NCBI GenBank assembly: GCA_046759185.1
Contig: JBHIBO010000003.1
Coordinates: 18,865-82,864 of the forward strand
Source: Thermoplasmata archaeon
GTDB taxonomy: Archaea > Thermoplasmatota > Thermoplasmata > RBG-16-68-12 > JAJISG01
Length of the DNA: 64,000 bases
Direction of reading: 5' to 3'
Shown here: positions 1 through 64,000 of the stretch, piece after piece
Position numbering within the stretch: position 1 is the stretch's first letter
Layout: each line of letters begins with the position of its first letter
The notes under the pieces: generated by a model
The model's input: only the letters and a program-made list of their open reading frames with translations
What the model was told of the DNA's origin: nothing
Databases searched by the model: none
Program-made: the position numbers and the translations under genes

Positions 1-937
1 CGACACGCACGATGCGGCCGGTAATGGCACAGACATCGCCCGTCGCTTCGGCCACCGGGAGGGCGTATCCCAGGTTCACACCGACCTCCGGAATGAGTTC
101 GGGGTCGAGAAACGTGAGAAGGTCCTCCGCCGCGTCGCGGACGGCTTTCCAGACCTCCCAGCGATCGTTCGTATAGGCCGCGTTGATGACGGGGAGCCCT
201 TTCCCGACAGCGTAGGAGGTGGCGAAGCCAGCGGCAACCCGCTTTCGGGCGGTCTGGACACTCTCCGTAAGGCTCCGTCCCAAGGCTAGGTGCCCCGCGA
301 TCGTGGAAGCGTACACGCATCCGCTGCCGTGAAGCTCCCCCGGGTACCGGTGACCCGGGAAGGAGTGAAACTCCTCCCCATCAAACAGGATGTCCACGAG
401 CTCACCCTCCAGGTGGCCCCCCTTTACCAAGACAGCTTGGGGTCCGAGGGCGTGGAGGGCCCGAGCGGCCTCCCGCATTCCCTTCACGTCCCCGATGGTC
501 TTGCCTGTCAAGGCCTCGGCTTCGTGGAGGTTGGGGGTCAAGAGCGTGGCCTCGGGTAAGAGATGTTCCCGAAGGGCCTTCGTGAAACCCGAGGTGTGAA
601 GGGGCGAGCCAGCTGTCGCCACCATGACCGGGTCCACGACCAGGGGGCGGTCCAGGTGTGCAAGCTCCTCGGCGACGGCCTGGACGATGTCCTTGGAGTA
701 TAGCATCCCCGTCTTGGCCGCGTCGATCTCGATGTCGTCCCGGATGGCCTGAATCTGCGCGCGGACCATCTCGACGGGCATCGGCTCGGTGGCTACCACG
801 CCCATCGTGTTCTGGGCCGTCACGGCCGTAATGGCGGTGGCGCCGTGGACGCCGACAGCGGCAAGGGCTTTGAGATCCGCCTGGATGCCTGCCCCACCCC
901 CCGAATCACTGCCAGCGACCACAAGCACGGTGCGCAC
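1..937 (-). CDS. thiD: hydroxymethylpyrimidine/phosphomethylpyrimidine kinase ThiD (C-terminal part runs off the window start)
   Basis: Minus-strand translation from GTG at 937 gives VRTVLVVAGSDSGGGAGIQADLKALAAVGVHGATAITAVTAQNT...AKTGMLYS, the ThiD/PdxK ribokinase-fold signature. The frame stays open to position 1. It is absent from the ORF track only because it is edge-truncated. Confidence 0.8.
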   Translation of the reverse strand, partial: MRTVLVVAGSDSGGGAGIQADLKALAAVGVHGATAITAVTAQNTMGVVATEPMPVEMVRAQIQAIRDDIEIDAAKTGMLYSKDIVQAVAEELAHLDRPLVVDPVMVATAGSPLHTSGFTKALREHLLPEATLLTPNLHEAEALTGKTIGDVKGMREAARALHALGPQAVLVKGGHLEGELVDILFDGEEFHSFPGHRYPGELHGSGCVYASTIAGHLALGRSLTESVQTARKRVAAGFATSYAVGKGLPVINAAYTNDRWEVWKAVRDAAEDLLTFLDPELIPEVGVNLGYALPVAEATGDVCAITGRIVRV

Positions 938-1023
938 GAGGCCAGCATGGGACCGGGCCGGTTAAAGTGCTTTTCGGCCTTATTGCCTCATCCCTTTATT
1001 ACCGGATCCTCGATGGGAACGGC

Positions 1024-1401
1024 ATGCGGGCTCGGAGCGGCCACATCGTCCTTGGCCCCAAGGTTCGCTACAAGGACTTAGAGCCCCTCTTCCGGGACCT
1101 GTTCGCCCTTTTCCTAGAGGAATCCGAACAGACGCGGGACGACCCGGAGTTCTTTGAGATCATCCTGGAGGAGAACCTGCGCGACCTCCGGAACGACCGG
1201 AAGCCCGAAGGATTCAACCGGGACGGCACCATGCGCCTCATCTTCCCCCTCAGCGAGCGGAAGGAGTTCTACCTGTATGGAAGCTCCCGCAGCGTCGAAG
1301 TGCCCCGGGTCACCCAGGCCCTGAGTCAGTACCTGCAGGAGAACAAGATCCGCCACGAGGTCGAGTGGGATGGGCTTTTGCGGGACGCGGGAAAGCATTG
1401 A
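1024..1401 (+). CDS. hypothetical protein (126 aa), likely leaderless
   Basis: ORF 967..1401 trimmed to ATG at 1024 (MRARSGHIVLGPKVRYKDLEPLF...). Protein-like composition. A TATA-like CCTTTATTACC lies about 25-30 nt upstream. No family recognised. Confidence 0.4.
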   Translation: MRARSGHIVLGPKVRYKDLEPLFRDLFALFLEESEQTRDDPEFFEIILEENLRDLRNDRKPEGFNRDGTMRLIFPLSERKEFYLYGSSRSVEVPRVTQALSQYLQENKIRHEVEWDGLLRDAGKH

Positions 1402-1950
1402 TCAACCGAGCGGGACGCGAAGGACCTCGTGGTAGAGGGCGCCCGTGGGGCGCAGCTCGCTCCGCTTGAGTCGAAGCGCCTCGACCCGCTGCGTCCCGAA
1501 GGCATCGTCACGGTGCGTCTCCAGCAGCTGGGTCAAACCCTCCAGGTCTCGCCGGCTCTTCACCCGACCGACCGTCAGGTGCGGTGTGAATCGACGTCGC
1601 TCCCGTTCGAATCCCAGCTCCTGCAGGGACCGCTCCAGTCGCTTGGCCATCCGAACCAGGGGCTCTCCGCCCTGCACGCCAATCCAGAGGACGCGCGGAT
1701 TCCCGCGGCTGGGGAAGGCCCCGCTGCCGTGAAGGGCCAGGGTGAAGGGTTCCTCCTCCTTCACCGCCGCCGCCAGGGCCTCTTGGAGGAAAGGAACGAG
1801 CCCGTCGTCCGTCTCTCCGAGGAACTTGAGGGTGATGTGCAGGTTCTCCGCCGGGACCACCCGCACCCTCGCTCGCGTCGCGCGGAGGGCCTCCAGCAGC
1901 CGCACCGCCGGCCGTGAAGCCTCGATGTCCACCGCGATGAAGGCCCGCAT
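1402..1950 (-). CDS. thpR: RNA 2',3'-cyclic phosphodiesterase / 2'-5' RNA ligase (2H phosphoesterase family)
   Basis: 182 aa carrying two H-x-T-x motifs (HITLKFLG and HLTVGRV) typical of LigT/ThpR. It lies 4 nt downstream of pyrH on the same strand. Confidence 0.8.
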   Translation of the reverse strand: MRAFIAVDIEASRPAVRLLEALRATRARVRVVPAENLHITLKFLGETDDGLVPFLQEALAAAVKEEEPFTLALHGSGAFPSRGNPRVLWIGVQGGEPLVRMAKRLERSLQELGFERERRRFTPHLTVGRVKSRRDLEGLTQLLETHRDDAFGTQRVEALRLKRSELRPTGALYHEVLRVPLG

Positions 1951-1953
1951 CCC

Positions 1954-2643
1954 CTAGGCTCCGATGGTGGTCCCCACGAACTCGCCGCCCACGATGGCCC
2001 CCTCCAGCGCCTCGAAGTCGCGCCCGTAGACCACGAACAGGGGGATGCCTGCGCGGGTGACCACGCGCGTGGCGTACGGATCGAAGACCATGGAAGGCCC
2101 GGCCAGCCCCGTGGGTTCCCCGGCGATAGCCGCCAGCTCCTCGTAGCTCATCCGGTCGATGCGCGAGGCATCGGCATCCTTCGCCGGGTCGGCCGTGTAG
2201 ACCCCATCAACGCTCGTGGCGTTCACGATGCGGTCGGCCTCCACCTTCTCCGCCAATTCCGCCGCGACACCGTCGGTGGTCAGGGAAACCCTAACGCCCC
2301 CCATGACGACCAGGGCGTGCGTTTCCGCCGCCTCCTCCGCCTCCTCATAGCTCCTAGCCACAGCGGGAGAGGCCTGGGGCCCGAGGGCCTGGATGAGGAG
2401 ACGGGCGTTGAGGCGCGTGACGACGATGCCCATCTCGTCGAGGGAGCGCTCGTCGAGGCCCAAGGACCGCCCCGTCTCGATGTACGCACGTGCCGGGCGG
2501 CCGCCCCCCGTCACGAGGAAGAGCTGCCGCTCCCCGGCCAGCCGGTTCAGCAGGGACGCGAGGGTTTGCAGGTACGCCGCATCCCCCTCTCCCGGGACCA
2601 AAATGGATCCTCCCAGGGAGATCACCACTCGCTCTGGGGGCAT
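1954..2643 (-). CDS. pyrH: UMP kinase, archaeal type
   Basis: ORF 1954..2733 trimmed to the internal ATG at 2643, giving MPPERVVISLGGSIL... This is the amino-acid kinase fold, and GIVVTRLNARLL / VVMGG match archaeal PyrH. Confidence 0.85.
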   Translation of the reverse strand: MPPERVVISLGGSILVPGEGDAAYLQTLASLLNRLAGERQLFLVTGGGRPARAYIETGRSLGLDERSLDEMGIVVTRLNARLLIQALGPQASPAVARSYEEAEEAAETHALVVMGGVRVSLTTDGVAAELAEKVEADRIVNATSVDGVYTADPAKDADASRIDRMSYEELAAIAGEPTGLAGPSMVFDPYATRVVTRAGIPLFVVYGRDFEALEGAIVGGEFVGTTIGA

Positions 2644-2686
2644 GCCAATCCTCTTTAACGGGCACGGGGTTAGACGATAAAAGCGT

Positions 2687-3916
2687 ATGGCGGTCCAAGA
2701 GAAGGGCAAGGAGCGGTACCTCTTCAAGCGCAAGCTTGAGGAGATAGAGGCAGCCGAAGGCAGAGGGACCGAGCTCGTCTCCCTCTATGTGCCCCCCAGC
2801 CGACAGGTCTCCGACGTCACGAGCTACCTCCGACAGGAGTTGAGCCAGTCCAGCAACATCAAGAGCAAGACCACACGGAAGAACGTGATGTCGGCCATCG
2901 AGTCCATCATGTCCCGCCTCCGGGCCTTCCGGAAGGTGCCCGAGACCGGTCTGGCCTTCTTTGTGGGACACAAGCAGGTAGGCGCCGACCAGACCCAGAT
3001 GGTCTCTCATGTCGTGGAGCCCCCGGAGCCCGTGTCTACCTTCCTCTATCGATGCGACTCGCAGTTCTTCACGGAGCCCCTCGAGGAGATGCTCCGGGAG
3101 AAGGACCTCTTCGGCCTCGTCGTCATCGACCGCTCCGAGGCCACCCTCGGCCTGCTGCGAGGCAAGCGGATCGAGATCATCAAGAACGTGCAAAGCCTCG
3201 TGCCCAGTAAGCACAGCAAGGGCGGACAGTCCGCCCGGCGCTTCGAACGTCTCATCGAGCAGGCCGCTCACGAGTTCTTCGTGAAGGTCGGCGACCTCAT
3301 GACGGGCGCCTACCTGGAGACCTCCGAGCTGAAGGGGATCTTGCTCGGAGGCCCGGGTGGCACGAAAGACGATTTCCTCAAGGGCGATTACATCCACCAC
3401 GAGCTCAAGAAGGTCGTCCTGGAAACCTTCGATCTGGGATACGCCGATGAATCGGGTCTTCGGGAGATGGTGGAGAAGGCCAAGGATACCCTGGCAGACA
3501 TCGACCTCATGCGGGAGAAGCGCCTCGTTCAGTCCTTCCTGGACCAGGTGCGCCGCCCGGATGGGGGTCTCGCGGTATACGGGGAGGAGGAGGTACGGAA
3601 GGCCCTCGGGCTGGGGGCCGTCGACGTGTTTATGATTTCCGAGGGGCTGCGACAGGTCCGGCTGGAGGTCCGCTGCCCCAACTGCGGGCACCGGGGTCAC
3701 GAGACCACCAAGAGTGGCGAGCCGGGACCGTGCCCCGAGTGCGGCTCCGAAGTCGACGTGGAGGATCGGGCAGACGTCGTGGAAGAGCTCACCGCTCTCG
3801 CCCAGAGCGTCGGAACCCGCGTCGAGTTCATCTCGGTGGAGTCGGAGGAAGGAGCCCTCTTCGGCCGGACGTTTGGCGGTCTGGGAGGCCTCCTGCGCTT
3901 CCAGGTGTCGGGATGA
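2687..3916 (+). CDS. prf1: peptide chain release factor aRF1
   Basis: 409 aa with the NIKS codon-recognition motif (SSNIKSKTTRKNV) and the GGQ peptidyl-hydrolase motif (KGGQSARRFERL). The C-terminal domain carries a CPNCG...CPECG zinc-ribbon insertion. Confidence 0.9.
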   Translation: MAVQEKGKERYLFKRKLEEIEAAEGRGTELVSLYVPPSRQVSDVTSYLRQELSQSSNIKSKTTRKNVMSAIESIMSRLRAFRKVPETGLAFFVGHKQVGADQTQMVSHVVEPPEPVSTFLYRCDSQFFTEPLEEMLREKDLFGLVVIDRSEATLGLLRGKRIEIIKNVQSLVPSKHSKGGQSARRFERLIEQAAHEFFVKVGDLMTGAYLETSELKGILLGGPGGTKDDFLKGDYIHHELKKVVLETFDLGYADESGLREMVEKAKDTLADIDLMREKRLVQSFLDQVRRPDGGLAVYGEEEVRKALGLGAVDVFMISEGLRQVRLEVRCPNCGHRGHETTKSGEPGPCPECGSEVDVEDRADVVEELTALAQSVGTRVEFISVESEEGALFGRTFGGLGGLLRFQVSG

Positions 3917-5637
3917 CGGAGGACCCCTGGCGGGACCTTACCGAGGCGATTGCCGGACTCGTCCGGGCCGGTGAGGAGGCCCTCGACTTCCCCAGCTTGA
4001 ACGTGCCCCTCGAGCTGCCCGCCCCCCGGTTTGGCGACGTCGCCCTCCCCACGCACGGCTACGCCAAACCTGCCCGGGCGCCTCCCGCAGAGATTGCTGC
4101 CCGCCTGTCCGAGGCCATGCCGCAGACGGGTGTCTACGTGAGCGGGCACGAGCCCGTGGCGGGCTACGTGAACTTCCACATCGACCTGGGCGCCTTCGCC
4201 GAACACACCCTGGGGGCCGTCCTGGAACGCGCCGAGGACTACGGGCGGGCGTCCCCCAACGGGGTGCGCACCCTGGTGGAGCACACCAGCGTGAATCCCA
4301 CAGGACCTATCCACGTGGGCCGCGCGCGCAACTCCATCATTGGGGACACCCTCGCCCGTCTCCTCGACCGCACGGGGTACACGGTCACCCGGGAGTTCCT
4401 CGTGAACGACTCCGGCCGCCAGGTCCTGACCCTCGTCTGGGGCCTCGACCACCTGAGCGCGGAGGATGTGGAACCACCGGCGCGGGAGGGGGAGGACTAC
4501 AGGCTGGTGCGCTACTACCAGAAGGCAACCGAAGCCGCCAGGGATCCGGGGGTCACCGAGGAGGTCGACGGCATGGTACGTCGTCTCGAAGCGGGCGATG
4601 AGGAGCTCCGAGGCCGCGTCCGCGCCGTCACGAATCAGATGATGGACGGCATTCTCCGGAGCCTGGGACGGCTGGACATCGCCTTCGACAGTTTCTTCTG
4701 GGACGACCAGGTCCTCGCCGACGGGAGTGCCCAGGGGGTCGTCGAGCGCCTCCGCGGCGGAGGCCACTTGGAAGAGGACGAGGGCGCCCTGTATATCGAC
4801 ATGGCCCCCCATGGATTCGCGGGACGGAATCCTCGCTGGTTCCTTACCCGGCGGGACGGGACCACCCTCTACACCACCCGGGATCTCGCCTACCACCTCG
4901 ACAAGTTTGGCCGGAGTGACGAGGCCCTCAATGTCCTAGGGGAGGACCACCGACTGGAGTTTCAACAGCTCTCGGTGGCTCTTCGCCTGCTTGGGGTCGA
5001 GCAGGAGGCGGAGGCCGTGTTCCTGGCCCACGTCTCCCTCCCCGAGGGACGGCTCTCCACTCGTGGGGGGCGGGTCGTCAACATCGACGACCTGGTGGAC
5101 GAGGCGGTCGAACGGGCCTTGGTCGCCGTGGAGTCCCGCCGGGAGGACCTGTCCAAGGAGGAGATGATGGGGATCGCGAAGGCAGTCGGGATCGGGGCCG
5201 TCCGATACAACATCGTCAAGGTCCAGCCGGAGAAGCGGATCGTGTTCCGATGGGACCAGGCGCTGAGCCTCGAGGGGCAGACCGCCCCCTTCCTCCAGTA
5301 CGCCTACGCGCGGGCGGCGGGGATCCTTGCGAAGTCGGAGGGGCTGGACGGTTGGGATGCCAGTCTCCTGACGCATCCCCAAGAACGGGCCTTGGTGAAG
5401 CTCCTAGGCCGATTTCCGGGCGTCCTGCGGGACGCCGCCGAGCATCGGCGCCCCAATCGGGTGGCCCTCTTCGGGCATGAACTAGCGACGACCTTCAACC
5501 AGTTCTACCGGGACTCCCCCGTGCTCCAGGCTGAGGAGGACCTGCGCGCCGCCCGTCTCGCCCTCGTCATTTCCTTCAAGACTGTCCTGGGGAATCTCCT
5601 AACATGTCTCGGGATTCAGCCCCTGGAGGAGATGTAG
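3913..5637 (+). CDS. argS: arginine--tRNA ligase
   Basis: ORF 3730..5637 trimmed to ATG at 3913 (MTEDPWRDL...), which overlaps the aRF1 stop as ATGA. It has class I signatures including HTSVNPTGPIHVGRARN (HIGH region), and the C-terminal anticodon-binding domain is conserved. Confidence 0.9.
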   Translation: MTEDPWRDLTEAIAGLVRAGEEALDFPSLNVPLELPAPRFGDVALPTHGYAKPARAPPAEIAARLSEAMPQTGVYVSGHEPVAGYVNFHIDLGAFAEHTLGAVLERAEDYGRASPNGVRTLVEHTSVNPTGPIHVGRARNSIIGDTLARLLDRTGYTVTREFLVNDSGRQVLTLVWGLDHLSAEDVEPPAREGEDYRLVRYYQKATEAARDPGVTEEVDGMVRRLEAGDEELRGRVRAVTNQMMDGILRSLGRLDIAFDSFFWDDQVLADGSAQGVVERLRGGGHLEEDEGALYIDMAPHGFAGRNPRWFLTRRDGTTLYTTRDLAYHLDKFGRSDEALNVLGEDHRLEFQQLSVALRLLGVEQEAEAVFLAHVSLPEGRLSTRGGRVVNIDDLVDEAVERALVAVESRREDLSKEEMMGIAKAVGIGAVRYNIVKVQPEKRIVFRWDQALSLEGQTAPFLQYAYARAAGILAKSEGLDGWDASLLTHPQERALVKLLGRFPGVLRDAAEHRRPNRVALFGHELATTFNQFYRDSPVLQAEEDLRAARLALVISFKTVLGNLLTCLGIQPLEEM

Positions 5638-5682
5638 CGCGTCGCGTGGGCGCCTTGGATGCCTGCCAGCGGAGGAATACGC

Positions 5683-8658
5683 CTACCGGGTGATACGCTC
5701 TCGCCCCCGCCCCCGCCCCCGTAGCCTTCGCCGCAGGAAGAGGGCCACCGGGATCCCCACGATCACCGCGATGATGGAGCCGATCAGGAGAGGCTGCTTC
5801 CAAGCCGCCTCCCGAATGTCCACCTGACGCTCCACGGAGTTCCGGGGCCCAATGAAGAGGTCCGGTTCCTCCGGGTCTGTCACGTTGGCCCGCAACGTGT
5901 AATTGCCTAGAGGGCCGGTGATCCAGGTGAACTCAACGACCTTCGTCTCCCCGGCATTCAACGTGTTGTTCGTGGGGTCACCATTGACGTCCTTAAAGGC
6001 CGGACTGATGGAGACCGGATCGCCAGGAGACTGGCCGAACTGGAAGGCGAAGAACGTCACCTGGACGTTATTGGCGCGCGCTCGGTCAGGCTTGTTGGTC
6101 ACGTTGAACGTAATGAAGAGGCTCACAGACCCGAAGAGCGTCGACTCCTCCGGGCTCTCGGGATCGATCTGCATGACGTTGGGCTCAATCTCGAGGTCCG
6201 GTCGGGTCTCCGGGTCGACGCCAACTACGATACTCCGGGTAGCATTACCCTCGTTCCCCGCCTGGTCTGTCACGGTTAACACAACATCGAAGTTGCCGTT
6301 CTCGGTGTACGCATGGGTGACGTTCACCCCGGTCTCTGTGGTATCGTCTCCGAAGTCCCATTCGAAGGTCATGTTCTGGACGCTGTCCAAGTTGTCCGTC
6401 GTGTCCGACCCGTCGAAGAAGTAGGTGACCTTCTCCACGAGACTCGCGACCTCTCGGAAGTCCTCGTCCAGGATGCGGAAGGCCACCTCGGGGGGTGATG
6501 TGTCCTCCACGACCGCCGTCAGGGTGGCGTTGAGGCTCTCCTGGCCCGCCTGGTCCACGGCCGTCAGGTTGACGGTGAAGGTTCCCGGCGCATCGAAGGT
6601 CCAGTCCACGCTCTGACCGGCGGCATCCACCACGCCGTCTCCGTCGAAGTCCCATCGGTACGCGCTGACGACGCCCTCCATCTGATCGTGGATGCGATCG
6701 GTGGAGTTGCCCGCGAAGAACTCGACGACTTGACCTTCCTTGACACTGATGGTCGTGTTGTTGGCATCGAGTCCGAACCCGGTGACGTTGTTTTCGAGGA
6801 ACGCGATGGGGAGGATGCCGTCGACGTGCAAGGTGAAGTCCCGGAAGGTCACATTCTTGCCCACTTCGACAATCGTGAGATTCCCACTGTAGTTGCCCAT
6901 GACCGCGAAGGTCACGTTGGGTCGGATGCCGAAGGCGGTCTTGAGCTGAGGTGTCGAGATATTCTCGAAGGTCCACGTGAAGTTTGAGTCGAGGTTGACG
7001 CGGCCGTTAGGACTGTTTGGGTCGGTGGACTCCTCCGCGCTGAAGGTCATGTTCTCGTCCGTCGGGATGATGGCGGTGTAGTTGTCGACGCTGGCATTCG
7101 TCTCCGTGAAGCGGTCGGGAGGCGCGACGACGAGGACACGAGCCGTCCCTGCGATGGACTTGGCCACGTCCATATCCACCCGGAAGGTCCCTGGGGCGAC
7201 GAGGGGGTCGATGACGATGAGGACGTAGCTCTGGATGTCGACGGACCCTGTGATGGTTTCGGTTTCTCGCTCGTAACTTGGAACGACCTGGATGGCGTAG
7301 GTCGTGTTGACCCGCACCACGCCCTCCGTGTCGTGGGGGGCCGTGATGTTGACGAAGTACATCTGCTCGTCCGCAGGGATCGACGGGTCGATGGCTGTGT
7401 AGTTGGCGAGGCTCGCGATGAGGACGGGGCCGGCCGTCAGGTTGAAGCTGGCGAAGGTGACGTTGTAGTCCGTCACCGACGCGTTGAGGTCGGAACGGTA
7501 GGACTCGCCGTTCGTTGAAAAGAAGCCGACTGTGTCCACCTGTTTCGGGCCCGCTTCGACCAGGAAGGAGCGGAAGGCCTCCCGCTCGGTTGCGTCCAGG
7601 ATTCCGTTCCCATCCCCGAGGGTCATGTCAATCTGCAGGCGGAGGTTCCGGACCGACGCGAAGGGAAGGCCCGGGAAGGTGCTGTCGTCATTGAAGGAGA
7701 GGTTTCGCCACAGGTTGAGCCGATTCCAGTCCCCTTCGGCATAGCGGATCTGCGTGTCGACGCGCTCATCGGGCGACACCTCGAGGACCCGATCGATCCG
7801 GTCGTCCACGCTGACGGTGATCGTGGTGATGTTGGCCGCCTTGCCGTCCGCATCCACGATCAGGATGAACGTCCCCGCGTAGGCGAAGAAGGTGTAGGAG
7901 GTGCCCGTGACGTTGGCCACGAGGAGCCGCCTCGCCGGTGGCGTGCCCCCATCGGTGTTGTAGAGGAAGGCCACGAGCCCGGCTGAGACGAAGGTGCCAT
8001 CGGGCTCTTGGGCGATGCCCACGAGCTTGACCCCGGCGGCCAAGTCCACGGTGCGGGTGGAGTTCATCGTCACGGTCACGTTCTCCACCGCCTTGGCGAA
8101 GGTGTCCGCCTCCACGCGGACCTCGAAGTCTCCGGCCCACACGGTGAAATTCGCATCGCCGGCGGCATCCGTGATGTTCGTTCCCAGGACCTGTCCGGGC
8201 GTCACGTTGAAGAGTTCCACCTGCGCGCCCTGGACGGGGTCGGTGGCGGGATCCCGAACGTGGACCGTCAGGGTCAACGTTGCGGGGGGCATGGCCGCCA
8301 TCTCGATGTTCTTGACGAGGTTCTGTGTGTTGTCGAAACGGAAGACCTCCGTCTCGTTGTCGAAGAAGCCTCCGGCCGTCTTCACGACGATCTTATAGAA
8401 CCCTGGGGTTGGCGTGAACGAAAAGAACCCATCCGGGCCCGTCACAACGCCCACGCTGCCCTTCTGGCCGTGGGCATCGAACAGGGTGACCGCGACAGAC
8501 TCGAGGAGTTCGGTGGGATTACCCGCTTCGGTAACTACACCCTGGACCTGTCGCTGTTGGCCCGCGGACAGGTCCGCTGTGAGGAGTCCAAGCCCCCCGA
8601 GGAGCAGGACGAAGAGAAGAAGAATCGTCGCTGCCCTGTGTCTCCGGTTTGTGTCCAT
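5683..8658 (-). CDS. cell-surface (S-layer-like) glycoprotein with PKD domains, a C-terminal TM anchor and an Arg-rich tail
   Basis: Signal peptide MDTNRRHRAATILLLFVLLLGG. The N-terminus resembles a carboxypeptidase-regulatory-like domain. At least three PKD-like repeats are present (YRWDFDGDG...TFTVNLTAVDQAGQ; FEWDFGDDT...FDVVLTVTDQAGNEG). Dozens of N-x-S/T sequons are present. The C-terminus is IIAVIVGIPVALFLRRRLRGRGRGRERITR. GGAGG lies 7 nt before the ATG at 8658, and the upstream ATG at 8676 is also possible. Confidence 0.75.
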   Translation of the reverse strand: MDTNRRHRAATILLLFVLLLGGLGLLTADLSAGQQRQVQGVVTEAGNPTELLESVAVTLFDAHGQKGSVGVVTGPDGFFSFTPTPGFYKIVVKTAGGFFDNETEVFRFDNTQNLVKNIEMAAMPPATLTLTVHVRDPATDPVQGAQVELFNVTPGQVLGTNITDAAGDANFTVWAGDFEVRVEADTFAKAVENVTVTMNSTRTVDLAAGVKLVGIAQEPDGTFVSAGLVAFLYNTDGGTPPARRLLVANVTGTSYTFFAYAGTFILIVDADGKAANITTITVSVDDRIDRVLEVSPDERVDTQIRYAEGDWNRLNLWRNLSFNDDSTFPGLPFASVRNLRLQIDMTLGDGNGILDATEREAFRSFLVEAGPKQVDTVGFFSTNGESYRSDLNASVTDYNVTFASFNLTAGPVLIASLANYTAIDPSIPADEQMYFVNITAPHDTEGVVRVNTTYAIQVVPSYERETETITGSVDIQSYVLIVIDPLVAPGTFRVDMDVAKSIAGTARVLVVAPPDRFTETNASVDNYTAIIPTDENMTFSAEESTDPNSPNGRVNLDSNFTWTFENISTPQLKTAFGIRPNVTFAVMGNYSGNLTIVEVGKNVTFRDFTLHVDGILPIAFLENNVTGFGLDANNTTISVKEGQVVEFFAGNSTDRIHDQMEGVVSAYRWDFDGDGVVDAAGQSVDWTFDAPGTFTVNLTAVDQAGQESLNATLTAVVEDTSPPEVAFRILDEDFREVASLVEKVTYFFDGSDTTDNLDSVQNMTFEWDFGDDTTETGVNVTHAYTENGNFDVVLTVTDQAGNEGNATRSIVVGVDPETRPDLEIEPNVMQIDPESPEESTLFGSVSLFITFNVTNKPDRARANNVQVTFFAFQFGQSPGDPVSISPAFKDVNGDPTNNTLNAGETKVVEFTWITGPLGNYTLRANVTDPEEPDLFIGPRNSVERQVDIREAAWKQPLLIGSIIAVIVGIPVALFLRRRLRGRGRGRERITR

Positions 8659-8696
8659 CCGTTTGCCTCCGTGCACCCTGCATAGTGCCCACTTTG

Positions 8697-8704
8697 TTTA
8701 GATA
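8697..8704 (-). promoter_or_regulatory. putative TATA box (TATCTAAA on the minus strand) for the surface glycoprotein gene
   Basis: It lies 39-46 nt upstream of the ATG at 8658, the same spacing seen at the two coxMSL promoters. An inverted repeat CCAGCC-TG-GGCTGG at 8706-8719 sits just upstream, and a second TATATAAT is at 8742-8749. Confidence 0.35.
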
Positions 8705-8844
8705 GCCCAGCCTGGGCTGGCATCCGCCTAGCCACCGCGTCTATATAATGCTGGCGGGTGACGCATCCGAGGCCGCGACGTCTGGACGACGACGCAAGGA
8801 AGACGTTCCCGCTGAGAACAAAAACGTAGAGCCGTGTCCGATCA

Positions 8845-9201
8845 CTAAGGCGCGACGCGGGCCCAGATCTCCTCCGGAAGCGTCTCGTAGACCTTCTCCT
8901 CCGGCCGCTCCTCCCGCCGTCGGCGGGCGCGGTCGATGGCGAGATCGTCCAGCTCCCAGTAGAAGGTGCGCCAGGACCGCCCCGTGGGGAGAATCACGGT
9001 CTCCCAGTATGTGTTGAGGAGGCCGGCGTCATGGAGGTCGTAGAAGACCTTGCGATCTTCCTGCTGAAGGGCGTTGTCGATGATGACGGAGTTGAAGCCG
9101 AAGTAGTTCAGGACCCGGAGGGCGGTGTCGCTCGCCTCTTCCGGTGAGATGTCGAGCGTTTTCTCCAGGGCTTCCTGGAGCTCTTCAGGTCGGACAACCA
9201 T
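8845..9201 (-). CDS. hypothetical protein (118 aa)
   Basis: Protein-like ORF with no low-complexity shadow pattern (MVVRPEELQEALEKTLDISPEE...FYWELDDLAIDRARRRREERPEEKVYETLPEEIWARVAP). No family recognised. Confidence 0.5.
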   Translation of the reverse strand: MVVRPEELQEALEKTLDISPEEASDTALRVLNYFGFNSVIIDNALQQEDRKVFYDLHDAGLLNTYWETVILPTGRSWRTFYWELDDLAIDRARRRREERPEEKVYETLPEEIWARVAP

Positions 9202-9356
9202 CCTTACCCACGTGCCCCCCGCTAGTGGTTAATCTGTGTTCGCTACTATAAGTATGTTTCCCCGAACCGTTACCAGCCTCCATCTGGTCGTGCGAAGGGC
9301 TTAACCGGGGAGCCACATGGGAACGTGGACGAGGTCTCCGGCGAGGTGAGGCGAGG

Positions 9357-11681
9357 GTGGCGGAACGGGACACAACGGCCAAGCGATATGTCGGATCCCG
9401 GATCCCTCGCCTGGAAGACCGTCGTTTCGTGACGGGTCGGGGCGAGTTCGTCACGGACCTCTCTCTGCCTGAGATGGTCCACGCAGCCTTCGTTCGAAGC
9501 CCGTACGCCCATGCCAAGATTCTCGGGATCGACCTGGAAGCCGCGAGGACCGCCCAGGGGGTCTTAGGAGCCTGGAGTGGAAGGGACCTCGAGGGCGCGC
9601 TGGGCCCCCTGCCCACGGAGGTCGGTATGGAGGAGGCAGGCCTCAAGAAACCACCCTACCCCGCCGTGGCCGTGGACCGTGTCCGATATGGGGGGGAGGC
9701 CGTGGCGGTCGTCGTCGCCTCCGATCCGTACGTCCTGCAGGACGTCCTGGAACTCGTGGACGTCCGCTACGAGGCCTTGCCGGTTGTCGTGAACCAGGAG
9801 GAGGCGTTGGGGGAGGGCGCCCCACAACTCCACGAAGAGGCTCCCCGTAACCTGGCCTTCCGTTGGCATCTCGAGGGAGGAGACGTGGAAGGTGCCTTTC
9901 AGGAAGCCGACGTCGTAGTCGAACGGCGGATCGTGAACCAGCGTCTCCAGCCGGCCGCCATCGAGCCGCGTGCAGCGGTGGCCCGCTGGGATTCCCAGAC
10001 GGACCGCCTCACGCTGTGGGTAACCTCTCAGAACCCGAAGACCCACCGCGAGATCCTGGCTCGCGTCTTGGGGATGCCGGAGGCGGATCTTCGGGTCATC
10101 GCCCCGGACGTTGGTGGTGGCTTCGGAAGCAAGATCGCTGTCTACCCGGGGGAAGCCGTGGTGTGCCACCTCGCGCGTCACCTTGGACGACCCGTGAAGT
10201 GGGTCGAGAACCGCGGCGAGAACTTCCAGGTGACGTCTCACGGCCGCGATCACATTCAGGACGTCCGACTCGCTGCCAAGGGCGACGGGACCATCCTCGG
10301 TATCGATGTGACGTCCCTGGCCAACCTGGGAGCCTATCCCTCCACTGCAGGGCCGGGCGTTCCGGCCAGTCCCTTCGGGAAGATGCTCAGCGGGGCCTAC
10401 CTCATGCGGGGGGTCCGCGTGGAGGTCCACGGCGTTTTCACGAACACGACCCCCACGGACGCCTACCGGGGGGCAGGGCGACCCGAAGCGGCCTACGCCG
10501 TGGAACGCATGGTGGACATCCTCGCCCGGCGGTTGGAGATGGATCCGGCAGAGATCCGGAGGAGGAACTTCATTCCGCCCGACGCCTTCCCCTACCAGGT
10601 CCCCACGGGACTCAAATACGATAGCGGGAACTACGAAAGGGCGCTGCAGAAGGCCCTGGAGGTCGCGGACTATCTCGGTCTCCGGGAAGAACAGGCGCGC
10701 GCTCGGAAGGAAGGGCGGCTCCTCGGCATCGGCATCTCCACCTACGTGGAGGTTTGCGGATTCGGTTCACCGGGGGGGTGTCGCCTGCAGGTCGATCCAG
10801 CCGGGAAGGTGGTCGTGTACACGGGGGCGCATCCCCAGGGCCAGGGGCAGGAGACGAGCCTCGCCCAGATCGTGGCCGACGCCCTGACGATTCCCGTGGA
10901 GGCCGTCGAGGTGCGCCACGGGGATACGGCCACGACCCCGTGGGGCATTGGTACCTTCGGGAGTCGCGGACTGGCCGTGGAGGGGGGCGCCTCCCTCCTG
11001 GCGGGTCGCGAGATGGCGGATGCCGCCCGGAGGCGGGCTGCGGGGTTGTTGGAGGCTCGGCCCGAGGACGTCGTTCTTGCGGAAGGAAAGGCCTTCGTCC
11101 CCGATGCTCCGGAGCGGGCGTTCAGCCTCTGGGACCTCGCCCAGTCACCTCAAGAGACCCAACCGGACGAGGAAGCGCCGTCCTGGGAGGTCACCGCCTT
11201 CTACGAGACCGAGGACTACGTGTTCCCCTTCGGGGCTCACGTGTGTGTGGTCGAGGTCGAGCCGGCCACCGGCGAGGTTCAGGTCCTGCGCTACGTCGCC
11301 GTGGACGATTGTGGGACGGTGATCAGCCCCCAGCTCGTGGAGGGTCAGGTGCACGGTGGGGCGCTCCAAGGCATCGCACAGGCCCTCTGGGAGGAGGCCC
11401 GCTACGACGAGACCGGGAACCTGCTCACACTGGGGCTATCCGAGTACGGGGTCCCCACGGCCCTGGAGAGTCCCCGCATCGAAAGCGTCCGCCATGTGAC
11501 GCCCTCGCCGCACAACCTATTGGGGGCCAAGGGGGTGGGTGAGGCCGGGACCATCGGGGCGACGCCGGCCGTGGTGAACGCGGTCGTGGACGCCCTTGCC
11601 CCGTACGGCATCGTGCACTTGGACATGCCCTTGACGCCCGATCGCGTCTGGGCGGCCCTCCGGACGGGAGAGCGAGGCTAG
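9357..11681 (+). CDS. molybdopterin-dependent hydroxylase large subunit, CoxL-like form II (orphan: no adjacent medium/small subunits)
   Basis: 774 aa of the xanthine dehydrogenase/CODH large-subunit family. The active-site loop reads NTTPTDAYRGAGRPEAAY, i.e. the form II AYRGAGR motif rather than the form I AYRCSFR. Confidence 0.85.
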   Translation: MAERDTTAKRYVGSRIPRLEDRRFVTGRGEFVTDLSLPEMVHAAFVRSPYAHAKILGIDLEAARTAQGVLGAWSGRDLEGALGPLPTEVGMEEAGLKKPPYPAVAVDRVRYGGEAVAVVVASDPYVLQDVLELVDVRYEALPVVVNQEEALGEGAPQLHEEAPRNLAFRWHLEGGDVEGAFQEADVVVERRIVNQRLQPAAIEPRAAVARWDSQTDRLTLWVTSQNPKTHREILARVLGMPEADLRVIAPDVGGGFGSKIAVYPGEAVVCHLARHLGRPVKWVENRGENFQVTSHGRDHIQDVRLAAKGDGTILGIDVTSLANLGAYPSTAGPGVPASPFGKMLSGAYLMRGVRVEVHGVFTNTTPTDAYRGAGRPEAAYAVERMVDILARRLEMDPAEIRRRNFIPPDAFPYQVPTGLKYDSGNYERALQKALEVADYLGLREEQARARKEGRLLGIGISTYVEVCGFGSPGGCRLQVDPAGKVVVYTGAHPQGQGQETSLAQIVADALTIPVEAVEVRHGDTATTPWGIGTFGSRGLAVEGGASLLAGREMADAARRRAAGLLEARPEDVVLAEGKAFVPDAPERAFSLWDLAQSPQETQPDEEAPSWEVTAFYETEDYVFPFGAHVCVVEVEPATGEVQVLRYVAVDDCGTVISPQLVEGQVHGGALQGIAQALWEEARYDETGNLLTLGLSEYGVPTALESPRIESVRHVTPSPHNLLGAKGVGEAGTIGATPAVVNAVVDALAPYGIVHLDMPLTPDRVWAALRTGERG

Positions 11682-11687
11682 GCGCAC

Positions 11688-12383
11688 TCACTTAGGTGAT
11701 GTCCGTCCCTCGGACCGCATCCCAGACGCTCCCAAGAGGTCCACGAACTCCGTGAAGTCTCGAGCCTCGAGGTCCGGCTCCAAGTCTAGCGGTTCCATCT
11801 CTCCACCCGCGCGGTTAATCCAGAGGCCCTTGAGGCCGGCAGCCTTGGCGCCCATGATGTCAAAGGCGTTCGAAGAGACCATTCCAATCTCCCCGGGTGG
11901 GAGATTGAGCTGAGACACCGCGAGTTCGTAGACCCTGGGGGAGGGCTTGTACGTCTCCACCTGCTCTGCGCTCAAGACGAGGGAGAATAGACGGGAGATG
12001 CCGCTCCCCTCCAGGAGGGCATGGAGGAGGGCCGTTTCGCCGTTGCTCAGGACGACCAGAGTATAGCTCTCCTTTAGGTTCTCCAGGGCGCCCGCAACGT
12101 CCGGATAAAGGGGGAGCCGGCTCCAGGCCCCGGTCAGGTCTTCCACCTCTTCTGGGCTCAGCCCGACCTCAAGCCAGCTGCTCGCCGTGGAAAGGGCCCG
12201 CTTGGTTACCTCCGAGAAAGGCAGGAACCGGCGCATTAGGGCCACGAGAAACGTGTACTCCAGCTGCTTTCTTCTCCAAAGAGCAAGCAGCTCTTCCCCG
12301 CCCTTGCTTCGTTCTCCCAGCCTCACACGCAAGGCCTCTACGTCGAACAGCGTTCCGAACACGTCGAACGCCAAAGCGCGCAT
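11688..12383 (-). CDS. HAD-superfamily hydrolase, haloacid dehalogenase type II-like
   Basis: 231 aa. Motif I is AFDVFGTLFDV (DxxGTL), and the downstream S/T and K-D motifs are conserved (LSNGE, KPSPRVYE, SSNAFDIMGAKAAG). Confidence 0.8.
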   Translation of the reverse strand: MRALAFDVFGTLFDVEALRVRLGERSKGGEELLALWRRKQLEYTFLVALMRRFLPFSEVTKRALSTASSWLEVGLSPEEVEDLTGAWSRLPLYPDVAGALENLKESYTLVVLSNGETALLHALLEGSGISRLFSLVLSAEQVETYKPSPRVYELAVSQLNLPPGEIGMVSSNAFDIMGAKAAGLKGLWINRAGGEMEPLDLEPDLEARDFTEFVDLLGASGMRSEGRTSPK

Positions 12384-12571
12384 AGAACCATCGTGCTACC
12401 CGTGCGCCCGCCTAAAAGCATTCCCTCCCCCCGGTTCTCGCCCGAGGCGTTGGATGCGTTGGGACCATCAGGCATGAATATGGGGATTCGGGCGCTGCTC
12501 TTCGCAAAGGATGAATAGAATCGGGCCATCCTGCCTTTGAAACGGAGGAGGGAGGAACCAGAGGCGGAGCC

Positions 12572-14518
12572 GTGCCAACCAGCAAGGCGATCGATGTACT
12601 GTTGGAGGAGGGACGTCTGTTCCCTCCGTCTAAGGCGTTCGTGGAGCAGGCCAATGTGAGCGACCCGGCCCTCTATGAGGAAGCCCGCCAGGATTTCGAG
12701 GGATTTTGGGCGCGTAGAGCGGGAGATCTCCACTGGTTTCAGAAGTGGGAGAGAGTCCTCGACGACGACAATCCACCGTTCTTCCAGTGGTTCGTCGGCG
12801 GAAAGCTAAACGCTTCCTACAACTGCCTGGACCGGCATACGGCAGGACCGCGACGAAACAAGGCCGCCCTCATCTGGGAGGGGGAGCCCGGCGAGGTCCG
12901 AGTCTACACCTTTCAGATGCTCCAGGACGAGGTGTGCCGCGTCGCTAACGGCCTAAGGAAGCTGGGGGTACGGAGAGGGGAAGTGGTTACCGTCTACCTC
13001 CCCATGATCCCCGAGCTCCCCGTCGTCATGCTCGCCTGCGCCAGAATCGGGGCGATTCACAGCGTCGTCTTTGCGGGCTTCTCCGCCGAGGCGCTGGCTA
13101 CAAGGATGGAGGATGCCGAGAGCCGCTACCTCGTAACCTGCGACGGGTACTACCGTCGAGGCCATGTCGTCGACCAAGGAGCGAAGGCGGCGGAAGCCCT
13201 GGACGCGCTCCCCTTCGCGGCGAGGAAGGTCGTCTACGTTCGCAGGGTCGGCCGGGATGTCGCCCAGGAGGAGGGGCGAGACCTTTGGTGGGATGAGTTG
13301 TTGCAGGCCTCCTCCCACTGCGAGCCAGAGGCCATGGATGCCGAGGATGTCCTGTTCATCATGTACACCAGTGGGACCACCGGGCGGCCCAAGGGGGTCG
13401 TCCACACCACGGGCGGCTATCTGACCTACGTCGCCGCCACCCACCGCTGGATCTTCGACGTCAAAGAGACGGACCTGTACTGGTGCGCGGCCGACATCGG
13501 CTGGATCACGGGCCATAGCTACATCGTCTACGGCCCGCTGGCGAATGGGACAACGACCTTCCTTTACGAAGGGGCTCCCGACTGGCCGAAGAAGGACCGG
13601 CTATGGCAGATCGTCGAACGGTCCGGGGTCAACATCCTCTACACGGCCCCGACGCTCATCCGGGCGGTCATGAAGTGGGGGGAGGAGTACCCCGCATCGC
13701 GCGACCTCTCTAGCCTTCGCCTCCTGGGAACCGTGGGGGAGCCCATTAATCCCGAGGCGTGGCTCTGGTACTGGAAGCACATCGGGGGGGAGAAGGCGCC
13801 TGTCGTCGACACGTGGTGGCAGACAGAGACCGGGGGCATCCTGATCACTCCCCTTCCGGGCATCACCACTCTGAAGCCAGGCGCCGCAACGTTGCCCTTC
13901 CCCGGGGTCGAGGCCGCCATCCTGGACGAGGGGGGGAACCCCGTGCCCGAGGGCCAAGGAGGTTGGCTCGTGATTACGCGCCCGTGGCCTGGTATGCTCC
14001 GCACCCTCTGGAAGGATCCTGATCGGTACATCGAGACCTACTTCGGGAAGTACGGGTCCAACACCTATGTCGCCTGGGACGCGGCGAAGCGGGATGAGAA
14101 CGGCTACTACATCCTCATGGGACGCCTCGACGACGTCCTCAACGTAGCGGGCCACCGGTTGAGCACGTGGGAGTTAGAGAGCGCCCTGGTGAGCCATCCC
14201 GCTGTGGCCGAGGCGGCCGTTGTGGGCGTCAGCCACCCCGTGAAGGGCGAGGTGCCTTTCGCGTTCGCGATCCTCCGGGCTGGCCGTCAGGCCAGCGACG
14301 AGCTGGAGAAGGAGCTTACGGCGCACGTGGCGGACGCCATCGGCCCCATTGCCAGGCCGGAGCGCATCATCCTCAGCCCCGACTTACCGAAGACACGCAG
14401 CGGCAAGATCATGCGGCGCCTGCTCAAGGACATCGCGGAGGGGAGGCCCTTGGGGGACACGACCACCCTGCGAAACCCCGAGATCTGCGAGGAGCTGAAG
14501 ACCCTCGCCGCCGCCTGA
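12572..14518 (+). CDS. acs: acetyl-CoA synthetase (AMP-forming)
   Basis: 648 aa. The Acs N-terminal region is WFQKWERVL...FQWFVGGKLNASYNCLDRH. The AMP-binding motif is YTSGTTGRPKGVVHTTGGYL. The C-terminus has SGKIMRRLLKDIA. Confidence 0.9.
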   Translation: MPTSKAIDVLLEEGRLFPPSKAFVEQANVSDPALYEEARQDFEGFWARRAGDLHWFQKWERVLDDDNPPFFQWFVGGKLNASYNCLDRHTAGPRRNKAALIWEGEPGEVRVYTFQMLQDEVCRVANGLRKLGVRRGEVVTVYLPMIPELPVVMLACARIGAIHSVVFAGFSAEALATRMEDAESRYLVTCDGYYRRGHVVDQGAKAAEALDALPFAARKVVYVRRVGRDVAQEEGRDLWWDELLQASSHCEPEAMDAEDVLFIMYTSGTTGRPKGVVHTTGGYLTYVAATHRWIFDVKETDLYWCAADIGWITGHSYIVYGPLANGTTTFLYEGAPDWPKKDRLWQIVERSGVNILYTAPTLIRAVMKWGEEYPASRDLSSLRLLGTVGEPINPEAWLWYWKHIGGEKAPVVDTWWQTETGGILITPLPGITTLKPGAATLPFPGVEAAILDEGGNPVPEGQGGWLVITRPWPGMLRTLWKDPDRYIETYFGKYGSNTYVAWDAAKRDENGYYILMGRLDDVLNVAGHRLSTWELESALVSHPAVAEAAVVGVSHPVKGEVPFAFAILRAGRQASDELEKELTAHVADAIGPIARPERIILSPDLPKTRSGKIMRRLLKDIAEGRPLGDTTTLRNPEICEELKTLAAA

Positions 14519-14668
14519 CGCGAGGGACGTCGAGGCGATGCGGCGCGCATGACTCCGAGCTGAGAGTGACATTTTTGATAACCGCTGCCCAACCTATTTG
14601 CTTCGCATAACGCGATCAAGGGGGGACGAAAGGGACGAAGGGATGCATCTCTTTCCATCGGGAGCAGT

Positions 14669-14947
14669 ATGCTCGATTCCCCCGTAACCTGCCTCATCGC
14701 GGACGGCTTCCGCTGCCGAGATTGCGGCCACGAGGACAACGAGAGGGACCCGCGGACGGGGAGGGTAATCGGCCCCATCCATGTGATGAAGTTGCTCACT
14801 TCCGGCTGCGGCTGTCCGGCGCACGCCGATGTCCTGCCGGTGACGGCGGACCTGGAGGTCGTCTCTCCCCGCTTGGATTTGGTCAGCTTGTGCCTGATTT
14901 GCGGCAGGGCCTGCTCCGGCGAGCCCGAATACCAGGTGACCCCATGA
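14669..14947 (+). CDS. small Cys-rich protein (92 aa), possible zinc ribbon
   Basis: CxxC pairs CRDCG and CLICGRAC plus CGC. Its stop overlaps the start of the next membrane-protein ORF as ATGA. Confidence 0.4.
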   Translation: MLDSPVTCLIADGFRCRDCGHEDNERDPRTGRVIGPIHVMKLLTSGCGCPAHADVLPVTADLEVVSPRLDLVSLCLICGRACSGEPEYQVTP

Positions 14948-15344
14948 GTTTCGACGAAGTCTTCGACGTGAGCGACCGGGTGCGAAGGTTCTGGAAAACG
15001 GGCGTCTGGTTCATGATTGCCGCCGCGCTCGGCAGCGCGGGGATGGCGATGTACATGAGGCTTGTGTCGGCTGTCGATCTATGGCTGAAGCTGCTCTTCG
15101 TCCTCGGAAACAGGGGCATCCTAGGCTGGGCGATCTGGAAGATGAACCTATGGAGAAGGACCGACCGATTGAAGGAGGTCGCCGCGGGGGCATCCTGGCC
15201 CTGCAGGCCGTGTTCGGAATCGCCATTGTAACCCTTCTTGCCGGTCAGCCCTCGTGGTTCTCGTTCATGTACCTGGGGGGAACGTTTCTCGTGTTCGCGA
15301 TGACGCTCTCGGATCTATGGCCGTGGCGCAAGCCGAGTGTCTAA
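14944..15344 (+). CDS. predicted 4-TM membrane protein, interrupted by an apparent -1 frameshift in a G5 run (15186-15190)
   Basis: The frame-1 ORF 14944..15231 (MSFDEVFDV...KEVAAG) and the frame-0 ORF ending at 15344 (GGILALQAVFGIAIVTLLAGQPSWFSFMYLGGTFLVFAMTLSDLW) join into a single roughly 133-aa TM protein if one G is added to GCGGGGGC. Confidence 0.45.
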
Positions 15345-15385
15345 GATCTTTGTGACTTGCGTCGGCTCCGACAACCGAAAGGGTT

Positions 15386-15985
15386 TTGGGGGGGTGGTTT
15401 ATAGACCGGCCGGGGGAGTTCAAGGTGGCTGTCGACGTAGTTTTGGCTTTGCAGGCAACTGTCCTCATGTTTTACGGAGTGAATTTCTTCGTCCTGGGGA
15501 TGGTCCTGCTGGGGTACGGGGAATTGAAGGACGCGGGTCCGATCTTCCTTGCCGCTGGGGGGATAAACGGGATCATCGCCCTCGTCCTCTTCAACGAGCA
15601 GTTCGCGGCCGGGTCGGGGACTTTCGTCATCGTCGCTTTCCTCCTGCTCGTCTTTGCGATCACGTGGCTCGCCGCAGGAACCGTCGCGATCATGGGCGCC
15701 GGCGCCAAACCCATTGGCAGCCTGGGCATATTCTTCGGGCTGGCCATGATCCCCTTCGCTGTGTTCCTCGTCCAGGGACAGGACGTGCCCAGCTGGGGAT
15801 GGCTGACGATCAACGTGGTTTCGTGGATTTGGGTGTTCTTTACCCTGCCACTCGCCTTCGTGTTCAACGTAATCAGCGCGAAGGTCGCGGGCTGGAGCTT
15901 CATCATCCAGGCGTTCTACACCCTCTGGATTCCGGCGGCTCTGCTGATGGCGGGCGTCGTCGCCCCCCCTCTGCTAGGGATCTGA
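15386..15985 (+). CDS. polytopic membrane protein (about 6 TM, 199 aa), family unassigned
   Basis: Strongly hydrophobic ORF with GG/AG-rich helices. It sits between the two acs genes. Only a weak resemblance to YaaH/SatP was seen (VAGWSFI vs FAGWIGL), and the NPAPLGL signature is absent. Confidence 0.6.
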   Translation: MGGWFIDRPGEFKVAVDVVLALQATVLMFYGVNFFVLGMVLLGYGELKDAGPIFLAAGGINGIIALVLFNEQFAAGSGTFVIVAFLLLVFAITWLAAGTVAIMGAGAKPIGSLGIFFGLAMIPFAVFLVQGQDVPSWGWLTINVVSWIWVFFTLPLAFVFNVISAKVAGWSFIIQAFYTLWIPAALLMAGVVAPPLLGI

Positions 15986-16220
15986 AGCTTCGGATTCCGT
16001 AAGACGGCGGCCCCGCGGCACTGAATGCGCTCGCCCGGAAGCATGACGCTCCCCCCTTCCACTCCAGGGTCACCCGCGGTCCTCCAGGAGGCCCGTCATA
16101 GCTAAATAACGGCGCTAGTTCCTCGAAGGGCATCCACGGGCGAGCGTGGGCGTCGTCACCGTCACGCTTTGCGGGCCTATGGGCACCAAGCACGGGGGAC
16201 ACCACGAGAGGAGCGGAAGC

Positions 16221-17854
16221 ATGAAGGGTTTGATGATGGATTTTCAGCTGACCCTGCCCCCTCTTCTGAAGCGGGCGGGAACGTACTTCGGCTCGGTTGA
16301 AATCGCCAGCAGGCTGCCCGACAGGTCCTATCACCGGTACACCTACGGGGACTTTCATGACCGGGCCCTTGGATTGGCCGCCGGCCTGACCGAAGCGGGC
16401 TTGAGGCGAGGAGATCGGGTGGGAACCCTGATGTGGAACCACTACGCTCACCTGGAGGCATACTTTGGCATCCCCTCGGCCGGCTTCGTGGTCCACACCC
16501 TCAACCTGCGGCTGCACCCCTCGGAGATCGCCTACATCGTCAACCATGCGGAGGACAGGATCCTCATCATCGACGACGTCCTCCTTCCGTTGTACGACCG
16601 GTTCAAGGATGAGGTCGAGCCGGAAGAGGTCCTCGTGGTCCCCCTGACGGGGAAGCCCGTGCCGGATCGGTACACGAGCTACGAGGCATTCATCAACCGA
16701 GAGGACGGGGAGTTTGTGTCCCCGGAGCTACGAGAGGACGAGGCCGCCGGCATGTGCTACACCTCGGGGACGACCGGGCGGCCGAAGGGGGTACTCTTCT
16801 CCCACCGAGCCATCGTCCTCCACTCCTTCGCCTCTGCCATGGCCGTCACCCTTGGCCTAGGACAAGACGACGTGATCTGCCCGGTGGTCCCCATGTTCCA
16901 CGCCAACGCCTGGGGGATCCCCTTCACTTCGACGATGATCGGGGCCCAACAGGTCTTCCCCGGCCCCCACCTCGATCCCGTTGGCCTGCTGGAACTCCTC
17001 TCCCATGAGCAGGTTACCCTCAGCGCGGGCGTCCCGACGCTGTGGATTGGAATGCTGAACGAGCTGGAGAAGGACGCGAGCCGGTGGGACCTCTCCTCGC
17101 TGCATACGCTCGTGGTGGGAGGCGCCGCGGCGCCCGAGGCCCTCATCCGGGGCTTCGACCGCCACGGTATCACGGTCCTGCACGCGTGGGGCATGACGGA
17201 GATGGCGCCCCTGGGGACGGTCTCGCACCTAAAGAGCTACCTGCGGGACCTGTCCAAGGAGGAGGAATACGGGTACCGAATGAAGCAGGGCCTGCCCGTC
17301 CCCTTCGTGGAGGCGCGCGTCAGGACTGTGGAGGAAGGGAAGGAGGTGCCCTGGGACGGCCAGACCATGGGCGAGCTCCAGGTCAGGGGACCGTGGATTG
17401 CGGAGGCCTACTACCGGAGGCCCGACTTCGCAGACAGCTGGACCGAAGACGGCTGGCTCCGGACGGGGGACGTCGTGACCGTGGACGGGGAGGGTTACGT
17501 CCTGATCACAGACCGGACGAAGGATCTCGTTCGGTCGGGGGGGAGTGGATTGGCTCCGTCGCCCTGGAGAACGCCATGATGGCCCACGCGGCTGTGAGCG
17601 AGGCCGCCGTGGTCGCGATCCCGCACCCCAAGTGGGGAGAGAGACCCTTGGCCGCGGTCGTTCTCAGGGAGGGTCAGAAGGCCGATGCCGATGAGCTTCG
17701 CGAGTTCTTGGCGCCCCGTTTCCCCAAGTGGTGGCTACCCGATGCCATCGTGATTCGGGAGGATATCCCCAAGACGTCCGTAGGCAAGTTCCTAAAGTCG
17801 CAGCTGAGGGAGGAGTACAGGGACTGGAAGTGGGGGGAGGCCGAGGGCGGATGA
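16221..17854 (+). pseudogene. medium/long-chain fatty-acid--CoA ligase (FadD-like) with a -1 frameshift in a G7 run at 17537-17543
   Basis: MKGLMMDFQLTLPPLL... and YTSGTTGRPKGVLFSHRA (AMP-binding). Frame 0 ends at DLVRSGGSGLAPSPWRTP*, while frame 2 continues the canonical SGGEWIGSVALENAMMAHAAVSEAAVV...PKTSVGKFLK to 17854. GAGAGGAG RBS lies before the ATG at 16221. The gene is probably intact in vivo. Confidence 0.8.
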
Positions 17855-19758
17855 AAATTCCTTCTCATCTCCGGCGGATGCTAGAGAGGGCCTTGGAGGA
17901 CACGGAGGCCTTTTGGGCGGAGGCGGCGGAAGAGCTCCATTGGTTTAGAAGGTGGGACAAGGTCTTCGAGTGGAAGTCCCCCCTCTTCAGATGGTTTCTC
18001 GGCGGGCAGACGAACCTGTCCTACAATTGTGTTGACTACCACGTGGAACGGGGGAGGGGGAATCGAGCAGCAATCGTGTGGGAATCTCCGGAAACGGGAA
18101 AGGATCGCATCCTCACTTACAACCTGCTGCTCCGGGAAGTCGAGCGGTTCGCCGCAGCGCTGAAGGCACTCGGTGTCGGAAAGGGCGACACCGTGACCAT
18201 TTACCTGCCTGTGATCCCGGAAGCCGCCATCGCCATGCTCGCGACGACCCGGATCGGCGCCATCCACTCTGTCGTTTTCGCGGGCTTCGGCTCTCCCGCC
18301 CTCGCAGAGAGAATTGTGGACGCCGGCTCTAAAGTGGTGGTCACGGCAGATGTTGCCTACAGGAAGGGAAAGACCATCCAGCTCAAGGAGACAGTGGACG
18401 AGGCTCTTGAGACTCCGAATCCGGTGGAGAAGGTGATCGTGCTCGAGAGGGGCGTTCAGGAGCCACCAGGGAAGAAGGGGAGGGACCTGTCCTGGGAGGG
18501 GGCTTTAGAGCTTGGGAAGAGTGTAACCGCCGATGTTGTGGCAATGGAGGCAAATGAGCCGGCCTACATCCTCTACACCTCCGGAACGACGGCTAAACCC
18601 AAAGGGACGGTGCACGTCCACGGCGGATACCAGGTCTACATCCATGCCATGGGCAAATGGGTTTTCGATATGAAAGGCACGGAAACGTGGTGGGCGTCGT
18701 CGGATGTCGGTTGGATCGTCGGGCACAGCTACATGATCTACGCCCCGCTCCTCATCGGTTGCTCCACCGTGATGTACGAGGGGGTCCCCGATTATCCGTC
18801 CCCCGATGCGTGGTGGAGGGTGGTCGAGAAGCACCGGGTCACCAAGATATTCACGGCCCCGACGGCCGTCAGGCTACTGATGAAGTACGGGGAAGAATGG
18901 CCTAGGAAGCACGACCTGACCTCTTTGAAGGCGGTCGTGTCGGCGGGGGAAGTGCTCAATCCCGCTGCGGTGGAATGGCTGCAGAAAAAGGTCCTTGATG
19001 ATGTCGTGCCGGTAATCGATCACATGTGGCAGACCGAAAGCGGGGGCCCCATGGTGGGCAATCCGTACGGCATTAGTATGTTACCTATCAAGGCCGGCTC
19101 GGCGACGATACCCCTTCCCGGCATCGAAGGCGATATCGTCGATAACCAGGGAAAGTCGCTCCCTCCAGGCACCAAGGGGATCTTCGTGTGCCGCCGACCC
19201 TTCCCCGGACTGACCCCGACCCTCTGGAACGATCCGGACAGATACGCCCGTGACTACTGGAACAAGATTCCAGACTGCTACTACACGGGTGACGCCGCCC
19301 TGAGAGATGAAGATGGGTACGTGTGGTTCCTAGGAAGGGATGATGAAGTCATGAACATCGCGGCCCACCGCATTGGCACCATCGAGGTCGAGAACGTGTT
19401 GGTGGCGCATCCTGCTGTGACGGAGGCGGCCGTGGTTGGGAAGCCGGACCCCCTCAAAGGCGAGGTGGCCGTTGCCTTTATGGTCCTCAAGAAGGGCCAG
19501 GAGCGGAGCCCACGACTCAAGCAGGAACTGAGGGACCTGGTCAGGGAGGGGATCGGACCCTTCGTCGTCCTCGAGGACATCCTCTTCGTGAACATGGTGC
19601 CAAAGACCAGGAGTGGCAAGATAATGCGGAGGCTAATCAAGGCGTTCATAACCGAGGGGGAGCTTGGAGACTACTCCACCATAGAGGATGAAGCGTCCCT
19701 GGATGAGGTCAGGAGAGCGGTCGAGGGGCTCACCGAAGCCCTCAGAGGGGCGGGGTAG
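17851..19758 (+). CDS. acetyl-CoA synthetase paralog (AMP-forming acyl-CoA synthetase, Acs family)
   Basis: ORF trimmed to ATG at 17851 (MKIPSHLRRM...), with an ATGA overlap on the upstream FadD-like gene. It has WFRRWDKVF...FRWFLGGQTNLSYNCVDYH, YTSGTTAKPKGTVHVHGGY and SGKIMRRLIKAF. Confidence 0.9.
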   Translation: MKIPSHLRRMLERALEDTEAFWAEAAEELHWFRRWDKVFEWKSPLFRWFLGGQTNLSYNCVDYHVERGRGNRAAIVWESPETGKDRILTYNLLLREVERFAAALKALGVGKGDTVTIYLPVIPEAAIAMLATTRIGAIHSVVFAGFGSPALAERIVDAGSKVVVTADVAYRKGKTIQLKETVDEALETPNPVEKVIVLERGVQEPPGKKGRDLSWEGALELGKSVTADVVAMEANEPAYILYTSGTTAKPKGTVHVHGGYQVYIHAMGKWVFDMKGTETWWASSDVGWIVGHSYMIYAPLLIGCSTVMYEGVPDYPSPDAWWRVVEKHRVTKIFTAPTAVRLLMKYGEEWPRKHDLTSLKAVVSAGEVLNPAAVEWLQKKVLDDVVPVIDHMWQTESGGPMVGNPYGISMLPIKAGSATIPLPGIEGDIVDNQGKSLPPGTKGIFVCRRPFPGLTPTLWNDPDRYARDYWNKIPDCYYTGDAALRDEDGYVWFLGRDDEVMNIAAHRIGTIEVENVLVAHPAVTEAAVVGKPDPLKGEVAVAFMVLKKGQERSPRLKQELRDLVREGIGPFVVLEDILFVNMVPKTRSGKIMRRLIKAFITEGELGDYSTIEDEASLDEVRRAVEGLTEALRGAG

Positions 19759-19761
19759 GCT

Positions 19762-20805
19762 ATGAGGGCGGTCGTCTTCAGCGAGCACGGCGGGCTCGAG
19801 AAGCTCCAGTACACGGAGGTGCTACAGCCGGAGACCTCGGCCATGGAGGTCTTGATCCGGGTAAAGGCCTCCGGCTGCAACTACAACGACATATGGGCTC
19901 GAACTGGAATGCCTGGGTTGAAAGTGCCCCTACCCCACATATCGGGCAGCGACGTTTCGGGGGTGGTAGCCGAGGTCGGAGAGGAAGTCTCCAGAGTTAA
20001 CGTGGGAGACGAGGTCCTCATCCATCCAGGAATTTCGTGTAGGAGTTGCGAATACTGCACCTCGGGCAGGGAGTACTTTTGCAGACAGTTTCGGATCTAT
20101 GGATTTCAGACAGGTCCCTTGGAGGGCGGCCACGCGGAATACGCAAAGCTTCCGGAGGCGAATGTGCTTCCCAAGCCGGAGAACCTGACCTTTGAAGAGG
20201 CTGCGGCCCTTCCCCTCGTCCTCCTGACCGTCTGGCATATGCTCGTAACACGGGCCGGGGTCAAACCTGGCCATGACGTCCTGGTCCTGGGTGGCGCCGG
20301 CGGGGTTGGGAGTACGGCGATCCAGGTGGGGAAGCTCTTCGGAGCGCGGGTAATCGCCACGGTCGGAAACGAGGAAAAGCTGGAACTGGCCCGCAAACTC
20401 GGGGCAGACGAGGTAATCAATCACTCGGCGCAGAACATCGCCGAGGAGGTGAGAAAGGCGACCCACAGGCGAGGGGTAGACATCGTCGTGGAACACGTAG
20501 GTCAAGCGACGTGGGAGCAAAGCATGAGCAGCCTCGCCTGGGGTGGTACAATCGTGACATGCGGCGCGACGACGGGGTACGATGCCAGAACGGATCTGAG
20601 GTACCTCTTCAACAAACAGCTTAACCTCTTAGGCTCGCATCAAGGCCGCAAAGCCGAGCTTGTGGAGGCTCTCAGGTTCGTGAAGAGCGGGGAAATAAAA
20701 CCCGTGATCTCGACCGTCCTGCCCTTATCACAAGCCGCGGAAGCGCAGAGGCAGATGGAGCAGAGAGAAGTCATGGGGAAAGTCGTCCTGACCCCCTCAC
20801 CATAG
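19762..20805 (+). CDS. zinc-binding alcohol dehydrogenase / MDR-family oxidoreductase
   Basis: 347 aa. It has structural-zinc Cys motifs (CRSCEYCTSG), a GxGxxG NAD(P) site (VLGGAGGVGSTAIQ), and the typical MDR N-terminus (ISGSDVSGVV). Confidence 0.85.
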   Translation: MRAVVFSEHGGLEKLQYTEVLQPETSAMEVLIRVKASGCNYNDIWARTGMPGLKVPLPHISGSDVSGVVAEVGEEVSRVNVGDEVLIHPGISCRSCEYCTSGREYFCRQFRIYGFQTGPLEGGHAEYAKLPEANVLPKPENLTFEEAAALPLVLLTVWHMLVTRAGVKPGHDVLVLGGAGGVGSTAIQVGKLFGARVIATVGNEEKLELARKLGADEVINHSAQNIAEEVRKATHRRGVDIVVEHVGQATWEQSMSSLAWGGTIVTCGATTGYDARTDLRYLFNKQLNLLGSHQGRKAELVEALRFVKSGEIKPVISTVLPLSQAAEAQRQMEQREVMGKVVLTPSP

Positions 20806-21024
20806 GTTCAGTTTCAGCAGGTTTCATCGCAAGACACCTAGGAGATTGGAGCTACCCTCAGTTTTGCAGCATAAGCCCTCCAGCGCGTCAATGCAACGCC
20901 GATAACACCATCTCAATACCCTGACCGCCATGGTCCCACACTTCGCCCGGTCCAGACTAGGTGGGCGGCTTGGTCAGCCCTAGAAGGCGGTAGAGGGGGG
21001 AGTCCTCAGACAATCTACAAAGGT

Positions 21025-21032
21025 ATTTATTC
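21025..21032 (+). promoter_or_regulatory. putative TATA box (TATTTATT) of the form-II coxMSL operon
   Basis: AT-rich island in otherwise GC-rich DNA, 40-47 nt upstream of the coxM-like start at 21072. Confidence 0.4.
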
Positions 21033-21071
21033 AGATATTTGCTACACGCCAGCCCTGGGGGAAGGAGCTTG

Positions 21072-21947
21072 ATGCCTGCAAGGTTTGACTACTATGCGCC
21101 TACCTCGCTCAGCGAGGCTGTCGAGCTTTTGGAACGCCACGACGACAAGGCGAGGGTCCTGGCTGGGGGCCAGAGCCTCGTCCCCCTGATGAAGCTCCGG
21201 GTCGGCGAGCCGCTCGGCGTTCTCGTTGATCTCAATCGAATCGAAGACCTGGGATACGTGAAGGAGGAGGATGGTGCCCTCCGCATCGGGGCCCTGGCAC
21301 GCCATCGTGACTTGGAAAACTCGGACATCATCCAAGGTCGTTACCCCCTACTGGCCGACGCCGCGGGGACCATCGGCGACCTCCAGATCCGCAACCTAGG
21401 AACCCCCGCCGGGTCCTTGGCCCATGCCGACCCCGCCTCCGACTGGGGAGCGGCCTTCCTGGCGTTTGAGAGCGAGGTCACCGCCACCTCTGCAAAGGGG
21501 GTTCGGACCATCTCGCTGGATGACTTCTTCGTGGACACCTTCGCCACCGCCTTGGAGCCCGGCGAGGTTCTCACGGAGATTCGGGTTCCCTCTGTAGGGA
21601 ACGGTTCCGGCGGAAGCTATCAGAAGCTCAAGAGGAAGGCGGGGGACTTCGCCACCGTCGGAGTGGCCGCACAGCTGCAGCTCGATGGGGGTGGGACTGT
21701 GAGCCAGGCGAGACTTGCCCTGACGGCGGTGGGAGCGACGCCCTTCCGCGCCCAGGATGGGGAGGACCGCCTGCGGGACGGTCCGGCGGACGAGGCGGCC
21801 GTGGCCGAGGCGGCCGGCCTGGCGGCCCAGGCGGCCGAGCCCACAGACGATCTCCGAGGATCCTCGGAATACAAGCGGGCCATGGTGGAGGTCTTCACCC
21901 GGCGTGCGTTGGAGACCGCGCTGGAAAGGGCGAGAGGAGGATCCTGA
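21072..21947 (+). CDS. Mo-hydroxylase FAD-binding medium subunit (CoxM-like), form-II cluster
   Basis: MPARFDYYAPTSLSEAVELLE...AGGQSLVPLMKLR. This is the FAD-binding PCMH domain. GGAGG RBS lies before the ATG. Confidence 0.85.
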   Translation: MPARFDYYAPTSLSEAVELLERHDDKARVLAGGQSLVPLMKLRVGEPLGVLVDLNRIEDLGYVKEEDGALRIGALARHRDLENSDIIQGRYPLLADAAGTIGDLQIRNLGTPAGSLAHADPASDWGAAFLAFESEVTATSAKGVRTISLDDFFVDTFATALEPGEVLTEIRVPSVGNGSGGSYQKLKRKAGDFATVGVAAQLQLDGGGTVSQARLALTAVGATPFRAQDGEDRLRDGPADEAAVAEAAGLAAQAAEPTDDLRGSSEYKRAMVEVFTRRALETALERARGGS

Positions 21948-21990
21948 TTATGAGCGAAGAGTTTCTTGGCTGGACTGGGAGGGAGAGGTG

Positions 21991-22476
21991 ATGGAGGGAG
22001 AACCGAAGCTGCATCACGTCGCGCTGACCGTAAATGACGAGCGCCGCGAGGGAGACGTCGAGGCCCGTGTCCTACTGGTGGACTTCCTGCGCGACCAGCT
22101 GCGTCTCACGGGCGCCCACGTCGGCTGCGACACAGGCCACTGCGGGGCGTGCACCGTGGTCGTAAACGGTCGCGCGATCAAGGCCTGTTCCATGTTCGCC
22201 GTCCAGGCCGACGGCGCTGAGGTGCTCACCATCGAAGGCCTGGCCTCCGACGGGGAGCTGCATCCGCTTCAGAGGTCCTTCTCGGAGCACCACGGGTTGC
22301 AGTGTGGCTTCTGCACGCCCGGCCTCATCATGACGGCCTACGAACTCTTGGAGCGGAATCCCGATCCCACGGAAGCACAGGTTCGCGAGGGGATATCGGG
22401 CAACATGTGTCGATGCACCGGCTATGTGAACGTCGTGAAGGCCGTCCTTGCGACGGCGGGAGCGAAGGAGGGATAA
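21991..22476 (+). CDS. Mo-hydroxylase [2Fe-2S] small subunit (CoxS-like), form-II cluster
   Basis: Both 2Fe-2S motifs are present: [11 protein letters not shown], and QCGFCTPG...CRCTGY. The ORF was trimmed to ATG at 21991. Confidence 0.85.
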
Positions 22477-22480
22477 GGCG

Positions 22481-24832
22481 ATGGCAGCAGCTGAGAAGTA
22501 CGTGGGAGCGCGTGTCCAGAGAAAAGAGGATGCCCGGTTTGTCACCGGAACGGGCAGCTACGTAGCAGACCTGGCCCTGCCGGGCATGCTCCACGCGGTC
22601 TTCCTGCGAAGCCCCTACGCCCACGCCAAGATCAAGAAGGTCGACGTCGCCGCGGCCCAAAAGCTCCCGGGGGTCGTGGAGGTCTTCACAGGGGAGGACC
22701 TGAAGGACGACATCGGTTCCACCCCCACCGCCTGGGTGATTCCCGATTCGGATTTGAAGACACCACCCTACCAAGCCCTGGCCACGGAACGGGTCCGCTA
22801 CCAGGGCGAAGCCGTGGCCGTCGTGGTGGCAGAGGATCCCGCCATCGGTGCCGATGCCATCGAGCTCATTGACGTAGACTACGAACCCCTTCCGGTGGTC
22901 GTGAACCAGGAGGAGGCCCTCAAGGAGGGAGCGCCCCAGCTCCACGAAGAGGCGCCCGGCAACCAGGCCTTCAAATGGGTCCTGCCGGGCGGGGACGTGG
23001 ACGCGGCCTTCGAGGAGGCCGACGTCGTGGTGGAGCAGCGCCTCGTCAACCAGAGGCTCCAGCCCTCGGCCATGGAGCCGCGAGCCGCCCTGGCCCAGTG
23101 GGACGAGGTGGACGAGAAGCTCACGCTGTGGGTGACCTCGCAGAACCCCCACATTCATCGTCTCATCCTGGCCGCGTTTGTCCTCGGGATTCCCGAGAAC
23201 AAACTTCGAGTCATCGCCCCGGACGTGGGAGGCGGCTTTGGGAGCAAGATCCCGATCTACCCATGGGAAGCCGTCGTATCTCATCTCGCCAGAAAGTTGG
23301 GCCGCCCCGTCAAGTGGGTGGAGAGCCGGACGGAGAATTACCAAGCGACGACTCACGGTCGGGACATGGTCCAGGACGTCGAGATGGCCGCAAAGAAGGA
23401 CGGTACAATCCTCGGCATCAAGATCAAGGCCTTCGCGAATATGGGGGCCTATCTGTCCACGGCCGCGCCCGGAATTCCGACGATTCTCTTCGGGTTCATT
23501 ATCAGCGGTGCCTACACCATGAAGGCCACCCATGCCGAGGTAATCGGTGTGTTCACCAACACGACCCCTACGGATGCCTACCGGGGGGCGGGCCGTCCCG
23601 AGGCCATGTTCGCGGTGGAGCGGATGGTAGACATCCTCGCCCGGAAGCTGGGCATGGACCCCGTGGAGATCCGTCGGAAGAACTTCGTTTCTCCGGACGC
23701 CTTCCCGTACCAGATTCCCACAGGCCTGACTTACGACAGCGGGAATTACCCCGGGACCCTGGCAAAGGCCCTGAAGATCTTGGACTACGACGCATTCCGA
23801 GAGGAGCAGGCGAAGGCGCGCGAGGAGGGCCGTCTCCTTGGCATCGGTTTCTCCACCTACCTGGAGTTGTGCGGCTTGGCCCCCTCTCCGGTTTCCACCG
23901 GCACCGGTTTCCAGGGAGGCCTCTGGGGCAGCTCCGTCTGTCGGATGCTTCCCACGGGCAAGGTCTCCGTATTCACAGGGGCGCACCCCCACGGGCAGGG
24001 AGAGGAGACAACCTTCGCCCAGATCGCCGCGGACGAGCTCGGCGTGCCCGTGGAGGACGTGGAAATCGTCCACGGGGACACGGACATGACCCCCATGGGC
24101 ATGGGGACCTACGGCAGCCGCACGAACCCGGTTGAGGGCGGGTCGGTCGCCCTCTCGGCCCGCAAGGTGGTGGCCAAGGCGAAGAGGATCGCGGCCCACC
24201 TCTTGGAGGCGCGCACCGAAGACATGGCCTTCGAGGGGGGGAAGTTCTTCGTGAAAGGGGCCCCTGACAAGGCCAAGACCATTCAGGAAGTCGCTTTCGC
24301 GGCCTACATGGCTCAGAGCATGCCCGAAGGGGTGGAGCCCATTCTGGAGGCCACCACCTTCTACGATCCCACGAACTTCGTCTATCCCTTTGGTGCCCAC
24401 ATCTGCACGGTGGAGGTGGACTCCGAGACCGGCGAGGTGGAGATCCTACGATACGTGGCCGTGGACGACTGCGGGACGATCATCAACCCCATGATCGTGG
24501 AGGGCCAGGTCCACGGGGGCGTTCTCCAAGGCGTGGCCCAGGCCCTCTGGGAGGAAGCCCGCTACGACGAGGACGGGAACCTGCTGACTGGCAGTTTCAC
24601 GGAATACCTGGTGCCCACGGCGCTGGAGAGTCCGAAGATCGAGACGGACCATACGGTCACGCCGTCCCCGCACAACCCCCTGGGGGCGAAGGGCATCGGC
24701 GAGACGGGAACCATCGCCTCGTCCGAGGCCGTCATCAACGCCATCGTGGACGCCCTGGAGCCTTATGGAGTGACCCACGTAGACATGCCCGCCACCCCCG
24801 AGAAGCTGTGGCGCCTCATCCAAGAAACGTAG
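22481..24832 (+). CDS. Mo-hydroxylase large subunit, CoxL-like form II
   Basis: Trimmed to MAAAEKYVG at 22481. The active-site loop is NTTPTDAYRGAGRPEAMF (form II). Confidence 0.9.
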   Translation: MAAAEKYVGARVQRKEDARFVTGTGSYVADLALPGMLHAVFLRSPYAHAKIKKVDVAAAQKLPGVVEVFTGEDLKDDIGSTPTAWVIPDSDLKTPPYQALATERVRYQGEAVAVVVAEDPAIGADAIELIDVDYEPLPVVVNQEEALKEGAPQLHEEAPGNQAFKWVLPGGDVDAAFEEADVVVEQRLVNQRLQPSAMEPRAALAQWDEVDEKLTLWVTSQNPHIHRLILAAFVLGIPENKLRVIAPDVGGGFGSKIPIYPWEAVVSHLARKLGRPVKWVESRTENYQATTHGRDMVQDVEMAAKKDGTILGIKIKAFANMGAYLSTAAPGIPTILFGFIISGAYTMKATHAEVIGVFTNTTPTDAYRGAGRPEAMFAVERMVDILARKLGMDPVEIRRKNFVSPDAFPYQIPTGLTYDSGNYPGTLAKALKILDYDAFREEQAKAREEGRLLGIGFSTYLELCGLAPSPVSTGTGFQGGLWGSSVCRMLPTGKVSVFTGAHPHGQGEETTFAQIAADELGVPVEDVEIVHGDTDMTPMGMGTYGSRTNPVEGGSVALSARKVVAKAKRIAAHLLEARTEDMAFEGGKFFVKGAPDKAKTIQEVAFAAYMAQSMPEGVEPILEATTFYDPTNFVYPFGAHICTVEVDSETGEVEILRYVAVDDCGTIINPMIVEGQVHGGVLQGVAQALWEEARYDEDGNLLTGSFTEYLVPTALESPKIETDHTVTPSPHNPLGAKGIGETGTIASSEAVINAIVDALEPYGVTHVDMPATPEKLWRLIQET

Positions 24833-24836
24833 TTTC

Positions 24837-26099
24837 TCACCCCGTGGAGGCGCCGCTCACGTCTCCCTCGGGACCCGTCACGCCGAGCGAAGCCACGGGC
24901 GCTCTCGGCGGTCGTGGGTACAGGGCATGGACGGGTCGTCCGAAGTAGCGGGCGTATTGATCCCGGCGTGCCAAGGCCGTCGGCGGTACCAACAGGTCCA
25001 CGTGGGGAAGGGCCTGCCTCATCCCCGCCACCTCGGCACGGAAGTCAGGACGCTCGGCGTAGGGGTTCATCCAGAGGAGAAGGAAGGCGCGGCGCCGGAG
25101 GGACGCCATCTGGTCCTCCAAGAGGTGCAGGCTGCCCACGTCCCACCCGTCGCTCAGGATGAGCACGACGGTCCGCCCGTCGACCGTGGACCCGTGGTGA
25201 CGCTGAAACTCCGCGAGGCACCGCCCGATCTGCGTGCCTCCCCCCGCATGCGCCAGCTTCTCAGACACATAGCGGACGGCCTCACGATAAGGCCGGCCGC
25301 GCAGGACGGCCGTCAGGGGCCAGAGCTCCGTGCTGAAGGCGTAGAGCCGGGCGGAGGGAATCGCTCGAAGGAGGGCGTACACGATGCCAAGGAGGAGGGG
25401 CCCGTGTCCCTCCATGCTCCCGCTCACGTCCCACAGAACGACCAAACGGGTCCGCTGTAGTTTCCGGCGATGCCGCCGGACGGCGAGCCACTCGCCCCCG
25501 GATCGGAGGCTAGCCCGTGCCGTCCGCGGGAAGTCCACGGCCCCTCGGCGGCTCGCCACGCGCCTTCGCCCCTCAACCGTCGCCGCCCACCGCCGGAATC
25601 GCCGGGCCAATCGTTTCATCGTGTCGAGCTCGCGTCGACTTGGCATCTCGAGGTCTCTGGGGCCTGGAGGCGCTTCGGGACTGTAGACGAGAAGGCGCAA
25701 GCGATCGACACTCCAGGGAACTCGATCCCGACCCGCCCGTACACGCCCGCGCTGGGTACTCCAGGCCTCCTCGACGCTGCCGGGCTGTTGGGGTACGGGA
25801 GGTCGGGCGGGTGGCGCCCTGCTTTCTCCCGGCAAGACGCCCGGCATGCCGGACCGGGACCAATACTCTTCGAAGGCGTTCTCAAAGACAGGGAAGTCTT
25901 CCGCCCGCTTGACCAAGGTCGTCCGACAGGCGAGGTAGAACTCTCGTCTCCGCAACCGGTTCACGTGGTCGAGAGCCCTCGCGAGGTCCAGCTCTTCGCC
26001 GAGCCCCACGGGCATGCCTCGTGCCCGCAGCAGGCCAAAGAACCCGGCCAGGCGGCGGGAGAGGCCGCCACCGTCCGCTGGCACCTGCCCGGTCCTCAT
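24837..26099 (-). CDS. coxE: VWA-domain CODH maturation protein CoxE
   Basis: 420 aa. The VWA MIDAS motif is LVVLWDVSGSM, and it pairs with the upstream MoxR ATPase. Confidence 0.85.
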   Translation of the reverse strand: MRTGQVPADGGGLSRRLAGFFGLLRARGMPVGLGEELDLARALDHVNRLRRREFYLACRTTLVKRAEDFPVFENAFEEYWSRSGMPGVLPGESRAPPARPPVPQQPGSVEEAWSTQRGRVRAGRDRVPWSVDRLRLLVYSPEAPPGPRDLEMPSRRELDTMKRLARRFRRWAATVEGRRRVASRRGAVDFPRTARASLRSGGEWLAVRRHRRKLQRTRLVVLWDVSGSMEGHGPLLLGIVYALLRAIPSARLYAFSTELWPLTAVLRGRPYREAVRYVSEKLAHAGGGTQIGRCLAEFQRHHGSTVDGRTVVLILSDGWDVGSLHLLEDQMASLRRRAFLLLWMNPYAERPDFRAEVAGMRQALPHVDLLVPPTALARRDQYARYFGRPVHALYPRPPRAPVASLGVTGPEGDVSGASTG

Positions 26100-27028
26100 G
26101 ACCTCAACAACAGGTCGACCTTCTCCTCGAGCAGTCGCAGGTCCTCTGCCTCTTTCGCCACAAAGCCGAGGGTCTCGAGCAGGGTCTTCTTGTCCATGTG
26201 TTCAACCCCGAGGGCGAGCAGCGCGGCCACCCAGTCCAGGGTCTCCGAGATGCCAGGTCTCTTCAGGACCTCCTCTTCCGTTCGGACGCGTTGGACAAAG
26301 GACAGGACCTCCTCGGCGAGACCCTCGTCGAGTTCCGGGACCCGACGACGGAGGATCGTGAGCTCCTTCTCCCACGAGGGGTAGTCGATGTACAGGTACA
26401 GACAGCGTCGCTTGAGGGCATCGCTCAGCTCCCGCGTCCGGTTCGACGTGATGATGACGAAGGGGACCCGCTCCGCCCGAAAGGTCCCGATTTCCGGGAT
26501 GGTCACCTGGAACTCCGAGAGGAACTCCAGGAGAAGCCCCTCGAACTCCTCGTCCGCTCGGTCGATTTCGTCGATGAGGAGGGTGGGGGGTTTGGGGCCG
26601 TCGTGGTTTAGGGCCTTAAGGAGGGGGCGCCGGAGAAGGAACTTCTCGCTGAAAATCTCCGCCTCCAGCTCCGAGGGATCCTTCTGTTTCTCCTGCAGGC
26701 GGATCGCCAGCAGTTGCTTGGGGTAGTTCCATTCGTATAGGGTGGATTCGGCATCCAAGCCCTCGTAGCACTGGAGGCGGATGAGGTCCGTGTCGAGGGC
26801 CTCGGAGAGGGCGCGGGCGATGTCCGTCTTTCCACACCCCGGTTCGCCTTCTACGAGGAGCGGCTTGCCGAGCTTCATCGAGAGGTAGACCGCCATGGCG
26901 ATCGACCGGTCGGCAACGTACTCGCTTTTCTCAAAGGCCTCAATGACCTCCTCGGGCTTGCTAAAGGGAGCTTCGTTCGCCACTTGCTGGTCCGCCATGG
27001 GTGTTCTCAGGGGTTCAGATGCTGCCAT
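26096..27028 (-). CDS. coxD: MoxR-like AAA+ ATPase CoxD
   Basis: Walker A VEGEPGCGKTD and Walker B LLIDEIDRA. It overlaps coxE by 4 nt. Confidence 0.85.
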   Translation of the reverse strand: MAASEPLRTPMADQQVANEAPFSKPEEVIEAFEKSEYVADRSIAMAVYLSMKLGKPLLVEGEPGCGKTDIARALSEALDTDLIRLQCYEGLDAESTLYEWNYPKQLLAIRLQEKQKDPSELEAEIFSEKFLLRRPLLKALNHDGPKPPTLLIDEIDRADEEFEGLLLEFLSEFQVTIPEIGTFRAERVPFVIITSNRTRELSDALKRRCLYLYIDYPSWEKELTILRRRVPELDEGLAEEVLSFVQRVRTEEEVLKRPGISETLDWVAALLALGVEHMDKKTLLETLGFVAKEAEDLRLLEEKVDLLLRS

Positions 27029-27074
27029 CTGATGAAAGCCCTTTCGTTTGGAGCGCTGTGGACGACTTCCGTGC

Positions 27075-28052
27075 CTAGGTCCTCTCCGGTTGCACGGGAA
27101 CGGGCTTGGCTCCCTTCAGGTTCCGCCGAGGGAACTCCTCGATGTAGGCCCCGTAGTAGGGAACGCGATTGGCGACTACGCGGCGAAAGGCCGCACGAAT
27201 CCCCGCGTCCGACAGTCCCCGGAGCGGGACGAGATCGTCACTCCGGTTGAGGCAGCCTTTGAGTCTGCCATCATGCGTCAAGCGAATCCGGTGGCAGTTC
27301 TCGCAGAAGGCTTGGTTGTACACGGGGTCGACGATCTCCACGCGGGCCCCCTTGAGGCAGTAAATGCGCCGACTATGAGCCCGGCGGATGTCGATCCGGT
27401 CGGCCTGTTCGGCCAGCCAGGCCGCCACCCCGTCGATGTCCACCATCCAGTCCTCGTGCCCCGTGAGCTCGGGCATGTATTGGATGAGTTGGAGGACGAG
27501 GCCGCCTCGCCCCTTCTCCACGAACTCCAACATCTTCGGGATCTGGGGTAGGGTGTGCTTCATCACGACCATGTTCAGTTTGACGGGAGTGAGGCCCACC
27601 TCGAGAGCCGCGGCGATGCCCTTTACGACAGGGTGGATGTCTGCTCCGCGGATGGCCCTGAACACCTCGGCGTGGATGCTGTCGATGGAGACGTTGACTC
27701 GGGTCAGTCCCGCCTCCCGGAGACCCACAGCCCGGGAGGCGAGCATGGATCCGTTTGTGGTGAGGGATACATTGGGAATGTGGGCCGCCCCCCGGGCCAC
27801 TATCTCCTCCAGGTCGGACCGCACCATGGCCTCCCCGCCCGTGATGTGGAGACTCGTGAAGCCGAAATCCTTCGCGATGCGGATGACGCGTTCGATTTCC
27901 TCGGGCGCCAACTCCTCGTCGTGGGGGTCCCCCGGTCGCCTGATGGCCCCGAGGCCCTCGTTGTGGCAGTAGATGCAGGAAAAGTTGCACCGCCTGGTGA
28001 CCGAGACCCGAAGGTCCGTGGCCTCGCGGCCGAACCGGTCGACGAGGACCAT
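27075..28052 (-). CDS. moaA: GTP 3',8-cyclase MoaA (radical SAM)
   Basis: CNFSCIYCH radical-SAM Cys triad near the N-terminus and a C-terminal CENCHRIRLTHDGRLKGCL second cluster. It is upstream of coxDE on the same strand. Confidence 0.9.
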   Translation of the reverse strand: MVLVDRFGREATDLRVSVTRRCNFSCIYCHNEGLGAIRRPGDPHDEELAPEEIERVIRIAKDFGFTSLHITGGEAMVRSDLEEIVARGAAHIPNVSLTTNGSMLASRAVGLREAGLTRVNVSIDSIHAEVFRAIRGADIHPVVKGIAAALEVGLTPVKLNMVVMKHTLPQIPKMLEFVEKGRGGLVLQLIQYMPELTGHEDWMVDIDGVAAWLAEQADRIDIRRAHSRRIYCLKGARVEIVDPVYNQAFCENCHRIRLTHDGRLKGCLNRSDDLVPLRGLSDAGIRAAFRRVVANRVPYYGAYIEEFPRRNLKGAKPVPVQPERT

Positions 28053-28152
28053 GTCGGAGATAGGCGCCTCCTAAGTAAGAATCTAACGGGTTTACTCAAC
28101 CGCGGCGCCCAGGAGTCAGCCCTTTAATAGACAGCAGGAGTGGCCGTGGTCC

Positions 28153-29361
28153 GTGGGGGAGCCCAGGAGAGGGTGGGCGGTCGCGTTCAACCGGAACGAG
28201 GTCGCTGGGGCCTTCGGCGACATCGGGACCGACCTCCCGCTCATCCTCGCCCTCATCGCGATCAACGGTCTCGACGCCACGAGTGCCTTCGTGATGTTTG
28301 GGGTTTTCCAGATACTGTCGGCCCTCCGTTACGGCCTTCCCATGCCCGTGCAGCCTCTGAAGGCCATGGCCGCCATTATGATCGCGACGGCCGCCCGTCC
28401 GGAACTTCTCTTCGGCGGAGGCCTCGTGATCGGGCTCACCATTGGCATTCTCGGCTTGACCGGTGCCATCACTCGCATTCATGCCCTCCTCCCCGCAGGA
28501 GTTGTCCGCGGCATCCAGCTTGGCCTGGGCCTAACCCTGATGCTGGTGGCTTTCGGCTTCATTCTGGGGGATCCGGGCGCCCCTCTGCCAGACCGCATTC
28601 CTGGGATGATCGCCGCCTTTGTCGGGATCCTTGCCGTCCTCTTCCTCGGGCGGAGCACCCGATTCCCCCCTGCCCTCCTCCTCATCGTCGGCGGAATCGG
28701 CCTGGCGGCCTTCCAGGGCCTGGACTTTGGTGCCCTGGCGGGGGGCATCGGGTTTCGGCTGCCGGTGCTCTATCTTCCCGAGTTTCTTGCCGATCTGATC
28801 CCCGGGGCTCGCGTCCTCAGCCTCAATGACATCGCTGAAGGGGGACTCGTACTGGCGCTCCCCCAGATTCCACTCTCCATCGCCAACTCCATCATCGCCA
28901 CGGCCTTCCTGGTGCGGGACTACTTCCCGCGGAGGACAGAGATTACGCCCCGCCGCATCTCCCTCACCTACGCGGCCATGAACCTGACGGGCCCCTTCTT
29001 CGGCGCCATCCCGGCCTGCCATGGTTCGGGGGGATTGGCCGGCCACCACCGGTTTGGCGCCCGGACGGGGGGCTCCGTGATCATCTACGGCACCATCTTC
29101 CTGGTCCTGGGGCTCTTTTTCGGAGGCGTCATCTTCGAGGCGGTCAAGGTCTTCCCCTTCCCGGTTCTGGGAGCCCTTCTGCTCTTCGAAGGGTTCGCCC
29201 TCACGAAACTCGTCACAAAGGTGAAGGACAGTCGACCCGACCTCCTCGTCGCCCTACTGGTCGGGGTGCTGGTCATCGGCGTGCCCTTTGGCTTCGTCGT
29301 GGGCATCCTCGGAGGGACGGCCGTCTACTTCCTCTTGGTTCGAAAGCGGATCTTCTTGTGA
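28153..29361 (+). CDS. MOT1-family (MFS-type) molybdate transporter
   Basis: Polytopic membrane protein. It carries the two MOT1 signature blocks PMPVQPLKAMAAIMIA and FGAIPACHGSGGLAGHHRFGARTGG. It is divergent from moaA, with a TATA-like CTTTAATAG just upstream (GTG start, likely leaderless). Confidence 0.7.
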   Translation: MGEPRRGWAVAFNRNEVAGAFGDIGTDLPLILALIAINGLDATSAFVMFGVFQILSALRYGLPMPVQPLKAMAAIMIATAARPELLFGGGLVIGLTIGILGLTGAITRIHALLPAGVVRGIQLGLGLTLMLVAFGFILGDPGAPLPDRIPGMIAAFVGILAVLFLGRSTRFPPALLLIVGGIGLAAFQGLDFGALAGGIGFRLPVLYLPEFLADLIPGARVLSLNDIAEGGLVLALPQIPLSIANSIIATAFLVRDYFPRRTEITPRRISLTYAAMNLTGPFFGAIPACHGSGGLAGHHRFGARTGGSVIIYGTIFLVLGLFFGGVIFEAVKVFPFPVLGALLLFEGFALTKLVTKVKDSRPDLLVALLVGVLVIGVPFGFVVGILGGTAVYFLLVRKRIFL

Positions 29362-29435
29362 AGCCTTCCTGGGGTCAAAGGCTTAAGGGGTTCTCGGGCT
29401 ACTCTCAAGCGTTCAGCCTACCGAGGCATCCAACC

Positions 29436-29951
29436 ATGAGTGTGGAGGAGCACAGGGCGCGGGCGCCCAAGCACCTCGCGGTCGGCGTCATCACGGCCAG
29501 CAATACGCGGACGGAGGAGACGGATGACTCGGGCCAATACGCCCAGGAGGCCCTCCGGGACGCAGGCCACAAGGTCGCCTTCTACGCGGTCGTCAGGGAC
29601 GATCCCAGGGAAATTCGGGAGGCTCTCGATGCCGCCCTCCCCCAGGCGTCGGTCGTGATCGTGAGCGGGGGCACGGGTCTCTCCCCGACGGACGTCACCA
29701 TCGAGACCATCGCCCCTCTCCTCCAGAAGGAAATCGATGGGTTCGGGGAAATCTTCCGCGCCTTGAGCTACGAAGAGATTGGCACCCCGGCGATGTTGAG
29801 TCGCGCCACCGCTGGGGTGATCGACGGGAAGCTCGTAGCCTGCTTGCCGGGCTCACCTGAGGCCGTGCGCCTGGCTATGGAAGCGCTCCTACTCCCCGAG
29901 CTAGGTCACATCGTCGAACAGATCACCAGTGGTCCCCACGGCCACCCCTAG
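29436..29951 (+). CDS. moaB: molybdopterin adenylyltransferase MogA/MoaB family
   Basis: Trimmed to MSVEEHRARAPKH. It has the GGTGLSPTDVT motif of the MoaB/MogA fold. Confidence 0.8.
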   Translation: MSVEEHRARAPKHLAVGVITASNTRTEETDDSGQYAQEALRDAGHKVAFYAVVRDDPREIREALDAALPQASVVIVSGGTGLSPTDVTIETIAPLLQKEIDGFGEIFRALSYEEIGTPAMLSRATAGVIDGKLVACLPGSPEAVRLAMEALLLPELGHIVEQITSGPHGHP

Positions 29952-29998
29952 GCAACCGGACTTCGCAAGGGGACGCCTCAAGCCCCCGGGACTTCCTC

Positions 29999-30433
29999 TC
30001 ACTCGAAGAGGCCCCGTACACACGCGAAGAACTCCTTCACCTTCTTCTCCGCCGTGGACTCGATCATCCGAGAACCGACGCTGGCGAGCTTCCCCACGAG
30101 GCGGGCTTCTGCGTTCCATCGCATTTCGGTCCCCCGGGCCGTCTTGATGAGGACGACGACCGAGTCCACGTCTACCGCACTGCCTCGTCCCGTCCCGTGG
30201 GCCTTCAGGCGGGCCCGGGTCGGCCTGTCCTCCTCCACGAGCTGGACCGTGAAATCGAACTTGCCTTTGATGAAGGAGACTCCGGCCTTCACCACAGCCC
30301 GGAAGTGCGTGGGACTGTGCACCTCCAGGAGCTGCAGATCGGGCATACATGGCGCCAGTTTCCGGGGGTCAATGAAGGTGTCCCAAACCTCCTCTACGGG
30401 GGCTTCCACGGCGAAGGTTCCCTGGAAATCCAT
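29999..30433 (-). CDS. CoxG-like SRPBCC protein (CODH subunit G family)
   Basis: 144 aa. It is a paralog of the ORF at 35726, sharing FxGTF...KxHGxGRGSAVDVD...TARGTEMRW. Confidence 0.8.
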   Translation of the reverse strand: MDFQGTFAVEAPVEEVWDTFIDPRKLAPCMPDLQLLEVHSPTHFRAVVKAGVSFIKGKFDFTVQLVEEDRPTRARLKAHGTGRGSAVDVDSVVVLIKTARGTEMRWNAEARLVGKLASVGSRMIESTAEKKVKEFFACVRGLFE

Positions 30434-30586
30434 GATGACCGTCCTCCCACCGAAGGGGACCGGGGTTGGTCCCGAAACGCTCCGACCCCCGCCCGCAATC
30501 TTAGTCAGAGGGGGGCCCGATTAAAAACCTGCGGCTGGGACCGCTCCCGGGTTTGTACTGTCTCATGCCCCTTTTTCCACCTGGGA

Positions 30587-30620
30587 GTTGCGCCTATCCC
30601 GCGTGAGGTTGCGCCTATCC
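30587..30620 (+). promoter_or_regulatory. tandem direct repeat GTTGCGCCTATCC (2 copies, 21-bp period), candidate regulator-binding site
   Basis: Exact 13-mer at 30587-30599 and at 30608-30620. It lies about 40 bp from a TATA-like ggaTAGTATAAA (30655-30666; on the minus strand this reads as a consensus archaeal TTTATA box) in the 500-bp gap between xdhC and the coxG paralog. Confidence 0.3.
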
Positions 30621-30941
30621 GGGGGCAGGTGGAGGTTATCAGTTATTATTCTGAGGATAGTATAAATGTACCCCTTCCATCTTATCCTCATGTCTCGGAA
30701 AGTGACGGAATATGAGCCCGGGAAGATGACCGCTTCGAAGTCCCGGAGAGGCCGAGTCGCGGCCGTCCTGGGTGTCCTGAGCGCCATGGTGCGCGGAAGC
30801 CGCGCCCGGAGGATTCCCAGGGTGGCGGACGGGTTCACCGTTCCCCAGGGCGCCCGGATGGGTCCCCCGCTGGGCCTCGCGGTGCAGGCCGGCGATCTCA
30901 GCCTCGTCCGGTAGTCGGAATCCACCCGACGCGAAGTGGCC

Positions 30942-31802
30942 CTACCCCGGGGCCGCCTTGGGCGCCTCTGTCTTGCTCCCCTTCCCCGGAAGGCGCCTCC
31001 CGTATTTTGTGGCCACAACCTCTGCCATGATGCTCAAGGCGAGTTCCCCGGGCGTGGTCGCTCCCATGTCGATCCCGATGGGGGTGCGCACCCGGCGGAG
31101 GAACGCCTGGTCCACGCCCAGGTCGGCCAACGCCTTCATGTCGTGGGCGATGCGGTCGCGGCTGGCGAGAAGGCCCACGTACCGGACGGGCGCCTCGGCC
31201 AGGGCGGCCAGCACGGTGACGTCCCGGGCCCCCTTCGTCAGCACAACGACGGAATCCCGCTTCGTCCATTCAAACGTCGTCATATCGAACTCCATGTCCT
31301 CGATGAGGACATCGGGCTGGCTCTCCAGAACGGGCTTGTGGTCGATGACCACGACTTCCATGTCCAGGAGCTTTCCCAGCTCTACGAGGTGGTCTTCCAA
31401 TGGGTCCCGACCCCCCTCAGCCACAAGGATGAGCCGGTCGGGTGGCAGGTACGGTTCGACGTAAATCTCCATCACCCCTCCGCAATTCGTCTCCACGTGA
31501 ATCTCGTCGCGCGTCTGGTTCGTGACGGTGCCGCGAACGGCGGTTTCTACGTCCTCGAGGTAGACCTTGACGAGGCGAGGCTCCCCCGTCTCCATCGTCT
31601 CTAGCGCGACCTCGACGATGGGCCCATCGGGACAGGCTCCGCCCAGGGTTCCGAAGGCCACCTCCTGATTCTCGGAGATGATCATTTTGAATCCCGGCTT
31701 GCCGAGGGAAGAGCCCTCGACGCCCACGACGGTGGCGACGGAGAACGGCTTCCGGGCCGCCACCAGACGATTCATGTTTCGGGCGAAGCCGTACTCGTCC
31801 AT
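30942..31802 (-). CDS. XdhC/CoxF-family molybdenum-cofactor insertion chaperone
   Basis: It has the XdhC_CoxI N-terminal domain (KPFSVATVVGVEGSSLGKPGFKMII) and the XdhC Rossmann-like C-terminal domain (RLILVAEGG..., VRYVGLLASRDR). It was trimmed from 31844 to the ATG at 31802. Confidence 0.8.
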   Translation of the reverse strand: MDEYGFARNMNRLVAARKPFSVATVVGVEGSSLGKPGFKMIISENQEVAFGTLGGACPDGPIVEVALETMETGEPRLVKVYLEDVETAVRGTVTNQTRDEIHVETNCGGVMEIYVEPYLPPDRLILVAEGGRDPLEDHLVELGKLLDMEVVVIDHKPVLESQPDVLIEDMEFDMTTFEWTKRDSVVVLTKGARDVTVLAALAEAPVRYVGLLASRDRIAHDMKALADLGVDQAFLRRVRTPIGIDMGATTPGELALSIMAEVVATKYGRRLPGKGSKTEAPKAAPG

Positions 31803-31886
31803 GAGCCCCGATTCTAGCGACGGCCTCGTCTTAATCCTTTCCACCGGCCGAAAGGAGGAGGGAATTCCGAACGGTTGCTGGAAAGT

Positions 31887-31894
31887 CTTTTATC
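31887..31894 (+). promoter_or_regulatory. putative TATA box (CTTTTATC) of the form-I coxMSL operon
   Basis: AT-rich motif 41-48 nt upstream of the GTG start at 31935. The geometry matches the form-II cluster promoter. Confidence 0.4.
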
Positions 31895-31934
31895 CGAACC
31901 CCCTTTTAGGCGAGCCTCACGGGGGACAAGTATC

Positions 31935-32807
31935 GTGATTCCGCCTCAATTCGAGTATTTTGCGCCCTCTTCGGTCGATGAGGCCGTCGAGCTCTTGGAA
32001 CGATATGATGGCGAGGCCAAGGTCCTCGCCGGAGGAATGAGCCTGATCCCGATCCTCAAGCTCCGACTGGCGGAGCCTGCGGCCCTGGTGGACATCGGTC
32101 GCATCGAGGGCCTCTCGTACATACGGGAGGAGGACGGGTGGCTTCGCATCGGCGCGGGTACCGTGCTGAGCGACCTGCACGATTCGGACTTGGTGCGGGA
32201 GAAGTACCCCATCTTCCATGACGCCGCCTCGGTCATCGCCGACCCGCTGGTGGACAACATGGGCACGGTGGGAGGCAACCTCGCCCACGCCGATCCCGCC
32301 AACGACCTCCCGGCCTGCATGCTCGTCATGGGGGCCCAGGTCGTCGTCCAAGGACCGAAGGGTTCCCGGACGATTCCCGTCGGGGAGTTCTTCGTCGATA
32401 CGTTCGAGACCGCCCTTGAGGACGACGAGATCCTCACCGAGGTCCAGGTTCCCACGTCCCAGGCTCGCCAAGGGAACGCCTACATGAAGATCGAGAAGCG
32501 GGCCGGGGACTTCTCCATCGCCGCCGTGGCGGCCAACGTCGTCCTGAATGGGAACGGAACAGTGGGGAGCGCGGGGATTGGCCTCACCAATGCCGGGCCG
32601 ACCCCTTTCTTGGCGGAGGAGGCCTCGAACCACTTGGCTGGGGGGAGTCCGGATGAGGCGACTCTCGCCCGGGCGGCCGAGCTAGCGGAGGAGGCATCCA
32701 ACCCGGTTTCCGACCTCCGAGGACCCGCGGAGTACAAGCGGGCCATGGTCGGCGTCCTCACGCGCAGGACCGTAGGGAAAGCTCTCGAGCGGGCGAGAGG
32801 TGGATAG
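31935..32807 (+). CDS. coxM: CO dehydrogenase FAD-binding medium subunit
   Basis: A GTG start gives [22 protein letters not shown], the canonical CoxM N-terminus. The FAD-binding domain is conserved with the cluster at 21072. Confidence 0.85.
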
Positions 32808-33335
32808 CATGGCGGTCGCAGAGCGAGAGGCGGGCGAGGGCGGCGTCCCTCCCACGTATCCCATCACGGTTTCTGTGAATGGCACCGAATACGAGGCCAC
32901 CGTGGAGGGACGGACTCTCCTCGTCCACTTCCTTCGGGACATCCTGGGTCTCACGGGGACGCACATCGGTTGTGACACGACGAATTGCGGAGCGTGCACC
33001 GTCCTCCTCGACGGAAGGGCGGTGAAGTCGTGCACGATCCTCGCCGTCCAGGCGGACGCCCGCGAGGTGCAGACCGTGGAAGGCCTGGAGACGGACACGC
33101 TCCATCCCATTCAGGAGGCCTTCGTGGAGGAGCACGGCCTCCAGTGTGGCTTCTGCACGCCGGGGATGATGATGACGTCCGTGGCCCTCCTTGGGAAGAA
33201 TCCGAACCCGACGGAGGACGAGATCCGCCACGGCATCGCCGGGAACCTGTGCCGGTGCACGGGCTACGTGAACATCGTGAAGTCCGTCCAGTTCGCCGCG
33301 AAGAAGCTTCGAGAGGATGGCCAGGGAGGTGACGC

Positions 33336-33339
<4 letters not shown>
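32800..33339 (+). CDS. coxS: CO dehydrogenase [2Fe-2S] small subunit
   Basis: [11 protein letters not shown] and QCGFCTPG...CRCTGY motifs. The start may be at 32809 (MAVAERE). It overlaps coxM and coxL. Confidence 0.85.
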
Positions 33340-35669
<2,330 letters not shown>

Positions 35670-35725
35670 CGGCCATGCCAGGTCGCCTGAAACGCCGATT
35701 CGAAGGTCGACGGTAGGGAAGTGAG

Positions 35726-36166
35726 ATGGAGTTCGAGGGCACTTTCTCCACAACCGCGGGGATCGAGAAGGTCTGGAGCACCTTCTTTGATCCGCAGGGG
35801 ATGAAGCCCTGCGTCCCCGACTTGGAGCTCATTGAGATCTTCGACCCGATGCACCACCGGCTGGTGTTCAAGGTCGGTCTCTCCTTCATGAAGGGCAGTT
35901 TCGATGTGGACGTCAGGTTGCGGGACGTCGCCATGCCCACCCACGCCCGGGTCAAGGCCCATGGGAGGGGGCAAGGCAGCGCCGTCGACGTCGACGCCGT
36001 GGTGGACCTCGCCAAGACGGCGGACGGCACGGAGATGCGTTGGAAGGCCGATGCCCACATCGTCGGGAAGCTCGCGAACGTCGCGACCCGTCTCCTGGAT
36101 TCCACCGTGAAGAAGCGCATCAACGAATTCCTCGAATGTGGCCGCGCCCGCCTCGAAGGAGAGTAA
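35726..36166 (+). CDS. coxG: CoxG (SRPBCC) protein
   Basis: 146 aa starting MEFEGTFSTTAGIEKVWSTFFDPQG...KAHGRGQGSAVDVD. It is immediately downstream of coxL. Confidence 0.8.
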   Translation: MEFEGTFSTTAGIEKVWSTFFDPQGMKPCVPDLELIEIFDPMHHRLVFKVGLSFMKGSFDVDVRLRDVAMPTHARVKAHGRGQGSAVDVDAVVDLAKTADGTEMRWKADAHIVGKLANVATRLLDSTVKKRINEFLECGRARLEGE

Positions 36167-36202
36167 GCGTCCCCTCCTTGCGCGTCTGCGGGTTCCCGAG
36201 TC

Positions 36203-37861
36203 CTATGCGACGAACGACGCCGGTTCCTTGACGAAGCGAGTCTGGCAGCCCTCGGAGCAGAAGTAGTACGTCGATCCCTCGTGCTCGGCGTGCAAGGAGG
36301 AGGCTGGGACGACGGTCATGCCGCAGACGACGTCCATGGCCGTCTCACTCACGGCCGGAGTCGCTTGCAGGCCGGCCGAGCTCGGGACCGACCGATGACG
36401 CACCTCGGTGATCTCGGCCATGATGCTGAGGGCAATTTCCTCCTGTGTCTCGGCAGCCAGGTCGAGGCCGGCTGGGTTGCGGAGTCGTCCGAGGGCGTCC
36501 TCGCCGAGCCCCTCGTCTCGGAGGCTCTCGATCAGGGCATTCGCCCGCCGACGACTCGCCACTAGGCCCACGTAAGCCGCAGGGGAACCGAGCAGCTGAC
36601 GCACAGCCGTCTCGTCGTATCGGCCCATGGAAGCCACCACGGCGAAGGTGGAACGTGTTGCGGCCGCCGCCAACGCCTCCACGTCCCCGATGACCACATC
36701 CGCGTCTGGCTGCTTCTCCTGTGTGACTCCCAAGGCCGCGACGACCACACGGAAGCCCAAGAGGTGGCCGAGAACGGCGAGCGCCTGACCCAAGGGCGAC
36801 TCACCGACGATCAGGAGCTGGGGCGTGGGGTTGTTGGGCTCCAGGAAGATCTCCATTTCCCCACCGCTCTCGCACACCATAGGGTGTTGGGTCACTCCCT
36901 CTCGAGGAGGGGTTCTAGCCGGGTCGGGGGAGAAGCTGACGAGGCGAGGGATGCCGTCTTCCAGGGCCGTGAGGGCCTCGGCGACGACGATGGACTGGGA
37001 GCAGGCGCCGCCGATCCAGCCCGTCATCTCGCCGCCTTGCCGAATGACGGCCTTGAACCCCGGCTTCCCCGAGGTGGGTCGAACGGCACGCACGACCGTC
37101 GCGAGGACGAAGGGCTCTCCGCGTCGCCTGAGTTCCTGGGCCAGGTCCACGGGGTCGTCGGCGATCGAGCGTCCGAAGTGGGATAAACCCTGGGTGACCG
37201 CGGGCAGGTGGCCCTCACCCTCCTGATGGAGCTCCAAGGCCAAGGTCTCCAGCGCCTCCCCCTCCTCCAAATCGTGTGCGACCCGTCCAAGCTGCTCTTC
37301 CGTATCGATGTCCAGCAGGACGCCGGGATCGGGTACGGGGACCTCGACGATCTCGCCCTCGTAGTTACCGAAGATGCTACGACAGCCCCGGTCTCCCGTG
37401 ATCCCGCGTACGTCGCCGAAAACGGAGCGATCGAGGAGGACGGGATTGCCACGAACGCCTTGGAAGGTGGGGATGAGGACGGGCGCACCTGTGGCCTTCC
37501 ACTCCTTGCCCAATGTGTCGAGAGTTTCCGCCTGGAGGAAGGGCTGGTCTCCGAGCACGATCAAAACGCTCTCGGCCCCCGACGACAGGGATCGGATCCC
37601 CGCCCGGATGGAGGTGCTCATCCCCTCTGGGTAACGCTCGTTGACGACCACATTCGCGCCGTCGAGGGAGACCTCCTCGCGGATCCGGTCAGCCTCACTG
37701 CCAAGAACCACGACGACTTCCTCAGCCGAGGAGCCTTGTACGGACTCGAGCACCCGCTCGAGGAGCTTCTGCCCTCCCACCTCCAACAGCGGCTTAGGGC
37801 GCCCCATGCGCGAAGAGGTTCCAGCGGCCAGGACGATCGCGGAAATCACGTGACGATCCAC
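36203..37861 (-). CDS. tri-domain fusion: MocA-like molybdenum cofactor cytidylyltransferase + XdhC/CoxI chaperone + C-terminal YHS/TRASH metal-binding domain
   Basis: N-terminus: ISAIVLAAGTSSRMGRPKPLL (MobA/MocA NTP-transferase). Middle: PFVLATVVRAVRPTSGKPGFKAV plus QLLIVGESPLGQALAVLGHLLGFRVVV (XdhC N- and C-terminal domains). C-terminus: DVVCGMTVVPASSLHAEHEGSTYYFCSEGCQTRF (YHS). It is one uninterrupted 552-aa ORF, with a GTG start at 37861 or 37849. Confidence 0.8.
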   Translation of the reverse strand: MDRHVISAIVLAAGTSSRMGRPKPLLEVGGQKLLERVLESVQGSSAEEVVVVLGSEADRIREEVSLDGANVVVNERYPEGMSTSIRAGIRSLSSGAESVLIVLGDQPFLQAETLDTLGKEWKATGAPVLIPTFQGVRGNPVLLDRSVFGDVRGITGDRGCRSIFGNYEGEIVEVPVPDPGVLLDIDTEEQLGRVAHDLEEGEALETLALELHQEGEGHLPAVTQGLSHFGRSIADDPVDLAQELRRRGEPFVLATVVRAVRPTSGKPGFKAVIRQGGEMTGWIGGACSQSIVVAEALTALEDGIPRLVSFSPDPARTPPREGVTQHPMVCESGGEMEIFLEPNNPTPQLLIVGESPLGQALAVLGHLLGFRVVVAALGVTQEKQPDADVVIGDVEALAAAATRSTFAVVASMGRYDETAVRQLLGSPAAYVGLVASRRRANALIESLRDEGLGEDALGRLRNPAGLDLAAETQEEIALSIMAEITEVRHRSVPSSAGLQATPAVSETAMDVVCGMTVVPASSLHAEHEGSTYYFCSEGCQTRFVKEPASFVA

Positions 37862-37915
37862 CTGGCGGTCTTTCGGTACACTCGCCCTCTGTACTAGAGC
37901 GGGTCCGTTGTTAAA

Positions 37916-37958
37916 CCTTGCACTCTCCTCCGCCGGGAACGCGCCTACCTCGACTCTG
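37916..37958. repeat. copy A of a roughly 43-bp conserved intergenic element
   Basis: TTGCACTCTCCTCCGCCGGGAACGCGCCTACCTCGACTCTGAT. It is about 85% identical to copy B at 39388-39430. It lies just upstream of the MocA-XdhC-YHS gene and just downstream of citZ. Confidence 0.5.
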
Positions 37959-38053
37959 ATGGGGCGAGGGCCAGGTCTCCGACAGGGGACTTTCTGAACA
38001 GCCGAGCCTTTCCGCTCGCGGAGAGTCGGGAACGTGGGATTCGAGGTCTGAGG

Positions 38054-39199
38054 CTACGCCGAAGCCAGCTGCGCAGGCTCTTCGCGGTCTCCGATGGGCA
38101 CGTACTCGAGGTCCATCGGCCCGATGTATTTGGCTCGGGGACGAATGAGCTTGTTGTCGGCCAGCTGCTCCATGATGTGCGCGGACCAGCCCGCGATCCG
38201 GGAGAGGGCGAAAATCGGGGTGTACAGGTCGATGGGAATGCCCAGCACGTAGTAGGTGGACGCCGAGTAGAAGTCCACGTTCGGGTTCAACCCCTTCTCC
38301 CGCATCATGACGGTCTCGATGACCTGGGAGATGTCGTACCAGCGGGTATCGCCGGCGGCCTCTCCGAGGTCCTTGACGACCTTGCTGAGTTCCTCCGCCC
38401 GGGGATCCATGGTCTTGTAGACACGATGTCCGAAGCCCATGATCCGCTCCTTCTTCGCCAGTTTGTCCAGGATGTACTGCTCGGCCTTCTCGGGGCTGCC
38501 GATCTCCTTGAGCATCTCCATGACCCGCATGTTGGCGCCCCCATGGAGGGGGCCCTTTAGCGTGCCGATGGCCGCCACCACGGCGGAGTAGACGTCCGAC
38601 AGCGTGGAGGCGGTCACTCGGCCGGAGAAGGTCGAGGCGTTGAAGCCATGGTCTGCGTGGAGGACGAGGGCCATGTCCATGACCCGCTCCGCAGTCGGGT
38701 TCGGTTTTTCCCCCCGCATCATCCACAGGAAGTTCCCAGCGTGAGCGAGGTCCATGTCCGGCTCGACGGGTTCCTTCCCGCTGCGGATTCGCACCCAGCT
38801 TGCGAGGATCGAGGCGAAGCCCGCCGTCAGGTCCAGGGAGGTCTCGATCTGTTCCTCCTTGGACGGCGCCTCCTTCTGTCCCCCCATGTTCCCCAGGCTG
38901 GACACCGCGGTCCGCAGGACATCCATGGGATGGGCTTTCTTCGGCCAGTGGCTCATGCAGTCGAGAAGCCCTTCAGGCAGCGGCCGGTGCTCCGCCAAGC
39001 GTTTGGAGAAGTCGTCCAACTGATGCTTCGTGGGGAGGTACCCGTTCCACAGGAGGTAGACGGTCTCCTCGAAGGTTGAGTTCTTTGCGAGGTCGTGGAT
39101 GTCATAGCCTTGGTAGACCAGGAGTCCCTTCTCTCCGTCGACGAACGAGTTGCGCGACTCGTCGATGACGATTCCTGCCAGTCCTTTGGCGATCTCCAT
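38054..39199 (-). CDS. citZ: citrate synthase
   Basis: Trimmed to MEIAKGLAGIVIDESR at 39199. The catalytic-region motifs are GFGHRVYKTMDPRA and HADHGFNASTF. The size is typical of archaeal/Gram-positive-type citrate synthase. Confidence 0.9.
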   Translation of the reverse strand: MEIAKGLAGIVIDESRNSFVDGEKGLLVYQGYDIHDLAKNSTFEETVYLLWNGYLPTKHQLDDFSKRLAEHRPLPEGLLDCMSHWPKKAHPMDVLRTAVSSLGNMGGQKEAPSKEEQIETSLDLTAGFASILASWVRIRSGKEPVEPDMDLAHAGNFLWMMRGEKPNPTAERVMDMALVLHADHGFNASTFSGRVTASTLSDVYSAVVAAIGTLKGPLHGGANMRVMEMLKEIGSPEKAEQYILDKLAKKERIMGFGHRVYKTMDPRAEELSKVVKDLGEAAGDTRWYDISQVIETVMMREKGLNPNVDFYSASTYYVLGIPIDLYTPIFALSRIAGWSAHIMEQLADNKLIRPRAKYIGPMDLEYVPIGDREEPAQLASA

Positions 39200-39387
39200 C
39201 TGCCACCAGCTCACTGGCCCCCCAGGGGGGCCCGGGACAACGAGCCAGGTGAGGCTACATGGACCTTTGGAATGTAGAATAAGCATGCGACACGCGCCGG
39301 GGAAGCGTCTGTTCCTGACGGGGGGCTAGCCGACGGAGGACCCCGGTTCATTCTGCGTCTGGGCGGAGGAGCACAACGCGGTCGTCT

Positions 39388-39430
39388 TTGCACTCTCGCC
39401 CGCCGGGAACGCGACGACCTCGAATTTGAT
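39388..39430. repeat. copy B of the roughly 43-bp conserved intergenic element
   Basis: TTGCACTCTCGCCCGCCGGGAACGCGACGACCTCGAATTTGAT. It lies about 190 bp upstream of the citZ start. It is flanked by a 7-bp inverted repeat GGTCGTC...GACGACC that encloses the first half of the element. Confidence 0.5.
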
Positions 39431-39459
39431 TATCAGAAGTGATTCTCGCCCTCGACTTC

Positions 39460-39466
39460 TTAAATA
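39460..39466 (+). promoter_or_regulatory. putative TATA box (TTAAATA) for the small ORF at 39497
   Basis: It lies 31-37 nt upstream of the ATG, implying a leaderless or very short-leader transcript. Confidence 0.35.
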
Positions 39467-39496
39467 GCTCCGAAAGGGGAACCCTGTGTGCGATTT

Positions 39497-39661
39497 ATGA
39501 AGCGGAAAAGTGAGAAGACGATGGTCGACGTGAAGAAGGGCGTGAGCCTCGTCCACCTCAACGTCGGATCGGGGTATCTCACCTACATCGACGAGGACGA
39601 AGAGGAGTCGCCGACCGTCAAGAACGTGGTCCTCGAGACAAAGAAGAAGGCCGAGGACTAG
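39497..39661 (+). CDS. small hypothetical protein (54 aa), Lys/Glu-rich
   Basis: MKRKSEKTMVDVKKGVSLVHLNVGSGYLTYIDEDEEESPTVKNVVLETKKKAED. It is below the size cutoff of the ORF track. It has a good TATA box and sits in an otherwise unexplained 500-bp gap. Confidence 0.35.
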   Translation: MKRKSEKTMVDVKKGVSLVHLNVGSGYLTYIDEDEEESPTVKNVVLETKKKAED

Positions 39662-39700
39662 TCTGTTCCCCAGTTTCGGTCGTAGGTTCCCCGGCTTGCC

Positions 39701-40897
39701 TCAGTCCGGCGGGGAAAACACCACCTGATTCTTCTCCAATGCGGTGATTTCGTGCGCTTTCATTCCCGCCTCGGCGAGGATTTCTCTTGTGTGTTCCCCC
39801 TTCGTCGGCGGAGCCCTCTCCGTCCCGGCGCGCCAGGTGGAGGCCAGTGCCGGGAAGGCGAGCTGCCGGACAGCCCCCAGGGACGGGTGTTGGAAGGTTT
39901 GAACCACGCCCCGATGCTTGATCTGAGGATCGGCGAAGACCTCACGGAGGTCCTGCACGGGAGCCGCGGGGACCCCCGCCTGTTCGAGACGAATAAGCCA
40001 CTCATCCCTGCCCCGCTCTTGAAACCGATCAGCCAGACGCTGGACCAGGCTCTCGCGATGGACCACCCGCAGCTCATTGGTGGCATAATCCGCATGCTCG
40101 GCGAGATCCCCCAAGCCAAGAGCGTCACACAAACCTCGCCAGAACCGGTCGTTGGCGGCGGCCACCACGATGGGGTCATCGGCCGTGGGGAAGGCCTGAT
40201 ACGGCACGATGTGGGGATGGGCCGAGCCCAATCTGCCTGGCGGGTGGCCCTCCAGGAAATACGCCTGGGCCATGTACGTCAGCCAGGACACCTGGCCGTC
40301 GAGAATCGAGACATCGAGGTACGAACCTTCTCCGGTCCGGTCCCGCTTCCAGAGGGAGGCGAGGATGGCGAGGGCCGCGTGGAGCCCCGCACCGATGTCG
40401 GCGATGGCGACCCCCACGCGAATGGGAGGCCGCCCCGCCTCTCCAGTGATGCTCATGAACCCGCCTAGGGCCTGGAGGATGAGGTCAAAGGACGGGCGGT
40501 TCCGGTACGGGCCGTCCTGACCGTAGCCGCTGATGGAACAGTAGACCACGTCCTCCTTCCACCCCTTGACGTCCTCATAGCCCATTCCCAGGCGCTCCGC
40601 CACGCCTGGGCGGAAGTTCTCGAGAACCACGTCGCAACTGGGGACCATGCTTCGGAGGATCTGGAGCCCCTCCTCCTGGTGGAGATCCACGCACAAGCTG
40701 CGTTTGTTGCGATTCACGCTAAGATAATAGCCGCTCACTTCCCGAAGGAAGGGCGGTCCCCACGCCCGCGTGAGGTCCCCCTCGGGGGGTTCCACCTTGA
40801 TGATATCGGCCCCCAGGTCCCCGAGGACCATGGAGCAGAAGGGGCCGGCCAGCACGCGTGAGAGGTCGAGGACCCGGATGCCTGCGAGTGGACCCAT
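39701..40897 (-). CDS. CoA-transferase family III (CaiB/BaiF-like)
   Basis: Trimmed to MGPLAGIRVLDLSRVLAGPFCSMVLGDLGADIIKVEPP, the family III N-terminal hallmark. The catalytic Asp region is GVAIADIGAGLHA. Confidence 0.85.
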   Translation of the reverse strand: MGPLAGIRVLDLSRVLAGPFCSMVLGDLGADIIKVEPPEGDLTRAWGPPFLREVSGYYLSVNRNKRSLCVDLHQEEGLQILRSMVPSCDVVLENFRPGVAERLGMGYEDVKGWKEDVVYCSISGYGQDGPYRNRPSFDLILQALGGFMSITGEAGRPPIRVGVAIADIGAGLHAALAILASLWKRDRTGEGSYLDVSILDGQVSWLTYMAQAYFLEGHPPGRLGSAHPHIVPYQAFPTADDPIVVAAANDRFWRGLCDALGLGDLAEHADYATNELRVVHRESLVQRLADRFQERGRDEWLIRLEQAGVPAAPVQDLREVFADPQIKHRGVVQTFQHPSLGAVRQLAFPALASTWRAGTERAPPTKGEHTREILAEAGMKAHEITALEKNQVVFSPPD

Positions 40898-40954
40898 GCG
40901 GGCGCCAACTCCCGGGAGGGCATAAGGGCGACGAGGGAGCACTCCCGCACAACG

Positions 40955-42325
40955 TCAACCGAAGGGCTGGCCCTTTGTCTCAGGCCCGAAGACACCGGCG
41001 ACGACCCCACCGAAGAGCATGAGGAGGGCCACGGAGGTCAAGGGCCAGAACACCCCGTCCGTGGATACGAGCAAGGCGGCGAAGACCAGGGGGGCGAGGA
41101 TGGCCGTGATTTTCCCCACCCCTTCTGCCATCCCGAAGCCCGTGGCCCGGTACTGGGTGGGAAACAGCTCCGTGGTGTAGGGGTAGACGGCTCCCCAGGC
41201 GCCCAGGTTGAAGAAGCTCACGAAGATGAGGCCCAGGACGAGGGTCCAGAAGTCCTGCGCCGTGGCAAAGACGTAGCCGCTGATGCCCCCTAGGGTGAGA
41301 AAGAGGGCCAGGGTCCGCTTACGCCCCCAACGCTCGACGAGGATCATGGATGCGAAGTAGCCGGGGAACTGCGCCAGGGCGGACACGATGAGGAAGTAGG
41401 CCAGGACGTTGGGGTCCCCGAAGTCGACGACGCCGAAGGTGGCCAGGACCGGGGGGAGCCACAGGAAGAGGCCGTAGTAGCTGAAGTTGAGGGCAATCCA
41501 GACGCCGATGGTGACCGCCGTCCGACGAAAGAGCGACCCCCGGAACAACGCCGCCACAGGGGCTCGGGGCACCGTGGGCTCTTTCCGGAGATCCTCCGCC
41601 TCCACGTCCGCCCCGGGGATCTTGTGCAACACCTCCGCGGCCTCGTCCAGCCGACCCTGTCGTGCGAGGTAGTACGGGCTCTCCGGCACCGAACGTCGAA
41701 AGACGAAGGCGATGAAAGCGGGGAAGGCCGCCGCGAGGAAGAGGAGGCGCCAGGCGCCGTCTAGCTGGAATATGAAGAAGTACCAGAAGCCGATGGCCAG
41801 GAGGAACCCCACCGGCCAGAAGAAGTCAAGGAGGACCATGTAGCGGCCGCGGTCTTGGGGCGGGAGGAACTCGGACAGCACGGGAGGGTCGATGACCAGC
41901 ATCCCGCCCAGGCCGATGCCGGCGAGGAGGCGGAAGGCGAAGAGACTCGTCGGATTGAAGGAGAGGGCCGTCAGGGCCGTGAAGAGCGAGTAGACGACAA
42001 CGCTGACCTGGAACAGGGTCCGTCGTCCTCGCCGGTCCGATAGTCTTCCCAGGGAAATGCTGCCCAGGAACGATCCCAGGAGGGTTGCCGAGACGATGGC
42101 ACCGTACTGCAAGGGATCCGTGGGCGTGAAGGTGGCCAGATCGAAGATGCCGAACTCCGCGCCGATCGCTGGAAGGACGAGGCTGATCAGGATGATCTCA
42201 AAGGCAACAAAGGTCCAGGCGAAGCCCGTGATGAGGAAGATCCTCCGGTGAAAACGGGTGAACCGGGTCTCGCGGAGGACGTCTTCGACGCCGCGCGGAC
42301 CGGCAGCTGGTGCAGCAGAGGCCAT
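40955..42325 (-). CDS. MFS transporter (metabolite:H+ symporter-like)
   Basis: About 12 TM helices. MFS motif A-like loops are GRLSDRRGRRTLF and ERWGRKRTLA. It was trimmed to MASAAP at 42325. Confidence 0.85.
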   Translation of the reverse strand: MASAAPAAGPRGVEDVLRETRFTRFHRRIFLITGFAWTFVAFEIILISLVLPAIGAEFGIFDLATFTPTDPLQYGAIVSATLLGSFLGSISLGRLSDRRGRRTLFQVSVVVYSLFTALTALSFNPTSLFAFRLLAGIGLGGMLVIDPPVLSEFLPPQDRGRYMVLLDFFWPVGFLLAIGFWYFFIFQLDGAWRLLFLAAAFPAFIAFVFRRSVPESPYYLARQGRLDEAAEVLHKIPGADVEAEDLRKEPTVPRAPVAALFRGSLFRRTAVTIGVWIALNFSYYGLFLWLPPVLATFGVVDFGDPNVLAYFLIVSALAQFPGYFASMILVERWGRKRTLALFLTLGGISGYVFATAQDFWTLVLGLIFVSFFNLGAWGAVYPYTTELFPTQYRATGFGMAEGVGKITAILAPLVFAALLVSTDGVFWPLTSVALLMLFGGVVAGVFGPETKGQPFG

Positions 42326-42451
42326 GCTGTGGCCGTTGCAGATGAGCCTGAGCAAAATAGGTAATGATAGAGGCAAGGGCGCGGCATCGGACCCGTCGAG
42401 TGGCAAGATTTACCGGGAGGCGAGGGGCCTACGGCTGAGGAGCCCGGTCCC

Positions 42452-42997
42452 TCAGCCGGCCTCGAGATGCTGCATGAAGCGGTCCCGGACTTCGGGGGCA
42501 GCCAGGCCGACGACCGGGACCTCCTCATTGCCCTCGTCGACGCGCGCTAGAATTACCGTGGGACCCTGGGCCGCCTCGACCGCTGCCATGAGGTCAGCCA
42601 CCTTGTCGACCCGGATTACCGAGGCTACCCCGCTGGCCCGCGCCACCTCAGCCAGATCTGTTCCCAGGGCGGTGTGGGAGGGCTGGTTTCCCGTGCTCCC
42701 GTGAACGCCGTTGTCCAGGATCACCACGACGAGATTGGGAGGTCCGAAGTGGGCGATAGTGGAGAGGCCGCCCAGGTTCATCAGGACCGAACCATCCCCG
42801 TCCACCGCAAGGACCCGGCCGAGGCGGGCCAGGGCCAGCCCCAGACCAATGGAACTCGCCAGACCCATGGAACCCATCATGTAGAAGTTGGAGGGACGGT
42901 CCGCGGCGTGGTAGAGCTCGCGGGAAGCGTACCCCAGGTTACAGATGAGAGGGTCTCCAAGTCCTGCCAGGGCCTTCAGTGCCTGCATACGCCTCAT
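42452..42997 (-). CDS. comE: sulfopyruvate/phosphonopyruvate decarboxylase family, beta (ThDP C-terminal PP-domain) subunit
   Basis: ThDP-binding motif LAVDGDGSVLMNLGGLSTI...VILDNGVHGSTGNQ. Its start overlaps the alpha-subunit stop as ATGA. Confidence 0.75.
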   Translation of the reverse strand: MRRMQALKALAGLGDPLICNLGYASRELYHAADRPSNFYMMGSMGLASSIGLGLALARLGRVLAVDGDGSVLMNLGGLSTIAHFGPPNLVVVILDNGVHGSTGNQPSHTALGTDLAEVARASGVASVIRVDKVADLMAAVEAAQGPTVILARVDEGNEEVPVVGLAAPEVRDRFMQHLEAG

Positions 42998-43482
42998 GCC
43001 CAAACCTCCGGCGCCAAGAGGACCGCGCCGATCATGCGGTCTTTGAAGGACCACCCCGCAAGGCGGGAGATGGCGGGTAGATCGCTGGGCGCGGCCAGCC
43101 GTTCGTAGGGAATTCGGAGAGCGTCGAGGAGGCGAGGGGTCGCCTCACCCATGGGAACCTGGGCCGCCACGGTTTCCTTCGGTCCGCCTCGATGTGCAAT
43201 GAGCAGGAAAAGGGGCAACCCGTAGAGCTGATCGAGAGAGGCCAAGGCATTGATGCAATTCCCCAGCCCGGAGTTCTGCATGAGAAGGCTGGGCTTCCGT
43301 CCACCCAGGTTGGCCCCAGCGCAGACCCCGACTCCCTCCTCCTCCCGCGTGACGGGAAGGTGCTTGATGTGCGCCTCTTCGAGACGCTCTAGCACGCCGG
43401 CCAAGAGAGTGCTCGGGACGCTGCAGGCGAAGTCGACCCCCGCTTGCTTCAGCTCTTGAATGATTCGTCCATCCACATCCAT
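42994..43482 (-). CDS. comD: sulfopyruvate/phosphonopyruvate decarboxylase family, alpha (ThDP PYR-domain) subunit
   Basis: Trimmed to MDVDGRIIQELKQAGVDFACSVPSTLLAGV...EEEGVGVCAGANLGGRKPSLLMQNSGLGN (N-terminal pyrimidine-binding domain). Confidence 0.75.
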   Translation of the reverse strand: MDVDGRIIQELKQAGVDFACSVPSTLLAGVLERLEEAHIKHLPVTREEEGVGVCAGANLGGRKPSLLMQNSGLGNCINALASLDQLYGLPLFLLIAHRGGPKETVAAQVPMGEATPRLLDALRIPYERLAAPSDLPAISRLAGWSFKDRMIGAVLLAPEVWA

Positions 43483-43791
43483 GGTTCCGCTTCCCAACAG
43501 AAGCACATCGACAGGGCCCGTTACGAACCTTTTCCCCGGCGGTTGCTCGTCGCGAAGGGCGACCGGACAGCTGTGGGGCGTGCAGGAGCTGGGGTTCGGG
43601 CGGTCGAGTAACCCTCGCGGCCCCGCTGGGGGCTTCCGCAGCGACACCTAGGTTTATGGCGTTGGCCTGGCTTCGCCCGCCCCGGAGGCGAAAGCACGGG
43701 TGGGGACGGACGGGGACCCGGATCGGACTGGGACAGGTACGCCCACTACACCCCGTCTAACCCCGTCATCCGGTGGCTCTTCCTCGATCTC

Positions 43792-44394
43792 ATGTATCGA
43801 GGATATCGGGACCTCCTCGGGCGGGCGAACTTCACCGGGCCGATTTCGGTTCTGGAGCTGGGGGCCGGGACGGGCTACACGACCTTGCGCCTCTGCGAGA
43901 AGCTTCCCGTTCGAAAGGTCACCTTGGTCGACTCGAACGGTGCCATGTTGCGGACGGCCGAAGGGACATTGGACGGGGTGCGGTGCGAGAAGACGTTCCT
44001 CGAGGAGGATGTCCTGGACCTCGCGTTGGAGGAGCGTTTCGACCTGGTCCATAGCGCGGGTCTGGTGGAGCATTTTGAGACCAGGGATCGCAGAAAGCTA
44101 TTGGAACTCCACGCCGACCGGACCCGACCCGGTGGCTACTGCATCGTCTACGCCCCTACGCCAACGCTCTCCTATCGATTCTGGCGGCGCTTGGCAGAAG
44201 GGATGAACGTTTGGCTCTATACGGACGAGGTGCCGTTGCCCCGGGACGTACTTGTCCGCGAGGTGGCCGAGGCAGGCCTGGAGGTCTTGGGAACGAACCA
44301 CTTCTGGCGAGGCTTCCTGACCGAGGCCGGCGTCATCGCCCGACGGAGGAATTCCCAGGGCCGCGTGCCCTTGGATGGGGACGTGGGGACCTGA
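43792..44394 (+). CDS. class I SAM-dependent methyltransferase
   Basis: Motif I is VLELGAGTGYTT, with the post-I acidic residue in VTLVDSN and motif II in FDLVHSAG. 200 aa. Confidence 0.8.
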   Translation: MYRGYRDLLGRANFTGPISVLELGAGTGYTTLRLCEKLPVRKVTLVDSNGAMLRTAEGTLDGVRCEKTFLEEDVLDLALEERFDLVHSAGLVEHFETRDRRKLLELHADRTRPGGYCIVYAPTPTLSYRFWRRLAEGMNVWLYTDEVPLPRDVLVREVAEAGLEVLGTNHFWRGFLTEAGVIARRRNSQGRVPLDGDVGT

Positions 44395-44426
44395 GCGAGG
44401 GTGCCCTTCGGTCGGCCCTTGGGTGG

Positions 44427-45023
44427 TTGGAGGAGTATGGGATTCTCCTCGTGGTCGACCCGCTCCTTCCCAGCGTCACCAGGGTCGTGACGGGCGAGGC
44501 CCTGAAGGGGTCCTGGTGGGGCCATCCGCAGTCTCACGCCATCTTTGCCGTGGTGGAACGCCTAGAGGGGCATGGGAAAGCGCTGCAGACCAAGCTGGTT
44601 TCCGGCAAGGTCACCTTTGTCCACCAGAGGCTCTGGCCCGCCCTGGCCGGTGCGGCTTCCGCCAGGGAACCCTGGCAGGTCGAGGGGCTCTCCCCGGAGG
44701 AGGAAAGACTCCTCACGGCTGTGGGGAACGCCGGATGGGTTCGAACGGACGATCCGGAAAAGCTGGCACCCCTTGATGCGAAGGCGGTTCGCCGGGCAGC
44801 CAAGAGTCTGGAGAGGTATCTCCTCGTTGTCAGCCGCGAAGTCCACACGGAATCCGGCGCCCATGCGAAGGTGTTGGAGACATGGGAGGCCTGGGGGCGC
44901 CGCATCGGATTCCAGGACCCCTGGAAGCCCGCGAAGGAGGGGAAGCGGGAGCTCGAAGGTGTGCTGGACGCGATGAATCGCGCCTTCCAAGCGGAGGGCC
45001 GGCTCCCCTGGCAAGAACCGTGA
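44427..45023 (+). CDS. hypothetical protein; start uncertain (TTG at 44427 or GTG at 44448)
   Basis: It is the downstream part of ORF 44211..45023. The upstream part is Arg/Gly low-complexity, overlaps the methyltransferase and has no in-frame ATG. The downstream part is protein-like (ILLVVDPLLPSVTRVVTGEALKGSWWGHP...). Confidence 0.35.
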   Translation: MEEYGILLVVDPLLPSVTRVVTGEALKGSWWGHPQSHAIFAVVERLEGHGKALQTKLVSGKVTFVHQRLWPALAGAASAREPWQVEGLSPEEERLLTAVGNAGWVRTDDPEKLAPLDAKAVRRAAKSLERYLLVVSREVHTESGAHAKVLETWEAWGRRIGFQDPWKPAKEGKRELEGVLDAMNRAFQAEGRLPWQEP

Positions 45024-45029
45024 GGTCCC

Positions 45030-45416
45030 TCAATCCTCGCCCAAGACGGATTGAGCTTTCTCGAGATCGTCGACGGCGACACCCAGATCGGATCGTCCGT
45101 GCATCCGATTGAGTTGCACGAGGCTGATGATGTTCACTCCGGCCGCAGCCAGCCGCTGGGCGATGGACGCCAGCGCCCCAGGGTTGTCCTGGAGCGTCAC
45201 GACCAGGAGTTCCGCCTCCTCAAACGCGATGTTGTGGCCCTCAAGGATCTCCCGGGTGCCCTCTTCGTCGGAGGTGAGGAAGGTGACCCGGCCCTCACCG
45301 CCAACCGTCTCGCCTCCCGAAGCTTCCAGGTTGATGCCGCGCTCGGCCAGGGCACCGGCCACATGGGCGAGGGCTCCTGGGGCGTCTTTCAGAGTAATGC
45401 GAAATGCGGTTGTCAT
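45030..45416 (-). CDS. tandem ACT-domain protein (128 aa)
   Basis: Only the C-terminal part of ORF 45030..45932 is protein-like: MTTAFRITLKDAPGALAHVAGALAERGINLEA...LLVVTLQDNPGALASIAQRLAAAGVNIISL (two ACT beta-alpha-beta-beta-alpha-beta units). GGTGGGGGAG RBS lies before the ATG at 45416. Confidence 0.7.
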   Translation of the reverse strand: MTTAFRITLKDAPGALAHVAGALAERGINLEASGGETVGGEGRVTFLTSDEEGTREILEGHNIAFEEAELLVVTLQDNPGALASIAQRLAAAGVNIISLVQLNRMHGRSDLGVAVDDLEKAQSVLGED

Positions 45417-45634
45417 GCTCCCCCACCTTCGCGCACCCAGGTCCCGCAAGACCGGAGGCGCACGGGGCGGGACGCGGGGTGCCGCGATAAAGCTTTCGCG
45501 GTGGGTCACTGGATACCAGCCTCTTGGAGCAGTCAAACGCGAGGAATCGGCCTCCCCTTCTGGCCCTCCCCCAGGAGGCCTCCCGTCATCCGTGGCGTGC
45601 CCCGGTTCCCCCGACGAACGGGACCTCCCCCAAA

Positions 45635-48235
45635 CTACCTTCTTCTCTGCAGGAAGAGCGCGACGCCAAGGAACGCGAGGCCCACGAGGACGAGGATGAA
45701 GGTGGGTCCAAGGGGCCCCGTCGGACTGATGAAACTCGTGTCCACAATGAAGCCCACCTCCACCTCGTCGACCCGATCGACCAGGTCCGAACAGGACACT
45801 GCTGCGACATGTCGGCCGTCGGCCACCTCCGAAAAGGTGAACGAGGTCTCCTCCTCGACAAGAACGGGGGGTCCTCGGTCCAAGCTGACGGCGCATGCCG
45901 CCACCCCCGCGCCCGAATCGGCCACGGACCACTGGAGGACGACGTCCGATTGACCAACGAAGCTCAGGGGGGCGGGATGGACGATCTGGATGACGGGGGG
46001 CCCCGTGTCGATTAAGACGACAAGGGGCTGGACAGGCTCCGTGTTCCCCGCCTCGTCGACCGCGAAGAACGCCACGGTGTGGGTACCGTCACCCGCGACC
46101 ACGAAGGGCTCCGTGTAGTCCTGCACCGCCCCACCGTCCAGCCGATACGTCAGGGAGGCAATCCCGCTCGTGGCGTCCGTTCCCGCGAGCTCCACGGTGA
46201 CGGAAGTGGAGAACCAGCCGCCCGGCCCAAGCGTGCCGGAGAGGGTGGCCGTAGAGGAGGGAGGGGTCCGATCGATCCCAAAGTGCGAGGCGGATTGCGC
46301 CCACTCCCCCACCTCCATCGCGTCGGCGCCCCGCGCGCAGACTTGGTAGCCGGGCGCGTCCGACAGCGAGGAAAGGTCCATGGTGACCGCGTAAGGCGCT
46401 AGGGCATCCACGAGGATGAAGGGGAAGTTGCCGCAGCCGGCCGTGAGACCAATTCCAAACTCCATCCGTGTCACGGGACTGTCCGGGTCGGTGGCGCTCG
46501 CGGTCGCCACGAGGGCATCGCCGACCCAGACGAAGGCTGCCTGAGAGGTGACCTGCGCCATGGGGGCACTATTGTAATCGATCGTATTCTGGAAGCCCGT
46601 GGCGAGGAAGTCGAACCGCGGGTTGCCTCGATCGACCCAGTTGCAGTCCCCGCCGTCGTAGAAGTCCCGGTAGCTGGACTGATTGCATCCCTCGATCGCT
46701 CCCAGAATGACGTCGGCCGCATGAGCGATTCCAACATCCAGGGGCCCGTCGTCCACGTCGTCCGTGAGGTCCCAGAGGGTCGTGGCCACGCGGAGTTCGT
46801 TGTCGTCCCCTCTGACGGTCGCAGGACAGACGGACGCGTCCTCGAGGTCCAGGGAGAAGAGGGATCCATCCCACGGCCGGGTGTAGAAGTGGTCCAGCGG
46901 GTCCACGATTTCTTGGTTGGCTCGGGGTCCAAAGAAGTCGGCGAACCCCTCGGTCCACGAGAGGCCGCGATGTTGGGCAACGCCACATGCGGTGTGGGGT
47001 CCGCCCGGACTCGGCCAGAAGCTGTCGCCGTACAGCTTGTCCTGCACGTAGTGGGCGTACTCGTGGTTCACGTCGTCGGGGCTCTTGTCATCGATGCCGT
47101 CGGCGCACAGGTGAATCGTGTCGTCGGCCGGGCTGTAGAACGTGCAGGGACCCGGCGTGAGGACACGAACCTGCCCGAGGACCAGGCCGATGCTACCCAG
47201 GTTTGCGGCGTAGTCCCAACCGTCGTTGATGTATTGGAAGGGCCGCTGCGCGAACTGGTTATCCGATGACGCGCGCGCGCCAAGGTCGATCGTGTCCTCA
47301 TTCCCCACCGTGATGGTCTCGGTCTGCCATCTGTAGGTCTTACCCTCTGTCGTCTGGACGCAGACCGCCGCGTTGCAGGCCAAGAAGCGAACGTAGACGT
47401 CCTGGTTTCCCGGACCGTCCAGTTCGGTCCGGCGAAGGTCCGGGGAGGTGAAGTTGCCCGTCTCGTCCGTCATCCCTGTCCAGAGGAGGTCGTCGGGATC
47501 GGCCATGTCTTCGTCCCAGACCTGGACCGTGGCCCAGCGTTGGGGCGCCGTCGTGGCGTCGTCCTCCAACCAGTAGTTCCATTGCCCCGTCACGTTGAAG
47601 GACGCGTGGGATTGGGGCGGAAGGGGCGTGCGTGGATGCTGGATGTCTGAAGGGAGCACGGAGGTGTCGGTCGCCGGGAGGGGGCGATGGTCGCGTGTTT
47701 CTCGAGTCGGAACGAGGAGGGGGTCGGCGACGAGTGCCGTGGGCCGGGAGGACGATACGACCCAGGGATTCCCGTAACGGACCTGTCCAGCGCCCTCTGG
47801 GGGGACGTCAAGGTACACCACTGCATGGCCCCCGAGCCGGCCGAAGTGGGGGGAGACCCCTGTCACCCGAACCACCAACCGTGAGAATCCCGGACTGTGG
47901 GGCAGGATCGAAAGTCCATGAATCGTAGATTCCCCCTTAGGAAGTCCTCGGGGGGCCATGGGTTCCTCGGTGACCGTCAAACGCTCAGAGACCTCGAATT
48001 CCAGCTCTACGTCGGTAAGCTCCCCCCAGCGGCTGGTGAGATGCACATGGAAGCGGGTCGGAAGGCCGACGACTGGGGATGACGAGCCTTCCACGCGAAC
48101 CTCGATGGGGTCTTGCAGGGCCCTTTTCAGAATAGCGGGAGAGACATCCGCTTCCGAGGGGTCGGGTGGTGCCTCTCGCTGGGTGAAGCCGGCCACGCTC
48201 ACGGACGCGAGTAGAAAAACGATGCCGAGCGCCAT
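45635..48235 (-). CDS. surface-anchored zinc metalloprotease (HEXXH) with Ig-like domains and a C-terminal TM anchor
   Basis: Signal peptide MALGIVFLLASVSVAG. Zincin motif VNHEYAHYV. Ig-like / OmpL47-type domain TLSGTLGPGGWFSTSVTVELAGTDATSGIASLTYRLDGG...GDGTHTVAFFAVDEAGNTEP. The C-terminus is FILVLVGLAFLGVALFLQRRR. Confidence 0.8.
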   Translation of the reverse strand: MALGIVFLLASVSVAGFTQREAPPDPSEADVSPAILKRALQDPIEVRVEGSSSPVVGLPTRFHVHLTSRWGELTDVELEFEVSERLTVTEEPMAPRGLPKGESTIHGLSILPHSPGFSRLVVRVTGVSPHFGRLGGHAVVYLDVPPEGAGQVRYGNPWVVSSSRPTALVADPLLVPTRETRDHRPLPATDTSVLPSDIQHPRTPLPPQSHASFNVTGQWNYWLEDDATTAPQRWATVQVWDEDMADPDDLLWTGMTDETGNFTSPDLRRTELDGPGNQDVYVRFLACNAAVCVQTTEGKTYRWQTETITVGNEDTIDLGARASSDNQFAQRPFQYINDGWDYAANLGSIGLVLGQVRVLTPGPCTFYSPADDTIHLCADGIDDKSPDDVNHEYAHYVQDKLYGDSFWPSPGGPHTACGVAQHRGLSWTEGFADFFGPRANQEIVDPLDHFYTRPWDGSLFSLDLEDASVCPATVRGDDNELRVATTLWDLTDDVDDGPLDVGIAHAADVILGAIEGCNQSSYRDFYDGGDCNWVDRGNPRFDFLATGFQNTIDYNSAPMAQVTSQAAFVWVGDALVATASATDPDSPVTRMEFGIGLTAGCGNFPFILVDALAPYAVTMDLSSLSDAPGYQVCARGADAMEVGEWAQSASHFGIDRTPPSSTATLSGTLGPGGWFSTSVTVELAGTDATSGIASLTYRLDGGAVQDYTEPFVVAGDGTHTVAFFAVDEAGNTEPVQPLVVLIDTGPPVIQIVHPAPLSFVGQSDVVLQWSVADSGAGVAACAVSLDRGPPVLVEEETSFTFSEVADGRHVAAVSCSDLVDRVDEVEVGFIVDTSFISPTGPLGPTFILVLVGLAFLGVALFLQRRR

Positions 48236-48367
48236 GGAGGCTTCCAGCCTCCGCCTTCCTCCCATCCTGCCTCATCAGGGCCGCAGGCCTCAATATAGTT
48301 TTGAGTCGCACCGGAGCCAGCCATGAGGATGGCTCCTTTATCTGCCCCTTGGGGATAGGGGCCCGGG

Positions 48368-49918
48368 TTGACCGTGAATCGGCTGCTGCCCATTCTCCTT
48401 CTCGCCGCGTTGATCCCCGTTCTTGCCATGGGCCAGCCGGCTCGTGGGCAGAATCTCGCTGAGATCTTTGACGTCGACGAGACCTATACCAAGGACTTGC
48501 CGGCAGGCGAGACCGTCAGCTTCACCTGGTTGACCTACAACCGTGACACAACCGACGTGCTCTTCCAAACGCAAGTGGAGCCCACCTCCGATGCCGACTG
48601 GTCGGCCGGTGTCGCGCCCGCCTTCCGAATCCTCGCGCCGGGGGAGTCGACGGAAGTGAACCTCACGGTGTCTTCCCTCTTTGATGCGCAAGAGCAGTCA
48701 GTCAGCTTCACCGTCACCCTTTCCCTCGTCCGGGCCGGAGACCCCGCCGTCAACGAGACCTGGGTTCGTAGCGCCACAGTGAATCTGGTGCCGGCTCCAC
48801 CTCCCCTGCCAACGGGGAACCTGATTCTGGGGATCTTCGAGAACCCACTCCCCCCTCCCTTCAACTCCCGCGCCGTGACCTTCGTGATCAACATCGCCTT
48901 CTGGGGCGTCATCGCAGGCATCGCCGTGCTGGTTCTGACACCCATCCTCCGTCGGCTATTCCGGAAGACGAAGACAGAGTTGGACGACGTCGTCCTACAC
49001 ATCGTGCGAGGGCCCCTCATCCTGCTACTGCTGACCTACGGCGCGGTGCAGTCCGTGGCTGTGCTCCAGCCCCCCATCGAGGTCACCAACACCCTCTTCC
49101 TCGCCTACACTGTAGTCCTGATTGCTACGCTGACCTGGGTCGCCTACCGCCTCTTCCACGGGGTCCTGATCGAGTTTGGACGAAGGGCGGCGAGGACCCG
49201 TCAGGCCACCGTCTTTGGGAGGATCCTACCCCTTCTCAACGTGATGGGGGCCATCACCATCTTCGTCGGGGGCGCGGCGGCACTCCTGGCCGCCTTCGGG
49301 TACGATCTGACGGCCTTCCTCGTGGGGGCGGGTGTCCTCGGCATCGCCATTGCCTTTGCGGCCCAGGAAAGCCTCTCCAACTTCTTCAGCGGCATCTTCC
49401 TCATGCTTGATCAACCCTTCAAGGAGGGTGACCTGGTGGAGATCGACGGGGACCGAGCCCGGGTCGAGAAGATCGGCATCCGCAGCACCATCCTCTACCA
49501 CAGACCCTCCCACAAGCTCCTGGTAGTCCCCAACAACAAGATGGCAGGGGACGTGGTCGTGAACCTCGCCAAGCCGGACCTGGCGATCCGCCAGAGCACC
49601 ACGGTGGGGGTCGCGTACGGCTCGGACCTGGAGACCGTAAAGACGATCCTTGCCGAGTCCGCGTCGGACCATCCTGGCGTCCACAAGAGCCAACCGGGTC
49701 GCCAGCCATATGCCCGCCTGGAGGAGTTCGGCGACTACGCCCTCATCTTCAAGCTCAAGTTTTGGGTGAAGGATGCGGACCTGCTGAACCGAGTGCGAGG
49801 CGAGGTGAATGAGACCATCGTGCAGCGCCTCACGGAGGCGGGCATCGAGATTCCGCCACCCATGATGACCGTGGAGCTGGAGGAGGGAGAGGGGAAGCCG
49901 CCCACTGAGGAGCGCTAG
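48368..49918 (+). CDS. mechanosensitive ion channel MscS family, with an N-terminal extracellular domain
   Basis: Signal peptide plus a roughly 170-aa extracytoplasmic region. The MscS pore helix and beta-domain are GAGVLGIAIAFAAQESLSNFFSGIFLMLDQPFKEGDLVEIDG...GIRSTIL. Confidence 0.85.
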   Translation: MTVNRLLPILLLAALIPVLAMGQPARGQNLAEIFDVDETYTKDLPAGETVSFTWLTYNRDTTDVLFQTQVEPTSDADWSAGVAPAFRILAPGESTEVNLTVSSLFDAQEQSVSFTVTLSLVRAGDPAVNETWVRSATVNLVPAPPPLPTGNLILGIFENPLPPPFNSRAVTFVINIAFWGVIAGIAVLVLTPILRRLFRKTKTELDDVVLHIVRGPLILLLLTYGAVQSVAVLQPPIEVTNTLFLAYTVVLIATLTWVAYRLFHGVLIEFGRRAARTRQATVFGRILPLLNVMGAITIFVGGAAALLAAFGYDLTAFLVGAGVLGIAIAFAAQESLSNFFSGIFLMLDQPFKEGDLVEIDGDRARVEKIGIRSTILYHRPSHKLLVVPNNKMAGDVVVNLAKPDLAIRQSTTVGVAYGSDLETVKTILAESASDHPGVHKSQPGRQPYARLEEFGDYALIFKLKFWVKDADLLNRVRGEVNETIVQRLTEAGIEIPPPMMTVELEEGEGKPPTEER

Positions 49919-50040
49919 TAGGATTCCACCTCATCGCCAGCGCACCTCATCGTGTTCCCGGAATGCGCCCTTCCTATCATCCCGCTCACCAAAACCGCGT
50001 TAAAGGAAGGTGAAGTGCGATCGCCCTACCAATCGAGGGC

Positions 50041-50075
50041 AAGCAAAAGGAAAGCGGGTCGCGTGGTGGCGACCC
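50041..50075 (-). terminator. hairpin plus T-rich tract downstream of the SnoaL-like gene
   Basis: On the minus strand GGGTCGC-CACCAC-GCGACCC is followed by GCTTTCCTTTTGCTT. It begins about 25 nt after the stop of the 50099..50536 gene. Confidence 0.4.
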
Positions 50076-50098
50076 GTGAAACAGAACGAGGGTGGTTC

Positions 50099-50536
50099 TC
50101 ACTCGTTCTCAGGGACCAGACCGAGCTGGGCCATGAAGCCGAGCATGTCGAAGTACGAGCGCTGCTCGGTAATCTTCCCGTTCTCGACCTTGACGACGTC
50201 CGCGGACCACATCCTGATGGTCTTGTTCGTCGGGGGGACCTCCGATCCGTCGGGGTTGACGAGGGTGCCCGTGTGGGTTCCCTCGAGTTCCTCCTCGACC
50301 ACGACCCAGTCGCCCTGGCCAAAGCTGTTGACGATGGTCCCCTTGAGGTCCCCGAACGCGTCGAAGAAGGGTCTCATCCATCCCTTGACGGCGTCGACTC
50401 CCTTCAGGGGCTCCTCGAGGCCAGGCGCGTGGGCGACGACGCTCTCTGCGTAAGCTTCGAAAGCGCGATCCCAATCGCGGGCATTCAGGGCCTCATCCCG
50501 CTCTTCCAATAGACTAATCTTCTCTTCGATTCCCAT
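50099..50536 (-). CDS. SnoaL-like / ester cyclase (NTF2-like fold) protein
   Basis: 145 aa. It is a paralog of the gene at 53097, sharing WDRxFxxYAESVV...GQGDWVVxE...GTHxG...PTNKxI. Confidence 0.8.
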   Translation of the reverse strand: MGIEEKISLLEERDEALNARDWDRAFEAYAESVVAHAPGLEEPLKGVDAVKGWMRPFFDAFGDLKGTIVNSFGQGDWVVVEEELEGTHTGTLVNPDGSEVPPTNKTIRMWSADVVKVENGKITEQRSYFDMLGFMAQLGLVPENE

Positions 50537-50719
50537 GGTACTCTCTTCCTTGAGTCTGATTCCTCTCGGGCTGGAAATCTCTCTTTAGCATTGGGCCATT
50601 TGAGTGGTCGGCCGCAGCCGGAGAACTCCCTCCCCGAGGCTAAGCCACCTACTTTTACGCCATTATAAAGGGCTTACGGGTTCCGCCGCATCTGGCTCTG
50701 ACCGCAGACCGGCATCCTA

Positions 50720-50998
50720 CTATACCGGAATGCGGAGCACCGTTTGGCCTCTTCCTCGATACCCGCGGGAGAGCTCTCTCCAGACAGCCGGCATTGGGTT
50801 GCCCTTCTCGTCCCGGCGATAGTAGTCCAGAATTCGACCGACCTGCCCGTCCTCCCCGATCTCCAAGAGCAAGGCGTTCCGTACCCGGGCCGCGGAGTCG
50901 GCTTCCATCTCATCCTCGAAACGGGCTACGTACGGCGTCTGATCCAGCCACCAGAAGATGAGGTACTGCGGCCGAGCTTCTCGACTCTCGATGGTCAT
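50720..50998 (-). CDS. hypothetical small protein (92 aa); the strand assignment is ambiguous
   Basis: It is the protein-like C-terminal part of ORF 50720..51670 (MTIESREARPQYLIFWWLDQTPYVARFEDEM...). An antisense + ORF 50744..51019 is about equally plausible. Confidence 0.3.
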   Translation of the reverse strand: MTIESREARPQYLIFWWLDQTPYVARFEDEMEADSAARVRNALLLEIGEDGQVGRILDYYRRDEKGNPMPAVWRELSRGYRGRGQTVLRIPV

Positions 50999-51175
50999 AT
51001 TCCTCGCGGCCCTGCGTGAGGCGTCGCTGTCAGCGGATAAGTAAGTGCTGGACTCAATATCAAGGCCGATAGTGGTCCCGAACCAGTGCCCATTTTCGGA
51101 GCTACTTGCTCTCTGCCGGGCAGGGATGCCCAAATAACCACTTGTCTTTACCTGGGAGGCGGGAGTGAACGGATC

Positions 51176-52171
51176 ATGCGTTTCTTCGTTACGGGGGCCA
51201 CGGGGTTCATTGGCAGCCATCTCGTCCGCCAGCTCACGGAGGGTGAACAGGAGGTCGCTGCCCTCGTCCGAACGCCCCCTGCGGCCCGTCCCCTCGCAGA
51301 CCTGGGTGTCGACATCTACAAGGGCGACGTCACGGCCAAAGAGAGCTTGCGCGCACCCATGGAGGGGGTCGACGGTGTCTTTCACCTTGCGGCCTGGTTT
51401 AAGGTCGGTGTCTGGGACCACCGCCTGGCCGTGCCCGTCAACGTAGATGGTACACGAAACGTCCTGGAGCTCATGGAGGAGCTTGAGATTCCCCGCGGGG
51501 TGTTCACGAGCTCCCTGGCTGCCTTCGGCGACACGCATGGCAAGGTCGTCGACGAGACGTACCGCCCGGCGGGTCGATTTCCCAGCGAGTACGACCGGAC
51601 GAAGTGGATGGCACAGTTCCAGGTGGCGGAGCCCATGATGAAGGCGGGGCTGCCGTTGATCGTCGTTCAACCCGGCCTCGTTTATGGGCCTGGGCTAACC
51701 GGTCCCCTTCGGGACCCCTTCGTGGACTTCCTGCGGGGAGACCTGGGATTTCTGCCGACGGGGAGCGCCTACGGCTGGGGCCATATCGACGACACGGTCC
51801 AGGGACACCTACGAGCCATGGAGCGCGGGCGGCCTGGAGAGAGCTACATCCTCTCCGGTCCACGTCACACCCTTGTCGAGGCCTTCGAGATCGCCGAACG
51901 GATCACCGGGATTCCCGCCCCCTCTCGCCGCGTCTCTCCCGGGACCCTCCGGTTCGTCGCGGGGCTCTCCAGCGTGTTTGGACGCCTCCTGCGTGTCTCA
52001 TGGCGGTACCACCCGGAGACCCTACGTACGGGGGCTGGGGTGACGTACCTTGGGGACAGCACCAAGGCGAAGGAGGAACTCGGCTTCGAGGCCCGGCCTC
52101 TTGAGGAGGGTCTGGGGGAATGGCTCGCATACGAGATGCACCTGCTTGGGATGGACCCCCCCAACGCCTGA
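51176..52171 (+). CDS. NAD-dependent epimerase/dehydratase (extended SDR)
   Basis: Trimmed to MRFFVTGATGFIGSHLVRQL, the Rossmann GxxGxxG. The catalytic YxxxK region is SEYDRTK. Confidence 0.85.
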   Translation: MRFFVTGATGFIGSHLVRQLTEGEQEVAALVRTPPAARPLADLGVDIYKGDVTAKESLRAPMEGVDGVFHLAAWFKVGVWDHRLAVPVNVDGTRNVLELMEELEIPRGVFTSSLAAFGDTHGKVVDETYRPAGRFPSEYDRTKWMAQFQVAEPMMKAGLPLIVVQPGLVYGPGLTGPLRDPFVDFLRGDLGFLPTGSAYGWGHIDDTVQGHLRAMERGRPGESYILSGPRHTLVEAFEIAERITGIPAPSRRVSPGTLRFVAGLSSVFGRLLRVSWRYHPETLRTGAGVTYLGDSTKAKEELGFEARPLEEGLGEWLAYEMHLLGMDPPNA

Positions 52172-52250
52172 ACCAACCTGTCCGTCGCGCCTTGCCGTTC
52201 CACCACTCGGGTCCGATTTTGGCCAGCGGCCTTGTGGTCGAGGTCTGACT

Positions 52251-52717
52251 GAGGGCGATGTCGCTTCCCGTGTCAGGCTCCTGCTCGTCATCGGCATCAT
52301 CACCGGTGTGGCCATACCCGTGTGGTATCTCGCCTTGCCGCTGTTCCTTGCCACACTGGGAAAGGAGGATGCCCCGGCCGGCTTCTACGGCGTTGTCGCC
52401 ACGGGGACCTTCATGGACGGGGAGCCGGGTCACGTGAGCTCAGGGGAGGCCAGGCTGCTCCACGACGGATCCGGATATGTGCTCCGCTTCGAGAGTGTCT
52501 TCGTCACGAACGGTCCCGGGCTCGCTGTCTACCTGGCAGCCGGCCTGCGAGTGGCCGAAGGCGACTTGGACCCGGGTCCCCTGAAGGCCAGTCAGGGGTC
52601 GTCCAATGCCCCATCCCCGACGGAGTCGATCCACGGAGCTTCCGCTACGTCGTTGTCTGGTGCCTTCCCTTCTCGATGCTGTTCGGCCTCGCGGCGCTGA
52701 CCTCTGCCGGAGGCTGA
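52251..52717 (+). pseudogene. DM13-domain membrane protein with a -1 frameshift in a C4 run (52609-52612); N-terminal start unresolved
   Basis: Frame 0 encodes a TM helix (LLLVIGIITGVAIPVWYLALPLFL) and the DM13 core (GTFMDGEPGHVSSGEARLLHDGSGYVLRFESVFVTNGPGLAVYL). The canonical DM13 C-terminus PIPDGVDPRSFRYVVVWCLPFSMLFGLAAL is in frame 2. Adding one C to GCCCCATCCCC joins them. There is no in-frame ATG/GTG/TTG between the upstream stop and the TM helix. Confidence 0.55.
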
Positions 52718-52745
52718 GCTCCGTTCCGTATCGGTGAGGGTGGAC

Positions 52746-53039
52746 CTAAGGCATCTTGCCGAGAATGCGCTCCATGTCTTCGGCGTTGTAGGCACGGAGG
52801 GTCTCGGTCCGAATGTTGCCTTGCGAGCCTAGGGTCAGGGCCACGGCGCTCGCCGTCTCATCGTCGGCGGCCTCCACAATCGCGACGGCATCGAAACGGC
52901 CGGAGGTCCAATGGAAGCTGAGGATCTTGACTCCCATCTGCTCAAAGAGGGCCGTTCCCTCCTGAAATCGCTTCGTCGTGTCCTTCACGTTCTGGATTCC
53001 CTTTCCAGTCCAGTTCAAGAGCGTTACATACGTGGGCAT
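52746..53039 (-). CDS. GYD-domain protein
   Basis: 97 aa, MPTYVTLLNWTGKGIQNVKDTTKRFQEG...SFHWTSGRFDAVAIVEAADDETA...TLRAY. This is the GYD family pattern. Confidence 0.75.
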   Translation of the reverse strand: MPTYVTLLNWTGKGIQNVKDTTKRFQEGTALFEQMGVKILSFHWTSGRFDAVAIVEAADDETASAVALTLGSQGNIRTETLRAYNAEDMERILGKMP

Positions 53040-53096
53040 GTGGTCTCACCTCCTCCCCTGCGGGTCTTGGGTACTTCGCGCGCCCCTCCTCGGCGC

Positions 53097-53528
53097 TCAC
53101 TCCGGGGCCAATCCGAGTTGGCCTAGGAATGAGAGGCTGTCGTAGTAATCGTGTTCCTCGGTGACCTTTCCGCCCTCGACCTTGAAGACCAATGCAACTG
53201 GGAGTTCGACCCTCTTGTTGGTGGGCGCGACCTCCTGCCCGCCGGGGCCGGGGAATGCCCCTCTGTGGGTGCCCGTGAAGACACCCTCCATCACCACCCA
53301 ATCGCCCTGCCCGAAGATCTGTCTCGTCTCGAGGTGCTGGTCGGGAAAGGCCTCCGCGTTCGTGTCGAATCGTTCCTTGTACGCCTCCAAGCCCTTGACA
53401 GGCTCCTCAAGGTCTGGCGCGGTGGTCACGATGGACTCTGCGCCGAACGCGAAGAACCGATCCCAGTCTTGGTTGTTGAACGCCTCGAAGCCCCCCCTTA
53501 CCAGCTCAATGTTCTCTTCGATACTCAT
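53097..53528 (-). CDS. SnoaL-like / ester cyclase (NTF2-like fold) protein
   Basis: Trimmed to MSIEENIELVRGGFEAFNNQDWDRFF. It is a paralog of the gene at 50099. Confidence 0.8.
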   Translation of the reverse strand: MSIEENIELVRGGFEAFNNQDWDRFFAFGAESIVTTAPDLEEPVKGLEAYKERFDTNAEAFPDQHLETRQIFGQGDWVVMEGVFTGTHRGAFPGPGGQEVAPTNKRVELPVALVFKVEGGKVTEEHDYYDSLSFLGQLGLAPE

Positions 53529-53632
53529 CTTTCTCCTCCCCCGGGGGTCCACGAACAACTGTGGAAGCCTTCGGCTCGTCGGTGAGCGACGAGGAGGCCT
53601 TAAGGCTGCCGTATCAGGGTGAGGTGTGGCCC

Positions 53633-54403
53633 TCAGGTGACGACGACGGTCCCCCGCATGTACGGATGCGGGATGCAGCCGTACGTGAACGTTCCCGGCG
53701 TGGTGAACGTGTAGCTGAATCGATCGCCAGGGCGCATGCTGCCGGAATCAAAGCGGCCGACGTCGCTCGTGACTGTGTGGATGACGACATCCTGGTTGAC
53801 CCAGGTAACCGTCGTGCCGGCAGCGACCGTGTAGGTCCCCGGCAAATAAGGATTAGCCAGCTGGGGGTTGTCGGCGCCACGGACGATCTTGATGTCGGCG
53901 TCGATTTCCAAGGCAAGGGGTCCGATGAGGCCACCTGCGATAGTCCCCACGAGGATGCCGCCGACGGCGAAGCCCAGGACCCCGACCGCCAGAAGGCCCC
54001 CCGGGGATCGAGCCGAGGCCAGGCTGGGCACCCGTGACATTCCCTCCCGCGCCTGGATGCCCAGGACTGCGAAGACGATGACGAGGCCGAGCGTGGGAAT
54101 GCCCGAGATGAGAATCCAGAACGACGGATCCGCCGGATTACCGAGGGTCTCGAGGCTGAAGGGGAGCAACAGGGCGAAGAAGGCGGCGGCCGCGATGAGG
54201 CCAAGCCAGAGTCCCCAACGTCGCTTCATGAGTGCGCCGATGCTGCCGACGAAGAACAGCACGATGAACGGAACGGTAAAGCTCGCAAAGGTCGCGTCCA
54301 GTCGTCCGGTCACCGCGCCTTGAAGGGTGAGCACGGCGATCGCGAGTCCCACATAAGCAAGAGTCGCTGTGAGGACCCAAGCGCCGAAAGGTCTCTTCTC
54401 CAT
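53633..54403 (-). CDS. membrane-anchored type-1 (blue) copper protein, cupredoxin domain
   Basis: An N-terminal 4-5 TM region is followed by a cupredoxin domain with His (VIHTV) and the C-x2-H-x4-M ligand set in YGCIPHPYMRGTVVV. Confidence 0.8.
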   Translation of the reverse strand: MEKRPFGAWVLTATLAYVGLAIAVLTLQGAVTGRLDATFASFTVPFIVLFFVGSIGALMKRRWGLWLGLIAAAAFFALLLPFSLETLGNPADPSFWILISGIPTLGLVIVFAVLGIQAREGMSRVPSLASARSPGGLLAVGVLGFAVGGILVGTIAGGLIGPLALEIDADIKIVRGADNPQLANPYLPGTYTVAAGTTVTWVNQDVVIHTVTSDVGRFDSGSMRPGDRFSYTFTTPGTFTYGCIPHPYMRGTVVVT

Positions 54404-54448
54404 TTCACCATCGCCCTTCAGGCTCGTCCCCGAGCTCGAGCGGCCTGG

Positions 54449-54781
54449 CTATTCCTCGGGCTCGACGATCTTGGTGTCCCCGGCTTCCCGGAGGAGAACG
54501 GCCTCCCCCGGAGCCTCCGTGAAGAACTTACCGCCTTCCTCGATCAGCCGCATCCAGGTCTCGTCCTTGTACTCCCGGAATGTGTCAAAGTCGCTGTAGG
54601 TCGTGCACTCCCACATGCTTGCCGTTGAAAAACGGCCGAACCCGAGGACGTAGAAGTACGTCCCTCGGTAGGTCCAACCGGGTGGCGCGTGCTTCTGGAA
54701 CAAGTCTTCGTTCTTCCCCACCCACTCCTGGTACTCTCTCGCCTTGCCTTCTTTCAGGTTCCCACTCTGGATATGAAGCAT
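54449..54781 (-). CDS. hypothetical protein (110 aa), possibly an alpha+beta barrel
   Basis: Protein-like ORF MLHIQSGNLKEGKAREYQEWVGKNEDLFQKHAPPGWTYRGTYFYVLGFGRFSTASMWE... No family recognised with confidence. Confidence 0.5.
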   Translation of the reverse strand: MLHIQSGNLKEGKAREYQEWVGKNEDLFQKHAPPGWTYRGTYFYVLGFGRFSTASMWECTTYSDFDTFREYKDETWMRLIEEGGKFFTEAPGEAVLLREAGDTKIVEPEE

Positions 54782-54883
54782 AGACTTCCTCCCTCCGCGC
54801 CCCCGAGGGTCCCCCCATACTTAAACTCGACACCGCACGCGAAAGGGGAAGGCCACGGAGGCCTCTGGGGCGAGCGGGATTAC

Positions 54884-55300
54884 ATGGAGCGAGAACGTAT
54901 TGCGACGGACACCCCCTGGGAAGCCCTGGTGGGATACTCGCGAGCCATGCGCGTGGGACTGCGTGTCTATGTCTCCGGGACCACGGCGACGGACTCCGAT
55001 GGACGGGTTGTGGGGCGAGGAGATCCCTACCTCCAAACCGTTCAGACGATTCGGAACATCCAGGCCGCGCTAGAACGGGCGGGATCCGGGCTCGCGGACG
55101 TCGTCCGGACTCGTATCTACGTCACAGACATCGAGACCTGGGAGGAAGTCGGGCGGGCCCACGGAGAGGCCTTCGGAGAGGTGCGCCCTGCGGCCACCAT
55201 GGTCGAAGTCCGTCGCCTCGTGGATCCCGAGATGCTTGTGGAGATGGAGGCGGATGCCATCCGGCAGGAGGTCCTCGGGGAGGAGGCCAAACAGGTTTGA
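54884..55300 (+). CDS. RidA/YjgF-family reactive-intermediate deaminase
   Basis: Trimmed to MERERIATDTPWEALVGYSRAMRVG...VRTRIYVTD...PAATMVEV (RidA family). Confidence 0.8.
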   Translation: MERERIATDTPWEALVGYSRAMRVGLRVYVSGTTATDSDGRVVGRGDPYLQTVQTIRNIQAALERAGSGLADVVRTRIYVTDIETWEEVGRAHGEAFGEVRPAATMVEVRRLVDPEMLVEMEADAIRQEVLGEEAKQV

Positions 55301-55352
55301 GATGCCGGGGTCGCTCCTGACGCCAGTCGGCCCGATCCAGAGTGACGTGGAC

Positions 55353-56072
55353 TCAATACTTCGCTCGCAGCCTCTCGTCCACCCTGACCATCCAATGGTG
55401 GAGCGGCGCCAGCTCCTGGGCGACGTCGAAGCAGCGGTCCACCAACTCTGGCTTCTGCAGGATCTCCGGCTCCTTGAAGTTCCTGTAGGCCCAGAGGCCG
55501 CCGTACTTCAACCAGTGGGCGCGCGGGTGATCCGGATCATATCCGCGGGGCACTCGCTTGTACTTCACCTCGCCGATTTCGTATCCGCCGGCCCGCTGCA
55601 GCGGCTTCATGGTCTCTTCTAGCTCGCGCCCAAGGGTTTCGTCGTCGACGGCCTCCCGATAGGCCTGCAGCATGGGTTTGGAGAACATGTGGTGGCCGCC
55701 ATGGATGCCCCAGCCCTCCCAATCGAAGCCGATACCGTACCCCGGGGACTCCATCTTCTTGCCAGGGCCTTCCCAGAACCCAAACCAGACGTGGGTGTTG
55801 TAGGGCGACTTGTCCTTGCTGAACCGGATGTCCCGGTAGATGCGCCCCATGGACCCCTGGCCGTTGGTCCGTGTGTCGTACCGGATACCCGGCGAGATCT
55901 CCTGCAGCTTCTGCCCCATGGCAACGACAAAGGATTGGGCAGGCGCCTGGACGTGATCCAGGTAGACCTGCTTGTACTTCTGAAACCAGTCCCGGTTGTT
56001 GTTCTCCTCCAGGGTCTGCAGGAAGTGGAGACCTTCCTCCGGGAACCCCGTGAACGGCGCGATGTCCCCCAT
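55353..56072 (-). CDS. DUF2461-family protein (TIGR02453)
   Basis: The N-terminus FTGFPEEGLHFLQTLEENNNRDWFQKYKQVYLDHV is the diagnostic DUF2461 opening. 239 aa. Confidence 0.8.
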   Translation of the reverse strand: MGDIAPFTGFPEEGLHFLQTLEENNNRDWFQKYKQVYLDHVQAPAQSFVVAMGQKLQEISPGIRYDTRTNGQGSMGRIYRDIRFSKDKSPYNTHVWFGFWEGPGKKMESPGYGIGFDWEGWGIHGGHHMFSKPMLQAYREAVDDETLGRELEETMKPLQRAGGYEIGEVKYKRVPRGYDPDHPRAHWLKYGGLWAYRNFKEPEILQKPELVDRCFDVAQELAPLHHWMVRVDERLRAKY

Positions 56073-56723
56073 GCTGGTTTCACCGACCGTATGTACATAA
56101 ACCCTGTTGTGAGGGCTAGAAGGGCTCGAACATCATGCGCCAGAGGATGACGAAGATGTCGGCCACGCCGATCCACGCCGCCGCCACCGGGTAGGCCGAC
56201 CCCAGGATGTCCTCCACGTCCTCCGGCTTCGGCCGTTCGTCGTCGGGGCCCTTCCACTGGCGCCCCATGGGAAGGCCGACCCCCAGGCCACGCGGAGCTT
56301 GTTGTGCGGGATGGCCCTCAGGGGCGTCATCACGAGGGTGAGGGCGAAGAACAAGCCGAGGGAGGTCCAGAACCACCCGAGCGGCCACCACCCCCCATGA
56401 CCCCCTGGGACCGCACCGCGCCCCAGGACCACGAGGAGGGAGAGGCTGAGGCCCCCGTAGGAGGCTGCCGAGACGTCGAGGAGTGCGCGCACCGGTTGAC
56501 ATCCCGTTCCCGTAGCGGGCGGAACGCCACTCCCGCGGAGGCGCCGTGGGAGAGCATGAAGACGAGAGCCGATCCGATGCGCACGAAGACGGATCCACTG
56601 ATGAACCACGCTGTCCCCCCCGGCGGCAACAGGAGGCCGCCCCTATGACTCCTCCCGATGCGGCGGCGGGGCGGCCGCCCAAGCCTGAAATATCGAAGGC
56701 GCATGCATCCATGAGAGACGGAG

Positions 56724-57407
56724 GTGCGGTCCACGGGGGAAGACCTCGATTCCCAGGTGAGGGCGGCGGAGGCGGAGTGGTTCGAGCATTGGAAACGGGG
56801 TCCTCGCCGACTGACCTGGTCATCCCTCCCGCCCCAAATCGGGGACGAGGCTCCCGACTTCGAGCTCGAGGATGCCTCGAGGCAGACCGTACGACTCCGT
56901 GACTTCTGGAAGGATGGCCCCGCGCTCCTCCTCTTCTGGCGCCACTACGGCTGCGGATGCGGCATGGACCGGGCTGAGCGGCTGCAAGAGGAATACGAGG
57001 CGTACCTCGCCGCGGGCGCCAACGTGGTGGTGATTGGGCAGGGGGAGCCGGAGCGTGCGGCTGCCTATGCGGAGAAGTACGGCCTTCCCTGCCCCGTCTT
57101 GAGTGACCCCGAACGGAAGGTCTACCGTGCGTATGGGCTGCTGGACTTCCAGGCATCGGAGGTGCTGTATGATGCCGACGAGGACCTCCAGCGGATGGAC
57201 TTGCAGGCGGGGATTCGCTTTGCCGATGAGCGCCGGGATCAGGGCCGCCCCCTGGTGGACAGTCCCTGGCAGCGACCGGGGGAGTTCGTCGTCGACCGGG
57301 ACGGCACTTTGCATCTGACCTACCGGTACCAATACTGCGAGGACTACCCCGACCCCCGGATCCTAGTCACAGCCCTTCGGGCCGCTGGTCGCGCCTCGGA
57401 TGGGTAG
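56724..57407 (+). CDS. AhpC/TSA-family redoxin (peroxiredoxin-like, thioredoxin fold)
   Basis: LLLFWRHYGCGCGMDRAERLQEEY, LPCPVLSDPERKVYRAYG and TYRYQYCEDYPDP. The GTG start at 56724 is uncertain. Confidence 0.7.
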   Translation: MRSTGEDLDSQVRAAEAEWFEHWKRGPRRLTWSSLPPQIGDEAPDFELEDASRQTVRLRDFWKDGPALLLFWRHYGCGCGMDRAERLQEEYEAYLAAGANVVVIGQGEPERAAAYAEKYGLPCPVLSDPERKVYRAYGLLDFQASEVLYDADEDLQRMDLQAGIRFADERRDQGRPLVDSPWQRPGEFVVDRDGTLHLTYRYQYCEDYPDPRILVTALRAAGRASDG

Positions 57408-57414
57408 GGCGTCG

Positions 57415-57810
57415 TTAGACCGTGATCAGGAGGGGGTCAATCCGTACGACCACCCGCGTCTGGTCCGGCGGCAAGGGAAAGTCCCTTCCCAGGTACTTGC
57501 GGGCGAGCTTGTGGATGTGGGGGACGGCGCCTTCCTCGGTCACCTCGAGGACGCGTCCTCGGACAATGACCTTCGCGTAGGGGTCCGCCTGGTCGTGCAT
57601 GGAGAGGGCCACGCGCGGGTCTCGGCGGAGGTTGTAGTACTTGACCCGGCCGACCGCCGTGTTCATCAATAGGAGGTCGTCTTCGGTGTCGATCCACATG
57701 GGCGTGACGTGGGGCGACCCATCGGGGAGGAGGGTTGCCAAGTGGGCGAAGTTGGGACGCTCGATGAGTTCTCGGGCCTTCCCTGTGATGCGCGTCATGG
57801 CCGTAGCCAT
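57415..57810 (-). CDS. PPOX-class / pyridoxamine 5'-phosphate oxidase-like split-barrel protein (FMN or F420 binding)
   Basis: 131 aa. NFAHLATLLPDGSPHVTPMWID...VALSMHD...YAKVIVRGRV matches the PNPOx-like fold pattern. Confidence 0.75.
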   Translation of the reverse strand: MATAMTRITGKARELIERPNFAHLATLLPDGSPHVTPMWIDTEDDLLLMNTAVGRVKYYNLRRDPRVALSMHDQADPYAKVIVRGRVLEVTEEGAVPHIHKLARKYLGRDFPLPPDQTRVVVRIDPLLITV

Positions 57811-57893
57811 TGGACCCCCCCTGGATAAGGCCTTGCGACCAACGGTCGCCCTCTCCCGGAAGGTAACGTCTTATACCCGGTCCTGAGTTTCAG

Positions 57894-58253
57894 GTGCGGG
57901 ACTGGAGGAGGAGAGGCAAGGTGTTCCAGAGACTGCGCTCATCTCATCGACCGATAGGATTGTTGACCATCGTTTCGTTGGGGGCCTTCACCCTCCTCCT
58001 CGCTCTCTCAGTCGGGACTTCAGTGGCCGATGACGTGAGTTCCGCGGAAGCCCGCGGGCAACTCGGCATGGATGCAGCCCAGCCCGAAACACCCGTCACG
58101 GCGGGACCGCGCCTTTCGGCCCAAGGAAGCCAAGACGCGCCTTGGTTGGAGACGACGGCCTACCTCGTCGTTGCGTCCTTGATCTTCGCCGGGTACGCCC
58201 TGGCCGCACGGAAGGTGCCCTGGTTGCGCCCTCGACGCCAACGGAAGCCTTAA
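57894..58253 (+). CDS. small membrane/secreted protein with a C-terminal TM anchor and basic tail (119 aa)
   Basis: N-terminal TM/signal segment LLTIVSLGAFTLLLALSVG. The C-terminus is TTAYLVVASLIFAGYALAARKVPWLRPRRQRKP. Confidence 0.45.
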   Translation: MRDWRRRGKVFQRLRSSHRPIGLLTIVSLGAFTLLLALSVGTSVADDVSSAEARGQLGMDAAQPETPVTAGPRLSAQGSQDAPWLETTAYLVVASLIFAGYALAARKVPWLRPRRQRKP

Positions 58254-58275
58254 CTCCGAAGTCCTCTCCCGCAAG

Positions 58276-58785
58276 GTGCCGTGGATCTTCGGCTACGGCT
58301 CCCTCATGTGGGATCCCTTCTTCCCCTATCTCCGACGTGAGCGCGCCGTGCTCTCTGGGTATCACCGCGCTTTCGTCATGGCCTTCGCCCGGGTATGGGG
58401 CCGCCCCGAGGCCCCGTGTGTGGTTCTAGGTCTTGAGCTCGGGGGGATGTGTGAGGGTGTGGCGTATGAGGTGGAGGCGGGCGAGCTTGAGAATATCGAA
58501 GAGCAGCTCCTCGCCTTCGAAGGGGACGCGTTCGAAGTGACCCGAAGGACGGTCTTCGTGGCGGACCGCGAGGTCGAAGCGACGGTGGCCCTAAGCAGGC
58601 CTTCCCATCAGGACTACCTCGGGCGAGTCCCCGAGGCAACACGGGTTGCGATGGTCATCCAAAGCCGCGGTCCCGATGGGTCGTGCCTGGAATATGTGGA
58701 GGACACGGCGAAGTCTCTCGAGCGGCTCGGGATCAAGGACCAAGGTGTCCTCCGCTTTCTCACGAAGGTGAAAGAGGCAGGCTGA
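58276..58785 (+). CDS. gamma-glutamylcyclotransferase / AIG2-ChaC-like family protein
   Basis: The GTG start gives M-PWIFGYGSLMWDP, the GGCT-fold opening motif (YGSL). Confidence 0.75.
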   Translation: MPWIFGYGSLMWDPFFPYLRRERAVLSGYHRAFVMAFARVWGRPEAPCVVLGLELGGMCEGVAYEVEAGELENIEEQLLAFEGDAFEVTRRTVFVADREVEATVALSRPSHQDYLGRVPEATRVAMVIQSRGPDGSCLEYVEDTAKSLERLGIKDQGVLRFLTKVKEAG

Positions 58786-58952
58786 GGCCCCTCGCGGCCA
58801 TCCGAGAGTCATGACCGGCACAGCGAGGCTCGTATGCGCCTGGAACGTTGCTTTGAGACGGGGCCTTAGAAACGTGTCCCGTGGGGTTGAGAACTTAGGG
58901 TCATCCCAAATACCCCGAATCCGTTCGGGAAGAAGAACGTGGAGGAGAGAAC

Positions 58953-59909
58953 GTGACTGCAGCCGTGGAAGACCCTAGCATCCTCGCCATCGAGGCCACG
59001 GGCCTCGTGAAGACGTACGGGGACCTCCGGGCCGTGGACGACGTCGATCTGCGGGTCCCGACGGGGATCGTCTTCGCCCTCCTTGGACCGAACGGCGCGG
59101 GCAAGACCACGACCGTCGAGATCCTCGAAGGCCTGCGTCGGAGCACCTCCGGCTCTGCAAAGGTCCTCGGCCAGGACATCACTCGATCCTATGAGCGACT
59201 TCGACAAGTCGTCGGGATTCTTCCCCAGGACTTCGAGCCCTTCGATCGGTTGACGCCGCGAGAACACATCCGATACTTCGCTGGCCTCTTCGGGAGGTCG
59301 CTGAGTAAGGAAGAGATGGCCGAGATCCTGGCCGAGGTCAGCCTTCGAGACCGCGCCGACGTTCAGGCCCGGAAACTGTCTGGCGGCGAAAAGCGCAAGC
59401 TGGGCATCGCCCTGGCCCTTGTCGGCAACCCTCGGCTTGTCTTCCTGGATGAGCCCACCACGGGCCTGGATCCCGCAGCACGACGCGACTTGTGGAGGGT
59501 CATCGAAGAGTTGCGCCAAGAAGCCCGGACGGTGGTGCTCACAACGCACTACATCGAGGAGGCTGAGGCCTTGGCCGATGATGTCGCCATCATGGTGCGG
59601 GGGAAGATCATCGCATCCGGTTCCCCCACGAGCCTCCTGGACCAGTACACCGACACCAAGGAGATTCGCCTTGTCGGTGTCGGGGCGGAGAGTCTGAGCA
59701 CCCTCACCGAGAGAGGCCTCACAGCGAGCTCCGACGGGGAGGACGTGATCGTTCAGACCGGCGCGAAGGACGATCTCAGCATGGTCTTCGGCCATATTAG
59801 CCAGGCGGGCCTGGCCTTTCGGGACGTGATCACGGAGCGACCCAGTCTGGAGGACGTGTTCCTGACCCTCGTAGGAGCGCGGATCGAGGAGGGGGAGCTG
59901 AAACCATGA
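58953..59909 (+). CDS. ABC transporter ATP-binding protein (ABC-2 exporter type)
   Basis: Walker A GPNGAGKTT, signature LSGGEKRKL, Walker B LVFLDEPTTGLD. GGAGGAGAGAAC RBS lies before the GTG. Confidence 0.9.
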   Translation: MTAAVEDPSILAIEATGLVKTYGDLRAVDDVDLRVPTGIVFALLGPNGAGKTTTVEILEGLRRSTSGSAKVLGQDITRSYERLRQVVGILPQDFEPFDRLTPREHIRYFAGLFGRSLSKEEMAEILAEVSLRDRADVQARKLSGGEKRKLGIALALVGNPRLVFLDEPTTGLDPAARRDLWRVIEELRQEARTVVLTTHYIEEAEALADDVAIMVRGKIIASGSPTSLLDQYTDTKEIRLVGVGAESLSTLTERGLTASSDGEDVIVQTGAKDDLSMVFGHISQAGLAFRDVITERPSLEDVFLTLVGARIEEGELKP

Positions 59910-61021
59910 GTCGGATCCTTGCAGATATGGTGGCGTGGGGGAAACAGTACCTCCGCTCTCCCATCGCCAGCTTCTTCACCCTGGCGTTCCCGGTCGTCCT
60001 TCTTCTCATCTTCGGAGCCGTCTTTGGCAATCCTGCGCAGATCACCCTTCAGGTTCACGCGCAGAACCTTGACAATGACTCCGGCCATAGCATGGCCTTG
60101 ATTGACGCCATAAGCGCGACGGGAGTCGACCTCGTTATCGTCTCTCCCAGCGAGGACCTCACCACATTCATCCGTGAACAGTCCATCCCAGTGGCCCTCG
60201 AGATTCCGGAGGGATTCCACGCAGAGGTGGAGATCGCCAAGGCGGCGGGGAACCCCCTCGTCCATGCAGTGATCACCCTCCATGGCGACATGTCCAGTTC
60301 GGCTTTTCAGGCGGTTGAGGGAACCGTATCGGGAGCGGTGACTAGGCTCAACTTCGAACTCTCCAATGCGACGGCTGCTGTCGTTGTCGAGACTCAGGGC
60401 CTCGGAGACGGGTCCGCCCAGACGTCGGACTCCGCCCTTGGATTCTTCCTCCCGGGCATCATCGGGATAATGGTTCTCACGCCCATTTTCATGGTCTCGG
60501 CCATTGGCGCCGAGTACCGCACGAGACACTACTTCAAGCTCCTGGCGACGACACCTCTTCGGAAGGGTGAGTATCTTCTGTCTCGGACCGCCTTCATTAT
60601 CGGCCTGACTTTCATCTCCGCCTTCCTCATCATCCTCGTGGCCTGGCTCGTCTTCGGCGAACTGTTCGTCCTGACGCCCATCGCCATCGGTCTGATTGCC
60701 TCGGGAGCGGTTCTCTTCGTCGCCATCGGCATGGCCGTGGGCAGCCTGGCCAAGGATCCGGAAGCGGCCAGCGCCGTGGCCAACATCGTCTACTTCCCGA
60801 TGATGTTCCTCACGGGGACCTTCTTCCCGCTGGAGGTCATGCCGGGATTCATCCAAACGGCCGCCCTGTTCCTGCCGTTGACCTACTTCAACAACGGGCT
60901 GCGGGACACCCTCGTCTTCGAGAACGTCGGCGGCGCGTTGGGGAACCTGGCGGTGGTTGCGGTCATCGCGGTGATCATCTTCGTGCTCGCCGCATGGTCG
61001 CTGAAGTGGCGGGCTGAGTAG
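59906..61021 (+). CDS. ABC-2 family transporter permease
   Basis: 6-TM permease whose ATG overlaps the ATPase stop as ATGA. The ABC-2 type pattern is an N-terminal TM helix, a large extracytoplasmic loop and a C-terminal 5-TM bundle. Confidence 0.85.
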   Translation: MSRILADMVAWGKQYLRSPIASFFTLAFPVVLLLIFGAVFGNPAQITLQVHAQNLDNDSGHSMALIDAISATGVDLVIVSPSEDLTTFIREQSIPVALEIPEGFHAEVEIAKAAGNPLVHAVITLHGDMSSSAFQAVEGTVSGAVTRLNFELSNATAAVVVETQGLGDGSAQTSDSALGFFLPGIIGIMVLTPIFMVSAIGAEYRTRHYFKLLATTPLRKGEYLLSRTAFIIGLTFISAFLIILVAWLVFGELFVLTPIAIGLIASGAVLFVAIGMAVGSLAKDPEAASAVANIVYFPMMFLTGTFFPLEVMPGFIQTAALFLPLTYFNNGLRDTLVFENVGGALGNLAVVAVIAVIIFVLAAWSLKWRAE

Positions 61022-61089
61022 GACTCGAGGCCGGCAGGCAGCTACCCTTTGGGGGATGTGGAGGGTCCTTCGCGGGGCCAGCGTGGCGT

Positions 61090-61665
61090 ATGGTGACAAG
61101 AATTAATAGCCAGGTCTCCAGTCCTCCGCCCATGGCAACTGAGACAGCCGACGCTCTGACGGCTTACCAGCAGTCCGAAGCCCAGTCCGCACGTACCTTC
61201 GCTCTGGTGGGGGTGGTCTTCTATATCCTCGGGGCGGCCATCTGGGGGATCGCCATCCTCTCGTCTCTCTTCGCACTCGGCTTCACGGGGATGCCCATGG
61301 GGTTCTTCTTCTTCCCTATCATTTTCCCGGGCGTCTTCGCTGCGGTCTCCATTGGTCTGGCCGTGTGGTCATGGATGACGCTTCAGAACATCGAGACCGG
61401 ACGTTACACGGAGGCCCAGGCCCCCTCGTTGGTACTGGGGATTCTTGGAATCTTCTTCGCGTTGCTCATCGGGGGCGTCTTCCTTATCTTGGCGTACACG
61501 AAACTGGCCAACATCACCTCGGGGCGAGCGCCGCCCATCGTGATGGCCGCGCCACCGCCGGCCGCCATGCCCCAACCCGCCGGACGGGTCTGCCCCAACT
61601 GCGGACGACCCATCCCCATGGATGCCAAGTTCTGCAACCATTGTGGCCACGAGCTGCCGGGCTAG
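61090..61665 (+). CDS. membrane protein with a C-terminal zinc-ribbon (CPNCG...CNHCG)
   Basis: 4 TM helices, a Pro/Ala linker, then CPNCGRPIPMDAKFCNHCGHEL. Confidence 0.6.
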   Translation: MVTRINSQVSSPPPMATETADALTAYQQSEAQSARTFALVGVVFYILGAAIWGIAILSSLFALGFTGMPMGFFFFPIIFPGVFAAVSIGLAVWSWMTLQNIETGRYTEAQAPSLVLGILGIFFALLIGGVFLILAYTKLANITSGRAPPIVMAAPPPAAMPQPAGRVCPNCGRPIPMDAKFCNHCGHELPG

Positions 61666-61674
61666 CTGCAGGAC

Positions 61675-64000
61675 CTATTCCTGGGATTCGCGGAGGAGAT
61701 TCCGCAAGACGGTCGGCAGGATTCCCCCGTTTCGGTAGTAGTCCGCCTCGACGGGCGAGTCGACTCGGGCGTGGACGGTGAAGGAGGTCGTCTGGTCCTC
61801 CCCCTCGGCCCGGACCGTGAGTTTCTGGCCGGGCCGGAGGTCGTCGTTCAGGCCCTCGATAGCGAACTCCTCATGCCCCGTCAACCCCAAGGCCTCGACT
61901 CCCTCCCCCTCCTTGAACTGGAGGGGCAGCACACCCATGCCGATCAGGTTGCTCCGGTGGATGCGCTCGTAACCCTCCGCGATGACCGCCTTCACTCCCA
62001 GGAGGAGGCTCCCCTTCGCCGCCCAATCCCGGGAACTGCCGGAGCCGTATTCCTTCCCGGCGAGCACAAGGAGGGGGATGCCCTCCGCCCGGTACCGCTC
62101 CGCGGCCTCGAAGATGCTCATTTCCTCCCCTGACGGAAAGTGGAGCGTGACCCCTCCCTCGGTCCCGGGGAGAAGCAGGTTTCTCAACCGCAGGTTGGCG
62201 AAAGTCCCTCGGGTCATCACCCGGTCGTTCCCCCGCCGGGATCCGTAGGAGTTGAAGTCAGACGGATGGACCCCTCTCTCGACGAGGTACTGCCCCGCGG
62301 GGCTCTCCGCCGGGAAGGCACCTGCGGGGGAGATGTGGTCCGTGGTCACCGAGTCCCCAAGGAGGGCGATGACGCGGGCGCCTCGAATCGGCTGGACGGG
62401 CCCGGGTTCCGGGGCCAGGTCCTGGAAGAAGGGCGGCTCCCGGATGTAGGTGGATTCCGGATCCCAGGGGTAGACGGCCTCGTCGGTGCCCTCGATGGCG
62501 TTCCAGGTCTCGTTGCCGGTGAACACCGAGGCGTAGCGGTCCCGGAACTGCTCGGCCGTGATGGCTGCGTCCATGACCTCCTGGATCTCCGCCTGCGTCG
62601 GCCAGATGTCACGCAGATAGACCGGCCCTCCGTCCTTCCCCGTCCCCAAGGGTTCCCGGGTCAGGTCCACCGTCGTCGAACCGGCCAGGGCGTAGGCGAC
62701 CACCAGGGGCGGCGAGGCGAGGTAGCTCGCCTGGACTTGGTTGTGGATGCGCCCCTCGAAGTTTCGGTTGCCGCTGAGGACCGCCGCCGCCACGAGGTCT
62801 CCCTCCACGACGGCCTCGGACACCTCGGGGGGCAGGGGCCCGCTGTTGCCGATGCAGGTCGTGCATCCGTACCCCACGAGGTAGAAGCCGAGCTGCTCGA
62901 GGTCGTCGGTCAGGCCGGAGGCGTTCAGGTAGGCGGTGACCACGCCCGAGCCGGGTGCGAGGCTCGTCTTCACGTACGGGGGGACGCGAAGCCCCGCCTG
63001 CACTGCCTTCCGGGCTAGTAGTCCCGCGGCCAACATCACGGAGGGATTCGACGTGTTCGTGCAGCTCGTGATGGCCGCAATGGCCACGGCCCCGTGTCCC
63101 AGCGCGTAGCGTGCCCCGTTGTCCTTGACCTCGACCGTCCGGTCTAGGGCGCTGGCGTCGAGGGCAAAACCTCGCTCGGCGACGGGAGCCGTCAGCGAAC
63201 CCGCGAAGGCCTCCTTCATCCGCGAGAGGCTCACGCGGTCGTGGGGCCGTTTCGGGCCCGCCAGGCTCGGCTCCACCGAGCCGAGGTCCAGGGCGAGGGT
63301 CTCCGTGAACGCGGGGTCGGGGGTCTCCTCCGTGCGAAAGAGGCCTTGGGCCTTCGCGTACCGCTCGACCAGTCCCACCTGGCCCGGACTGCGTCCCGTG
63401 AAGCGCAGATACTCCAACGTGCGCTCGTCCATGGGGAAGTAGCTGATGGTCGTCCCTTGCTCTGGCGCCATGTTGCTGATGGTGGCGCGGTCGGGGACGC
63501 GCATGCTCGCGATGCCGTCCCCGTAGAACTCCACGAACTTCCCGACGACCCCCTTCTCCCGGAGCATCTCGGTGACCGTGAGGACGACGTCGGTGGCCGT
63601 GGCCCCTTCTGCCAGCTCTCCTCGCAGTTCGAAGCCCACGACCTCCGGGGTCAACAGGGAGACGGGCTCTCCGAGCATGGCGGCTTCGGCTTCGATGCCT
63701 CCGACGCCCCAGCCCACCACCCCCAGGCCGTTGATCATCGGGGTGTGGGAGTCCGTCCCCACGAGGCTGTCTGGATAGGCCACGAGGCCCGCTGCCTCCT
63801 CGCGAAGGGCCACCACGGAGGCCAGGTATTCCAGGTTTACCTGGTGCACGATGCCCGTGGCCGGGGGGACGACCCGAAGATCCGCGAAGGCGTTTTGGCC
63901 CCAGTGAAGGAACTCGTAGCGCTCCCGGTTGCGCCGGAACTCGTACTCGGAGTTGAGCTGGAGGGCCTCATGAACGCCGTAGCGATCGACCTGGACGGAG
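61675..64000 (-). CDS. acnA: aconitate hydratase A (N-terminus beyond the window end)
   Basis: It has the aconitase family swivel and [4Fe-4S] domains ([42 protein letters not shown]). The frame stays open to 64000. Confidence 0.9.

Follow-up and report, generated by a model that had tools for sequence, protein, structure and literature searches.

Channels of the AmiS/UreI family (Pfam PF02293; the urea/amide channel family of TCDB) mediate facilitated diffusion of a small, planar and uncharged carbonyl compound, and a cytoplasmic enzyme consumes the solute and keeps its gradient directed inward, as in the pairs of urea with urease and acetamide with amidase. The canonical operon type for AmiS is amiEBCRS of Pseudomonas aeruginosa. 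How archaea take up acetate has been mapped only poorly, and the known acetate carriers are ActP, AceTr/SatP and those of the MctC type. In the acs-yjcH-actP arrangement of Escherichia coli, acs is followed by membrane protein gene(s); YjcH is a DUF485 protein of ~100 aa with two transmembrane (TM) helices, and ActP, from the Na+/solute symporter family, has ~550 aa and many TM helices. Two systems are closer in fold to the protein described below, namely HpUreI, the proton-gated urea channel of Helicobacter pylori (PDB 3UX4, 6NSJ), and SatP/YaaH of the AceTr (GPR1/FUN34/YaaH) family (PDB 5YS3, 5ZUG). SatP and UreI have one common fold (PMC4602095), and thus the UreI fold is already known to pass acetate. 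With regard to HpUreI, the Y88F mutant is inactive, W153F lowers the selectivity for urea, the change of E177 to Q is a functional substitution, and water is conducted efficiently (PMC3863980).

Here, we analyzed a 64-kb stretch of DNA (64,000 nucleotides; hereafter the window) in which three ORFs lie 3' of an acs gene. A preliminary description had proposed that these ORFs encode a candidate acetate uptake system made of a Cys-rich small protein, a 4-TM protein and a 6-TM protein. The ORF positions, the CxxC...CxxC pattern of the 92-aa ORF1, the ATGA overlap, the frame split at a G5 run and the 199-aa six-helix ORF that it reported were all confirmed from the sequence, as were acs on the 5' side and a FadD-like gene and a second acs on the 3' side.

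The longest ORF of the six-helix gene (ORF3) starts at TTG and covers 15386..15985 on the forward strand (199 aa, six predicted helices). Based on the alignment of orthologs and a conserved GGGGGAG just upstream, GTG 15425 is the likely start (15425..15985, 186 aa); the NCBI annotation begins at ATG 15467. The product matches PF02293 with an E-value of 3.5e-14 (53.6 bits vs. a cutoff of 25) over profile positions 3-165 of 166, and all 25 homologs that we found (25/25) match the same profile. It is a distant member of the AmiS/UreI urea/amide channel family. This membership is already annotated at NCBI, where the identical protein is named AmiS/UreI transporter, so the family is not new and the earlier suggestion that the 6-TM protein is undescribed does not hold.

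Members of the family have ~170-200 aa and six TM helices, and the AF2 model of the channel (pLDDT 88.9) likewise contains six helices. Foldseek, which had been suggested for this protein, was run on the model, and the best PDB matches were HpUreI structures 6nsj and 3ux4 (TM 0.75-0.77, E-value 1.8e-5), followed by the SatP/YaaH acetate channels (TM 0.66-0.69). The faint SatP/YaaH-like look noticed in the preliminary description therefore has a basis in the fold shared by UreI and SatP, both of which belong to a hexameric 6-TM fold class (PMC4602095). Acetate entry, the role of SatP, is also what we propose for the window channel. However, unlike SatP, the translated channel sequence does not contain the NPAPLGL signature, its identity to SatP is ~16-19%, and none of the 25 clade members matches the Gpr1_Fun34_YaaH Pfam family at E<=1. 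Moreover, SatP conducts an anion, whereas a UreI-type pore would be expected to pass neutral species. The Pfam search gave no SSF-family (ActP) match to this protein of 186-199 aa and six helices and no signal for YjcH/DUF485, in agreement with what had been noted before. The gene-order logic resembles that of E. coli acs-yjcH-actP, but neither the ActP family nor the DUF485 family of YjcH was detectable among these ORFs, and the likeness is one of analogy only.

The window channel resembles HpUreI in Pfam family, six-TM fold (TM 0.77 at best) and size (~180 aa), in the conservation of F84, T87, W149 and the C-terminal WIPA motif, and in the adjacency of its gene to one for a cytoplasmic enzyme by which the incoming solute could be consumed. 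On the other hand, identity is ~20%, the loops are short and lack the long PL1 loop that has been implicated in closure of HpUreI, and the clade is never found beside urease and has another set of neighbours. For the pore, we used the nine constriction residues L6, V9, L13, F84, Y88, W146, W149, W153 and E177 as defined for HpUreI (PMC3863980), mapped by a weak profile-sequence alignment (E 0.015) in which TM5 is ambiguous by one residue, as the hhalign alignment to canonical AmiS shifts TM5 by one position. With this mapping, L6, F84 and W149 are kept in the clade, E177 appears as Q or E, and five of the nine positions are replaced clade-wide (V9 by F/Y, L13 by F, Y88 by W, W146 by V and W153 by F).

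The distance to canonical AmiS can be seen within a single metagenome-assembled genome (MAG). At locus L003, a canonical AmiS encoded beside an AmiE/AmiF-like amidase scores 144.9 bits against PF02293, compared with 54 bits for the window channel, and the same MAG carries an Acs-linked paralog. Both types share the Pfam family, size and 6-TM layout, but the canonical protein keeps FSFTYLW and the W-x2-W-x3-W triad, whereas the Acs-linked clade keeps one of the three Trp residues. No match between the two types was obtained by tblastn, and when the clade profile was compared by hhalign with a single canonical AmiS sequence, the probability was 5.9%, which indicates distance only. The window channel belongs to a divergent AmiS/UreI clade that is present in MAGs of Thermoplasmata, Methanomassiliicoccales and Dehalococcoidia and that seems undescribed.

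Upstream of the channel module, a type II haloacid dehalogenase (HAD) gene lies on the reverse strand at 11688..12383 (NCBIfam TIGR01428, 204 bits vs. a cutoff of 125); a HAD gene also adjoins acs or the channel module in L001, L003, L006, L008, L018 and L020. It is followed by acs on the forward strand (12572..14518), encoding an AMP-forming acetyl-CoA synthetase (TIGR02188, 912 bits vs. a cutoff of 725; Pfam ACAS_N, AMP-binding and AMP-binding_C) with a dN/dS of 0.09 between the window and L006. Downstream are the FadD-like gene, the second acs and an MDR-family oxidoreductase; the last had been called an alcohol dehydrogenase, and an oxidoreductase gene is indeed present, but it reaches no NCBIfam cutoff and is better described as a generic MDR oxidoreductase. 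The FadD-like medium/long-chain acyl-CoA synthetase gene (16221..17854, forward strand; Pfam AMP-binding) is frameshifted in a G7 run at 17537-17543, and addition of one G gives a 544-aa ORF with the SGGEWIGSVALEN motif restored; its ortholog in L001 is intact (552 aa) and matches subfamily PRK06187. Farther downstream, form-II CoxM/S/L-type molybdenum hydroxylase genes (21039..24832, forward strand; aldehyde-oxidoreductase-like) are conserved 3' of the channel module and are kept in this position in L001, L003-L005 and L018. The large subunit carries AYRGAGR and stays below the NCBIfam cutoffs of both the glyceraldehyde dehydrogenase alpha model (759 bits vs. 790) and the CO dehydrogenase large-subunit model (833 bits vs. 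991).

Comparison of gene neighbourhoods supports a functional tie between the channel and acs, as had been proposed. The Acs-channel pair is kept in all Thermoplasmata and Methanomassiliicoccales relatives recovered, with acs immediately 5' of the channel gene in L001 and L003-L007, and the more distant clade members adjoin Acs and/or aldehyde:ferredoxin oxidoreductase (AOR). In 12 of 13 informative non-redundant contexts, the channel gene adjoins a gene for Acs, for an aldehyde-oxidising Mo/W enzyme (form-II CoxLMS or AOR), or for both, the 13th being L019, although the eight Thermoplasmata contexts are related by descent and do not represent eight independent observations. At least three gene orders occur among the 12 (Acs-AmiS-CoxMSL; AmiS-Acs-AOR; AmiS-AOR; divergent Acs and AmiS). 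Scans of public data with the clade alignment returned three loci in genomes and nine in metagenomes, which are too few for large-sample statistics. No urease was found in any context examined and no amidase homolog in the 64-kb window; an amidase is present in one context only, that of L003.

ORF1 (14669..14947, forward strand) encodes a lineage-specific 92-aa protein with Cys at positions 8, 16, 19, 47, 49, 75, 78 and 82, of which C16xxC19 and C75xxC78 are the two CxxC motifs (CxxCxHxD..DPxT...CLxC). A word-indexed search found three close homologs, and a profile search returned five cluster representatives, namely one of these three and four remote ones. The invariant residues are C16, H21, D23, D27, P28, T30, P36, C75, L76 and C78; C19 occurs in seven of eight homologs. 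With a dN/dS of 0.30-0.38, ORF1 behaves at the sequence level as a real small protein under purifying selection. No significant match to Pfam, NCBIfam or PHROG was obtained; the sole Pfam signal, Zn_ribbon_TiaS, is below threshold (E 0.079), and the AF2 model is unusable (pLDDT 44). One remote homolog is located in a virus-like contig, within a RusA-containing string of mini-ORFs that includes no channel gene. ORF1 may be a small Zn-ribbon-like protein that is possibly derived from a mobile element, and it could represent a virus-derived gene captured beside the channel. A search for signs of mobile insertion showed neither direct repeats flanking ORF1-ORF2 nor an anomalous GC content around them.

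The region 5' of ORF1 (leader/promoter region, 14556..14668, forward strand) is conserved in the window, L006, L007 and L020, the last of which lacks acs, and contains a GGGAG ribosome-binding site and a predicted hairpin (GAAAGGGA...TCYCTTTC). The hairpin has a single compensatory pair among the four sequences, too little to count as evidence of a structured RNA; an Rfam search of the window gave no match.

The ORF1 stop overlaps the ATG of ORF2 as ATGA (14944-14947). The first frame of this small membrane-protein region, ORF2a (14944..15231, forward strand; two weak TM segments), runs to a stop at 15231, and a hydrophobic continuation in another frame, ORF2b (15150..15344, forward strand; ATG 15150, 64 aa, two TM segments), ends at 15344, the G5 run (15186-15190) being within the overlap of the two frames. 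An identical 95-aa ORF2a product was called in three separate run assemblies, so the break is not an assembly accident. Among 5.8 billion proteins, ORF2a matched only itself, and we found no homologs of ORF2 outside its own lineage and no significant PHROG, Pfam or NCBIfam match. The fused ORF2 has no Pfam match at E<=1, DUF485 included; when the two halves were searched separately (E<=10), only Phage_holin_3_6 matched ORF2b, insignificantly (E 0.56, 10.7 bits vs. a cutoff of 28.4). The frame is broken in every lineage seen, but not in one and the same place: the shortfall lies immediately 5' of the G5 run in the window, and 25 nt upstream in L006 and L007, where it generates a TGA. The frame offset between the halves is the same in all three, and the ATG and peptide segments of ORF2b are conserved in L006 and L007, in different frames. 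From this equal offset we had first drawn two ancestral overlapping genes, a model that was withdrawn since the breaks are at different sites; a reconstructed junction with both stretches reads through as one ORF, and a single ~135-aa gene that was later frameshifted would be at least as good an explanation as two ORFs. The dN/dS per segment in the proper frames is 0.36-0.7 at few sites (0.4-0.7 for ORF2b), suggesting that constraint is weak but not clearly absent. A codon-position count ([18, 22, 17]) that pointed to neutrality was discarded because it mixed frames. We propose that ORF2 is an eroding small membrane-protein gene.

Both ORFs are missing from L001, the closest relative, which is collinear at ~80% nucleotide identity and has an unrelated 346-bp spacer between acs and AmiS, and likewise from L003-L005 and L018. 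At L020, ORF1-ORF2 follow the HAD gene with no acs between. These comparisons indicate that ORF1 and ORF2 are a lineage-restricted, partly decayed insertion between acs and the channel gene, and, because of their absence from the five loci, that they are dispensable.

We propose, with a probability of roughly 45%, that the core of the locus is the pair of Acs and a divergent AmiS/UreI channel rather than a three-protein transporter, and that the clade passes undissociated acetic acid or a close C1-C3 acid that is trapped by Acs. By family precedent, the channel would assemble into a hexameric ring in which each protomer has its own narrow aromatic/hydrophobic pore, through which the undissociated acid may enter passively; Acs, encoded next door, would trap it as acetyl-CoA, and at the AOR-linked loci the solute may be exchanged with an aldehyde/acid couple. 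The consuming enzyme encoded next door is Acs, or Acs and/or an aldehyde-oxidising Mo/W enzyme in distant members, and the metabolite common to these enzymes is a carboxylic acid; conduction of acetic acid was therefore proposed for the clade. Acetic acid is also isosteric with acetamide.

Several other explanations have to be weighed. The original idea of a three-component acetate uptake system, in which a zinc-ribbon ORF1, a 4-TM ORF2 and the 6-TM protein act together in the manner of acs-yjcH-actP, would account for the co-orientation and ATGA overlap of the ORFs, the purifying selection on ORF1 and the conserved leader. Synteny of the trio with acs elsewhere was checked and does exist in L006 and L007, but these are close relatives (88-94% nucleotide identity over the acs sequence compared), and a conserved system of this kind is contradicted by the loss of both partners from the nearest collinear relative and four other acs-AmiS loci and by the presence of the pair without acs at L020. 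Together with an ORF2 that is frame-broken throughout and has homologs nowhere else, an ORF1 homolog on a virus-like contig without a channel, and the lack of DUF485/YjcH or SSS signals, this makes the three-component system the most improbable of the explanations. Also very unlikely is a channel that serves the Mo-hydroxylase island with some unrelated small neutral molecule (CO2, NH3 or water, for example) and adjoins Acs incidentally: CoxLMS genes abound in the window, a form-I CO dehydrogenase among them, and HpUreI is an efficient water conductor, but the adjacent CoxL is form II and not the CO-oxidising form I, and the Acs association survives rearrangements and persists at loci without CoxLMS.

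An ordinary channel for short-chain amides (acetamide or formamide) or urea, with an amidase encoded elsewhere and its acetate product activated by the adjacent Acs, agrees with the family membership, and Acs is a logical step after acetamide hydrolysis. At L003, an amidase operon and the Acs-AmiS pair stand back-to-back, an arrangement that also fits an amide-utilisation island. However, that amidase comes with a canonical AmiS of its own, different from the Acs-linked paralog, neither amidase nor urease occurs in the window or the other 12 contexts, amides leave the AOR adjacency unexplained, and Y88 and W153, key to urea passage in HpUreI, are replaced; we regard this explanation as unlikely. 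Even less likely would be an aldehyde (or alcohol) channel, moving acetaldehyde or another small aldehyde in or out for oxidation by the Mo/W enzyme and activation of the resulting acid by Acs. AOR is located directly 3' of the channel gene in L013, L014 and L016, the form-II CoxLMS 3' of the channel in the Thermoplasmata loci is most similar to archaeal glyceraldehyde dehydrogenase, and acetaldehyde is likewise a small planar carbonyl compound. Nevertheless, the tightest and most constant neighbour in the Thermoplasmata subclade is Acs and not an oxidoreductase, membranes are readily permeable to small aldehydes and alcohols, and the function of the form-II CoxL, below its NCBIfam cutoff, is not established.

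Returning to the pair of Acs and channel, the solute would most likely be undissociated acetic acid. Our literature searches found no paper tying AmiS/UreI to Acs, acetate, AOR/aldehyde enzymes or archaea, and the substrate assignment thus rests on guilt by association and isostery. In addition, lipid membranes are already permeable to undissociated acetic acid, which is a minor species at neutral pH, so the need for a channel is not obvious. It is conceivable, and we suggest this more tentatively than the pair itself, that the UreI/AmiS/SatP fold has in this clade a third functional class, which would let short-chain carboxylic acids (acetic acid) through passively in undissociated form and would be coupled either to Acs, which traps the acid, or to the acid/aldehyde couple of AOR.

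The outcome is partly deflationary, as a supposedly novel three-protein system is reduced to one channel of a known family and a decaying lineage-specific insert. If the proposed function is true, however, some archaea and Dehalococcoidia would have an acetate entry route that has no relationship to ActP and differs in sequence from AceTr, and a functional link would join UreI and SatP as two branches of one fold. Passage of acetic acid by this clade would mean that a family which has been thought to be limited to urea and amides has a wider substrate range, and the annotation 'AmiS/UreI family transporter' in metagenomes, now read as urea or amide use, would need rereading.

Downstream of acs (12572..14518) and ahead of a FadD-like gene, three co-oriented frames are located where the preliminary description, which was correct for the most part, had placed them. 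ORF1 (14669..14947) encodes 92 aa with two cysteine pairs (C16xxC19 and C75xxC78), and its stop overlaps (ATGA) the ATG at 14944 of ORF2a, a hydrophobic 95-aa frame that ends at 15231. ORF2b (64 aa, from ATG 15150 to 15344) is a hydrophobic continuation in another frame, and the overlap of ORF2a and ORF2b contains a G5 run (15186-15190). The third frame, TTG 15386..15985 in its longest form, encodes a 199-aa 6-TM protein.

The 6-TM protein had been regarded as a potentially novel family; however, it is a member of the known AmiS/UreI family. It matched Pfam PF02293 (AmiS_UreI) with an E value of 3.5e-14 and 53.6 bits (gathering score 25), the alignment spanning positions 3-165 of the 166-position profile, and the identical NCBI entry is already named 'AmiS/UreI family transporter [Thermoplasmata archaeon]'. 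All 25 recovered homologs matched PF02293 and none of them matched Gpr1_Fun34_YaaH. The AlphaFold2 model based on the 25-sequence alignment contained six helices (pLDDT 88.9); its top PDB matches were the Helicobacter pylori urea channel (6nsj and 3ux4; TM 0.75-0.77, E 1.8e-5), followed by SatP/YaaH acetate channels (TM 0.66-0.69, E about 0.03). As previously published, UreI and SatP have one fold in common (PMC4602095), which accounts for the faint SatP-like features noticed earlier. The novelty appears to lie in the divergence of this AmiS/UreI clade and in its genomic association.

The channel gene probably starts at GTG 15425 (186 aa), just 3' of a conserved GGGGGAG; three lines of evidence favoured this start: alignment of orthologs, the match to Pfam and helix 1 of the AlphaFold2 model. 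The NCBI start at ATG 15467 (172 aa; Met28 of the 199-aa frame) would cut into TM1. In L001, a 110-kb Thermoplasmata contig, a BRE/TATA-like element (CCGAAAGG plus TTAAATAT) was observed 5' of the channel gene. The window and the related loci L006 and L007, all three of which carry the ORF1-ORF2 insert, have a degenerate version of this element.

All three close homologs of ORF1 (69-89% identity) were found within an acs-ORF1-...-AmiS order or a fragment of such an order, and just four remote homologs were added when 1.84 billion representatives were searched with a profile. Residues C16, H21, D23, D27, P28, T30, P36, C75, L76 and C78 are invariant and C19 is present in seven of the eight sequences. 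Since dN/dS was 0.30-0.38 for ORF1 versus 0.09 for acs, ORF1 is a real, loosely constrained gene. The L007 copy (654..929) has a compensated -2/-1 indel pair, with about 17 codons out of frame, and still encodes 91 aa; in the L006 copy (3686..3964) the first CxxC reads CxxS. In another related locus, L020, ORF1 directly follows a haloacid dehalogenase gene and acs is missing. One remote homolog, P0030 (49% identity), is located on L030 (1..4396), a 4.4-kb contig of 54% GC from the same study, whose 17 tiny ORFs (15 co-directional and many overlapping) include a RusA-like resolvase and several Cys-rich mini-proteins. The organisation of this contig is virus- or plasmid-like, and a mobile origin of ORF1 is a lead; neither repeats nor a GC anomaly flanked the ORF1-ORF2 insert in the window. 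Four lineages, among them L020, which lacks acs, share a conserved leader of about 115 bp 5' of ORF1 (14556..14668 in the window), with a possible hairpin (GAAAGGGA...TCYCTTTC) directly 5' of a GGGAG ribosome-binding site. With a single compensatory pair, there was no case for a structured RNA.

The only database match of ORF2 was itself. Three separate run assemblies (SRR29324601-603) gave the identical 95-aa ORF2a product; therefore, the frame break is a trait of the population and not of one assembly. The window, L006 and L007 share four recognisable ORF2 peptide segments, although the frames of these segments differ. At the central junction, 1 nt (mod 3) is missing from the window just 5' of the G5 run, and L006 and L007 lack 4 nt at a site about 25 nt upstream, leading to a TGA; when both stretches were restored, one 4-TM ORF of ~135 aa read through. 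L006 and L007 have two more frame breaks, and L007 additionally one in-frame stop. The most economical reading of these sequences is that ORF2 represents an ancestral small membrane-protein gene broken independently in each lineage; alternatively, ORF2 may consist of two overlapping small ORFs, and the window would then carry a compensated +4/-4 change. Under either reading the channel does not have ORF2 as a conserved partner, and ORF1 is absent from L001, L003-L005 and L018, so the three-part system proposed previously (ORF1, ORF2 and channel) was wrong.

On the other hand, the functional link suggested between acs and the channel was borne out by the contexts of the clade. After duplicates were collapsed, Acs and/or an aldehyde-oxidising Mo/W enzyme adjoined the channel gene in 12 of 13 informative contexts, in at least three gene orders. 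The window is collinear (4831-14499, 15411-15960, 16227-17848 and 21052-28608; about 80% nt identity) with L001, whose order is CoxL - haloacid dehalogenase (minus strand) - Acs - 346-bp spacer - AmiS - FadD-like - CoxMSL (Mo hydroxylase subunits). The order Acs - AmiS - CoxMSL was found in L003, L004 and L005 (Methanomassiliicoccales and relatives); in L018, Acs and FadD-like genes are divergent from AmiS, which is followed by CoxMSL, and L021 has CoxL - AmiS. Aldehyde:ferredoxin oxidoreductase (AOR) is present in L014 (AmiS - Acs - AOR; a clade member of 38-44% identity), L016 (AmiS - AOR), L013 of Dehalococcoidia (AmiS - AOR, near ThiF and a molybdate/tungstate-type ABC transporter) and L026 (within 2 kb of AmiS). 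L019 has neither Acs nor AOR.

In the window, the acs-AmiS module is flanked by two form II (AYRGAGR) CoxL genes, upstream (9357..11681) and downstream (22448..24832). Both scored 721-759 bits against the NCBIfam 'glyceraldehyde dehydrogenase subunit alpha' model, short of its cutoff of 790. This model was the top NCBIfam match of the upstream CoxL, whereas the CO dehydrogenase large-subunit model scored higher for the downstream one (833 bits, cutoff 991 unreached). The form I (AYRCSFR) CoxL at 33336..35669 (TIGR02416, 1208 bits) is a bona fide aerobic CO dehydrogenase. Collinearity with annotated L001 and L004/L005 places CoxE/MoxR-like, MoaA, MOT1-type molybdate transporter, XdhC and CoxG genes between the CoxL paralogs. 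Most related loci keep the type II haloacid dehalogenase gene (11688..12383, minus strand, in the window; TIGR01428, above cutoff) beside acs or the module, and it may conceivably have a tie to C2 acids of the haloacetate or glycolate type. The FadD-like acyl-CoA synthetase gene (16221..17854) has a -1 frameshift in a G7 run (17537-17543); with one G added, the gene reads as a 544-aa ORF that contains the SGGEWIGSVALEN motif, and L001 has an intact ortholog of 552 aa. Homopolymer under-calling may be responsible, as no G or C run in the window exceeds 7. An insertion relative to L001 (17848..21052), of slightly lower GC, encodes an MDR-family oxidoreductase and a second Acs, which exceeded the TIGR02188 cutoff (772.7 bits) and whose start codon (ATG 17851) overlaps the stop of the FadD-like gene (ATGA). 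The oxidoreductase, formerly called an alcohol dehydrogenase, reached no NCBIfam cutoff; its best partial matches were PIG3 quinone oxidoreductase, crotonyl-CoA reductase and acryloyl-CoA reductase.

With PF02293 the window protein scored 54 bits, versus 144.9 bits for the canonical AmiS of L003, a related Methanomassiliicoccales MAG, which adjoins an AmiE/AmiF-like amidase. In L003 this canonical pair (5881..7436, minus strand) and the pair of Acs and divergent AmiS (8012..10543, plus strand) are arranged back-to-back; thus, one genome has two AmiS/UreI paralogs with different partners. Between the two paralog types, tblastn gave no match either way and hhalign similarity was weak. Pore residues were mapped by profile alignment to the H. 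pylori channel (HpUreI), which is weak (E 0.015) and possibly one residue off in TM5, using the periplasmic (CP) and cytoplasmic (CC) constrictions defined by McNulty et al. (PMC3863980). On this alignment, CP residues L6, F84 and W149 are kept and W146 is V; V9, which belongs to both constrictions, is F/Y; and in CC, L13 is F, Y88 is W, W153 is F and E177 is Q or E. Conservation of these substitutions is complete or almost complete among the 25 clade sequences. In HpUreI, Y88F abolished urea conduction, W153F lowered urea selectivity and E177Q was tolerated (PMC3863980). By these sequence comparisons, the clade is divergent, with a predicted remodelled pore.

Family precedent suggests that the protein is a channel through which a small, planar, uncharged carbonyl solute passes passively, and that a cytoplasmic consuming enzyme would keep the flux inward. 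The consuming enzymes encoded beside the clade would be Acs and the aldehyde/acid-interconverting Mo/W enzymes, whose common metabolite would be a short-chain carboxylic acid. Because of this shared metabolite, the isostery of acetic acid with acetamide and the conduction of acetate by the same fold in SatP, our preferred solute is acetic acid in its undissociated form, or else a C1-C3 acid; the identity of the substrate is inferred throughout. An amide is one main rival; no amidase homolog was found within the 64-kb window and no urease in any locus examined. The other main rival is an aldehyde, the type of compound that the neighbouring Mo/W enzymes would oxidise. The hypothesis of an acetic acid channel is open to direct testing.

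Follow-up and report, generated by a model that had tools for sequence, protein, structure and literature searches.

A conserved form-I Mo/Cu CO dehydrogenase gene cluster with a MocA-XdhC-YHS fusion and a MOT1-family permease in a Thermoplasmata archaeon

How many CO-oxidising enzymes are encoded by a 17-kb stretch of molybdenum-enzyme genes, which of them do its accessory genes serve, and is the whole a recent acquisition? These questions are raised by positions 21072-37861 of the window analysed here (64,000 nucleotides from a metagenome-assembled genome, MAG, of an uncultured Thermoplasmata archaeon), for which the gene order and content proposed by the first-pass annotation agree with ORF listing, translation, and Pfam and NCBIfam scans, all 15 consecutive genes being Mo-enzyme related. 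The flanking genes (acyl-CoA synthetases, ADH, citrate synthase, CoA-transferase, aRF1 and ArgRS among them) are not, except for an orphan third coxL-like gene upstream. The region is a real, conserved form-I Mo/Cu CO dehydrogenase (CODH) cluster, in which the genes for assembling the enzyme are joined by those for a molybdate-type importer and for another enzyme related to the CODH; little about it is unusual, but two of the accessory proteins merit further study. Its best explanation, which we consider probable when taken as a whole, combines a complete aerobic form-I [MoCu] CODH, much of the active-site assembly set and a paralogous Mo hydroxylase unable to bind copper within a vertically inherited Thermoplasmata gene neighbourhood. 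As no moaC, moaD/E or moeA is found in the window, the cluster is not self-sufficient, and its accessory genes are spread over about seven transcription units of alternating orientation.

The CODH genes proper, spanning 31935-36166 on the + strand, are coxM for the FAD subunit (31935..32807; PF00941 174.1 bits, PF03450 76.1 bits), coxS for the iron-sulfur subunit (32800..33339; PF01799 115.1 bits, and PF00111), coxL for the large subunit (33336..35669) and coxG for a putative quinone shuttle (35726..36166; PF06240 92.3 bits; role taken from PMC12202499). The large subunit, with an AYRCSFR motif located at 34413 by a motif scan, scores 1208.2 bits against TIGR02416, above the curated equivalog cut-off of 991.15, and 1041.8 bits against the Oligotropha enzyme 1n5w_B, the Cys388 loop, Gln240 and Glu763 of which all align with it. 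In the phylogeny, it falls within the form-I clade together with the CoxL of Oligotropha, Thermomicrobium and Natronorubrum (100/100 bootstraps), closer to the Thermomicrobium type than to the haloarchaeal one; by these sequence criteria, it is a true form-I CoxL, as originally annotated. The trait is dispensable, since form-I coxL has been lost or damaged in some close relatives (L002, L039 and L060). Compared with coxMSLDEFG of Oligotropha (Afipia) carboxidovorans pHCG3, the M-S-L order and the AYRCSFR loop are shared, as are a MoxR ATPase CoxD, a VWA protein CoxE, an XdhC-family CoxF and CoxG, whereas the accessory genes of the window are arranged in the alternating units mentioned above, moaA, moaB and the gene of a MOT1 permease are interspersed with them, and coxB, C, H and K are absent.

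A second set, at the other end of the region and also on the + strand, comprises genes for a coxM-like FAD subunit (21072..21947; PF00941 166.7 bits, PF03450 90 bits; 90% identity to its L001 orthologue), a coxS-like 2x[2Fe-2S] subunit (21991..22476; PF01799 115.6 bits, and PF00111; start corrected to 21991, the ATG of MEGEPKL) and a coxL-like Mo subunit, coxL2 (22481..24832; assigned by motif and tree), 47% identical to the form-I CoxL. The orphan coxL-like gene (9357..11681, + strand; identified by Pfam outside the region first annotated) has no M and S genes of its own, and its product is 63% identical to that of coxL2; in the related locus L002, an orphan-type coxL directly adjoins coxE. 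Both carry AYRGAGR (at 23576 and 10461 in the motif scan), in which, as had been pointed out, glycine replaces the copper-ligand cysteine, and the enzyme is, judged by its sequence, a paralogous Mo hydroxylase unable to bind copper. Its designation as form II holds only in part: the motif and the tree favour it, the AYRGAGR copies grouping with form II in 73/100 bootstraps with those of Thermoplasmata as a subclade of their own, whereas the genes are arranged M-S-L, like those of form I, instead of in the S-L-M order by which the literature defines form II and which the closest plasmid homologues have. The canonical putative form-II CODHs (coxSLM of roseobacters and Halorientalis), the sister group in the tree (73/100), share the loop and 47-53% identity with coxL2 and differ in this gene order.

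Which enzyme the maturation genes coxD and coxE serve is less straightforward. The first-pass annotation placed them beside the form-II set rather than the form-I set, and its remark on their position implied that they serve the AYRGAGR enzyme. The position itself is correct, as coxE (24837..26099, - strand; PF05762 VWA_CoxE 170.9 bits; 31% identity to pHCG3 CoxE), which overlaps coxD (26096..27028, - strand; MoxR-type AAA+ ATPase with AAA_5/AAA matches; 51% identity to pHCG3 CoxD) by 4 bp, is separated from coxL2 by just 4 bp. Both genes, however, lie on the strand opposite to coxL2 and converge on it, downstream of and in one unit with moaA (27075..28052, - strand; TIGR02668 moaA_archaeal 330.1 bits, cut-off 325.25), which encodes GTP 3',8-cyclase, the first step of Moco synthesis. 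The notion that coxD/coxE, and perhaps also the stand-alone xdhC (30942..31802, - strand; PF13478 87.8 bits, PF02625 58.6 bits) and the coxG paralogue (29999..30433, - strand; SRPBCC lipid/quinone-binding fold, PF06240 107.9 bits; 55% identity to the coxG at 35726), act on the AYRGAGR enzyme instead of, or besides, the form-I one is a possibility that we would not favour. It would accommodate L060, where the form-I genes have decayed and intact coxD/coxE are kept next to a coxL2-type gene, as well as the deeper Thermoplasmata relative L008, where a coxM2-S2-L2 set is headed by a stand-alone xdhC. In that same L008, though, coxD-coxE run contiguously and co-directionally into coxM1-S1-L1-coxG; in most related Thermoplasmata loci, coxD/E and moaA adjoin the form-I genes, and no AYRGAGR gene lies nearby; and in L039, coxD/E are missing along with coxL1 and coxG, the AYRGAGR orphan being retained. 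CoxD, CoxE and CoxF are, moreover, genetically defined sulfur/copper insertion factors (PMC4240915), and the Cu-S-Mo site that CoxD/E are known to assemble is one that the AYRGAGR enzyme cannot form. The XdhC-family Moco chaperone encoded by the stand-alone xdhC lacks a YHS domain and matches pHCG3 CoxF at 87 bits, more weakly than does the fusion protein described next.

A three-domain maturation protein (36203..37861, - strand; assigned by Pfam) unites MocA, the domain of MCD synthesis (PF12804, 141 bits), a CoxF-type XdhC (PF02625, 63.5 bits; PF13478, 96.7 bits) and a YHS/TRASH metal site (PF04945, 37.2 bits); its length at NCBI, 548 aa, corresponds to a start at the GTG at 37849. The MocA part scores 163 against the full-length equivalog model, below the cut-off of 186; for the XdhC part, identity to pHCG3 CoxF amounts to 42% (155 bits, versus 62 bits for CoxI). 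The ligands of the YHS site, D510, C513, C535 and C539 (D-x2-C...C-x3-C), are invariant in 20 homologues and match those of the copper-responsive YHS domain of PMC4626032, and the fusion homologues show no variation at the conserved XdhC N-domain cysteines either. [quoted passage not shown] Whereas these two activities normally reside on separate proteins, and pHCG3 CoxF comes without MocA and YHS, here an N-terminal MocA and a C-terminal metal-binding YHS domain are joined to CoxF in one polypeptide. In Thermomicrobium roseum and Natronorubrum bangense, an XdhC-YHS gene directly follows coxL, with a separate MocA-like nucleotidyltransferase gene nearby and no MOT1 permease (the haloarchaeal cluster of the latter also contains moeA, coxG, a MoxR ATPase and a VWA protein), and this adjacency to coxL suggests a putative copper-delivery role for the CoxF-YHS part. 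AYRCSFR is found within 5 kb in 20 of the 24 fusion loci that extend 5 kb or more to either side, and a form-I coxL lies beside the fusion in at least 34 Thermoplasmata-labelled species genomes. Oligotropha CoxF works without YHS, so form-I enzymes do not all require the domain.

The gene identities, families, ligands, synteny and phylogeny come from the sequences directly, and every biochemical step of the working of the cluster is modelled on characterised homologues. Molybdate would be imported via the MOT1-family permease, and Moco synthesis would be started by MoaA and taken through one of its late steps by the MoaB-type protein, with the genes for the remaining steps located elsewhere. 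CMP may then be added by the fusion's MocA domain, giving the cytosine dinucleotide form of the cofactor on which enzymes of this family rely, with the fused XdhC domain presumably holding and protecting it. Sulfuration and copper insertion would be driven by CoxD (AAA+) and CoxE (VWA), with copper possibly supplied or positioned by the C-terminal YHS site, and CO would be oxidised by CoxMSL, from which electrons could reach the membrane quinone through CoxG.

The import step would depend on a permease (28153..29361, + strand) whose MOT1 family membership, proposed originally, stands up well: PF16983 (171.4 bits, cut-off 30) is the only Pfam family matched, with no SulP family (Sulfate_transp) hit at E<=0.001. 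It belongs to the same family as the molybdate transporters of plants, algae and fungi and has both conserved motifs (PMPVQPLK and PxCHGxGGxxGHxxFGARTGG, invariant in 16 homologues), but resides in a prokaryote between Moco-synthesis genes. Calling it "eukaryote-type" is, nevertheless, misleading, given more than 5000 homologues (E<=1e-10) in genomes and metagenomes of bacteria and archaea, and the commonest archaeal molybdate system is, according to the literature, WtpABC rather than ModABC. Its presence inside a cox cluster is indeed rare, being shared, among the fusion loci, only by the closest relatives (L001, L002, L005 and L039). We regard it as rather unlikely that sulfate, tungstate or some other oxyanion is the substrate of the permease and that its gene lies between moaA and moaB by chance. 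It is named "putative sulfate/molybdate transporter" by NCBI, no Mo gene was detected within 7 kb of about 80% of the sampled homologues, a Hymenobacter homologue sits in an unrelated gene context, and no characterised bacterial or archaeal member was found in the literature searched, published surveys listing MOT1 for eukaryotes only. Against this, besides the family match and the motifs, the gene is divergent from moaA, with a 100-bp promoter region common to both, and lies 71 bp upstream of moaB (29436..29951, + strand, start corrected to 29436; a moaB/mogA-type molybdopterin-binding protein with PF00994 at 119 bits, TIGR00177 at 132.5 bits, cut-off 85.35, and TIGR02667 at 155 bits, under the cut-off of 222). 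Moco genes are found near MOT1 in 16 of 80 sampled metagenome loci, about 20% versus the few percent expected by a rough estimate, and in unrelated lineages (with an independent linkage also in L084), MOT1 is seen inside moeA-moaCB-moaE-mobA/moaA-moaD clusters or adjoining ModA-like binding proteins.

As for the number of CO-oxidising enzymes, the cluster would encode two or three if the AYRGAGR enzymes were low-affinity CO dehydrogenases, which we deem improbable. They are the closest CoxL paralogues, the top NCBIfam match of coxL2 is the CODH model TIGR02416, and the function of form II is described as unresolved in the literature; yet, apart from the missing copper ligand, both copies score below the curated cut-off of that model (833 and 682 versus 991), and form-II-only isolates often show no CO uptake (literature). 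For glyceraldDH_alpha, the two scores (759 and 721) are under the cut-off of 790. The substrate of the AYRGAGR enzyme is most likely not CO but some other compound, possibly an aldehyde: one alcohol dehydrogenase and three acyl-CoA-synthetase-like genes upstream would fit a route from alcohol through aldehyde and acid to acyl-CoA.

A recently acquired mobile genomic island is very improbable, for even though the grouping of Thermoplasmata form-I CoxL with Chloroflexota-type bacterial rather than haloarchaeal sequences is a sign of an ancient bacterial-to-archaeal transfer, these CoxL are monophyletic (100/100 bootstraps), GC is uniform (0.63-0.67 in the cluster, as in the rest of the window), a search for island hallmarks (tRNA, integrase, flanking repeat) found none, tRNA gene and Rfam scans gave no match, and the module is syntenic in related MAGs with proteins 75-90% identical, the order coxE-coxD-moaA, MOT1-moaB, coxG paralogue-xdhC, coxMSLG and fusion being retained in L001, L002 and L005. 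The conservation of the module in related MAGs and the lack of deviant base composition thus argue for the vertically inherited neighbourhood.

A 508-bp gap with no annotated gene (30434-30941) harbours a conserved non-coding element (30570..30694), almost unchanged among the window, L002, L005 and L039, which contains two copies of a direct repeat, GTTGCGCCTATCC, at 30587 and 30608, a TATA-like ATAGTATAAAT, and CCACCTG/CAGGTGG inverted repeats at its flanks. The 9-mer GCGCCTATC occurs three times in the window, versus 0.32 expected, each time in intergenic DNA of the cluster.

All of the genes that the first-pass annotation had named between 21072 and 37861, and their order as well, were borne out by ORF listing, translation and Pfam/NCBIfam scans (some start codons being slightly corrected), and every one of the 15 consecutive genes of this cluster is molybdenum-related. 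The cluster begins with a coxM/S/L-like set whose L subunit carries AYRGAGR (21072-24832, forward strand), followed on the reverse strand by coxE (24837-26099), coxD (26096-27028) and moaA (27075-28052), on the forward strand by an MFS_MOT1 permease gene (28153-29361) and a moaB-type gene (29436-29951), on the reverse strand by a coxG paralogue, coxG' (29999-30433), and a stand-alone xdhC (30942-31802), and then by a forward coxM/S/L/G set with AYRCSFR in its L subunit (31935-36166) and a reverse-strand gene for a MocA-XdhC-YHS protein (36203-37861), hereafter the fusion. The core of this arrangement is a standard form-I cox cluster, from which it departs in the MocA-CoxF-YHS fusion and the embedded MOT1-moaB pair and, further, in its scattered, alternating transcription units, an AYRGAGR paralogue ordered M-S-L and an orphan L gene. 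A six-frame motif scan placed AYRCSFR at 34413 (coxL1) and AYRGAGR at 23576 (coxL2) and 10461 (coxL3); the third L subunit claimed earlier does exist, but as an orphan at 9357-11681, outside the coordinates given for the island.

G+C content stays at ~64% across the window, with no compositional break at the cluster, and the flanks hold acyl-CoA-synthetase-like genes, a Zn alcohol dehydrogenase (Zn-ADH), citrate synthase, a CoA-transferase, an MFS transporter, aRF1, ArgRS, aconitase and a blue copper protein. The last of these, of the plastocyanin/azurin type (53633-54403, reverse strand, 16 kb downstream of the cluster), fits an aerobic, copper-using respiratory life of this archaeon. ARAGORN and Rfam scans (the latter at gathering thresholds) returned no tRNA and no Rfam family in the window, and thus neither a Moco riboswitch nor a tRNA integration site. 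The cluster proteins are all already in public databases under generic names, the permease and the fusion being 100% identical to MFQ5907527.1 and MFQ5907536.1, respectively, of a "Thermoplasmata archaeon" MAG at NCBI. As for cofactor synthesis, MoaA passes the archaeal model (TIGR02668, 330.1 bits, cut-off 325.25), and the moaB-type protein stays below the MoaB equivalog cut-off (TIGR02667, 155.4 vs. 222.4 bits) and passes the general Moco-synthesis domain model TIGR00177 (132.5 vs. 85.35 bits); since moaC, moaD/E and moeA were not found in the window, Moco synthesis would be completed by genes elsewhere.

The assignment of the AYRCSFR copy, CoxL1 (33336-35669), to form-I CoxL held against both the curated form-I model, TIGR02416 (1208.2 bits, equivalog cut-off 991.15), and a phylogeny. 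Its AYRCSFR aligns to the Cys388 loop of Oligotropha CoxL (1n5w_B), thereby giving the AYXCSFR loop with the copper-ligand cysteine, and Gln240 and Glu763 are kept in the alignment as well; compared with PDB entries, CoxL1 scores 1042 bits to 1n5w_B, 485 to quinoline oxidoreductase and 388 to a nicotine-pathway dehydrogenase. The structural genes are ordered coxM-coxS-coxL (31935-35669), their stop and start codons overlapping. In a neighbour-joining tree (23 sequences, 761 columns, with XdhB and PaoC as the root) drawn without the quinoline and nicotine dehydrogenases, the AYRCSFR sequences form a single clade (100/100 bootstraps) that takes in the CoxL of Oligotropha, Thermomicrobium and Natronorubrum, and within which the Thermoplasmata form-I CoxL are monophyletic (100/100) and neighbour Chloroflexota-type, not haloarchaeal, sequences. 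By analogy with the characterised homologues, CoxMSL would oxidise CO, and CoxG would hand the electrons on to quinone.

Two functional readings are put forward here together, tentatively, as possible rather than probable: that a CoxF-type XdhC with a C-terminal YHS domain is a general copper-delivery factor for [MoCu] CODHs and, separately, that the MOT1 permease encoded between moaA and moaB is a genuine prokaryotic molybdate importer. With regard to the former, the fusion comprises a MobA-like NTP transferase, XdhC_CoxI (PF02625), XdhC_C (PF13478) and a YHS domain (PF04945, 37.2 bits, cut-off 30.3) whose ligand set, D510-x2-C513-x21-C535-x3-C539, is invariant in 20 homologues; D-x2-C...C-x3-C is the ligand pattern of a copper-responsive YHS domain (PMC4626032). 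The XdhC part is nearer to CoxF (42% identity, 155 bits) than to CoxI (62 bits) of pHCG3, the Oligotropha carboxidovorans megaplasmid with the reference cox cluster, and lies 36 bp from coxG within a form-I cox cluster, all of which marks it as CoxF-type; unlike it, the CoxF of Oligotropha is devoid of a YHS domain. CoxF, together with CoxE, has been proposed to supply copper (PMC4240915). The NTP-transferase domain matches PF12804 strongly (141 bits) and stays under the MocA equivalog cut-off (TIGR03310, 163.4 vs. 186.45 bits, spanning model positions 1-184 of 188); judging by the characterised homologues, it would work like MocA and perform the corresponding cofactor chemistry.

The fusion has at least 836 homologues, and nearly all of the best 120 listed have the same architecture at ~550 aa, those named among the matches listed being Thermoplasmata or Methanobacteriota MAGs; bacteria have a two-domain XdhC-YHS form. 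A gene for XdhC-YHS directly follows coxL in Thermomicrobium roseum (L167, 7962-8972) and Natronorubrum bangense (L168, 7974-9113), as well as in Actinomycetota MAGs (L061, 10001-10945); the RefSeq name of this downstream product is only "XdhC family protein". When the fusion alignment was scanned against one genome per species (419 loci, 80 kept), AYRCSFR was found within 5 kb of the fusion in 20 of the 24 loci with 5 kb or more to either side, and next to the fusion in at least 34 Thermoplasmata-labelled (archaeal) species genomes, mostly from soil and peat, among the 80 loci kept. A link of YHS with XdhC/CoxF and CODH was not found in the literature searched. If the copper-delivery reading is right, a single polypeptide of Thermoplasmata, with MocA fused on, would synthesise the cytosine dinucleotide cofactor, keep hold of it and deliver copper, and the alphaproteobacterial model organism would merely happen to be without the YHS domain on its CoxF; a predicted copper-binding domain on the CoxF chaperone bears on the route by which copper gets to the buried Mo-S-Cu site. 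Among the sinks for atmospheric CO, its aerobic oxidation is a major one, and Mo-CODH is described as scarce in archaea by published surveys, the form-I CODH of Thermoplasmatota being mentioned only in passing (two sequences in a marine survey calling archaeal Mo-CODH scarce); with form-I coxL in at least 34 Thermoplasmata-labelled genomes located by way of the fusion, CO consumption by an abundant group of uncultured archaea may have been overlooked. One 4-kb contig labelled "Nitrospinota bacterium" (L057, JBHIBA010000382.1) carries a fusion C-terminus 87% identical to that of the window along with an AYRCSFR coxL, and most likely belongs to Thermoplasmata and was mis-binned.

With regard to the permease, PF16983 is the sole Pfam family matched at E<=0.001 (171.4 bits in two stretches, cut-off 30) and no SulP family is among the matches, which makes it a MOT1-family protein and not a SulP/sulfate permease, as the first-pass annotation had it. 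Tejada-Jimenez in 2007 reportedly described two conserved motifs of the MOT1 family, PxPVQPxK and FGxxPxCHGxGGLAxxxxFGxRxG; both are present in the permease, as PMPVQPLKA and PACHGSGGLAGHHRFGARTGG, and across 16 homologues the core residues PMPVQPLK and PxCHGxGGxxGHxxFGARTGG do not vary. The "eukaryote-type" epithet given to it fared worse, as at least 5072 homologues at E<=1e-10 were obtained among 8000 candidates scored, the named ones including Hymenobacter, Verrucomicrobiae, Bacteroidota and a sequence labelled Caldarchaeum; its rarity in such a setting stands, a MOT1 gene inside cox clusters being confined, among the fusion loci, to the closest relatives of the window. Published comparative genomics lists MOT1 for eukaryotes only and has WtpABC, rather than ModABC as supposed earlier, as the commonest archaeal system.

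Molybdate transport by this permease, which adjoins moaA and moaB in the window, would follow from its characterised homologues. One MOT1 homologue lies inside a moeA-moaCB-moaE-mobA / MOT1-moaA-moaD cluster, one near a ModA-like binding protein and another in an unrelated context; by tblastn, 16 of 80 metagenome loci carry Moco or ModA-like genes no more than 7 kb from the MOT1 homologue, whereas a few percent would be expected for a random gene by our own unmatched rough estimate. Moco-linked prokaryotic MOT1 homologues occur in several unrelated lineages and have been left out of comparative-genomic studies of Mo uptake; a MOT1 importer, if real, would contradict the surveys calling MOT1 eukaryote-only, and could be what takes up Mo in some prokaryotic Mo users listed with "no known transporter". 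The permease also has a 13-residue insertion, EFLADLIPGARVL (28780-28818), that 15 other aligned homologues do not have and that its closest relatives, P0002 and P0003, share, and which is therefore lineage-specific and not a sequencing error.

With TIGR02416 (cut-off 991), the two AYRGAGR enzymes reach 833 bits (CoxL2, 22481-24832) and 682 bits (CoxL3), CoxL2 being 47% identical to CoxL1 and 63% to CoxL3. The "form II" label initially given to them is justified by the loop and not by the gene order: S-L-M is characteristic of form II alongside the AYRGAGR loop (PMC7645674, PMC13203968), and is present in the closest plasmid-borne homologues (Halorientalis and Pseudosulfitobacter), whereas the set at 21072-24832 is M-S-L and coxL3 lacks both M and S genes, and form-II-like is therefore the name used here. 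In the neighbour-joining tree, the AYRGAGR clade has 73/100 bootstraps, with two canonical S-L-M sequences, the only such references included, as sister to a separate subclade of the Thermoplasmata copies. An identity as glyceraldehyde dehydrogenase was considered and rejected: CoxL2 and CoxL3 fall slightly under the cut-off of the NCBIfam model, as do all three subunits of the set under theirs, and the scores of the M and S subunits of form I are similar, so that these models do not discriminate. For coxL3 (forward strand), the best NCBIfam match is the glyceraldehyde dehydrogenase alpha subunit, below cut-off. Its orthologue in L002, a related locus, directly adjoins coxE, and hence ~13 kb (three acyl-CoA synthetases, ADH and coxMSL2) has been either inserted in the window or deleted in L002. 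Directly upstream of the AYRGAGR coxMSL lie three AMP-binding acetyl/acyl-CoA-synthetase-like genes and the Zn alcohol dehydrogenase (12572-20805), and an AMP-binding gene is found upstream of the AYRGAGR set in another relative, L001, too; the genes at 12572-20805 hint at an alcohol-aldehyde-acid-acyl-CoA route in which the Mo enzyme would be an aldehyde oxidoreductase.

CoxD and CoxE form a recognisable pair, with AAA_5/AAA matches in the former beside PF05762 (VWA_CoxE, 170.9 bits) in the latter and 51% and 31% identity, respectively, to their pHCG3 counterparts, their genes overlapping by 4 bp downstream of moaA and convergent to coxL2. The order coxE-coxD-moaA / MOT1-moaB / coxG'-xdhC / coxMSLG / fusion is kept in the related loci L001, L002 and L005 (proteins 75-90% identical), and what lies upstream of coxE varies, being a coxMSL2 set in the window and L001 and a gene of the orphan coxL3 type in L002. 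Deeper relatives such as L008 read xdhC-coxM2-S2-L2 > fusion > < coxG-L1-S1-M1-coxE-coxD, so that coxD/coxE are contiguous and co-directional with the form-I genes there, and in most of the other loci the form-I set has coxD/E and moaA as neighbours, without MOT1 or moaB in between. The siting of coxDE beside the form-II-like set, as first remarked, is therefore real in the window but a local rearrangement, the pair going with form I in deeper relatives and most other loci.

Gene loss in relatives is equivocal as a pointer to which enzyme coxDE serves, as L039 is missing coxL1, coxG, coxDE and the fusion C-terminus altogether, whereas in L060, where form I is gone, coxDE still adjoins a coxL2-type gene; L002 has a coxL1 with an internal deletion and a split fusion. 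The form-I decay (15205-15900 in L002, where CoxL residues 32-572 are deleted; 10001-12622 in L039; 8638-10270 in L060, with only a coxM remnant) is either real trait loss or a product of assembly artefacts in the MAG/Logan contigs. Assigning the stand-alone xdhC to the AYRGAGR set, as its place in L008 suggested, was dropped because the gene also occurs in the form-I-only loci L017 and L033. In L001 (GCA_046759985.1), an 841-aa CLIPPER-domain gene (13558-16083) is inserted between xdhC and form-I coxM, and the divergent xdhC/coxM promoter region thus tolerates insertions.

Between coxG' and xdhC, ~125 nt of non-coding sequence (30570-30694) hardly differ between the window, L002, L005 and L039 and are absent from L001. 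Two direct repeats of GTTGnnCnTATCC, spaced 21 bp apart, lie in this element together with flanking inverted repeats, CCACCTG/CAGGTGG, and a TATA-like ATAGTATAAAT; it may serve as the binding site of a regulator or as a structured leader. In the 64-kb window there are three copies of the exact 9-mer GCGCCTATC against 0.32 expected (three being reached in 0 of 100 shuffles), the third of them lying at 28059-28067 in the moaA/MOT1 divergent promoter region; the 13-mer GTTGCGCCTATCC by itself, with 2 mismatches allowed, gave no significant enrichment, which is thus confined to the exact 9-mer core, and beyond the window a relaxed pattern of the repeat matched in L002 and L064 only. An Arg-rich 74-aa ORF (30690-30914, forward strand) starts ~20 nt past the TATA-like box; L002 keeps it open and L001 does so in part, the similarity being weak (VLxAMxRG, VVVP, DLxL). 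Candidate explanations for it are a leaderless small gene, antisense transcription into the xdhC 3' end and a GC-driven artefact.

Follow-up and report, generated by a model that had tools for sequence, protein, structure and literature searches.

A three-unit array of asymmetric repeats, GTKG-N4-TATC, stands in a fixed register upstream of the predicted promoter of a small gene between xdhC and coxG in an uncultured Thermoplasmata archaeon, and it is kept in 14 loci, counting that of the window (the entire 64,000-nt stretch analyzed here, G+C ∼65%, whose sequence is present in runs SRR29324601 and SRR29324603). We tentatively read the array as a multi-site, helically phased protein-binding control region of the small-gene promoter. 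The preliminary description had taken two exact 13-bp repeats in this region for a dimeric operator upstream of coxG, with a CO- or Mo-responsive regulator as a candidate. A selected, phased cis-element is indeed indicated, and a protein-bound operator remains the best single reading of it, but the units number three rather than two, and their association is with a different gene. Four of the relatives (L003, L006, L007, and L011) were found with XdhC in species genomes, four (L072-L075) through small-protein homologues, four (L076-L079) through XdhC homologues, and the more distant L081 by an exhaustive profile search. Apart from L081, the relatives form one narrow clade in which XdhC is at least 84% identical.

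The repeat GTTGCGCCTATCC occurs twice exactly on the plus strand, at 30587-30599 and 30608-30620, 21 bp start to start, as originally reported. These two copies are units 1 and 2 of the GTKG-N4-TATC array found in 13 related Thermoplasmata loci, which is made up as follows.

30587..30599, plus strand: repeat unit 1, GTTGCGCCTATCC, family consensus GTTGA-NNN-TATCC.
30608..30620, plus strand: repeat unit 2, GTTGCGCCTATCC, family consensus GTTGA-NNN-TATCC.
30629..30641, plus strand: degenerate unit 3, GTGGAGGTTATCA, exactly 21 bp past unit 2 and invariant in all relatives.

The two 21-nt units share 81% identity, and apart from the GTTGCGCCTATCC pair no stretch of 13 nt or more repeats exactly in direct orientation within 60 bp anywhere in the window. 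Dinucleotide shuffling nevertheless yields one or more such repeats in 11% of cases, so that the repeat on its own merits is only marginally unusual and the case for the element rests on conservation, not on the repeat alone. The degenerate unit GGATASNNNCAAC is present twice in the window against 0.12 expected. No further copy of GTTGCGCCTATCC was found in the 64-kb window with up to two mismatches allowed, and the additional repeat pairs for which the preliminary description had proposed looking are likewise absent from the window. A PWM for which units 1 and 2 of the relatives were the sole training set ranked unit 3 81st of 127,976 window positions (top 0.06%); this unit stands at +21 in 13 of 13 relatives, and the 21/21-bp register of the three units is invariant in all 14 genomes when the window is counted. 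The units do not recur anywhere else in the window or in ∼98 kb of related loci; the next-best PWM match reaches 11.9 bits versus 18.1 bits. YTATCC hexamers are clustered here as well, with four within 94 bp versus 22 in the entire window.

The unit ends, GTTGA and TATCC, are fixed, while the 3–4-nt core and the 8-nt spacers vary freely across loci; in the distant L081 both inter-unit spacers have been replaced with the units intact. The 13/13 identity of units 1 and 2 is confined to the window. In all relatives the 4-nt cores of the two units differ (TCCC versus CGCC in L076, where 1318-1351 corresponds to window 30587-30620), whereas the window has CGCC in both, and its inter-unit spacer is heavily rewritten relative to the relatives. 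The identical window units, set against the unlike cores of L076 and the other relatives, point to a recent homogenization event. This suggests short-patch conversion between the window repeats, a process that might equally leave a pattern resembling RNA covariation in the inverted repeat considered below.

The array is embedded in a non-coding block of ∼120 bp (30572-30692) that is 76–80% identical to the relatives with essentially no indels, although synonymous sites of the adjoining small ORF differ from them at 50–55% and both the flanks of the block and the DNA to the left of its T5 tract are unalignable among the relatives. Between unit 1 and the TATA box no indels are present in 12 of the 13 other loci, the exception being a 49-nt deletion in L076. 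The comparison argues clearly for purifying selection on the block. Its remaining features, other than the inverted repeat, are the following.

30572..30576, plus strand: T5 tract, which is A5 on the opposite strand and bounds the block on its left; kept in 13 of 14 loci (TTTCT in L072).
30642..30660, no strand assigned: AT-rich spacer GTTATTATTCTGAGGATAG, nearly invariant and ending in an inverted CTATCC.
30661..30666, no strand assigned: TATA box, TATAAA on the plus strand and TTTATA on the minus strand, inside the quasi-palindrome GTATAAATGTAC.
30682..30687, plus strand: TTATCC copy at -8..-3 of the small-ORF start codon.

The T5 tract may terminate or insulate plus-strand read-through. Only three TTTATA hexamers occur in the 64 kb, among them the one reported at 30666..30661 of the minus strand; this copy is conserved next to the array, and of the 14 loci L076 alone has lost it, by deletion. 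It had been assigned to coxG. Read on the plus strand, TATAAA ends 23 nt ahead of a conserved ATG at 30690 (24 nt in relatives), and in the one other case where TTTATA precedes a long ORF in the window, 21 nt separate it from the start codon. From this spacing and established archaeal promoter architecture we infer that the small-ORF mRNA is probably leaderless. The array units occupy -103 to -49 of the small ORF, upstream of BRE/TATA and on one helix face. On the minus strand, for which an activator geometry had been proposed, the repeats instead fall on the downstream side of TTTATA, roughly between +17 and +50 relative to the predicted minus-strand TSS; they are upstream for the plus strand only. 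Two extra CTATC cores bracket the core promoter, one inverted at the BRE position (the CTATCC at 30655-30660, which abuts the TATA box) and one direct at -8..-3. In the window, GAGGATA (30653-30659) and TATCCTC (30683-30689) also pair up as a perfect inverted repeat of 7 bp, which encloses the TATA box and ends at the start codon, and of which the relatives keep just GATAG/CTATC.

The quasi-palindromic TATA region makes it probable that the box is shared and that the core promoter is bidirectional, firing on the minus strand as well; the predicted plus-strand start (∼30689) and minus-strand start (∼30637-30639) lie ∼50 bp apart. Shared-TATA bidirectional promoters of Pyrococcus furiosus have the arrangement BRE-TATA-BRE with TSSs ∼49 bp apart, and their divergent RNAs are thought to be mostly non-functional (PMC6640164). 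The region described here resembles them in its quasi-palindromic TATA segment (GTATAAATATAC in relatives) and in the distance between the predicted starts, but differs in that the downstream sequence on the minus side is strongly conserved and in that transcription is predicted here from sequence. In L076, the closest relative (XdhC 95% identical), the 49-nt deletion (at 1281-1300, corresponding to 30652-30700 of the window) has taken out both the TATA box and the first ATG but spared the three-unit array. The deletion brings an AT-rich TTATTATT to ∼27 nt before a conserved internal Met13 codon, and a promoter swap may have taken place there.

The genes on either side of the block, with the promoter element of coxG, are arranged as follows.

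29999..30433, minus strand: coxG (SRPBCC/CoxG family).
30521..30527, minus strand: TATA-like box of coxG itself, TTTTTAA here and AGGTTTATATCGG (TTTATAT) in relatives, 87 nt before the coxG ATG.
30690..30914, plus strand: small ORF of 74 aa, NCBI hypothetical ACE5JE_01690, open in 12 relatives.
30942..31802, minus strand: xdhC accessory factor, with the start set at the ATG that gives 286 aa, as in homologues.

The gap between the coxG start (30433) and the xdhC stop (30942) measures 508 bp, in keeping with the long gap of 500 bp noted earlier, although 225 bp of it is the conserved plus-strand ORF. The xdhC start supported by homologues is the ATG ending at 31802, not the GTG at 31844. Upstream come a MOT1 molybdate transporter, MoaB, and MoaA, and downstream coxMSL; farther out, at 21039-27028 and 36203-37861, the island includes a second CoxM/CoxL-type set, coxE (VWA), coxD (AAA/MoxR), and an unusual MobA-XdhC-YHS fusion of 552 aa. 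No regulator or transcription-factor gene adjoins the element in the window neighborhood, and its motif is present at no other promoter of the Mo/CODH island. With neither a second copy of the motif in the island nor a neighboring regulator gene, nothing points to the CO- or Mo-responsive regulon that had been suggested.

Assignment of the TATA box at 30661-30666 to coxG is contradicted by the conserved TATA of coxG itself (30527..30521) and the GGAGG ribosome-binding site that precedes the gene; with its TATA ∼87 nt upstream and a GGAGG, coxG is predicted to have an mRNA with a leader. The T5 of this box on the minus strand could terminate read-through from xdhC. The element can be present without coxG and absent with it. 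Both the element and the small ORF are kept in L007 and L011, which have lost coxG and in which the coxG TATA has decayed, whereas L004, L008-L010, and L080 contain xdhC-coxG and lack the element. In the outgroup L009 coxG directly follows xdhC, the two genes being almost adjacent, and no trace of the element is seen in L008 or L080. A covariance model of the element returned one match per element-bearing locus and none elsewhere in 414 kb, with no element in L004, L008-L010, L080, or any Nitrososphaerales locus. A metagenome scan with TGATAACCTCCAC-N8-GGATA gave 26 matches, all in unrelated coding sequence, and 0 homologues. From this pattern of presence and absence we conclude that the element belongs to the small-ORF module, not to coxG. 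In L004 (XdhC 87% identical), a single deletion at ∼5050-5150 took the 5' end of the small ORF, its promoter, and the whole array and kept the coxG TATA, implying that the module is dispensable.

The small ORF begins at 30690, downstream of the repeats, and the possibility raised earlier that the repeats are part of a small coding sequence therefore does not apply. Where the frame is open in relatives (n = 12) it spans 74–76 codons; in L003 it is truncated by an internal deletion, and in L076 it is without the first ATG. Indels are in-frame only, variable columns number 40, 31, and 54 at the three codon positions, and pairwise dN/dS is 0.3–0.75, all of which indicates a real but fast-evolving gene. 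An exhaustive profile search of 1.84 billion protein clusters recovered seven representatives of the small-protein family, and the 74-aa protein has no match in Pfam, NCBIfam, or PDB. AlphaFold predicts, with low confidence (pLDDT 57), a single basic amphipathic helix (residues 19-38). This basic orphan protein, with a conserved C-terminal GDLxLxR, is located between xdhC and coxG in one Thermoplasmata clade. A minus-strand ORF of 151 aa at 30563..31018 was set aside as Arg/Pro-rich junk without a family.

In the operator model, the three GTKG-N4-TATC units (30587, 30608, and 30629) would be the upstream control region of the plus-strand promoter that serves the small gene at 30690-30914, and a putative DNA-binding regulator would bind them cooperatively, head to tail. 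Regulator on the upstream sites would help to recruit TBP/TFB, in the geometry of an activator (UAS), and occupancy of the TATA- and TSS-proximal CTATC copies would lead to repression or autoregulation. The comparison establishes the repeats, their phasing and conservation, the link to the small gene, and the independence from coxG; the TSSs, the binding of a protein, and the sign of regulation belong to the model. Conserved, repeated, sequence-specific sites are found in all 14 loci, at a fixed position relative to the BRE/TATA of the predicted promoter; a second operator, by which a regulon would be recognized, is found neither in the 64-kb window nor in the related loci. The GvpE UAS between the divergent haloarchaeal gas-vesicle promoters PA and PD is a 20-nt element composed of two conserved 8-nt portions next to the BRE, for which the activator is known and the distance to the BRE is critical (PMC2241852). 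Tandem conserved portions just upstream of BRE/TATA, in a short region between opposite promoters (here predicted), are common to both systems, but the present array has three 13-bp units at 21-bp spacing with extra cores at the TATA and TSS, a different sequence in a different phylum, and a binding protein that is only putative. Archaeal activators of the Lrp/Ptr2 type bind pairs or triplets of regularly spaced upstream sites that are (pseudo)palindromic with A/T-rich centers. The presence of several helically phased sites upstream of the TATA box is similar and implies cooperative binding, whereas the present unit has no such symmetry and its core is GC-rich and variable.

That asymmetry counts against the operator model, since most known archaeal operators are palindromic and an asymmetric unit is unusual. 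So does the lack of a neighboring regulator gene and of a second operator in the sequence covered, which leaves the model without the support of a regulon. The intact array of L076 also counts against it, having persisted despite loss of the TATA box and first ATG. The same is true of an inverted repeat, IR1, that brackets units 1 and 2 and whose complementarity has been kept through independent double substitutions.

30576..30583, no strand assigned: left arm of IR1, TCCACCTG, the would-be 3' arm of a helix P1 in a minus-strand RNA.
30626..30633, no strand assigned: right arm of IR1, CAGGTGGA, overlapping the start of unit 3.

IR1 is 8 bp long, with five invariant pairs and two or three inner pairs in which both partners have changed: C-G<->T-A distinguishes L007 from its sister locus L011 and, again, L077/L078/L074 from L006, and G-C->T-A is seen in L081. 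Compensatory changes of this kind are not predicted by a DNA-binding model unless they arise by gene conversion or templated mutation between repeats, and the 13/13 identity of the window's units suggests that such a process may offer the operator model a way out.

The double changes make a structured RNA on the minus strand a serious rival, the main one, and it is possible, if doubtful, that this RNA is the conserved feature. The transcript could be a short divergent RNA from the shared TATA, starting at ∼30637-30639, 4–6 nt before the helix (TTTATA is 28 nt before the helix on the minus strand), or it could be part of an xdhC 3' UTR or xdhC-coxG intercistronic RNA. P1 (30633..30626 with 30583..30576) would close a loop with a pair of GGAUA...CAAC modules, one of which would lie in a hairpin of 5 bp whose loop reads GGAUA. 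Such modules would serve as sites for an RNA-binding protein or as pairing segments for targets. Archaea are documented to transcribe divergently from a shared TATA (PMC6640164), and the lack of oligo-T after xdhC makes a read-through RNA over the element plausible. Two-loop archaeal sRNAs are also documented, an example being the trans-acting sRNA154 of Methanosarcina mazei (PMC5867862). The element, if transcribed, would likewise be a small intergenic RNA with conserved sequence in two loops or modules; it differs from sRNA154 in having no terminator or identified targets, in the weak support for its inner helices, and in being known from its DNA alone.

The RNAalifold consensus for the minus strand contains two short hairpins besides P1, with 91% of cells paired and four or five pairs that change on both sides; P1 pairs show compensatory change at least three times independently, and a 5-bp helix that joins the inter-unit spacer with one unit core displays four pair types. 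For the whole structure, 0–4 of 500 shuffles match the paired fraction, covariation score, or covarying-pair count; when P1 and hairpin B are taken alone, 19 of 500 shuffles reach the covarying-pair count and 41 of 500 the pair types. Slid controls are at most 56% paired, the mirror structure on the plus strand is 77% paired, and the alignment-shuffle z is -3.75 for the minus strand versus -1.49 for the plus strand. Against these values, the hairpin interior tested alone is not significant (z = -1.4), single-sequence folds are mutually inconsistent (z = -1.6 for the window's own), and the structure was both derived from and tested on one small alignment of close relatives. L076 and L081 have a C.A in the minus-strand P1 (G.U on the plus strand), and the strand asymmetry is just 3:2. 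An RNA starting at the shared TATA would exclude unit 3 and two CTATC copies, and two of the four YTATCC copies are outside any RNA that begins at the predicted minus-strand TSS. An RNA reading gives no reason for the exact 21-nt phasing, the aligned loci show no conserved terminator, oligo-T, or defined 3' end after the helix, and the predicted minus-strand promoter is deleted in L076. The alignment supports the outer helix P1 well, one inner hairpin is suggestive, and the strand signal is mixed.

Several specific RNA candidates were tried and rejected. Scans of the whole window with Rfam gave no match at the gathering score, including Moco riboswitch, C/D-box, and H/ACA sRNA models, and over 30430-30950 three matches far below gathering scores (E 0.45–8) were returned, none of them over the repeats; no tRNAs were found in the window. 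By eye, C/D-box, H/ACA, and K-turn identities were discarded: UGAUAA is not a box C, no box D or ACA is present, and no canonical helix lies below the GA motif. A Moco riboswitch had no model match. For an anti-Shine-Dalgarno mimic (AACCUCCAC) or a minus-strand uORF after GGUGG, the downstream AUGs and peptides are not conserved. Pairing of the two unit cores (GCGC/GCGC in the window) fails in relatives, L003 and L081 lack inner hairpin A, and a target search with the loop sequence TATCCGG as target-pairing segment gave no enrichment. Scans for sigma-70 promoters and intrinsic terminators are irrelevant for an archaeon.

A small structured minus-strand RNA new to description, whether the divergent partner of the small gene or an antisense xdhC 3'-UTR element, is somewhat unlikely. 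If it were real, a covarying 8–10-bp helix would display repeated GGAUA...CAAC modules, whose task would be to titrate some RNA-binding protein or to influence the mRNA of the small gene, and a small-protein/sRNA module would reside inside a CO-dehydrogenase maturation cluster of uncultured Thermoplasmata. The operator and minus-strand RNA readings are not mutually exclusive.

A third explanation, that the repeats are a functionless duplication produced by chance or slippage in a promoter-proximal spacer and look conserved because the genomes are close, appears very improbable. The frequency of exact 13-mer pairs in shuffled windows, the lineage-specific nature of the 13/13 identity, and the origin of all relatives in one narrow clade are what such a history would produce; however, motifs and register are invariant even though synonymous sites differ at ∼50% and the spacers have turned over fully, the degenerate motif exceeds expectation (2 versus 0.12), and the third unit is in phase.

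Plasmid iterons are direct repeats with a 21–22-bp period beside an AT-rich stretch, and the three 21-bp direct units next to a ∼30-bp AT-rich segment have that appearance. The small-ORF and element module is moreover an insertion relative to the outgroups L009, L008, and L080 that was deleted again in L004. That the element is part of a replicon or mobile element, decayed or still active, with iteron-like 21-bp repeats inserted together with the small ORF between xdhC and coxG, is nevertheless very improbable as well, since no Rep, Orc, or integrase gene, terminal repeats, or target duplication is present at the locus (the neighbors are coxG, xdhC, MoaB, and the 74-aa orphan, with no Rep or Orc1/Cdc6 initiator gene), the module is just ∼350 bp, the AT-rich part is spaced exactly as the TATA promoter of the small ORF, and the element is chromosomal and single-copy, at the same position and in fixed synteny in 14 genomes.

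The cis-regulatory elements of uncultured Thermoplasmata are essentially uncharted, and the one described here is sharply defined. It matches no known family and is a clade-restricted, modest find, tied to an orphan 74-aa protein between the Mo-enzyme maturation genes xdhC and coxG. It offers a test bed for a new archaeal regulator with an asymmetric head-to-tail site, for bidirectional transcription off one TATA box, and for finding out if the short inverted repeats close to promoters of archaea work at the DNA or at the RNA level. The local annotation logic is also corrected, in that this TATA box does not drive coxG.

Two other intergenic segments of the window deserve mention. In the divergent region between xdhC and coxM (31803-31935), TTTCCACC (GGTGGAAAGG on the minus strand) resembles the element's arm plus A-tract, and GTTG...TTTTATCC is located ∼40 nt before the coxM GTG. 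The third TTTATA of the window (50669..50664, minus strand) is followed by a GC-rich leader of ∼100 nt (GGTGGCTTAGCCTCGGGGAGGG...) and then by a SnoaL-like ORF (50099-50536). The leader region (50537-50669, minus strand) has no Rfam match in the window-wide scan and may represent a structured 5' UTR or a small RNA.

Follow-up and report, generated by a model that had tools for sequence, protein, structure and literature searches.

A fusion gene convergent to a form-I CO dehydrogenase operon

The window, i.e. the whole 64-kb stretch of DNA that was analyzed, encodes on its minus strand a protein of 552 codons lying next to a form-I Mo-Cu CO dehydrogenase operon (Table 1). Its reading frame contains no internal stops, while the plus-strand frame over the same interval is interrupted by them. 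The public gene model of the protein (P0001, 'Thermoplasmata archaeon') is 100% identical but has 548 aa, starting at a GTG at 37849, four codons downstream of ours. Pfam searches with the ORF recovered, from the N- to the C-terminus, the NTP_transf_3, XdhC_CoxI, XdhC_C and YHS domains, each above its gathering cut-off (GA). The original prediction of three modules within one polypeptide is borne out by these four domains in a single continuous ORF, and the motifs it quoted, LAAGTSSRMGRPKPLL and VCGMTVV...YYFCSEGCQTRF, are both found in the translation. All six cysteines of the protein are conserved among its homologues, in an alignment that numbers positions one lower than the ORF numbering used here.

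An AlphaFold2 model of the fusion has three confident modules separated by low-confidence linkers; with a pTM of 0.48, the inter-domain geometry is not predicted. Foldseek and sequence searches of the PDB returned no multi-domain precedent for the fusion but per-domain matches only, those from Foldseek being to Rv0376c-like XdhC, Rv0371c-like MocA and GlmU. Genes of this type are at present annotated as 'NTP transferase domain-containing protein' or 'XdhC family protein'.

Table 1. Coordinates of the fusion gene, its domains and the neighbouring genes in the window
Feature	Position	Strand	Remarks
Whole fusion gene	36203..37861	-	552 codons from GTG 37861; stop codon 36203-36205
MocA-like nucleotidyltransferase domain	37361..37840	-	residues 8-167; folded module ~residues 1-215
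Linker 1	37160..37213	-	~residues 217-234; predicted disordered, AlphaFold2 pLDDT < 50
XdhC_CoxI N-terminal domain of CoxF-type module	36932..37129	-	residues 245-310; invariant Cys287; Pfam
XdhC Rossmann domain (XdhC_C)	36410..36817	-	residues 349-484; Pfam 96.7 bits
Linker 2	36347..36385	-	~residues 493-505; predicted disordered, AlphaFold2 pLDDT < 50
YHS/TRASH-type domain, predicted metal-binding	36209..36334	-	residues 510-551
Form-I Mo-Cu CO dehydrogenase operon coxMSLG	31875..36166	+	likely client enzyme
coxM	31875-32807	+	
coxS	32800-33339	+	
coxL	33336-35669	+	active-site loop AYRCSFR
coxG	35726-36166	+	
Second, free-standing XdhC paralogue	30942..31844	-	300 aa, without YHS, divergent from coxM, non-CoxF clade
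coxE-like VWA protein	24837-26099	-	expected CoxF partner
coxD-like AAA+ ATPase	26096-27028	-	expected CoxF partner
moaA	27075-28052	-	Moco supply
MOT1-family molybdate transporter	28153-29361	+	Moco supply
moaB/mog-like	29358-29951	+	Moco supply

The adjoining coxL possesses the Cu-ligating loop and lies in the order coxM-coxS-coxL, as had been claimed, and its product shows 59% identity to the CoxL of Oligotropha carboxidovorans. In a search of PLSDB with CoxL, a clear gap separates form-I from non-form-I matches, with identity falling from 56% to 42%. The convergent orientation relative to coxMSLG likewise stands, but 36 bp, and not 37 bp, separate the stop of coxG (36166) from that of the fusion (36203). 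The free-standing XdhC protein is 30% identical to CoxF and is a candidate Moco-insertion chaperone, while two form-II-like enzymes with the loop AYRGAGR are also encoded in the window. The coxD-coxE pair lies at the opposite side of the cluster, at a distance of ~10 kb; hence, the fusion gene does not occupy the position right after coxE, which we count against the interpretation developed below. Because coxD, coxE, a second XdhC and the form-II-like enzymes are all present in the window, the fusion belongs to a larger maturation set rather than being the self-contained compact factor that was first envisaged.

The N-terminal MocA-like module

The N-terminal domain scores 141 bits against NTP_transf_3 (PF12804; GA 27), which places it in the MobA-like NTP transferase fold, and the module aligns with Rv0371c-type/SSO MocA-related structures with Foldseek TM scores of 0.85-0.92. 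A BLASTP comparison with Escherichia coli MocA gave 26% identity over the full length of MocA, the alignment covering residues 6-191, with the motifs AAGTSSRMG..K and GDQP aligned to AAGxSxRMG...K and GDxP of the latter. Within these, G19, K22 and D104 (alignment numbering, one below that of the ORF) are invariant or nearly so in the homologues. The NCBIfam profile scores weigh in the other direction: the MocA equivalog model TIGR03310 gives 163.4 bits, under its cut-off of 186.45, a point against the reading favored here, and the best NCBIfam match, the DVU_1551-family NTP transferase, gives 170.1 bits, under its cut-off of 315.

The fold and both motifs are shared with E. coli MocA (YgfJ) and the Rv0371c-type MocA-related proteins (PDB 2WAW, 2WE9, 3D5N), which are associated with MCD-dependent enzymes, the Rv0371c-type proteins belonging to mycobacterial CODH clusters. 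However, these are free-standing proteins of ~190 aa, whereas in the fusion the MocA domain takes up the first third of the 552 aa. Judged by these resemblances, formation of MCD is most likely the activity of the module, although it should be regarded as putative.

The middle module is of the CoxF type

The two central domains score 63.5 bits (XdhC_CoxI; GA 24.3) and 96.7 bits (XdhC_C; GA 29.7), and Foldseek matches the module to the structures 2WE7 and 2WE8. In a comparison against a four-sequence database it was 42% identical to O. carboxidovorans CoxF in an alignment of 262 aa (E 4e-58), as against 25% to CoxI. Concordantly, in a bootstrapped neighbor-joining tree, a distance tree of 38 taxa, all YHS-bearing XdhC proteins fall together with O. 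carboxidovorans CoxF in a single clade, at a moderate bootstrap of 71/100. The original prediction had taken this module to be a cofactor-insertion chaperone like CoxI/XdhC, serving Moco hand-off in a generic way. That identity is ruled out by the low identity to CoxI and by the position outside the CoxI clade: XdhC of Rhodobacter capsulatus, PaoD of E. coli and CoxI possess the same Pfam domains and the same GGxC cysteine as the fusion, but fall outside the CoxF clade. They also differ in the step at which they act, as they handle sulfurated Moco prior to insertion whereas CoxF acts on the Moco-containing enzyme (PMC4240915, PMC2997495).

On sequence grounds the module is thus orthologous to CoxF, an XdhC paralogue tied genetically to copper insertion in O. 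carboxidovorans, where the CO dehydrogenase of coxE and coxF mutants is sulfurated and contains Moco but is copper-free (PMC4240915). Since it groups with CoxF, it represents a known Cox accessory in a new fusion; the earlier statement that the architecture is undescribed as a Cox accessory therefore holds for the fusion as a whole but not for the module itself. The CoxF of O. (Afipia) carboxidovorans OM5 (pHCG3, 280 aa) resembles it in having two XdhC domains and in being part of a form-I cox cluster; however, it lacks both the YHS tail and the MocA domain, and its gene follows coxE whereas the fusion gene is convergent to coxG.

Just upstream of the Rossmann domain the module contains a loop, M328-V-C330-E-S332-G-G-E-M336, which is the counterpart of M107CPSHGTM in O. 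carboxidovorans CoxF, proposed by Pelzmann et al. as the Cu site of that protein (PMC4240915). The two loops, MVCESGGEM and MCPSHGTM, have the Cys and Ser in common, and each of these is retained in 62 of the 63 CoxF-clade sequences. The loop Cys is not diagnostic of CoxF because part of the other XdhC paralogues also has it; Cys287, for its part, is common to all the XdhC-family members compared. The histidine-acid-phytase motif RHGxRxP, which was proposed for O. carboxidovorans CoxF (RHGQRQS), is not found in the fusion, where the matching stretch is EVRHRSVPSS, with VRHRSVPS at the place of the motif; the motif is not conserved.

The YHS tail

The C-terminal domain scores 37.2 bits against YHS (PF04945; GA 30.3); because the score exceeds the cut-off, the objection that the Cys motif might fail a YHS profile does not apply, and the motif call of the original prediction is upheld. 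Orthologous tails on other XdhC proteins score 50-58 bits. The related model TRASH_HVO_1752_C yields 15.8 bits on the tail, under its cut-off of 27, zinc-finger-like models (zf-FCS) match it weakly, and Foldseek found no structural match for it in the PDB. Four residues, Asp510, Cys513, Cys535 and Cys539 (D-x2-C ... C-x3-C), are invariant in 69 homologues, and the F-C-x3-C portion is kept in 104 of 150 representative matches. It is the only YHS sequence in the window.

According to the Pfam description, a main context of YHS domains is in Cu-transporting ATPases and chaperones; to our knowledge, copper specificity is not proven for YHS/TRASH domains, and we set this against our preferred reading. 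In one study, Asp+3Cys is proposed as a copper ligand set, the YHS domain of the Mycobacterium phlei adenylyl cyclase is described as conferring a copper-specific response, and YHS domains are also placed in Cu-transporting ATPases and chaperones (PMC4626032). The tail of the fusion shares with these proteins the Pfam family and the Asp+3Cys pattern, but has a different fusion partner. By analogy, copper binding by the tail is probable. In the freely searchable literature we found no report joining XdhC with YHS/TRASH or YHS with carbon monoxide dehydrogenase.

Phyletic distribution and linkage to form-I coxL

Among the 120 best-matching database clusters at 90% identity, 116 have the four domains in the same order, which makes at least 116 clusters with this architecture. 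Since it is shared in this way, the fusion is the product of neither chance nor misassembly. At 50% identity, the triple fusion accounts for 4 of the top 150 clusters, with the N-terminal MocA fusion being largely limited to soil Thermoplasmata. MocA-XdhC fusions without YHS, with their domains in several orders (MNR, NRM, MR), are common. Thus, the CoxF-YHS and MocA-XdhC pairs are each common and the triple fusion alone is lineage-restricted. Of the possibility raised earlier, that the same fusion is already widespread and characterized, the first half proved right; no member is described in the searchable literature.

CoxF orthologues with a conserved Asp+3Cys YHS domain occur in at least seven phyla, and the tail is found on CoxF-clade proteins from Thermomicrobium, Natronorubrum, Paraburkholderia, Caballeronia, Acidobacteriota and Verrucomicrobiota. 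For instance, the proteins of Thermomicrobium roseum (WP_143714800) and Natronorubrum bangense (WP_006068000) have YHS domains of 51-58 bits, while the tail of Paraburkholderia aromaticivorans (WP_035477365) was identified by its Cys motif only. All three belong to the same clade as the fusion, share the order XdhC_CoxI + XdhC_C + YHS and adjoin a form-I coxL, and are annotated merely as 'XdhC family protein'. Unlike the fusion, the CoxF-YHS proteins of these cultured CO oxidizers lack the N-terminal MocA, which is encoded by a separate gene, lying in Paraburkholderia directly downstream of coxF-YHS. In Paraburkholderia and ~25 acidobacterial loci the XdhC-YHS gene comes right after coxE, i.e. 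in the coxF slot of coxMSLDEFG. The MocA fusion is best read as a merger of genes already adjacent elsewhere, such as the coxF-YHS followed by mocA of Paraburkholderia/Chthoniobacterales. The tail has been lost in Alphaproteobacteria, and Deinococcus has a degenerate version without the first Cys, which speaks against the favored interpretation. As the CoxF of O. carboxidovorans, the sole genetically studied system, has no YHS, some lineages can do without the tail.

Among the 61 loci that encode a YHS-bearing XdhC, a form-I (AYxCSFR) coxL lies within 4.2 kb of it in 52 (median 1.6 kb), and in four more the coxL is form-I-like but incomplete at the contig end. An association with the form-II enzyme is ruled out, with such an enzyme also near the YHS-bearing XdhC in just 3 of the 61. 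Further, the 19 PLSDB plasmid records that match CoxF-YHS are the same 19 records that have a form-I CoxL. The gene neighborhoods therefore lend strong support to the proposal that the protein helps to mature the [CuSMoO2] enzyme. In a MocA-XdhC fusion at locus L049, which is without YHS, the XdhC part is of the other paralogue, and no form-I coxL is found close to the gene. On the opposing side, one YHS-bearing locus (L077) has no XDH-family enzyme adjoining and counts against this reading; on inspection it is a different MocA-XdhC_C-YHS variant whose YHS score is sub-threshold. The loci other than the 52 are mostly cut short.

Functional interpretation

The domain content, the CoxF orthology, the conservation of the ligand residues and the close genomic association with form-I coxL seen in several phyla form the observed basis for a functional proposal. 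From it we infer that the protein binds and transfers copper and acts as a cytidylyltransferase, possibly with channelling between its modules. We propose that the fusion is probably a three-module maturation protein for the form-I Mo-Cu CO dehydrogenase, which combines MCD synthesis, CoxF-type copper insertion and YHS-mediated capture and transfer of Cu. The MocA-like module would add CMP to Mo-molybdopterin, giving the MCD cofactor used by the CODH enzyme family. After CoxD-dependent sulfuration, the CoxF module, together with CoxE, would put copper onto the Mo-SH site. The YHS module, on its flexible linker, would capture Cu at its Asp+3Cys site and pass it to the CoxF module, in which the Cys330 loop is a candidate acceptor of Cu for delivery to CoxL.

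An unlikely competitor is that the protein serves any of the three XDH-family enzymes of the island, its MocA module making MCD and its XdhC module holding and inserting it, with the YHS domain being a structural Zn/Fe knuckle uninvolved in copper delivery. Indeed, the N-terminus of the fusion is the only MocA-like sequence in the 64-kb window, which encodes three Mo enzymes (one form-I and two form-II-like), and the MocA module may have the two further MCD-type enzymes as clients, a point we hold against our own proposal. The frequency of MocA-XdhC fusions without YHS suggests MCD channelling to XdhC-fold proteins generally, and the shared Cys287 and the weak zinc-finger-like (zf-FCS) matches of the tail point the same way. 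However, the YHS tail is limited to the CoxF clade and tracks form-I and not form-II coxL, the separate free XdhC beside coxM could insert Moco, and the enzyme of the O. carboxidovorans coxF mutant keeps Moco while being without Cu (PMC4240915).

With rather less probability, the YHS tail could be a copper sensor instead of a donor, its Cu occupancy switching the CoxF and/or MocA modules. In the sole functional study of an enzyme-fused YHS known to us, copper-specific activation and not transfer was found (PMC4626032), and a flexible linker joins the tail here as in that adenylyl cyclase. Against this, the model, with its pTM of 0.48, does not predict how the domains are placed relative to one another and so gives no evidence for an allosteric interface, genetics tie CoxF to the copper-insertion step itself, and the other main YHS context, per the Pfam description and that study, is in Cu-transporting ATPases/chaperones (PMC4626032).

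We regard as doubtful, and slightly more so than the sensor, a variant in which the Cu-S-Mo(MCD) cluster would be at least partly pre-assembled on the CoxF scaffold, with module 1 making MCD, module 2 holding it and module 3 loading copper, and apo-CoxL would receive it only afterwards. The model for O. carboxidovorans is different, with the folded enzyme itself being the place where the cluster is put together step by step. Finally, the source is a metagenome-assembled genome and mocA and coxF-YHS are separate adjoining genes in Paraburkholderia and Chthoniobacterales, but an assembly or frameshift artefact fusing two such genes has a negligible chance and is in effect ruled out by the recurrence of the same continuous architecture in no fewer than 116 independent clusters (47-85% identity), which derive from many samples and assemblers, and in ~45 species-level genomes, with the linker region aligning without frame breaks.

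Implications

Aerobic CO dehydrogenase consumes atmospheric CO in soils and oceans, and the three-module proposal addresses how copper gets to its buried [CuSMoO2] site. The earlier case for CoxF as the copper escort relied only on the phenotypes of mutants and on a weak motif in its sequence. The presence of YHS on CoxF in at least seven phyla, tracking form-I coxL, therefore provides independent comparative support for that proposal, and the Asp+3Cys YHS domain is a concrete, mutable candidate copper site, with Paraburkholderia, Thermomicrobium and Natronorubrum being cultured, tractable carriers of CoxF-YHS. These findings also allow better annotation of genes that are now labelled generically as NTP transferase or XdhC family. 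The triple fusion of the Thermoplasmata connects MCD synthesis with the copper step in the manner of a Rosetta stone, and its compactness could make it useful for producing active Mo-Cu CODH in heterologous hosts.

Architecture and genomic setting of the fusion protein

The gene at 36203..37861 (-) is, as the original prediction had it, a single uninterrupted ORF of 552 codons that starts from GTG and has no internal stops; on the opposite strand the reading of this stretch is broken by stops. The same protein is recorded as P0001 from a 'Thermoplasmata archaeon' metagenome-assembled genome, there with its start four codons further in (548 aa). Its product displays three modules, with four Pfam domains above their curated cut-offs, and the C-terminal cysteine motif proposed to be a YHS domain is indeed recovered by the corresponding model (see Table). 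The two best NCBIfam matches, the DVU_1551-family NTP transferase (170 bits) and the MocA equivalog (163 bits against a cut-off of 186), both fall under their cut-offs. The MocA module shows 26% identity end to end with E. coli MocA and retains the AAGxSxRMG and GDxP motifs; its superposition on MocA-related proteins from the CODH clusters of mycobacteria gives TM scores of 0.85-0.92. An AlphaFold2 model based on a 69-sequence alignment (mean pLDDT 85) has three well-folded modules (about 1-215, 234-491 and 505-551) separated by two linkers with pLDDT <50, and the pTM of the whole protein (0.48) means that relative module placement is not predicted. Thus, the modules resemble beads on a string, and the flexible tether of the modeled YHS module would be compatible with a swinging metal-delivery arm, without proving one.

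Table. Features of the window and domains of the fusion protein
Feature	Position	Strand or orientation	Remarks
Lone XDH-family large subunit	9357-11681	+	AYRGAGR (form-II-type loop)
Three AMP-forming acyl/acetyl-CoA synthetase paralogues	12572-19758	+	in a row
Form-II-like coxMSL	21039-24832	+	AYRGAGR (form-II-type loop); complete set
coxE-like VWA	24837-26099	-	
coxD-like AAA+	26096-27028	-	
moaA	27075-28052	-	
MOT1-family molybdate transporter	28153-29361	+	MFS
moaB/mog-like	29358-29951	+	
Second coxG-like gene	29999-30433	-	SRPBCC; Pfam COXG 108 bits
Free-standing XdhC paralogue	30942-31844	-	divergent from coxM
coxM	31875-32807	convergent with fusion	
coxS	32800-33339	convergent with fusion	
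coxL	33336-35669	convergent with fusion	form-I signature [10 protein letters not shown]
coxG	35726-36166	convergent with fusion	
MocA-XdhC-YHS fusion	36203-37861	-	552 codons
NTP_transf_3 domain	residues 8-167		141 bits
XdhC_CoxI domain	residues 245-310		63.5 bits
XdhC_C domain	residues 349-484		96.7 bits
YHS domain	residues 510-551		37.2 bits (cut-off 30.3)
Citrate synthase	38054-39286	-	near fusion
Family III CoA-transferase	39701-40942	-	near fusion

The predicted convergence with a form-I coxMSLG operon is likewise borne out: 36 bp separate the end of the fusion from coxG, and the CoxL, 59% identical to that of O. carboxidovorans, belongs to the form-I (Mo-Cu) CO dehydrogenases defined by the AYxCSFR loop. 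Apart from the fusion, the 64-kb window contains no MocA-like and no YHS sequence. The gene is set in a larger molybdenum island; hence, it is one member of a maturation set. Accordingly, the proposal of a compact maturation factor survives with respect to a maturation role linked to form-I CODH, and not with respect to self-sufficiency. The two form-II-like enzymes of the window may also be supplied by the MocA module of the fusion; one of them, the lone large subunit, is not accompanied by evident genes for medium or small subunits.

MOT1 transporters are familiar mainly from plants and algae; the transporter gene of this archaeal host overlaps the start of the moaB/mog-like gene by 4 bp, and its position is conserved in the related loci L002, L003 and L034. 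Located between moaB and the free XdhC, the second CoxG-like gene is conserved in relatives; its product shares about 54% identity with that of the coxG following coxL. The CoA synthetase, citrate synthase and CoA-transferase neighbors suggest that the island is placed among genes of organic-acid metabolism.

The XdhC module is a CoxF orthologue

In a comparison with the reference cox cluster of O. carboxidovorans plasmid pHCG3, the XdhC part of the fusion matches CoxF with 42% identity across 262 residues (E 4e-58, four-sequence database), and its identity to CoxI is only 25%; the XdhC encoded separately in the window shares 30% identity with CoxF. In a neighbor-joining tree of 122 XdhC modules, the O. 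carboxidovorans CoxF and every YHS-bearing XdhC, including that of the window, form one clade (moderate bootstrap of 71/100 in a 38-taxon subset), with free-standing Thermoplasmata and acidobacterial XdhC paralogues as sister clades, and CoxI, E. coli PaoD and a second Natronorubrum XdhC falling outside. Therefore, the XdhC domains of the predicted XdhC/CoxI chaperone are present, while the affinity is to CoxF rather than CoxI. Gene order agrees with the tree: in about 25 acidobacterial loci and in Paraburkholderia aromaticivorans, coxM-coxS-coxL-(coxG)-coxD-coxE is directly followed by the XdhC-YHS gene, which thus occupies the slot of coxF after coxE in the O. carboxidovorans coxMSLDEFG cluster. 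A review of XdhC chaperones similarly groups CoxF with XdhC homologues of putative CODH operons and CoxI with PaoD (PMC2997495).

O. carboxidovorans coxE and coxF mutants produce a CODH that is folded, Moco-containing and partly sulfurated, but copper-free, which led to the proposal that CoxF is a copper escort with a suspected Cu site at M107CPSHGTM (PMC4240915). The counterpart of this loop in the fusion is M328-V-C330-E-S332-G-G-E-M336, in which the Cys is retained in 62 of 63 clade members, as is the Ser.

YHS tails across the CoxF clade

The YHS tail is not peculiar to the window gene but is a feature of the CoxF clade. The Pfam model detects it in CoxF-type proteins of Thermomicrobium roseum (58 bits), Natronorubrum bangense (51 bits) and an acidobacterial representative (50 bits), and in a Thermoanaerobaculia triple fusion (32 bits); it is also found in Paraburkholderia and Caballeronia and is absent in the O. 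carboxidovorans CoxF. The tail of the Deinococcus sp. AJ005 protein (L084:12586-13647; 29.1 against the cut-off of 30.3) is degenerate, having lost the first Cys (VDGEE for VCGM) and converted C-x3-C to C-x2-C, and may be in decay. Among the best 150 matches, as representatives at 50% identity, 94 are XdhC-YHS proteins of about 310-350 aa, four are full MocA-XdhC-YHS fusions, 14 have the reverse order XdhC-MocA without YHS, 10 are MocA-plus-Rossmann proteins, 12 are plain XdhC and the remaining 16 have truncated or minor architectures.

The tail recurs as D-P-[VI]-C-G-M ... Y-[YF]-F-C-(C)-x-x-C. Across 69 aligned triple fusions, Asp510, Cys513, Cys535 and Cys539 (ORF numbering; positions in the alignment are lower by one) are invariant, and all six cysteines of the fusion protein are conserved. 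The same set of one Asp and three Cys is shared with the YHS domain of a Mycobacterium phlei adenylyl cyclase, where these residues were proposed as ligands of copper, which specifically activates the enzyme (PMC4626032).

Linkage to form-I CO dehydrogenase

A one-genome-per-species scan, seeded by MocA-domain patterns and hence biased to relatives of this system, yielded 80 loci, 61 of them with a YHS-bearing XdhC (triple fusion or XdhC-YHS). An AYxCSFR coxL lies nearby in 52 of these 61 (median 1.6 kb, maximum 4.2 kb); in a further four a form-I-like coxL is truncated by the contig end, and in another four the flank is too short to judge. A form-II enzyme is also nearby in only three. The one real exception, L077:4233-5594 from Thermoanaerobaculia, encodes a MocA-XdhC_C-YHS variant without the XdhC N-domain; after it come a full XdhC and a MoCF_biosynth-like gene, with no XDH-family enzyme within 16 kb. 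In a plasmid collection, the T. roseum CoxF-YHS query (E<=1e-20) hits 19 records, precisely the 19 with a form-I-like CoxL (>=56% identity to the window CoxL, the next drop being to 42%); the YHS tail is present in six. A MocA-XdhC fusion without YHS from the other, non-CoxF paralogue clade (L049:7711-9381) has no form-I coxL within 10 kb. In a close relative (L034:9833-11988; 87% identity), the fusion is broken up over several frames and runs straight into coxS, with coxL, coxG and its own C-terminal part deleted; this thus looks like a decaying form-I locus.

Origin and spread of the MocA fusion

About 45 species-level genomes of Thermoplasmata (or 'Methanobacteriota'), for the most part from soil and peat, encode the triple fusion, as do two or three of Thermoanaerobaculia. 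In Paraburkholderia and a Chthoniobacterales genome (L064) a MocA-like gene directly follows coxF-YHS, and in T. roseum and Natronorubrum a nucleotidyltransferase gene is found in the cluster of their CoxF-YHS; hence, the Thermoplasmata protein is most simply explained as a merger of conserved neighbors. Fusion of MocA with XdhC has arisen independently on several occasions. Besides L049, examples are the reverse-order XdhC-MocA proteins of about 470-550 aa (P0129, P0142, P0153, P0162, P0199, P0213 and P0244). In L056:380-1738, L057:604-1776 and about 20 other acidobacterial cox clusters, the first gene encodes a protein of ~390 aa with MocA and the XdhC Rossmann domain only, which lacks the XdhC N-domain and resembles the NCBIfam 'DVU_1551 family NTP transferase' architecture, giving three XdhC-related genes per cluster.

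Functional implications

We consider the following scheme, taken as a whole, to be somewhat favored. By homology, the MocA module would make MCD, and the free XdhC paralogue beside coxM would probably handle Moco insertion; by analogy with O. carboxidovorans, CoxD would sulfurate the Mo site. The YHS tail would bind copper via its invariant Asp and three Cys and pass it to the CoxF module, which with CoxE would deliver Cu(I) to the Mo-SH site of CoxL. Alternatively, the fusion might be a general MCD channel for all three window enzymes, with a structural or unrelated YHS; its MocA-like domain has no counterpart in the window, but the YHS tail goes with form-I coxL, and we regard this as unlikely. 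That the tail senses copper instead of donating it, as the copper-activated cyclase might suggest, appears more improbable still beside the copper-free coxF mutants. An assembly artefact is extremely improbable: triple fusions form at least 116 clusters at 90% identity.

All modules of the fusion belong to established families, and CoxF has been described before as a Cox accessory protein. In line with the suggestion that the architecture is undescribed, a search of literature mostly outside subscription journals gave no paper in which XdhC or CoxF appears alongside a YHS or TRASH domain. The triple fusion is widespread and conserved, but uncharacterized, and the two-domain CoxF-YHS of cultured CO oxidizers is annotated only as 'XdhC family protein'. 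Above all, these observations provide comparative evidence in favor of copper donation by CoxF to Mo-Cu CO dehydrogenase, a question dating from the 2014 mutant study; the YHS finding contributes a specific set of ligands and points to cultured organisms where this role of CoxF can be tested.
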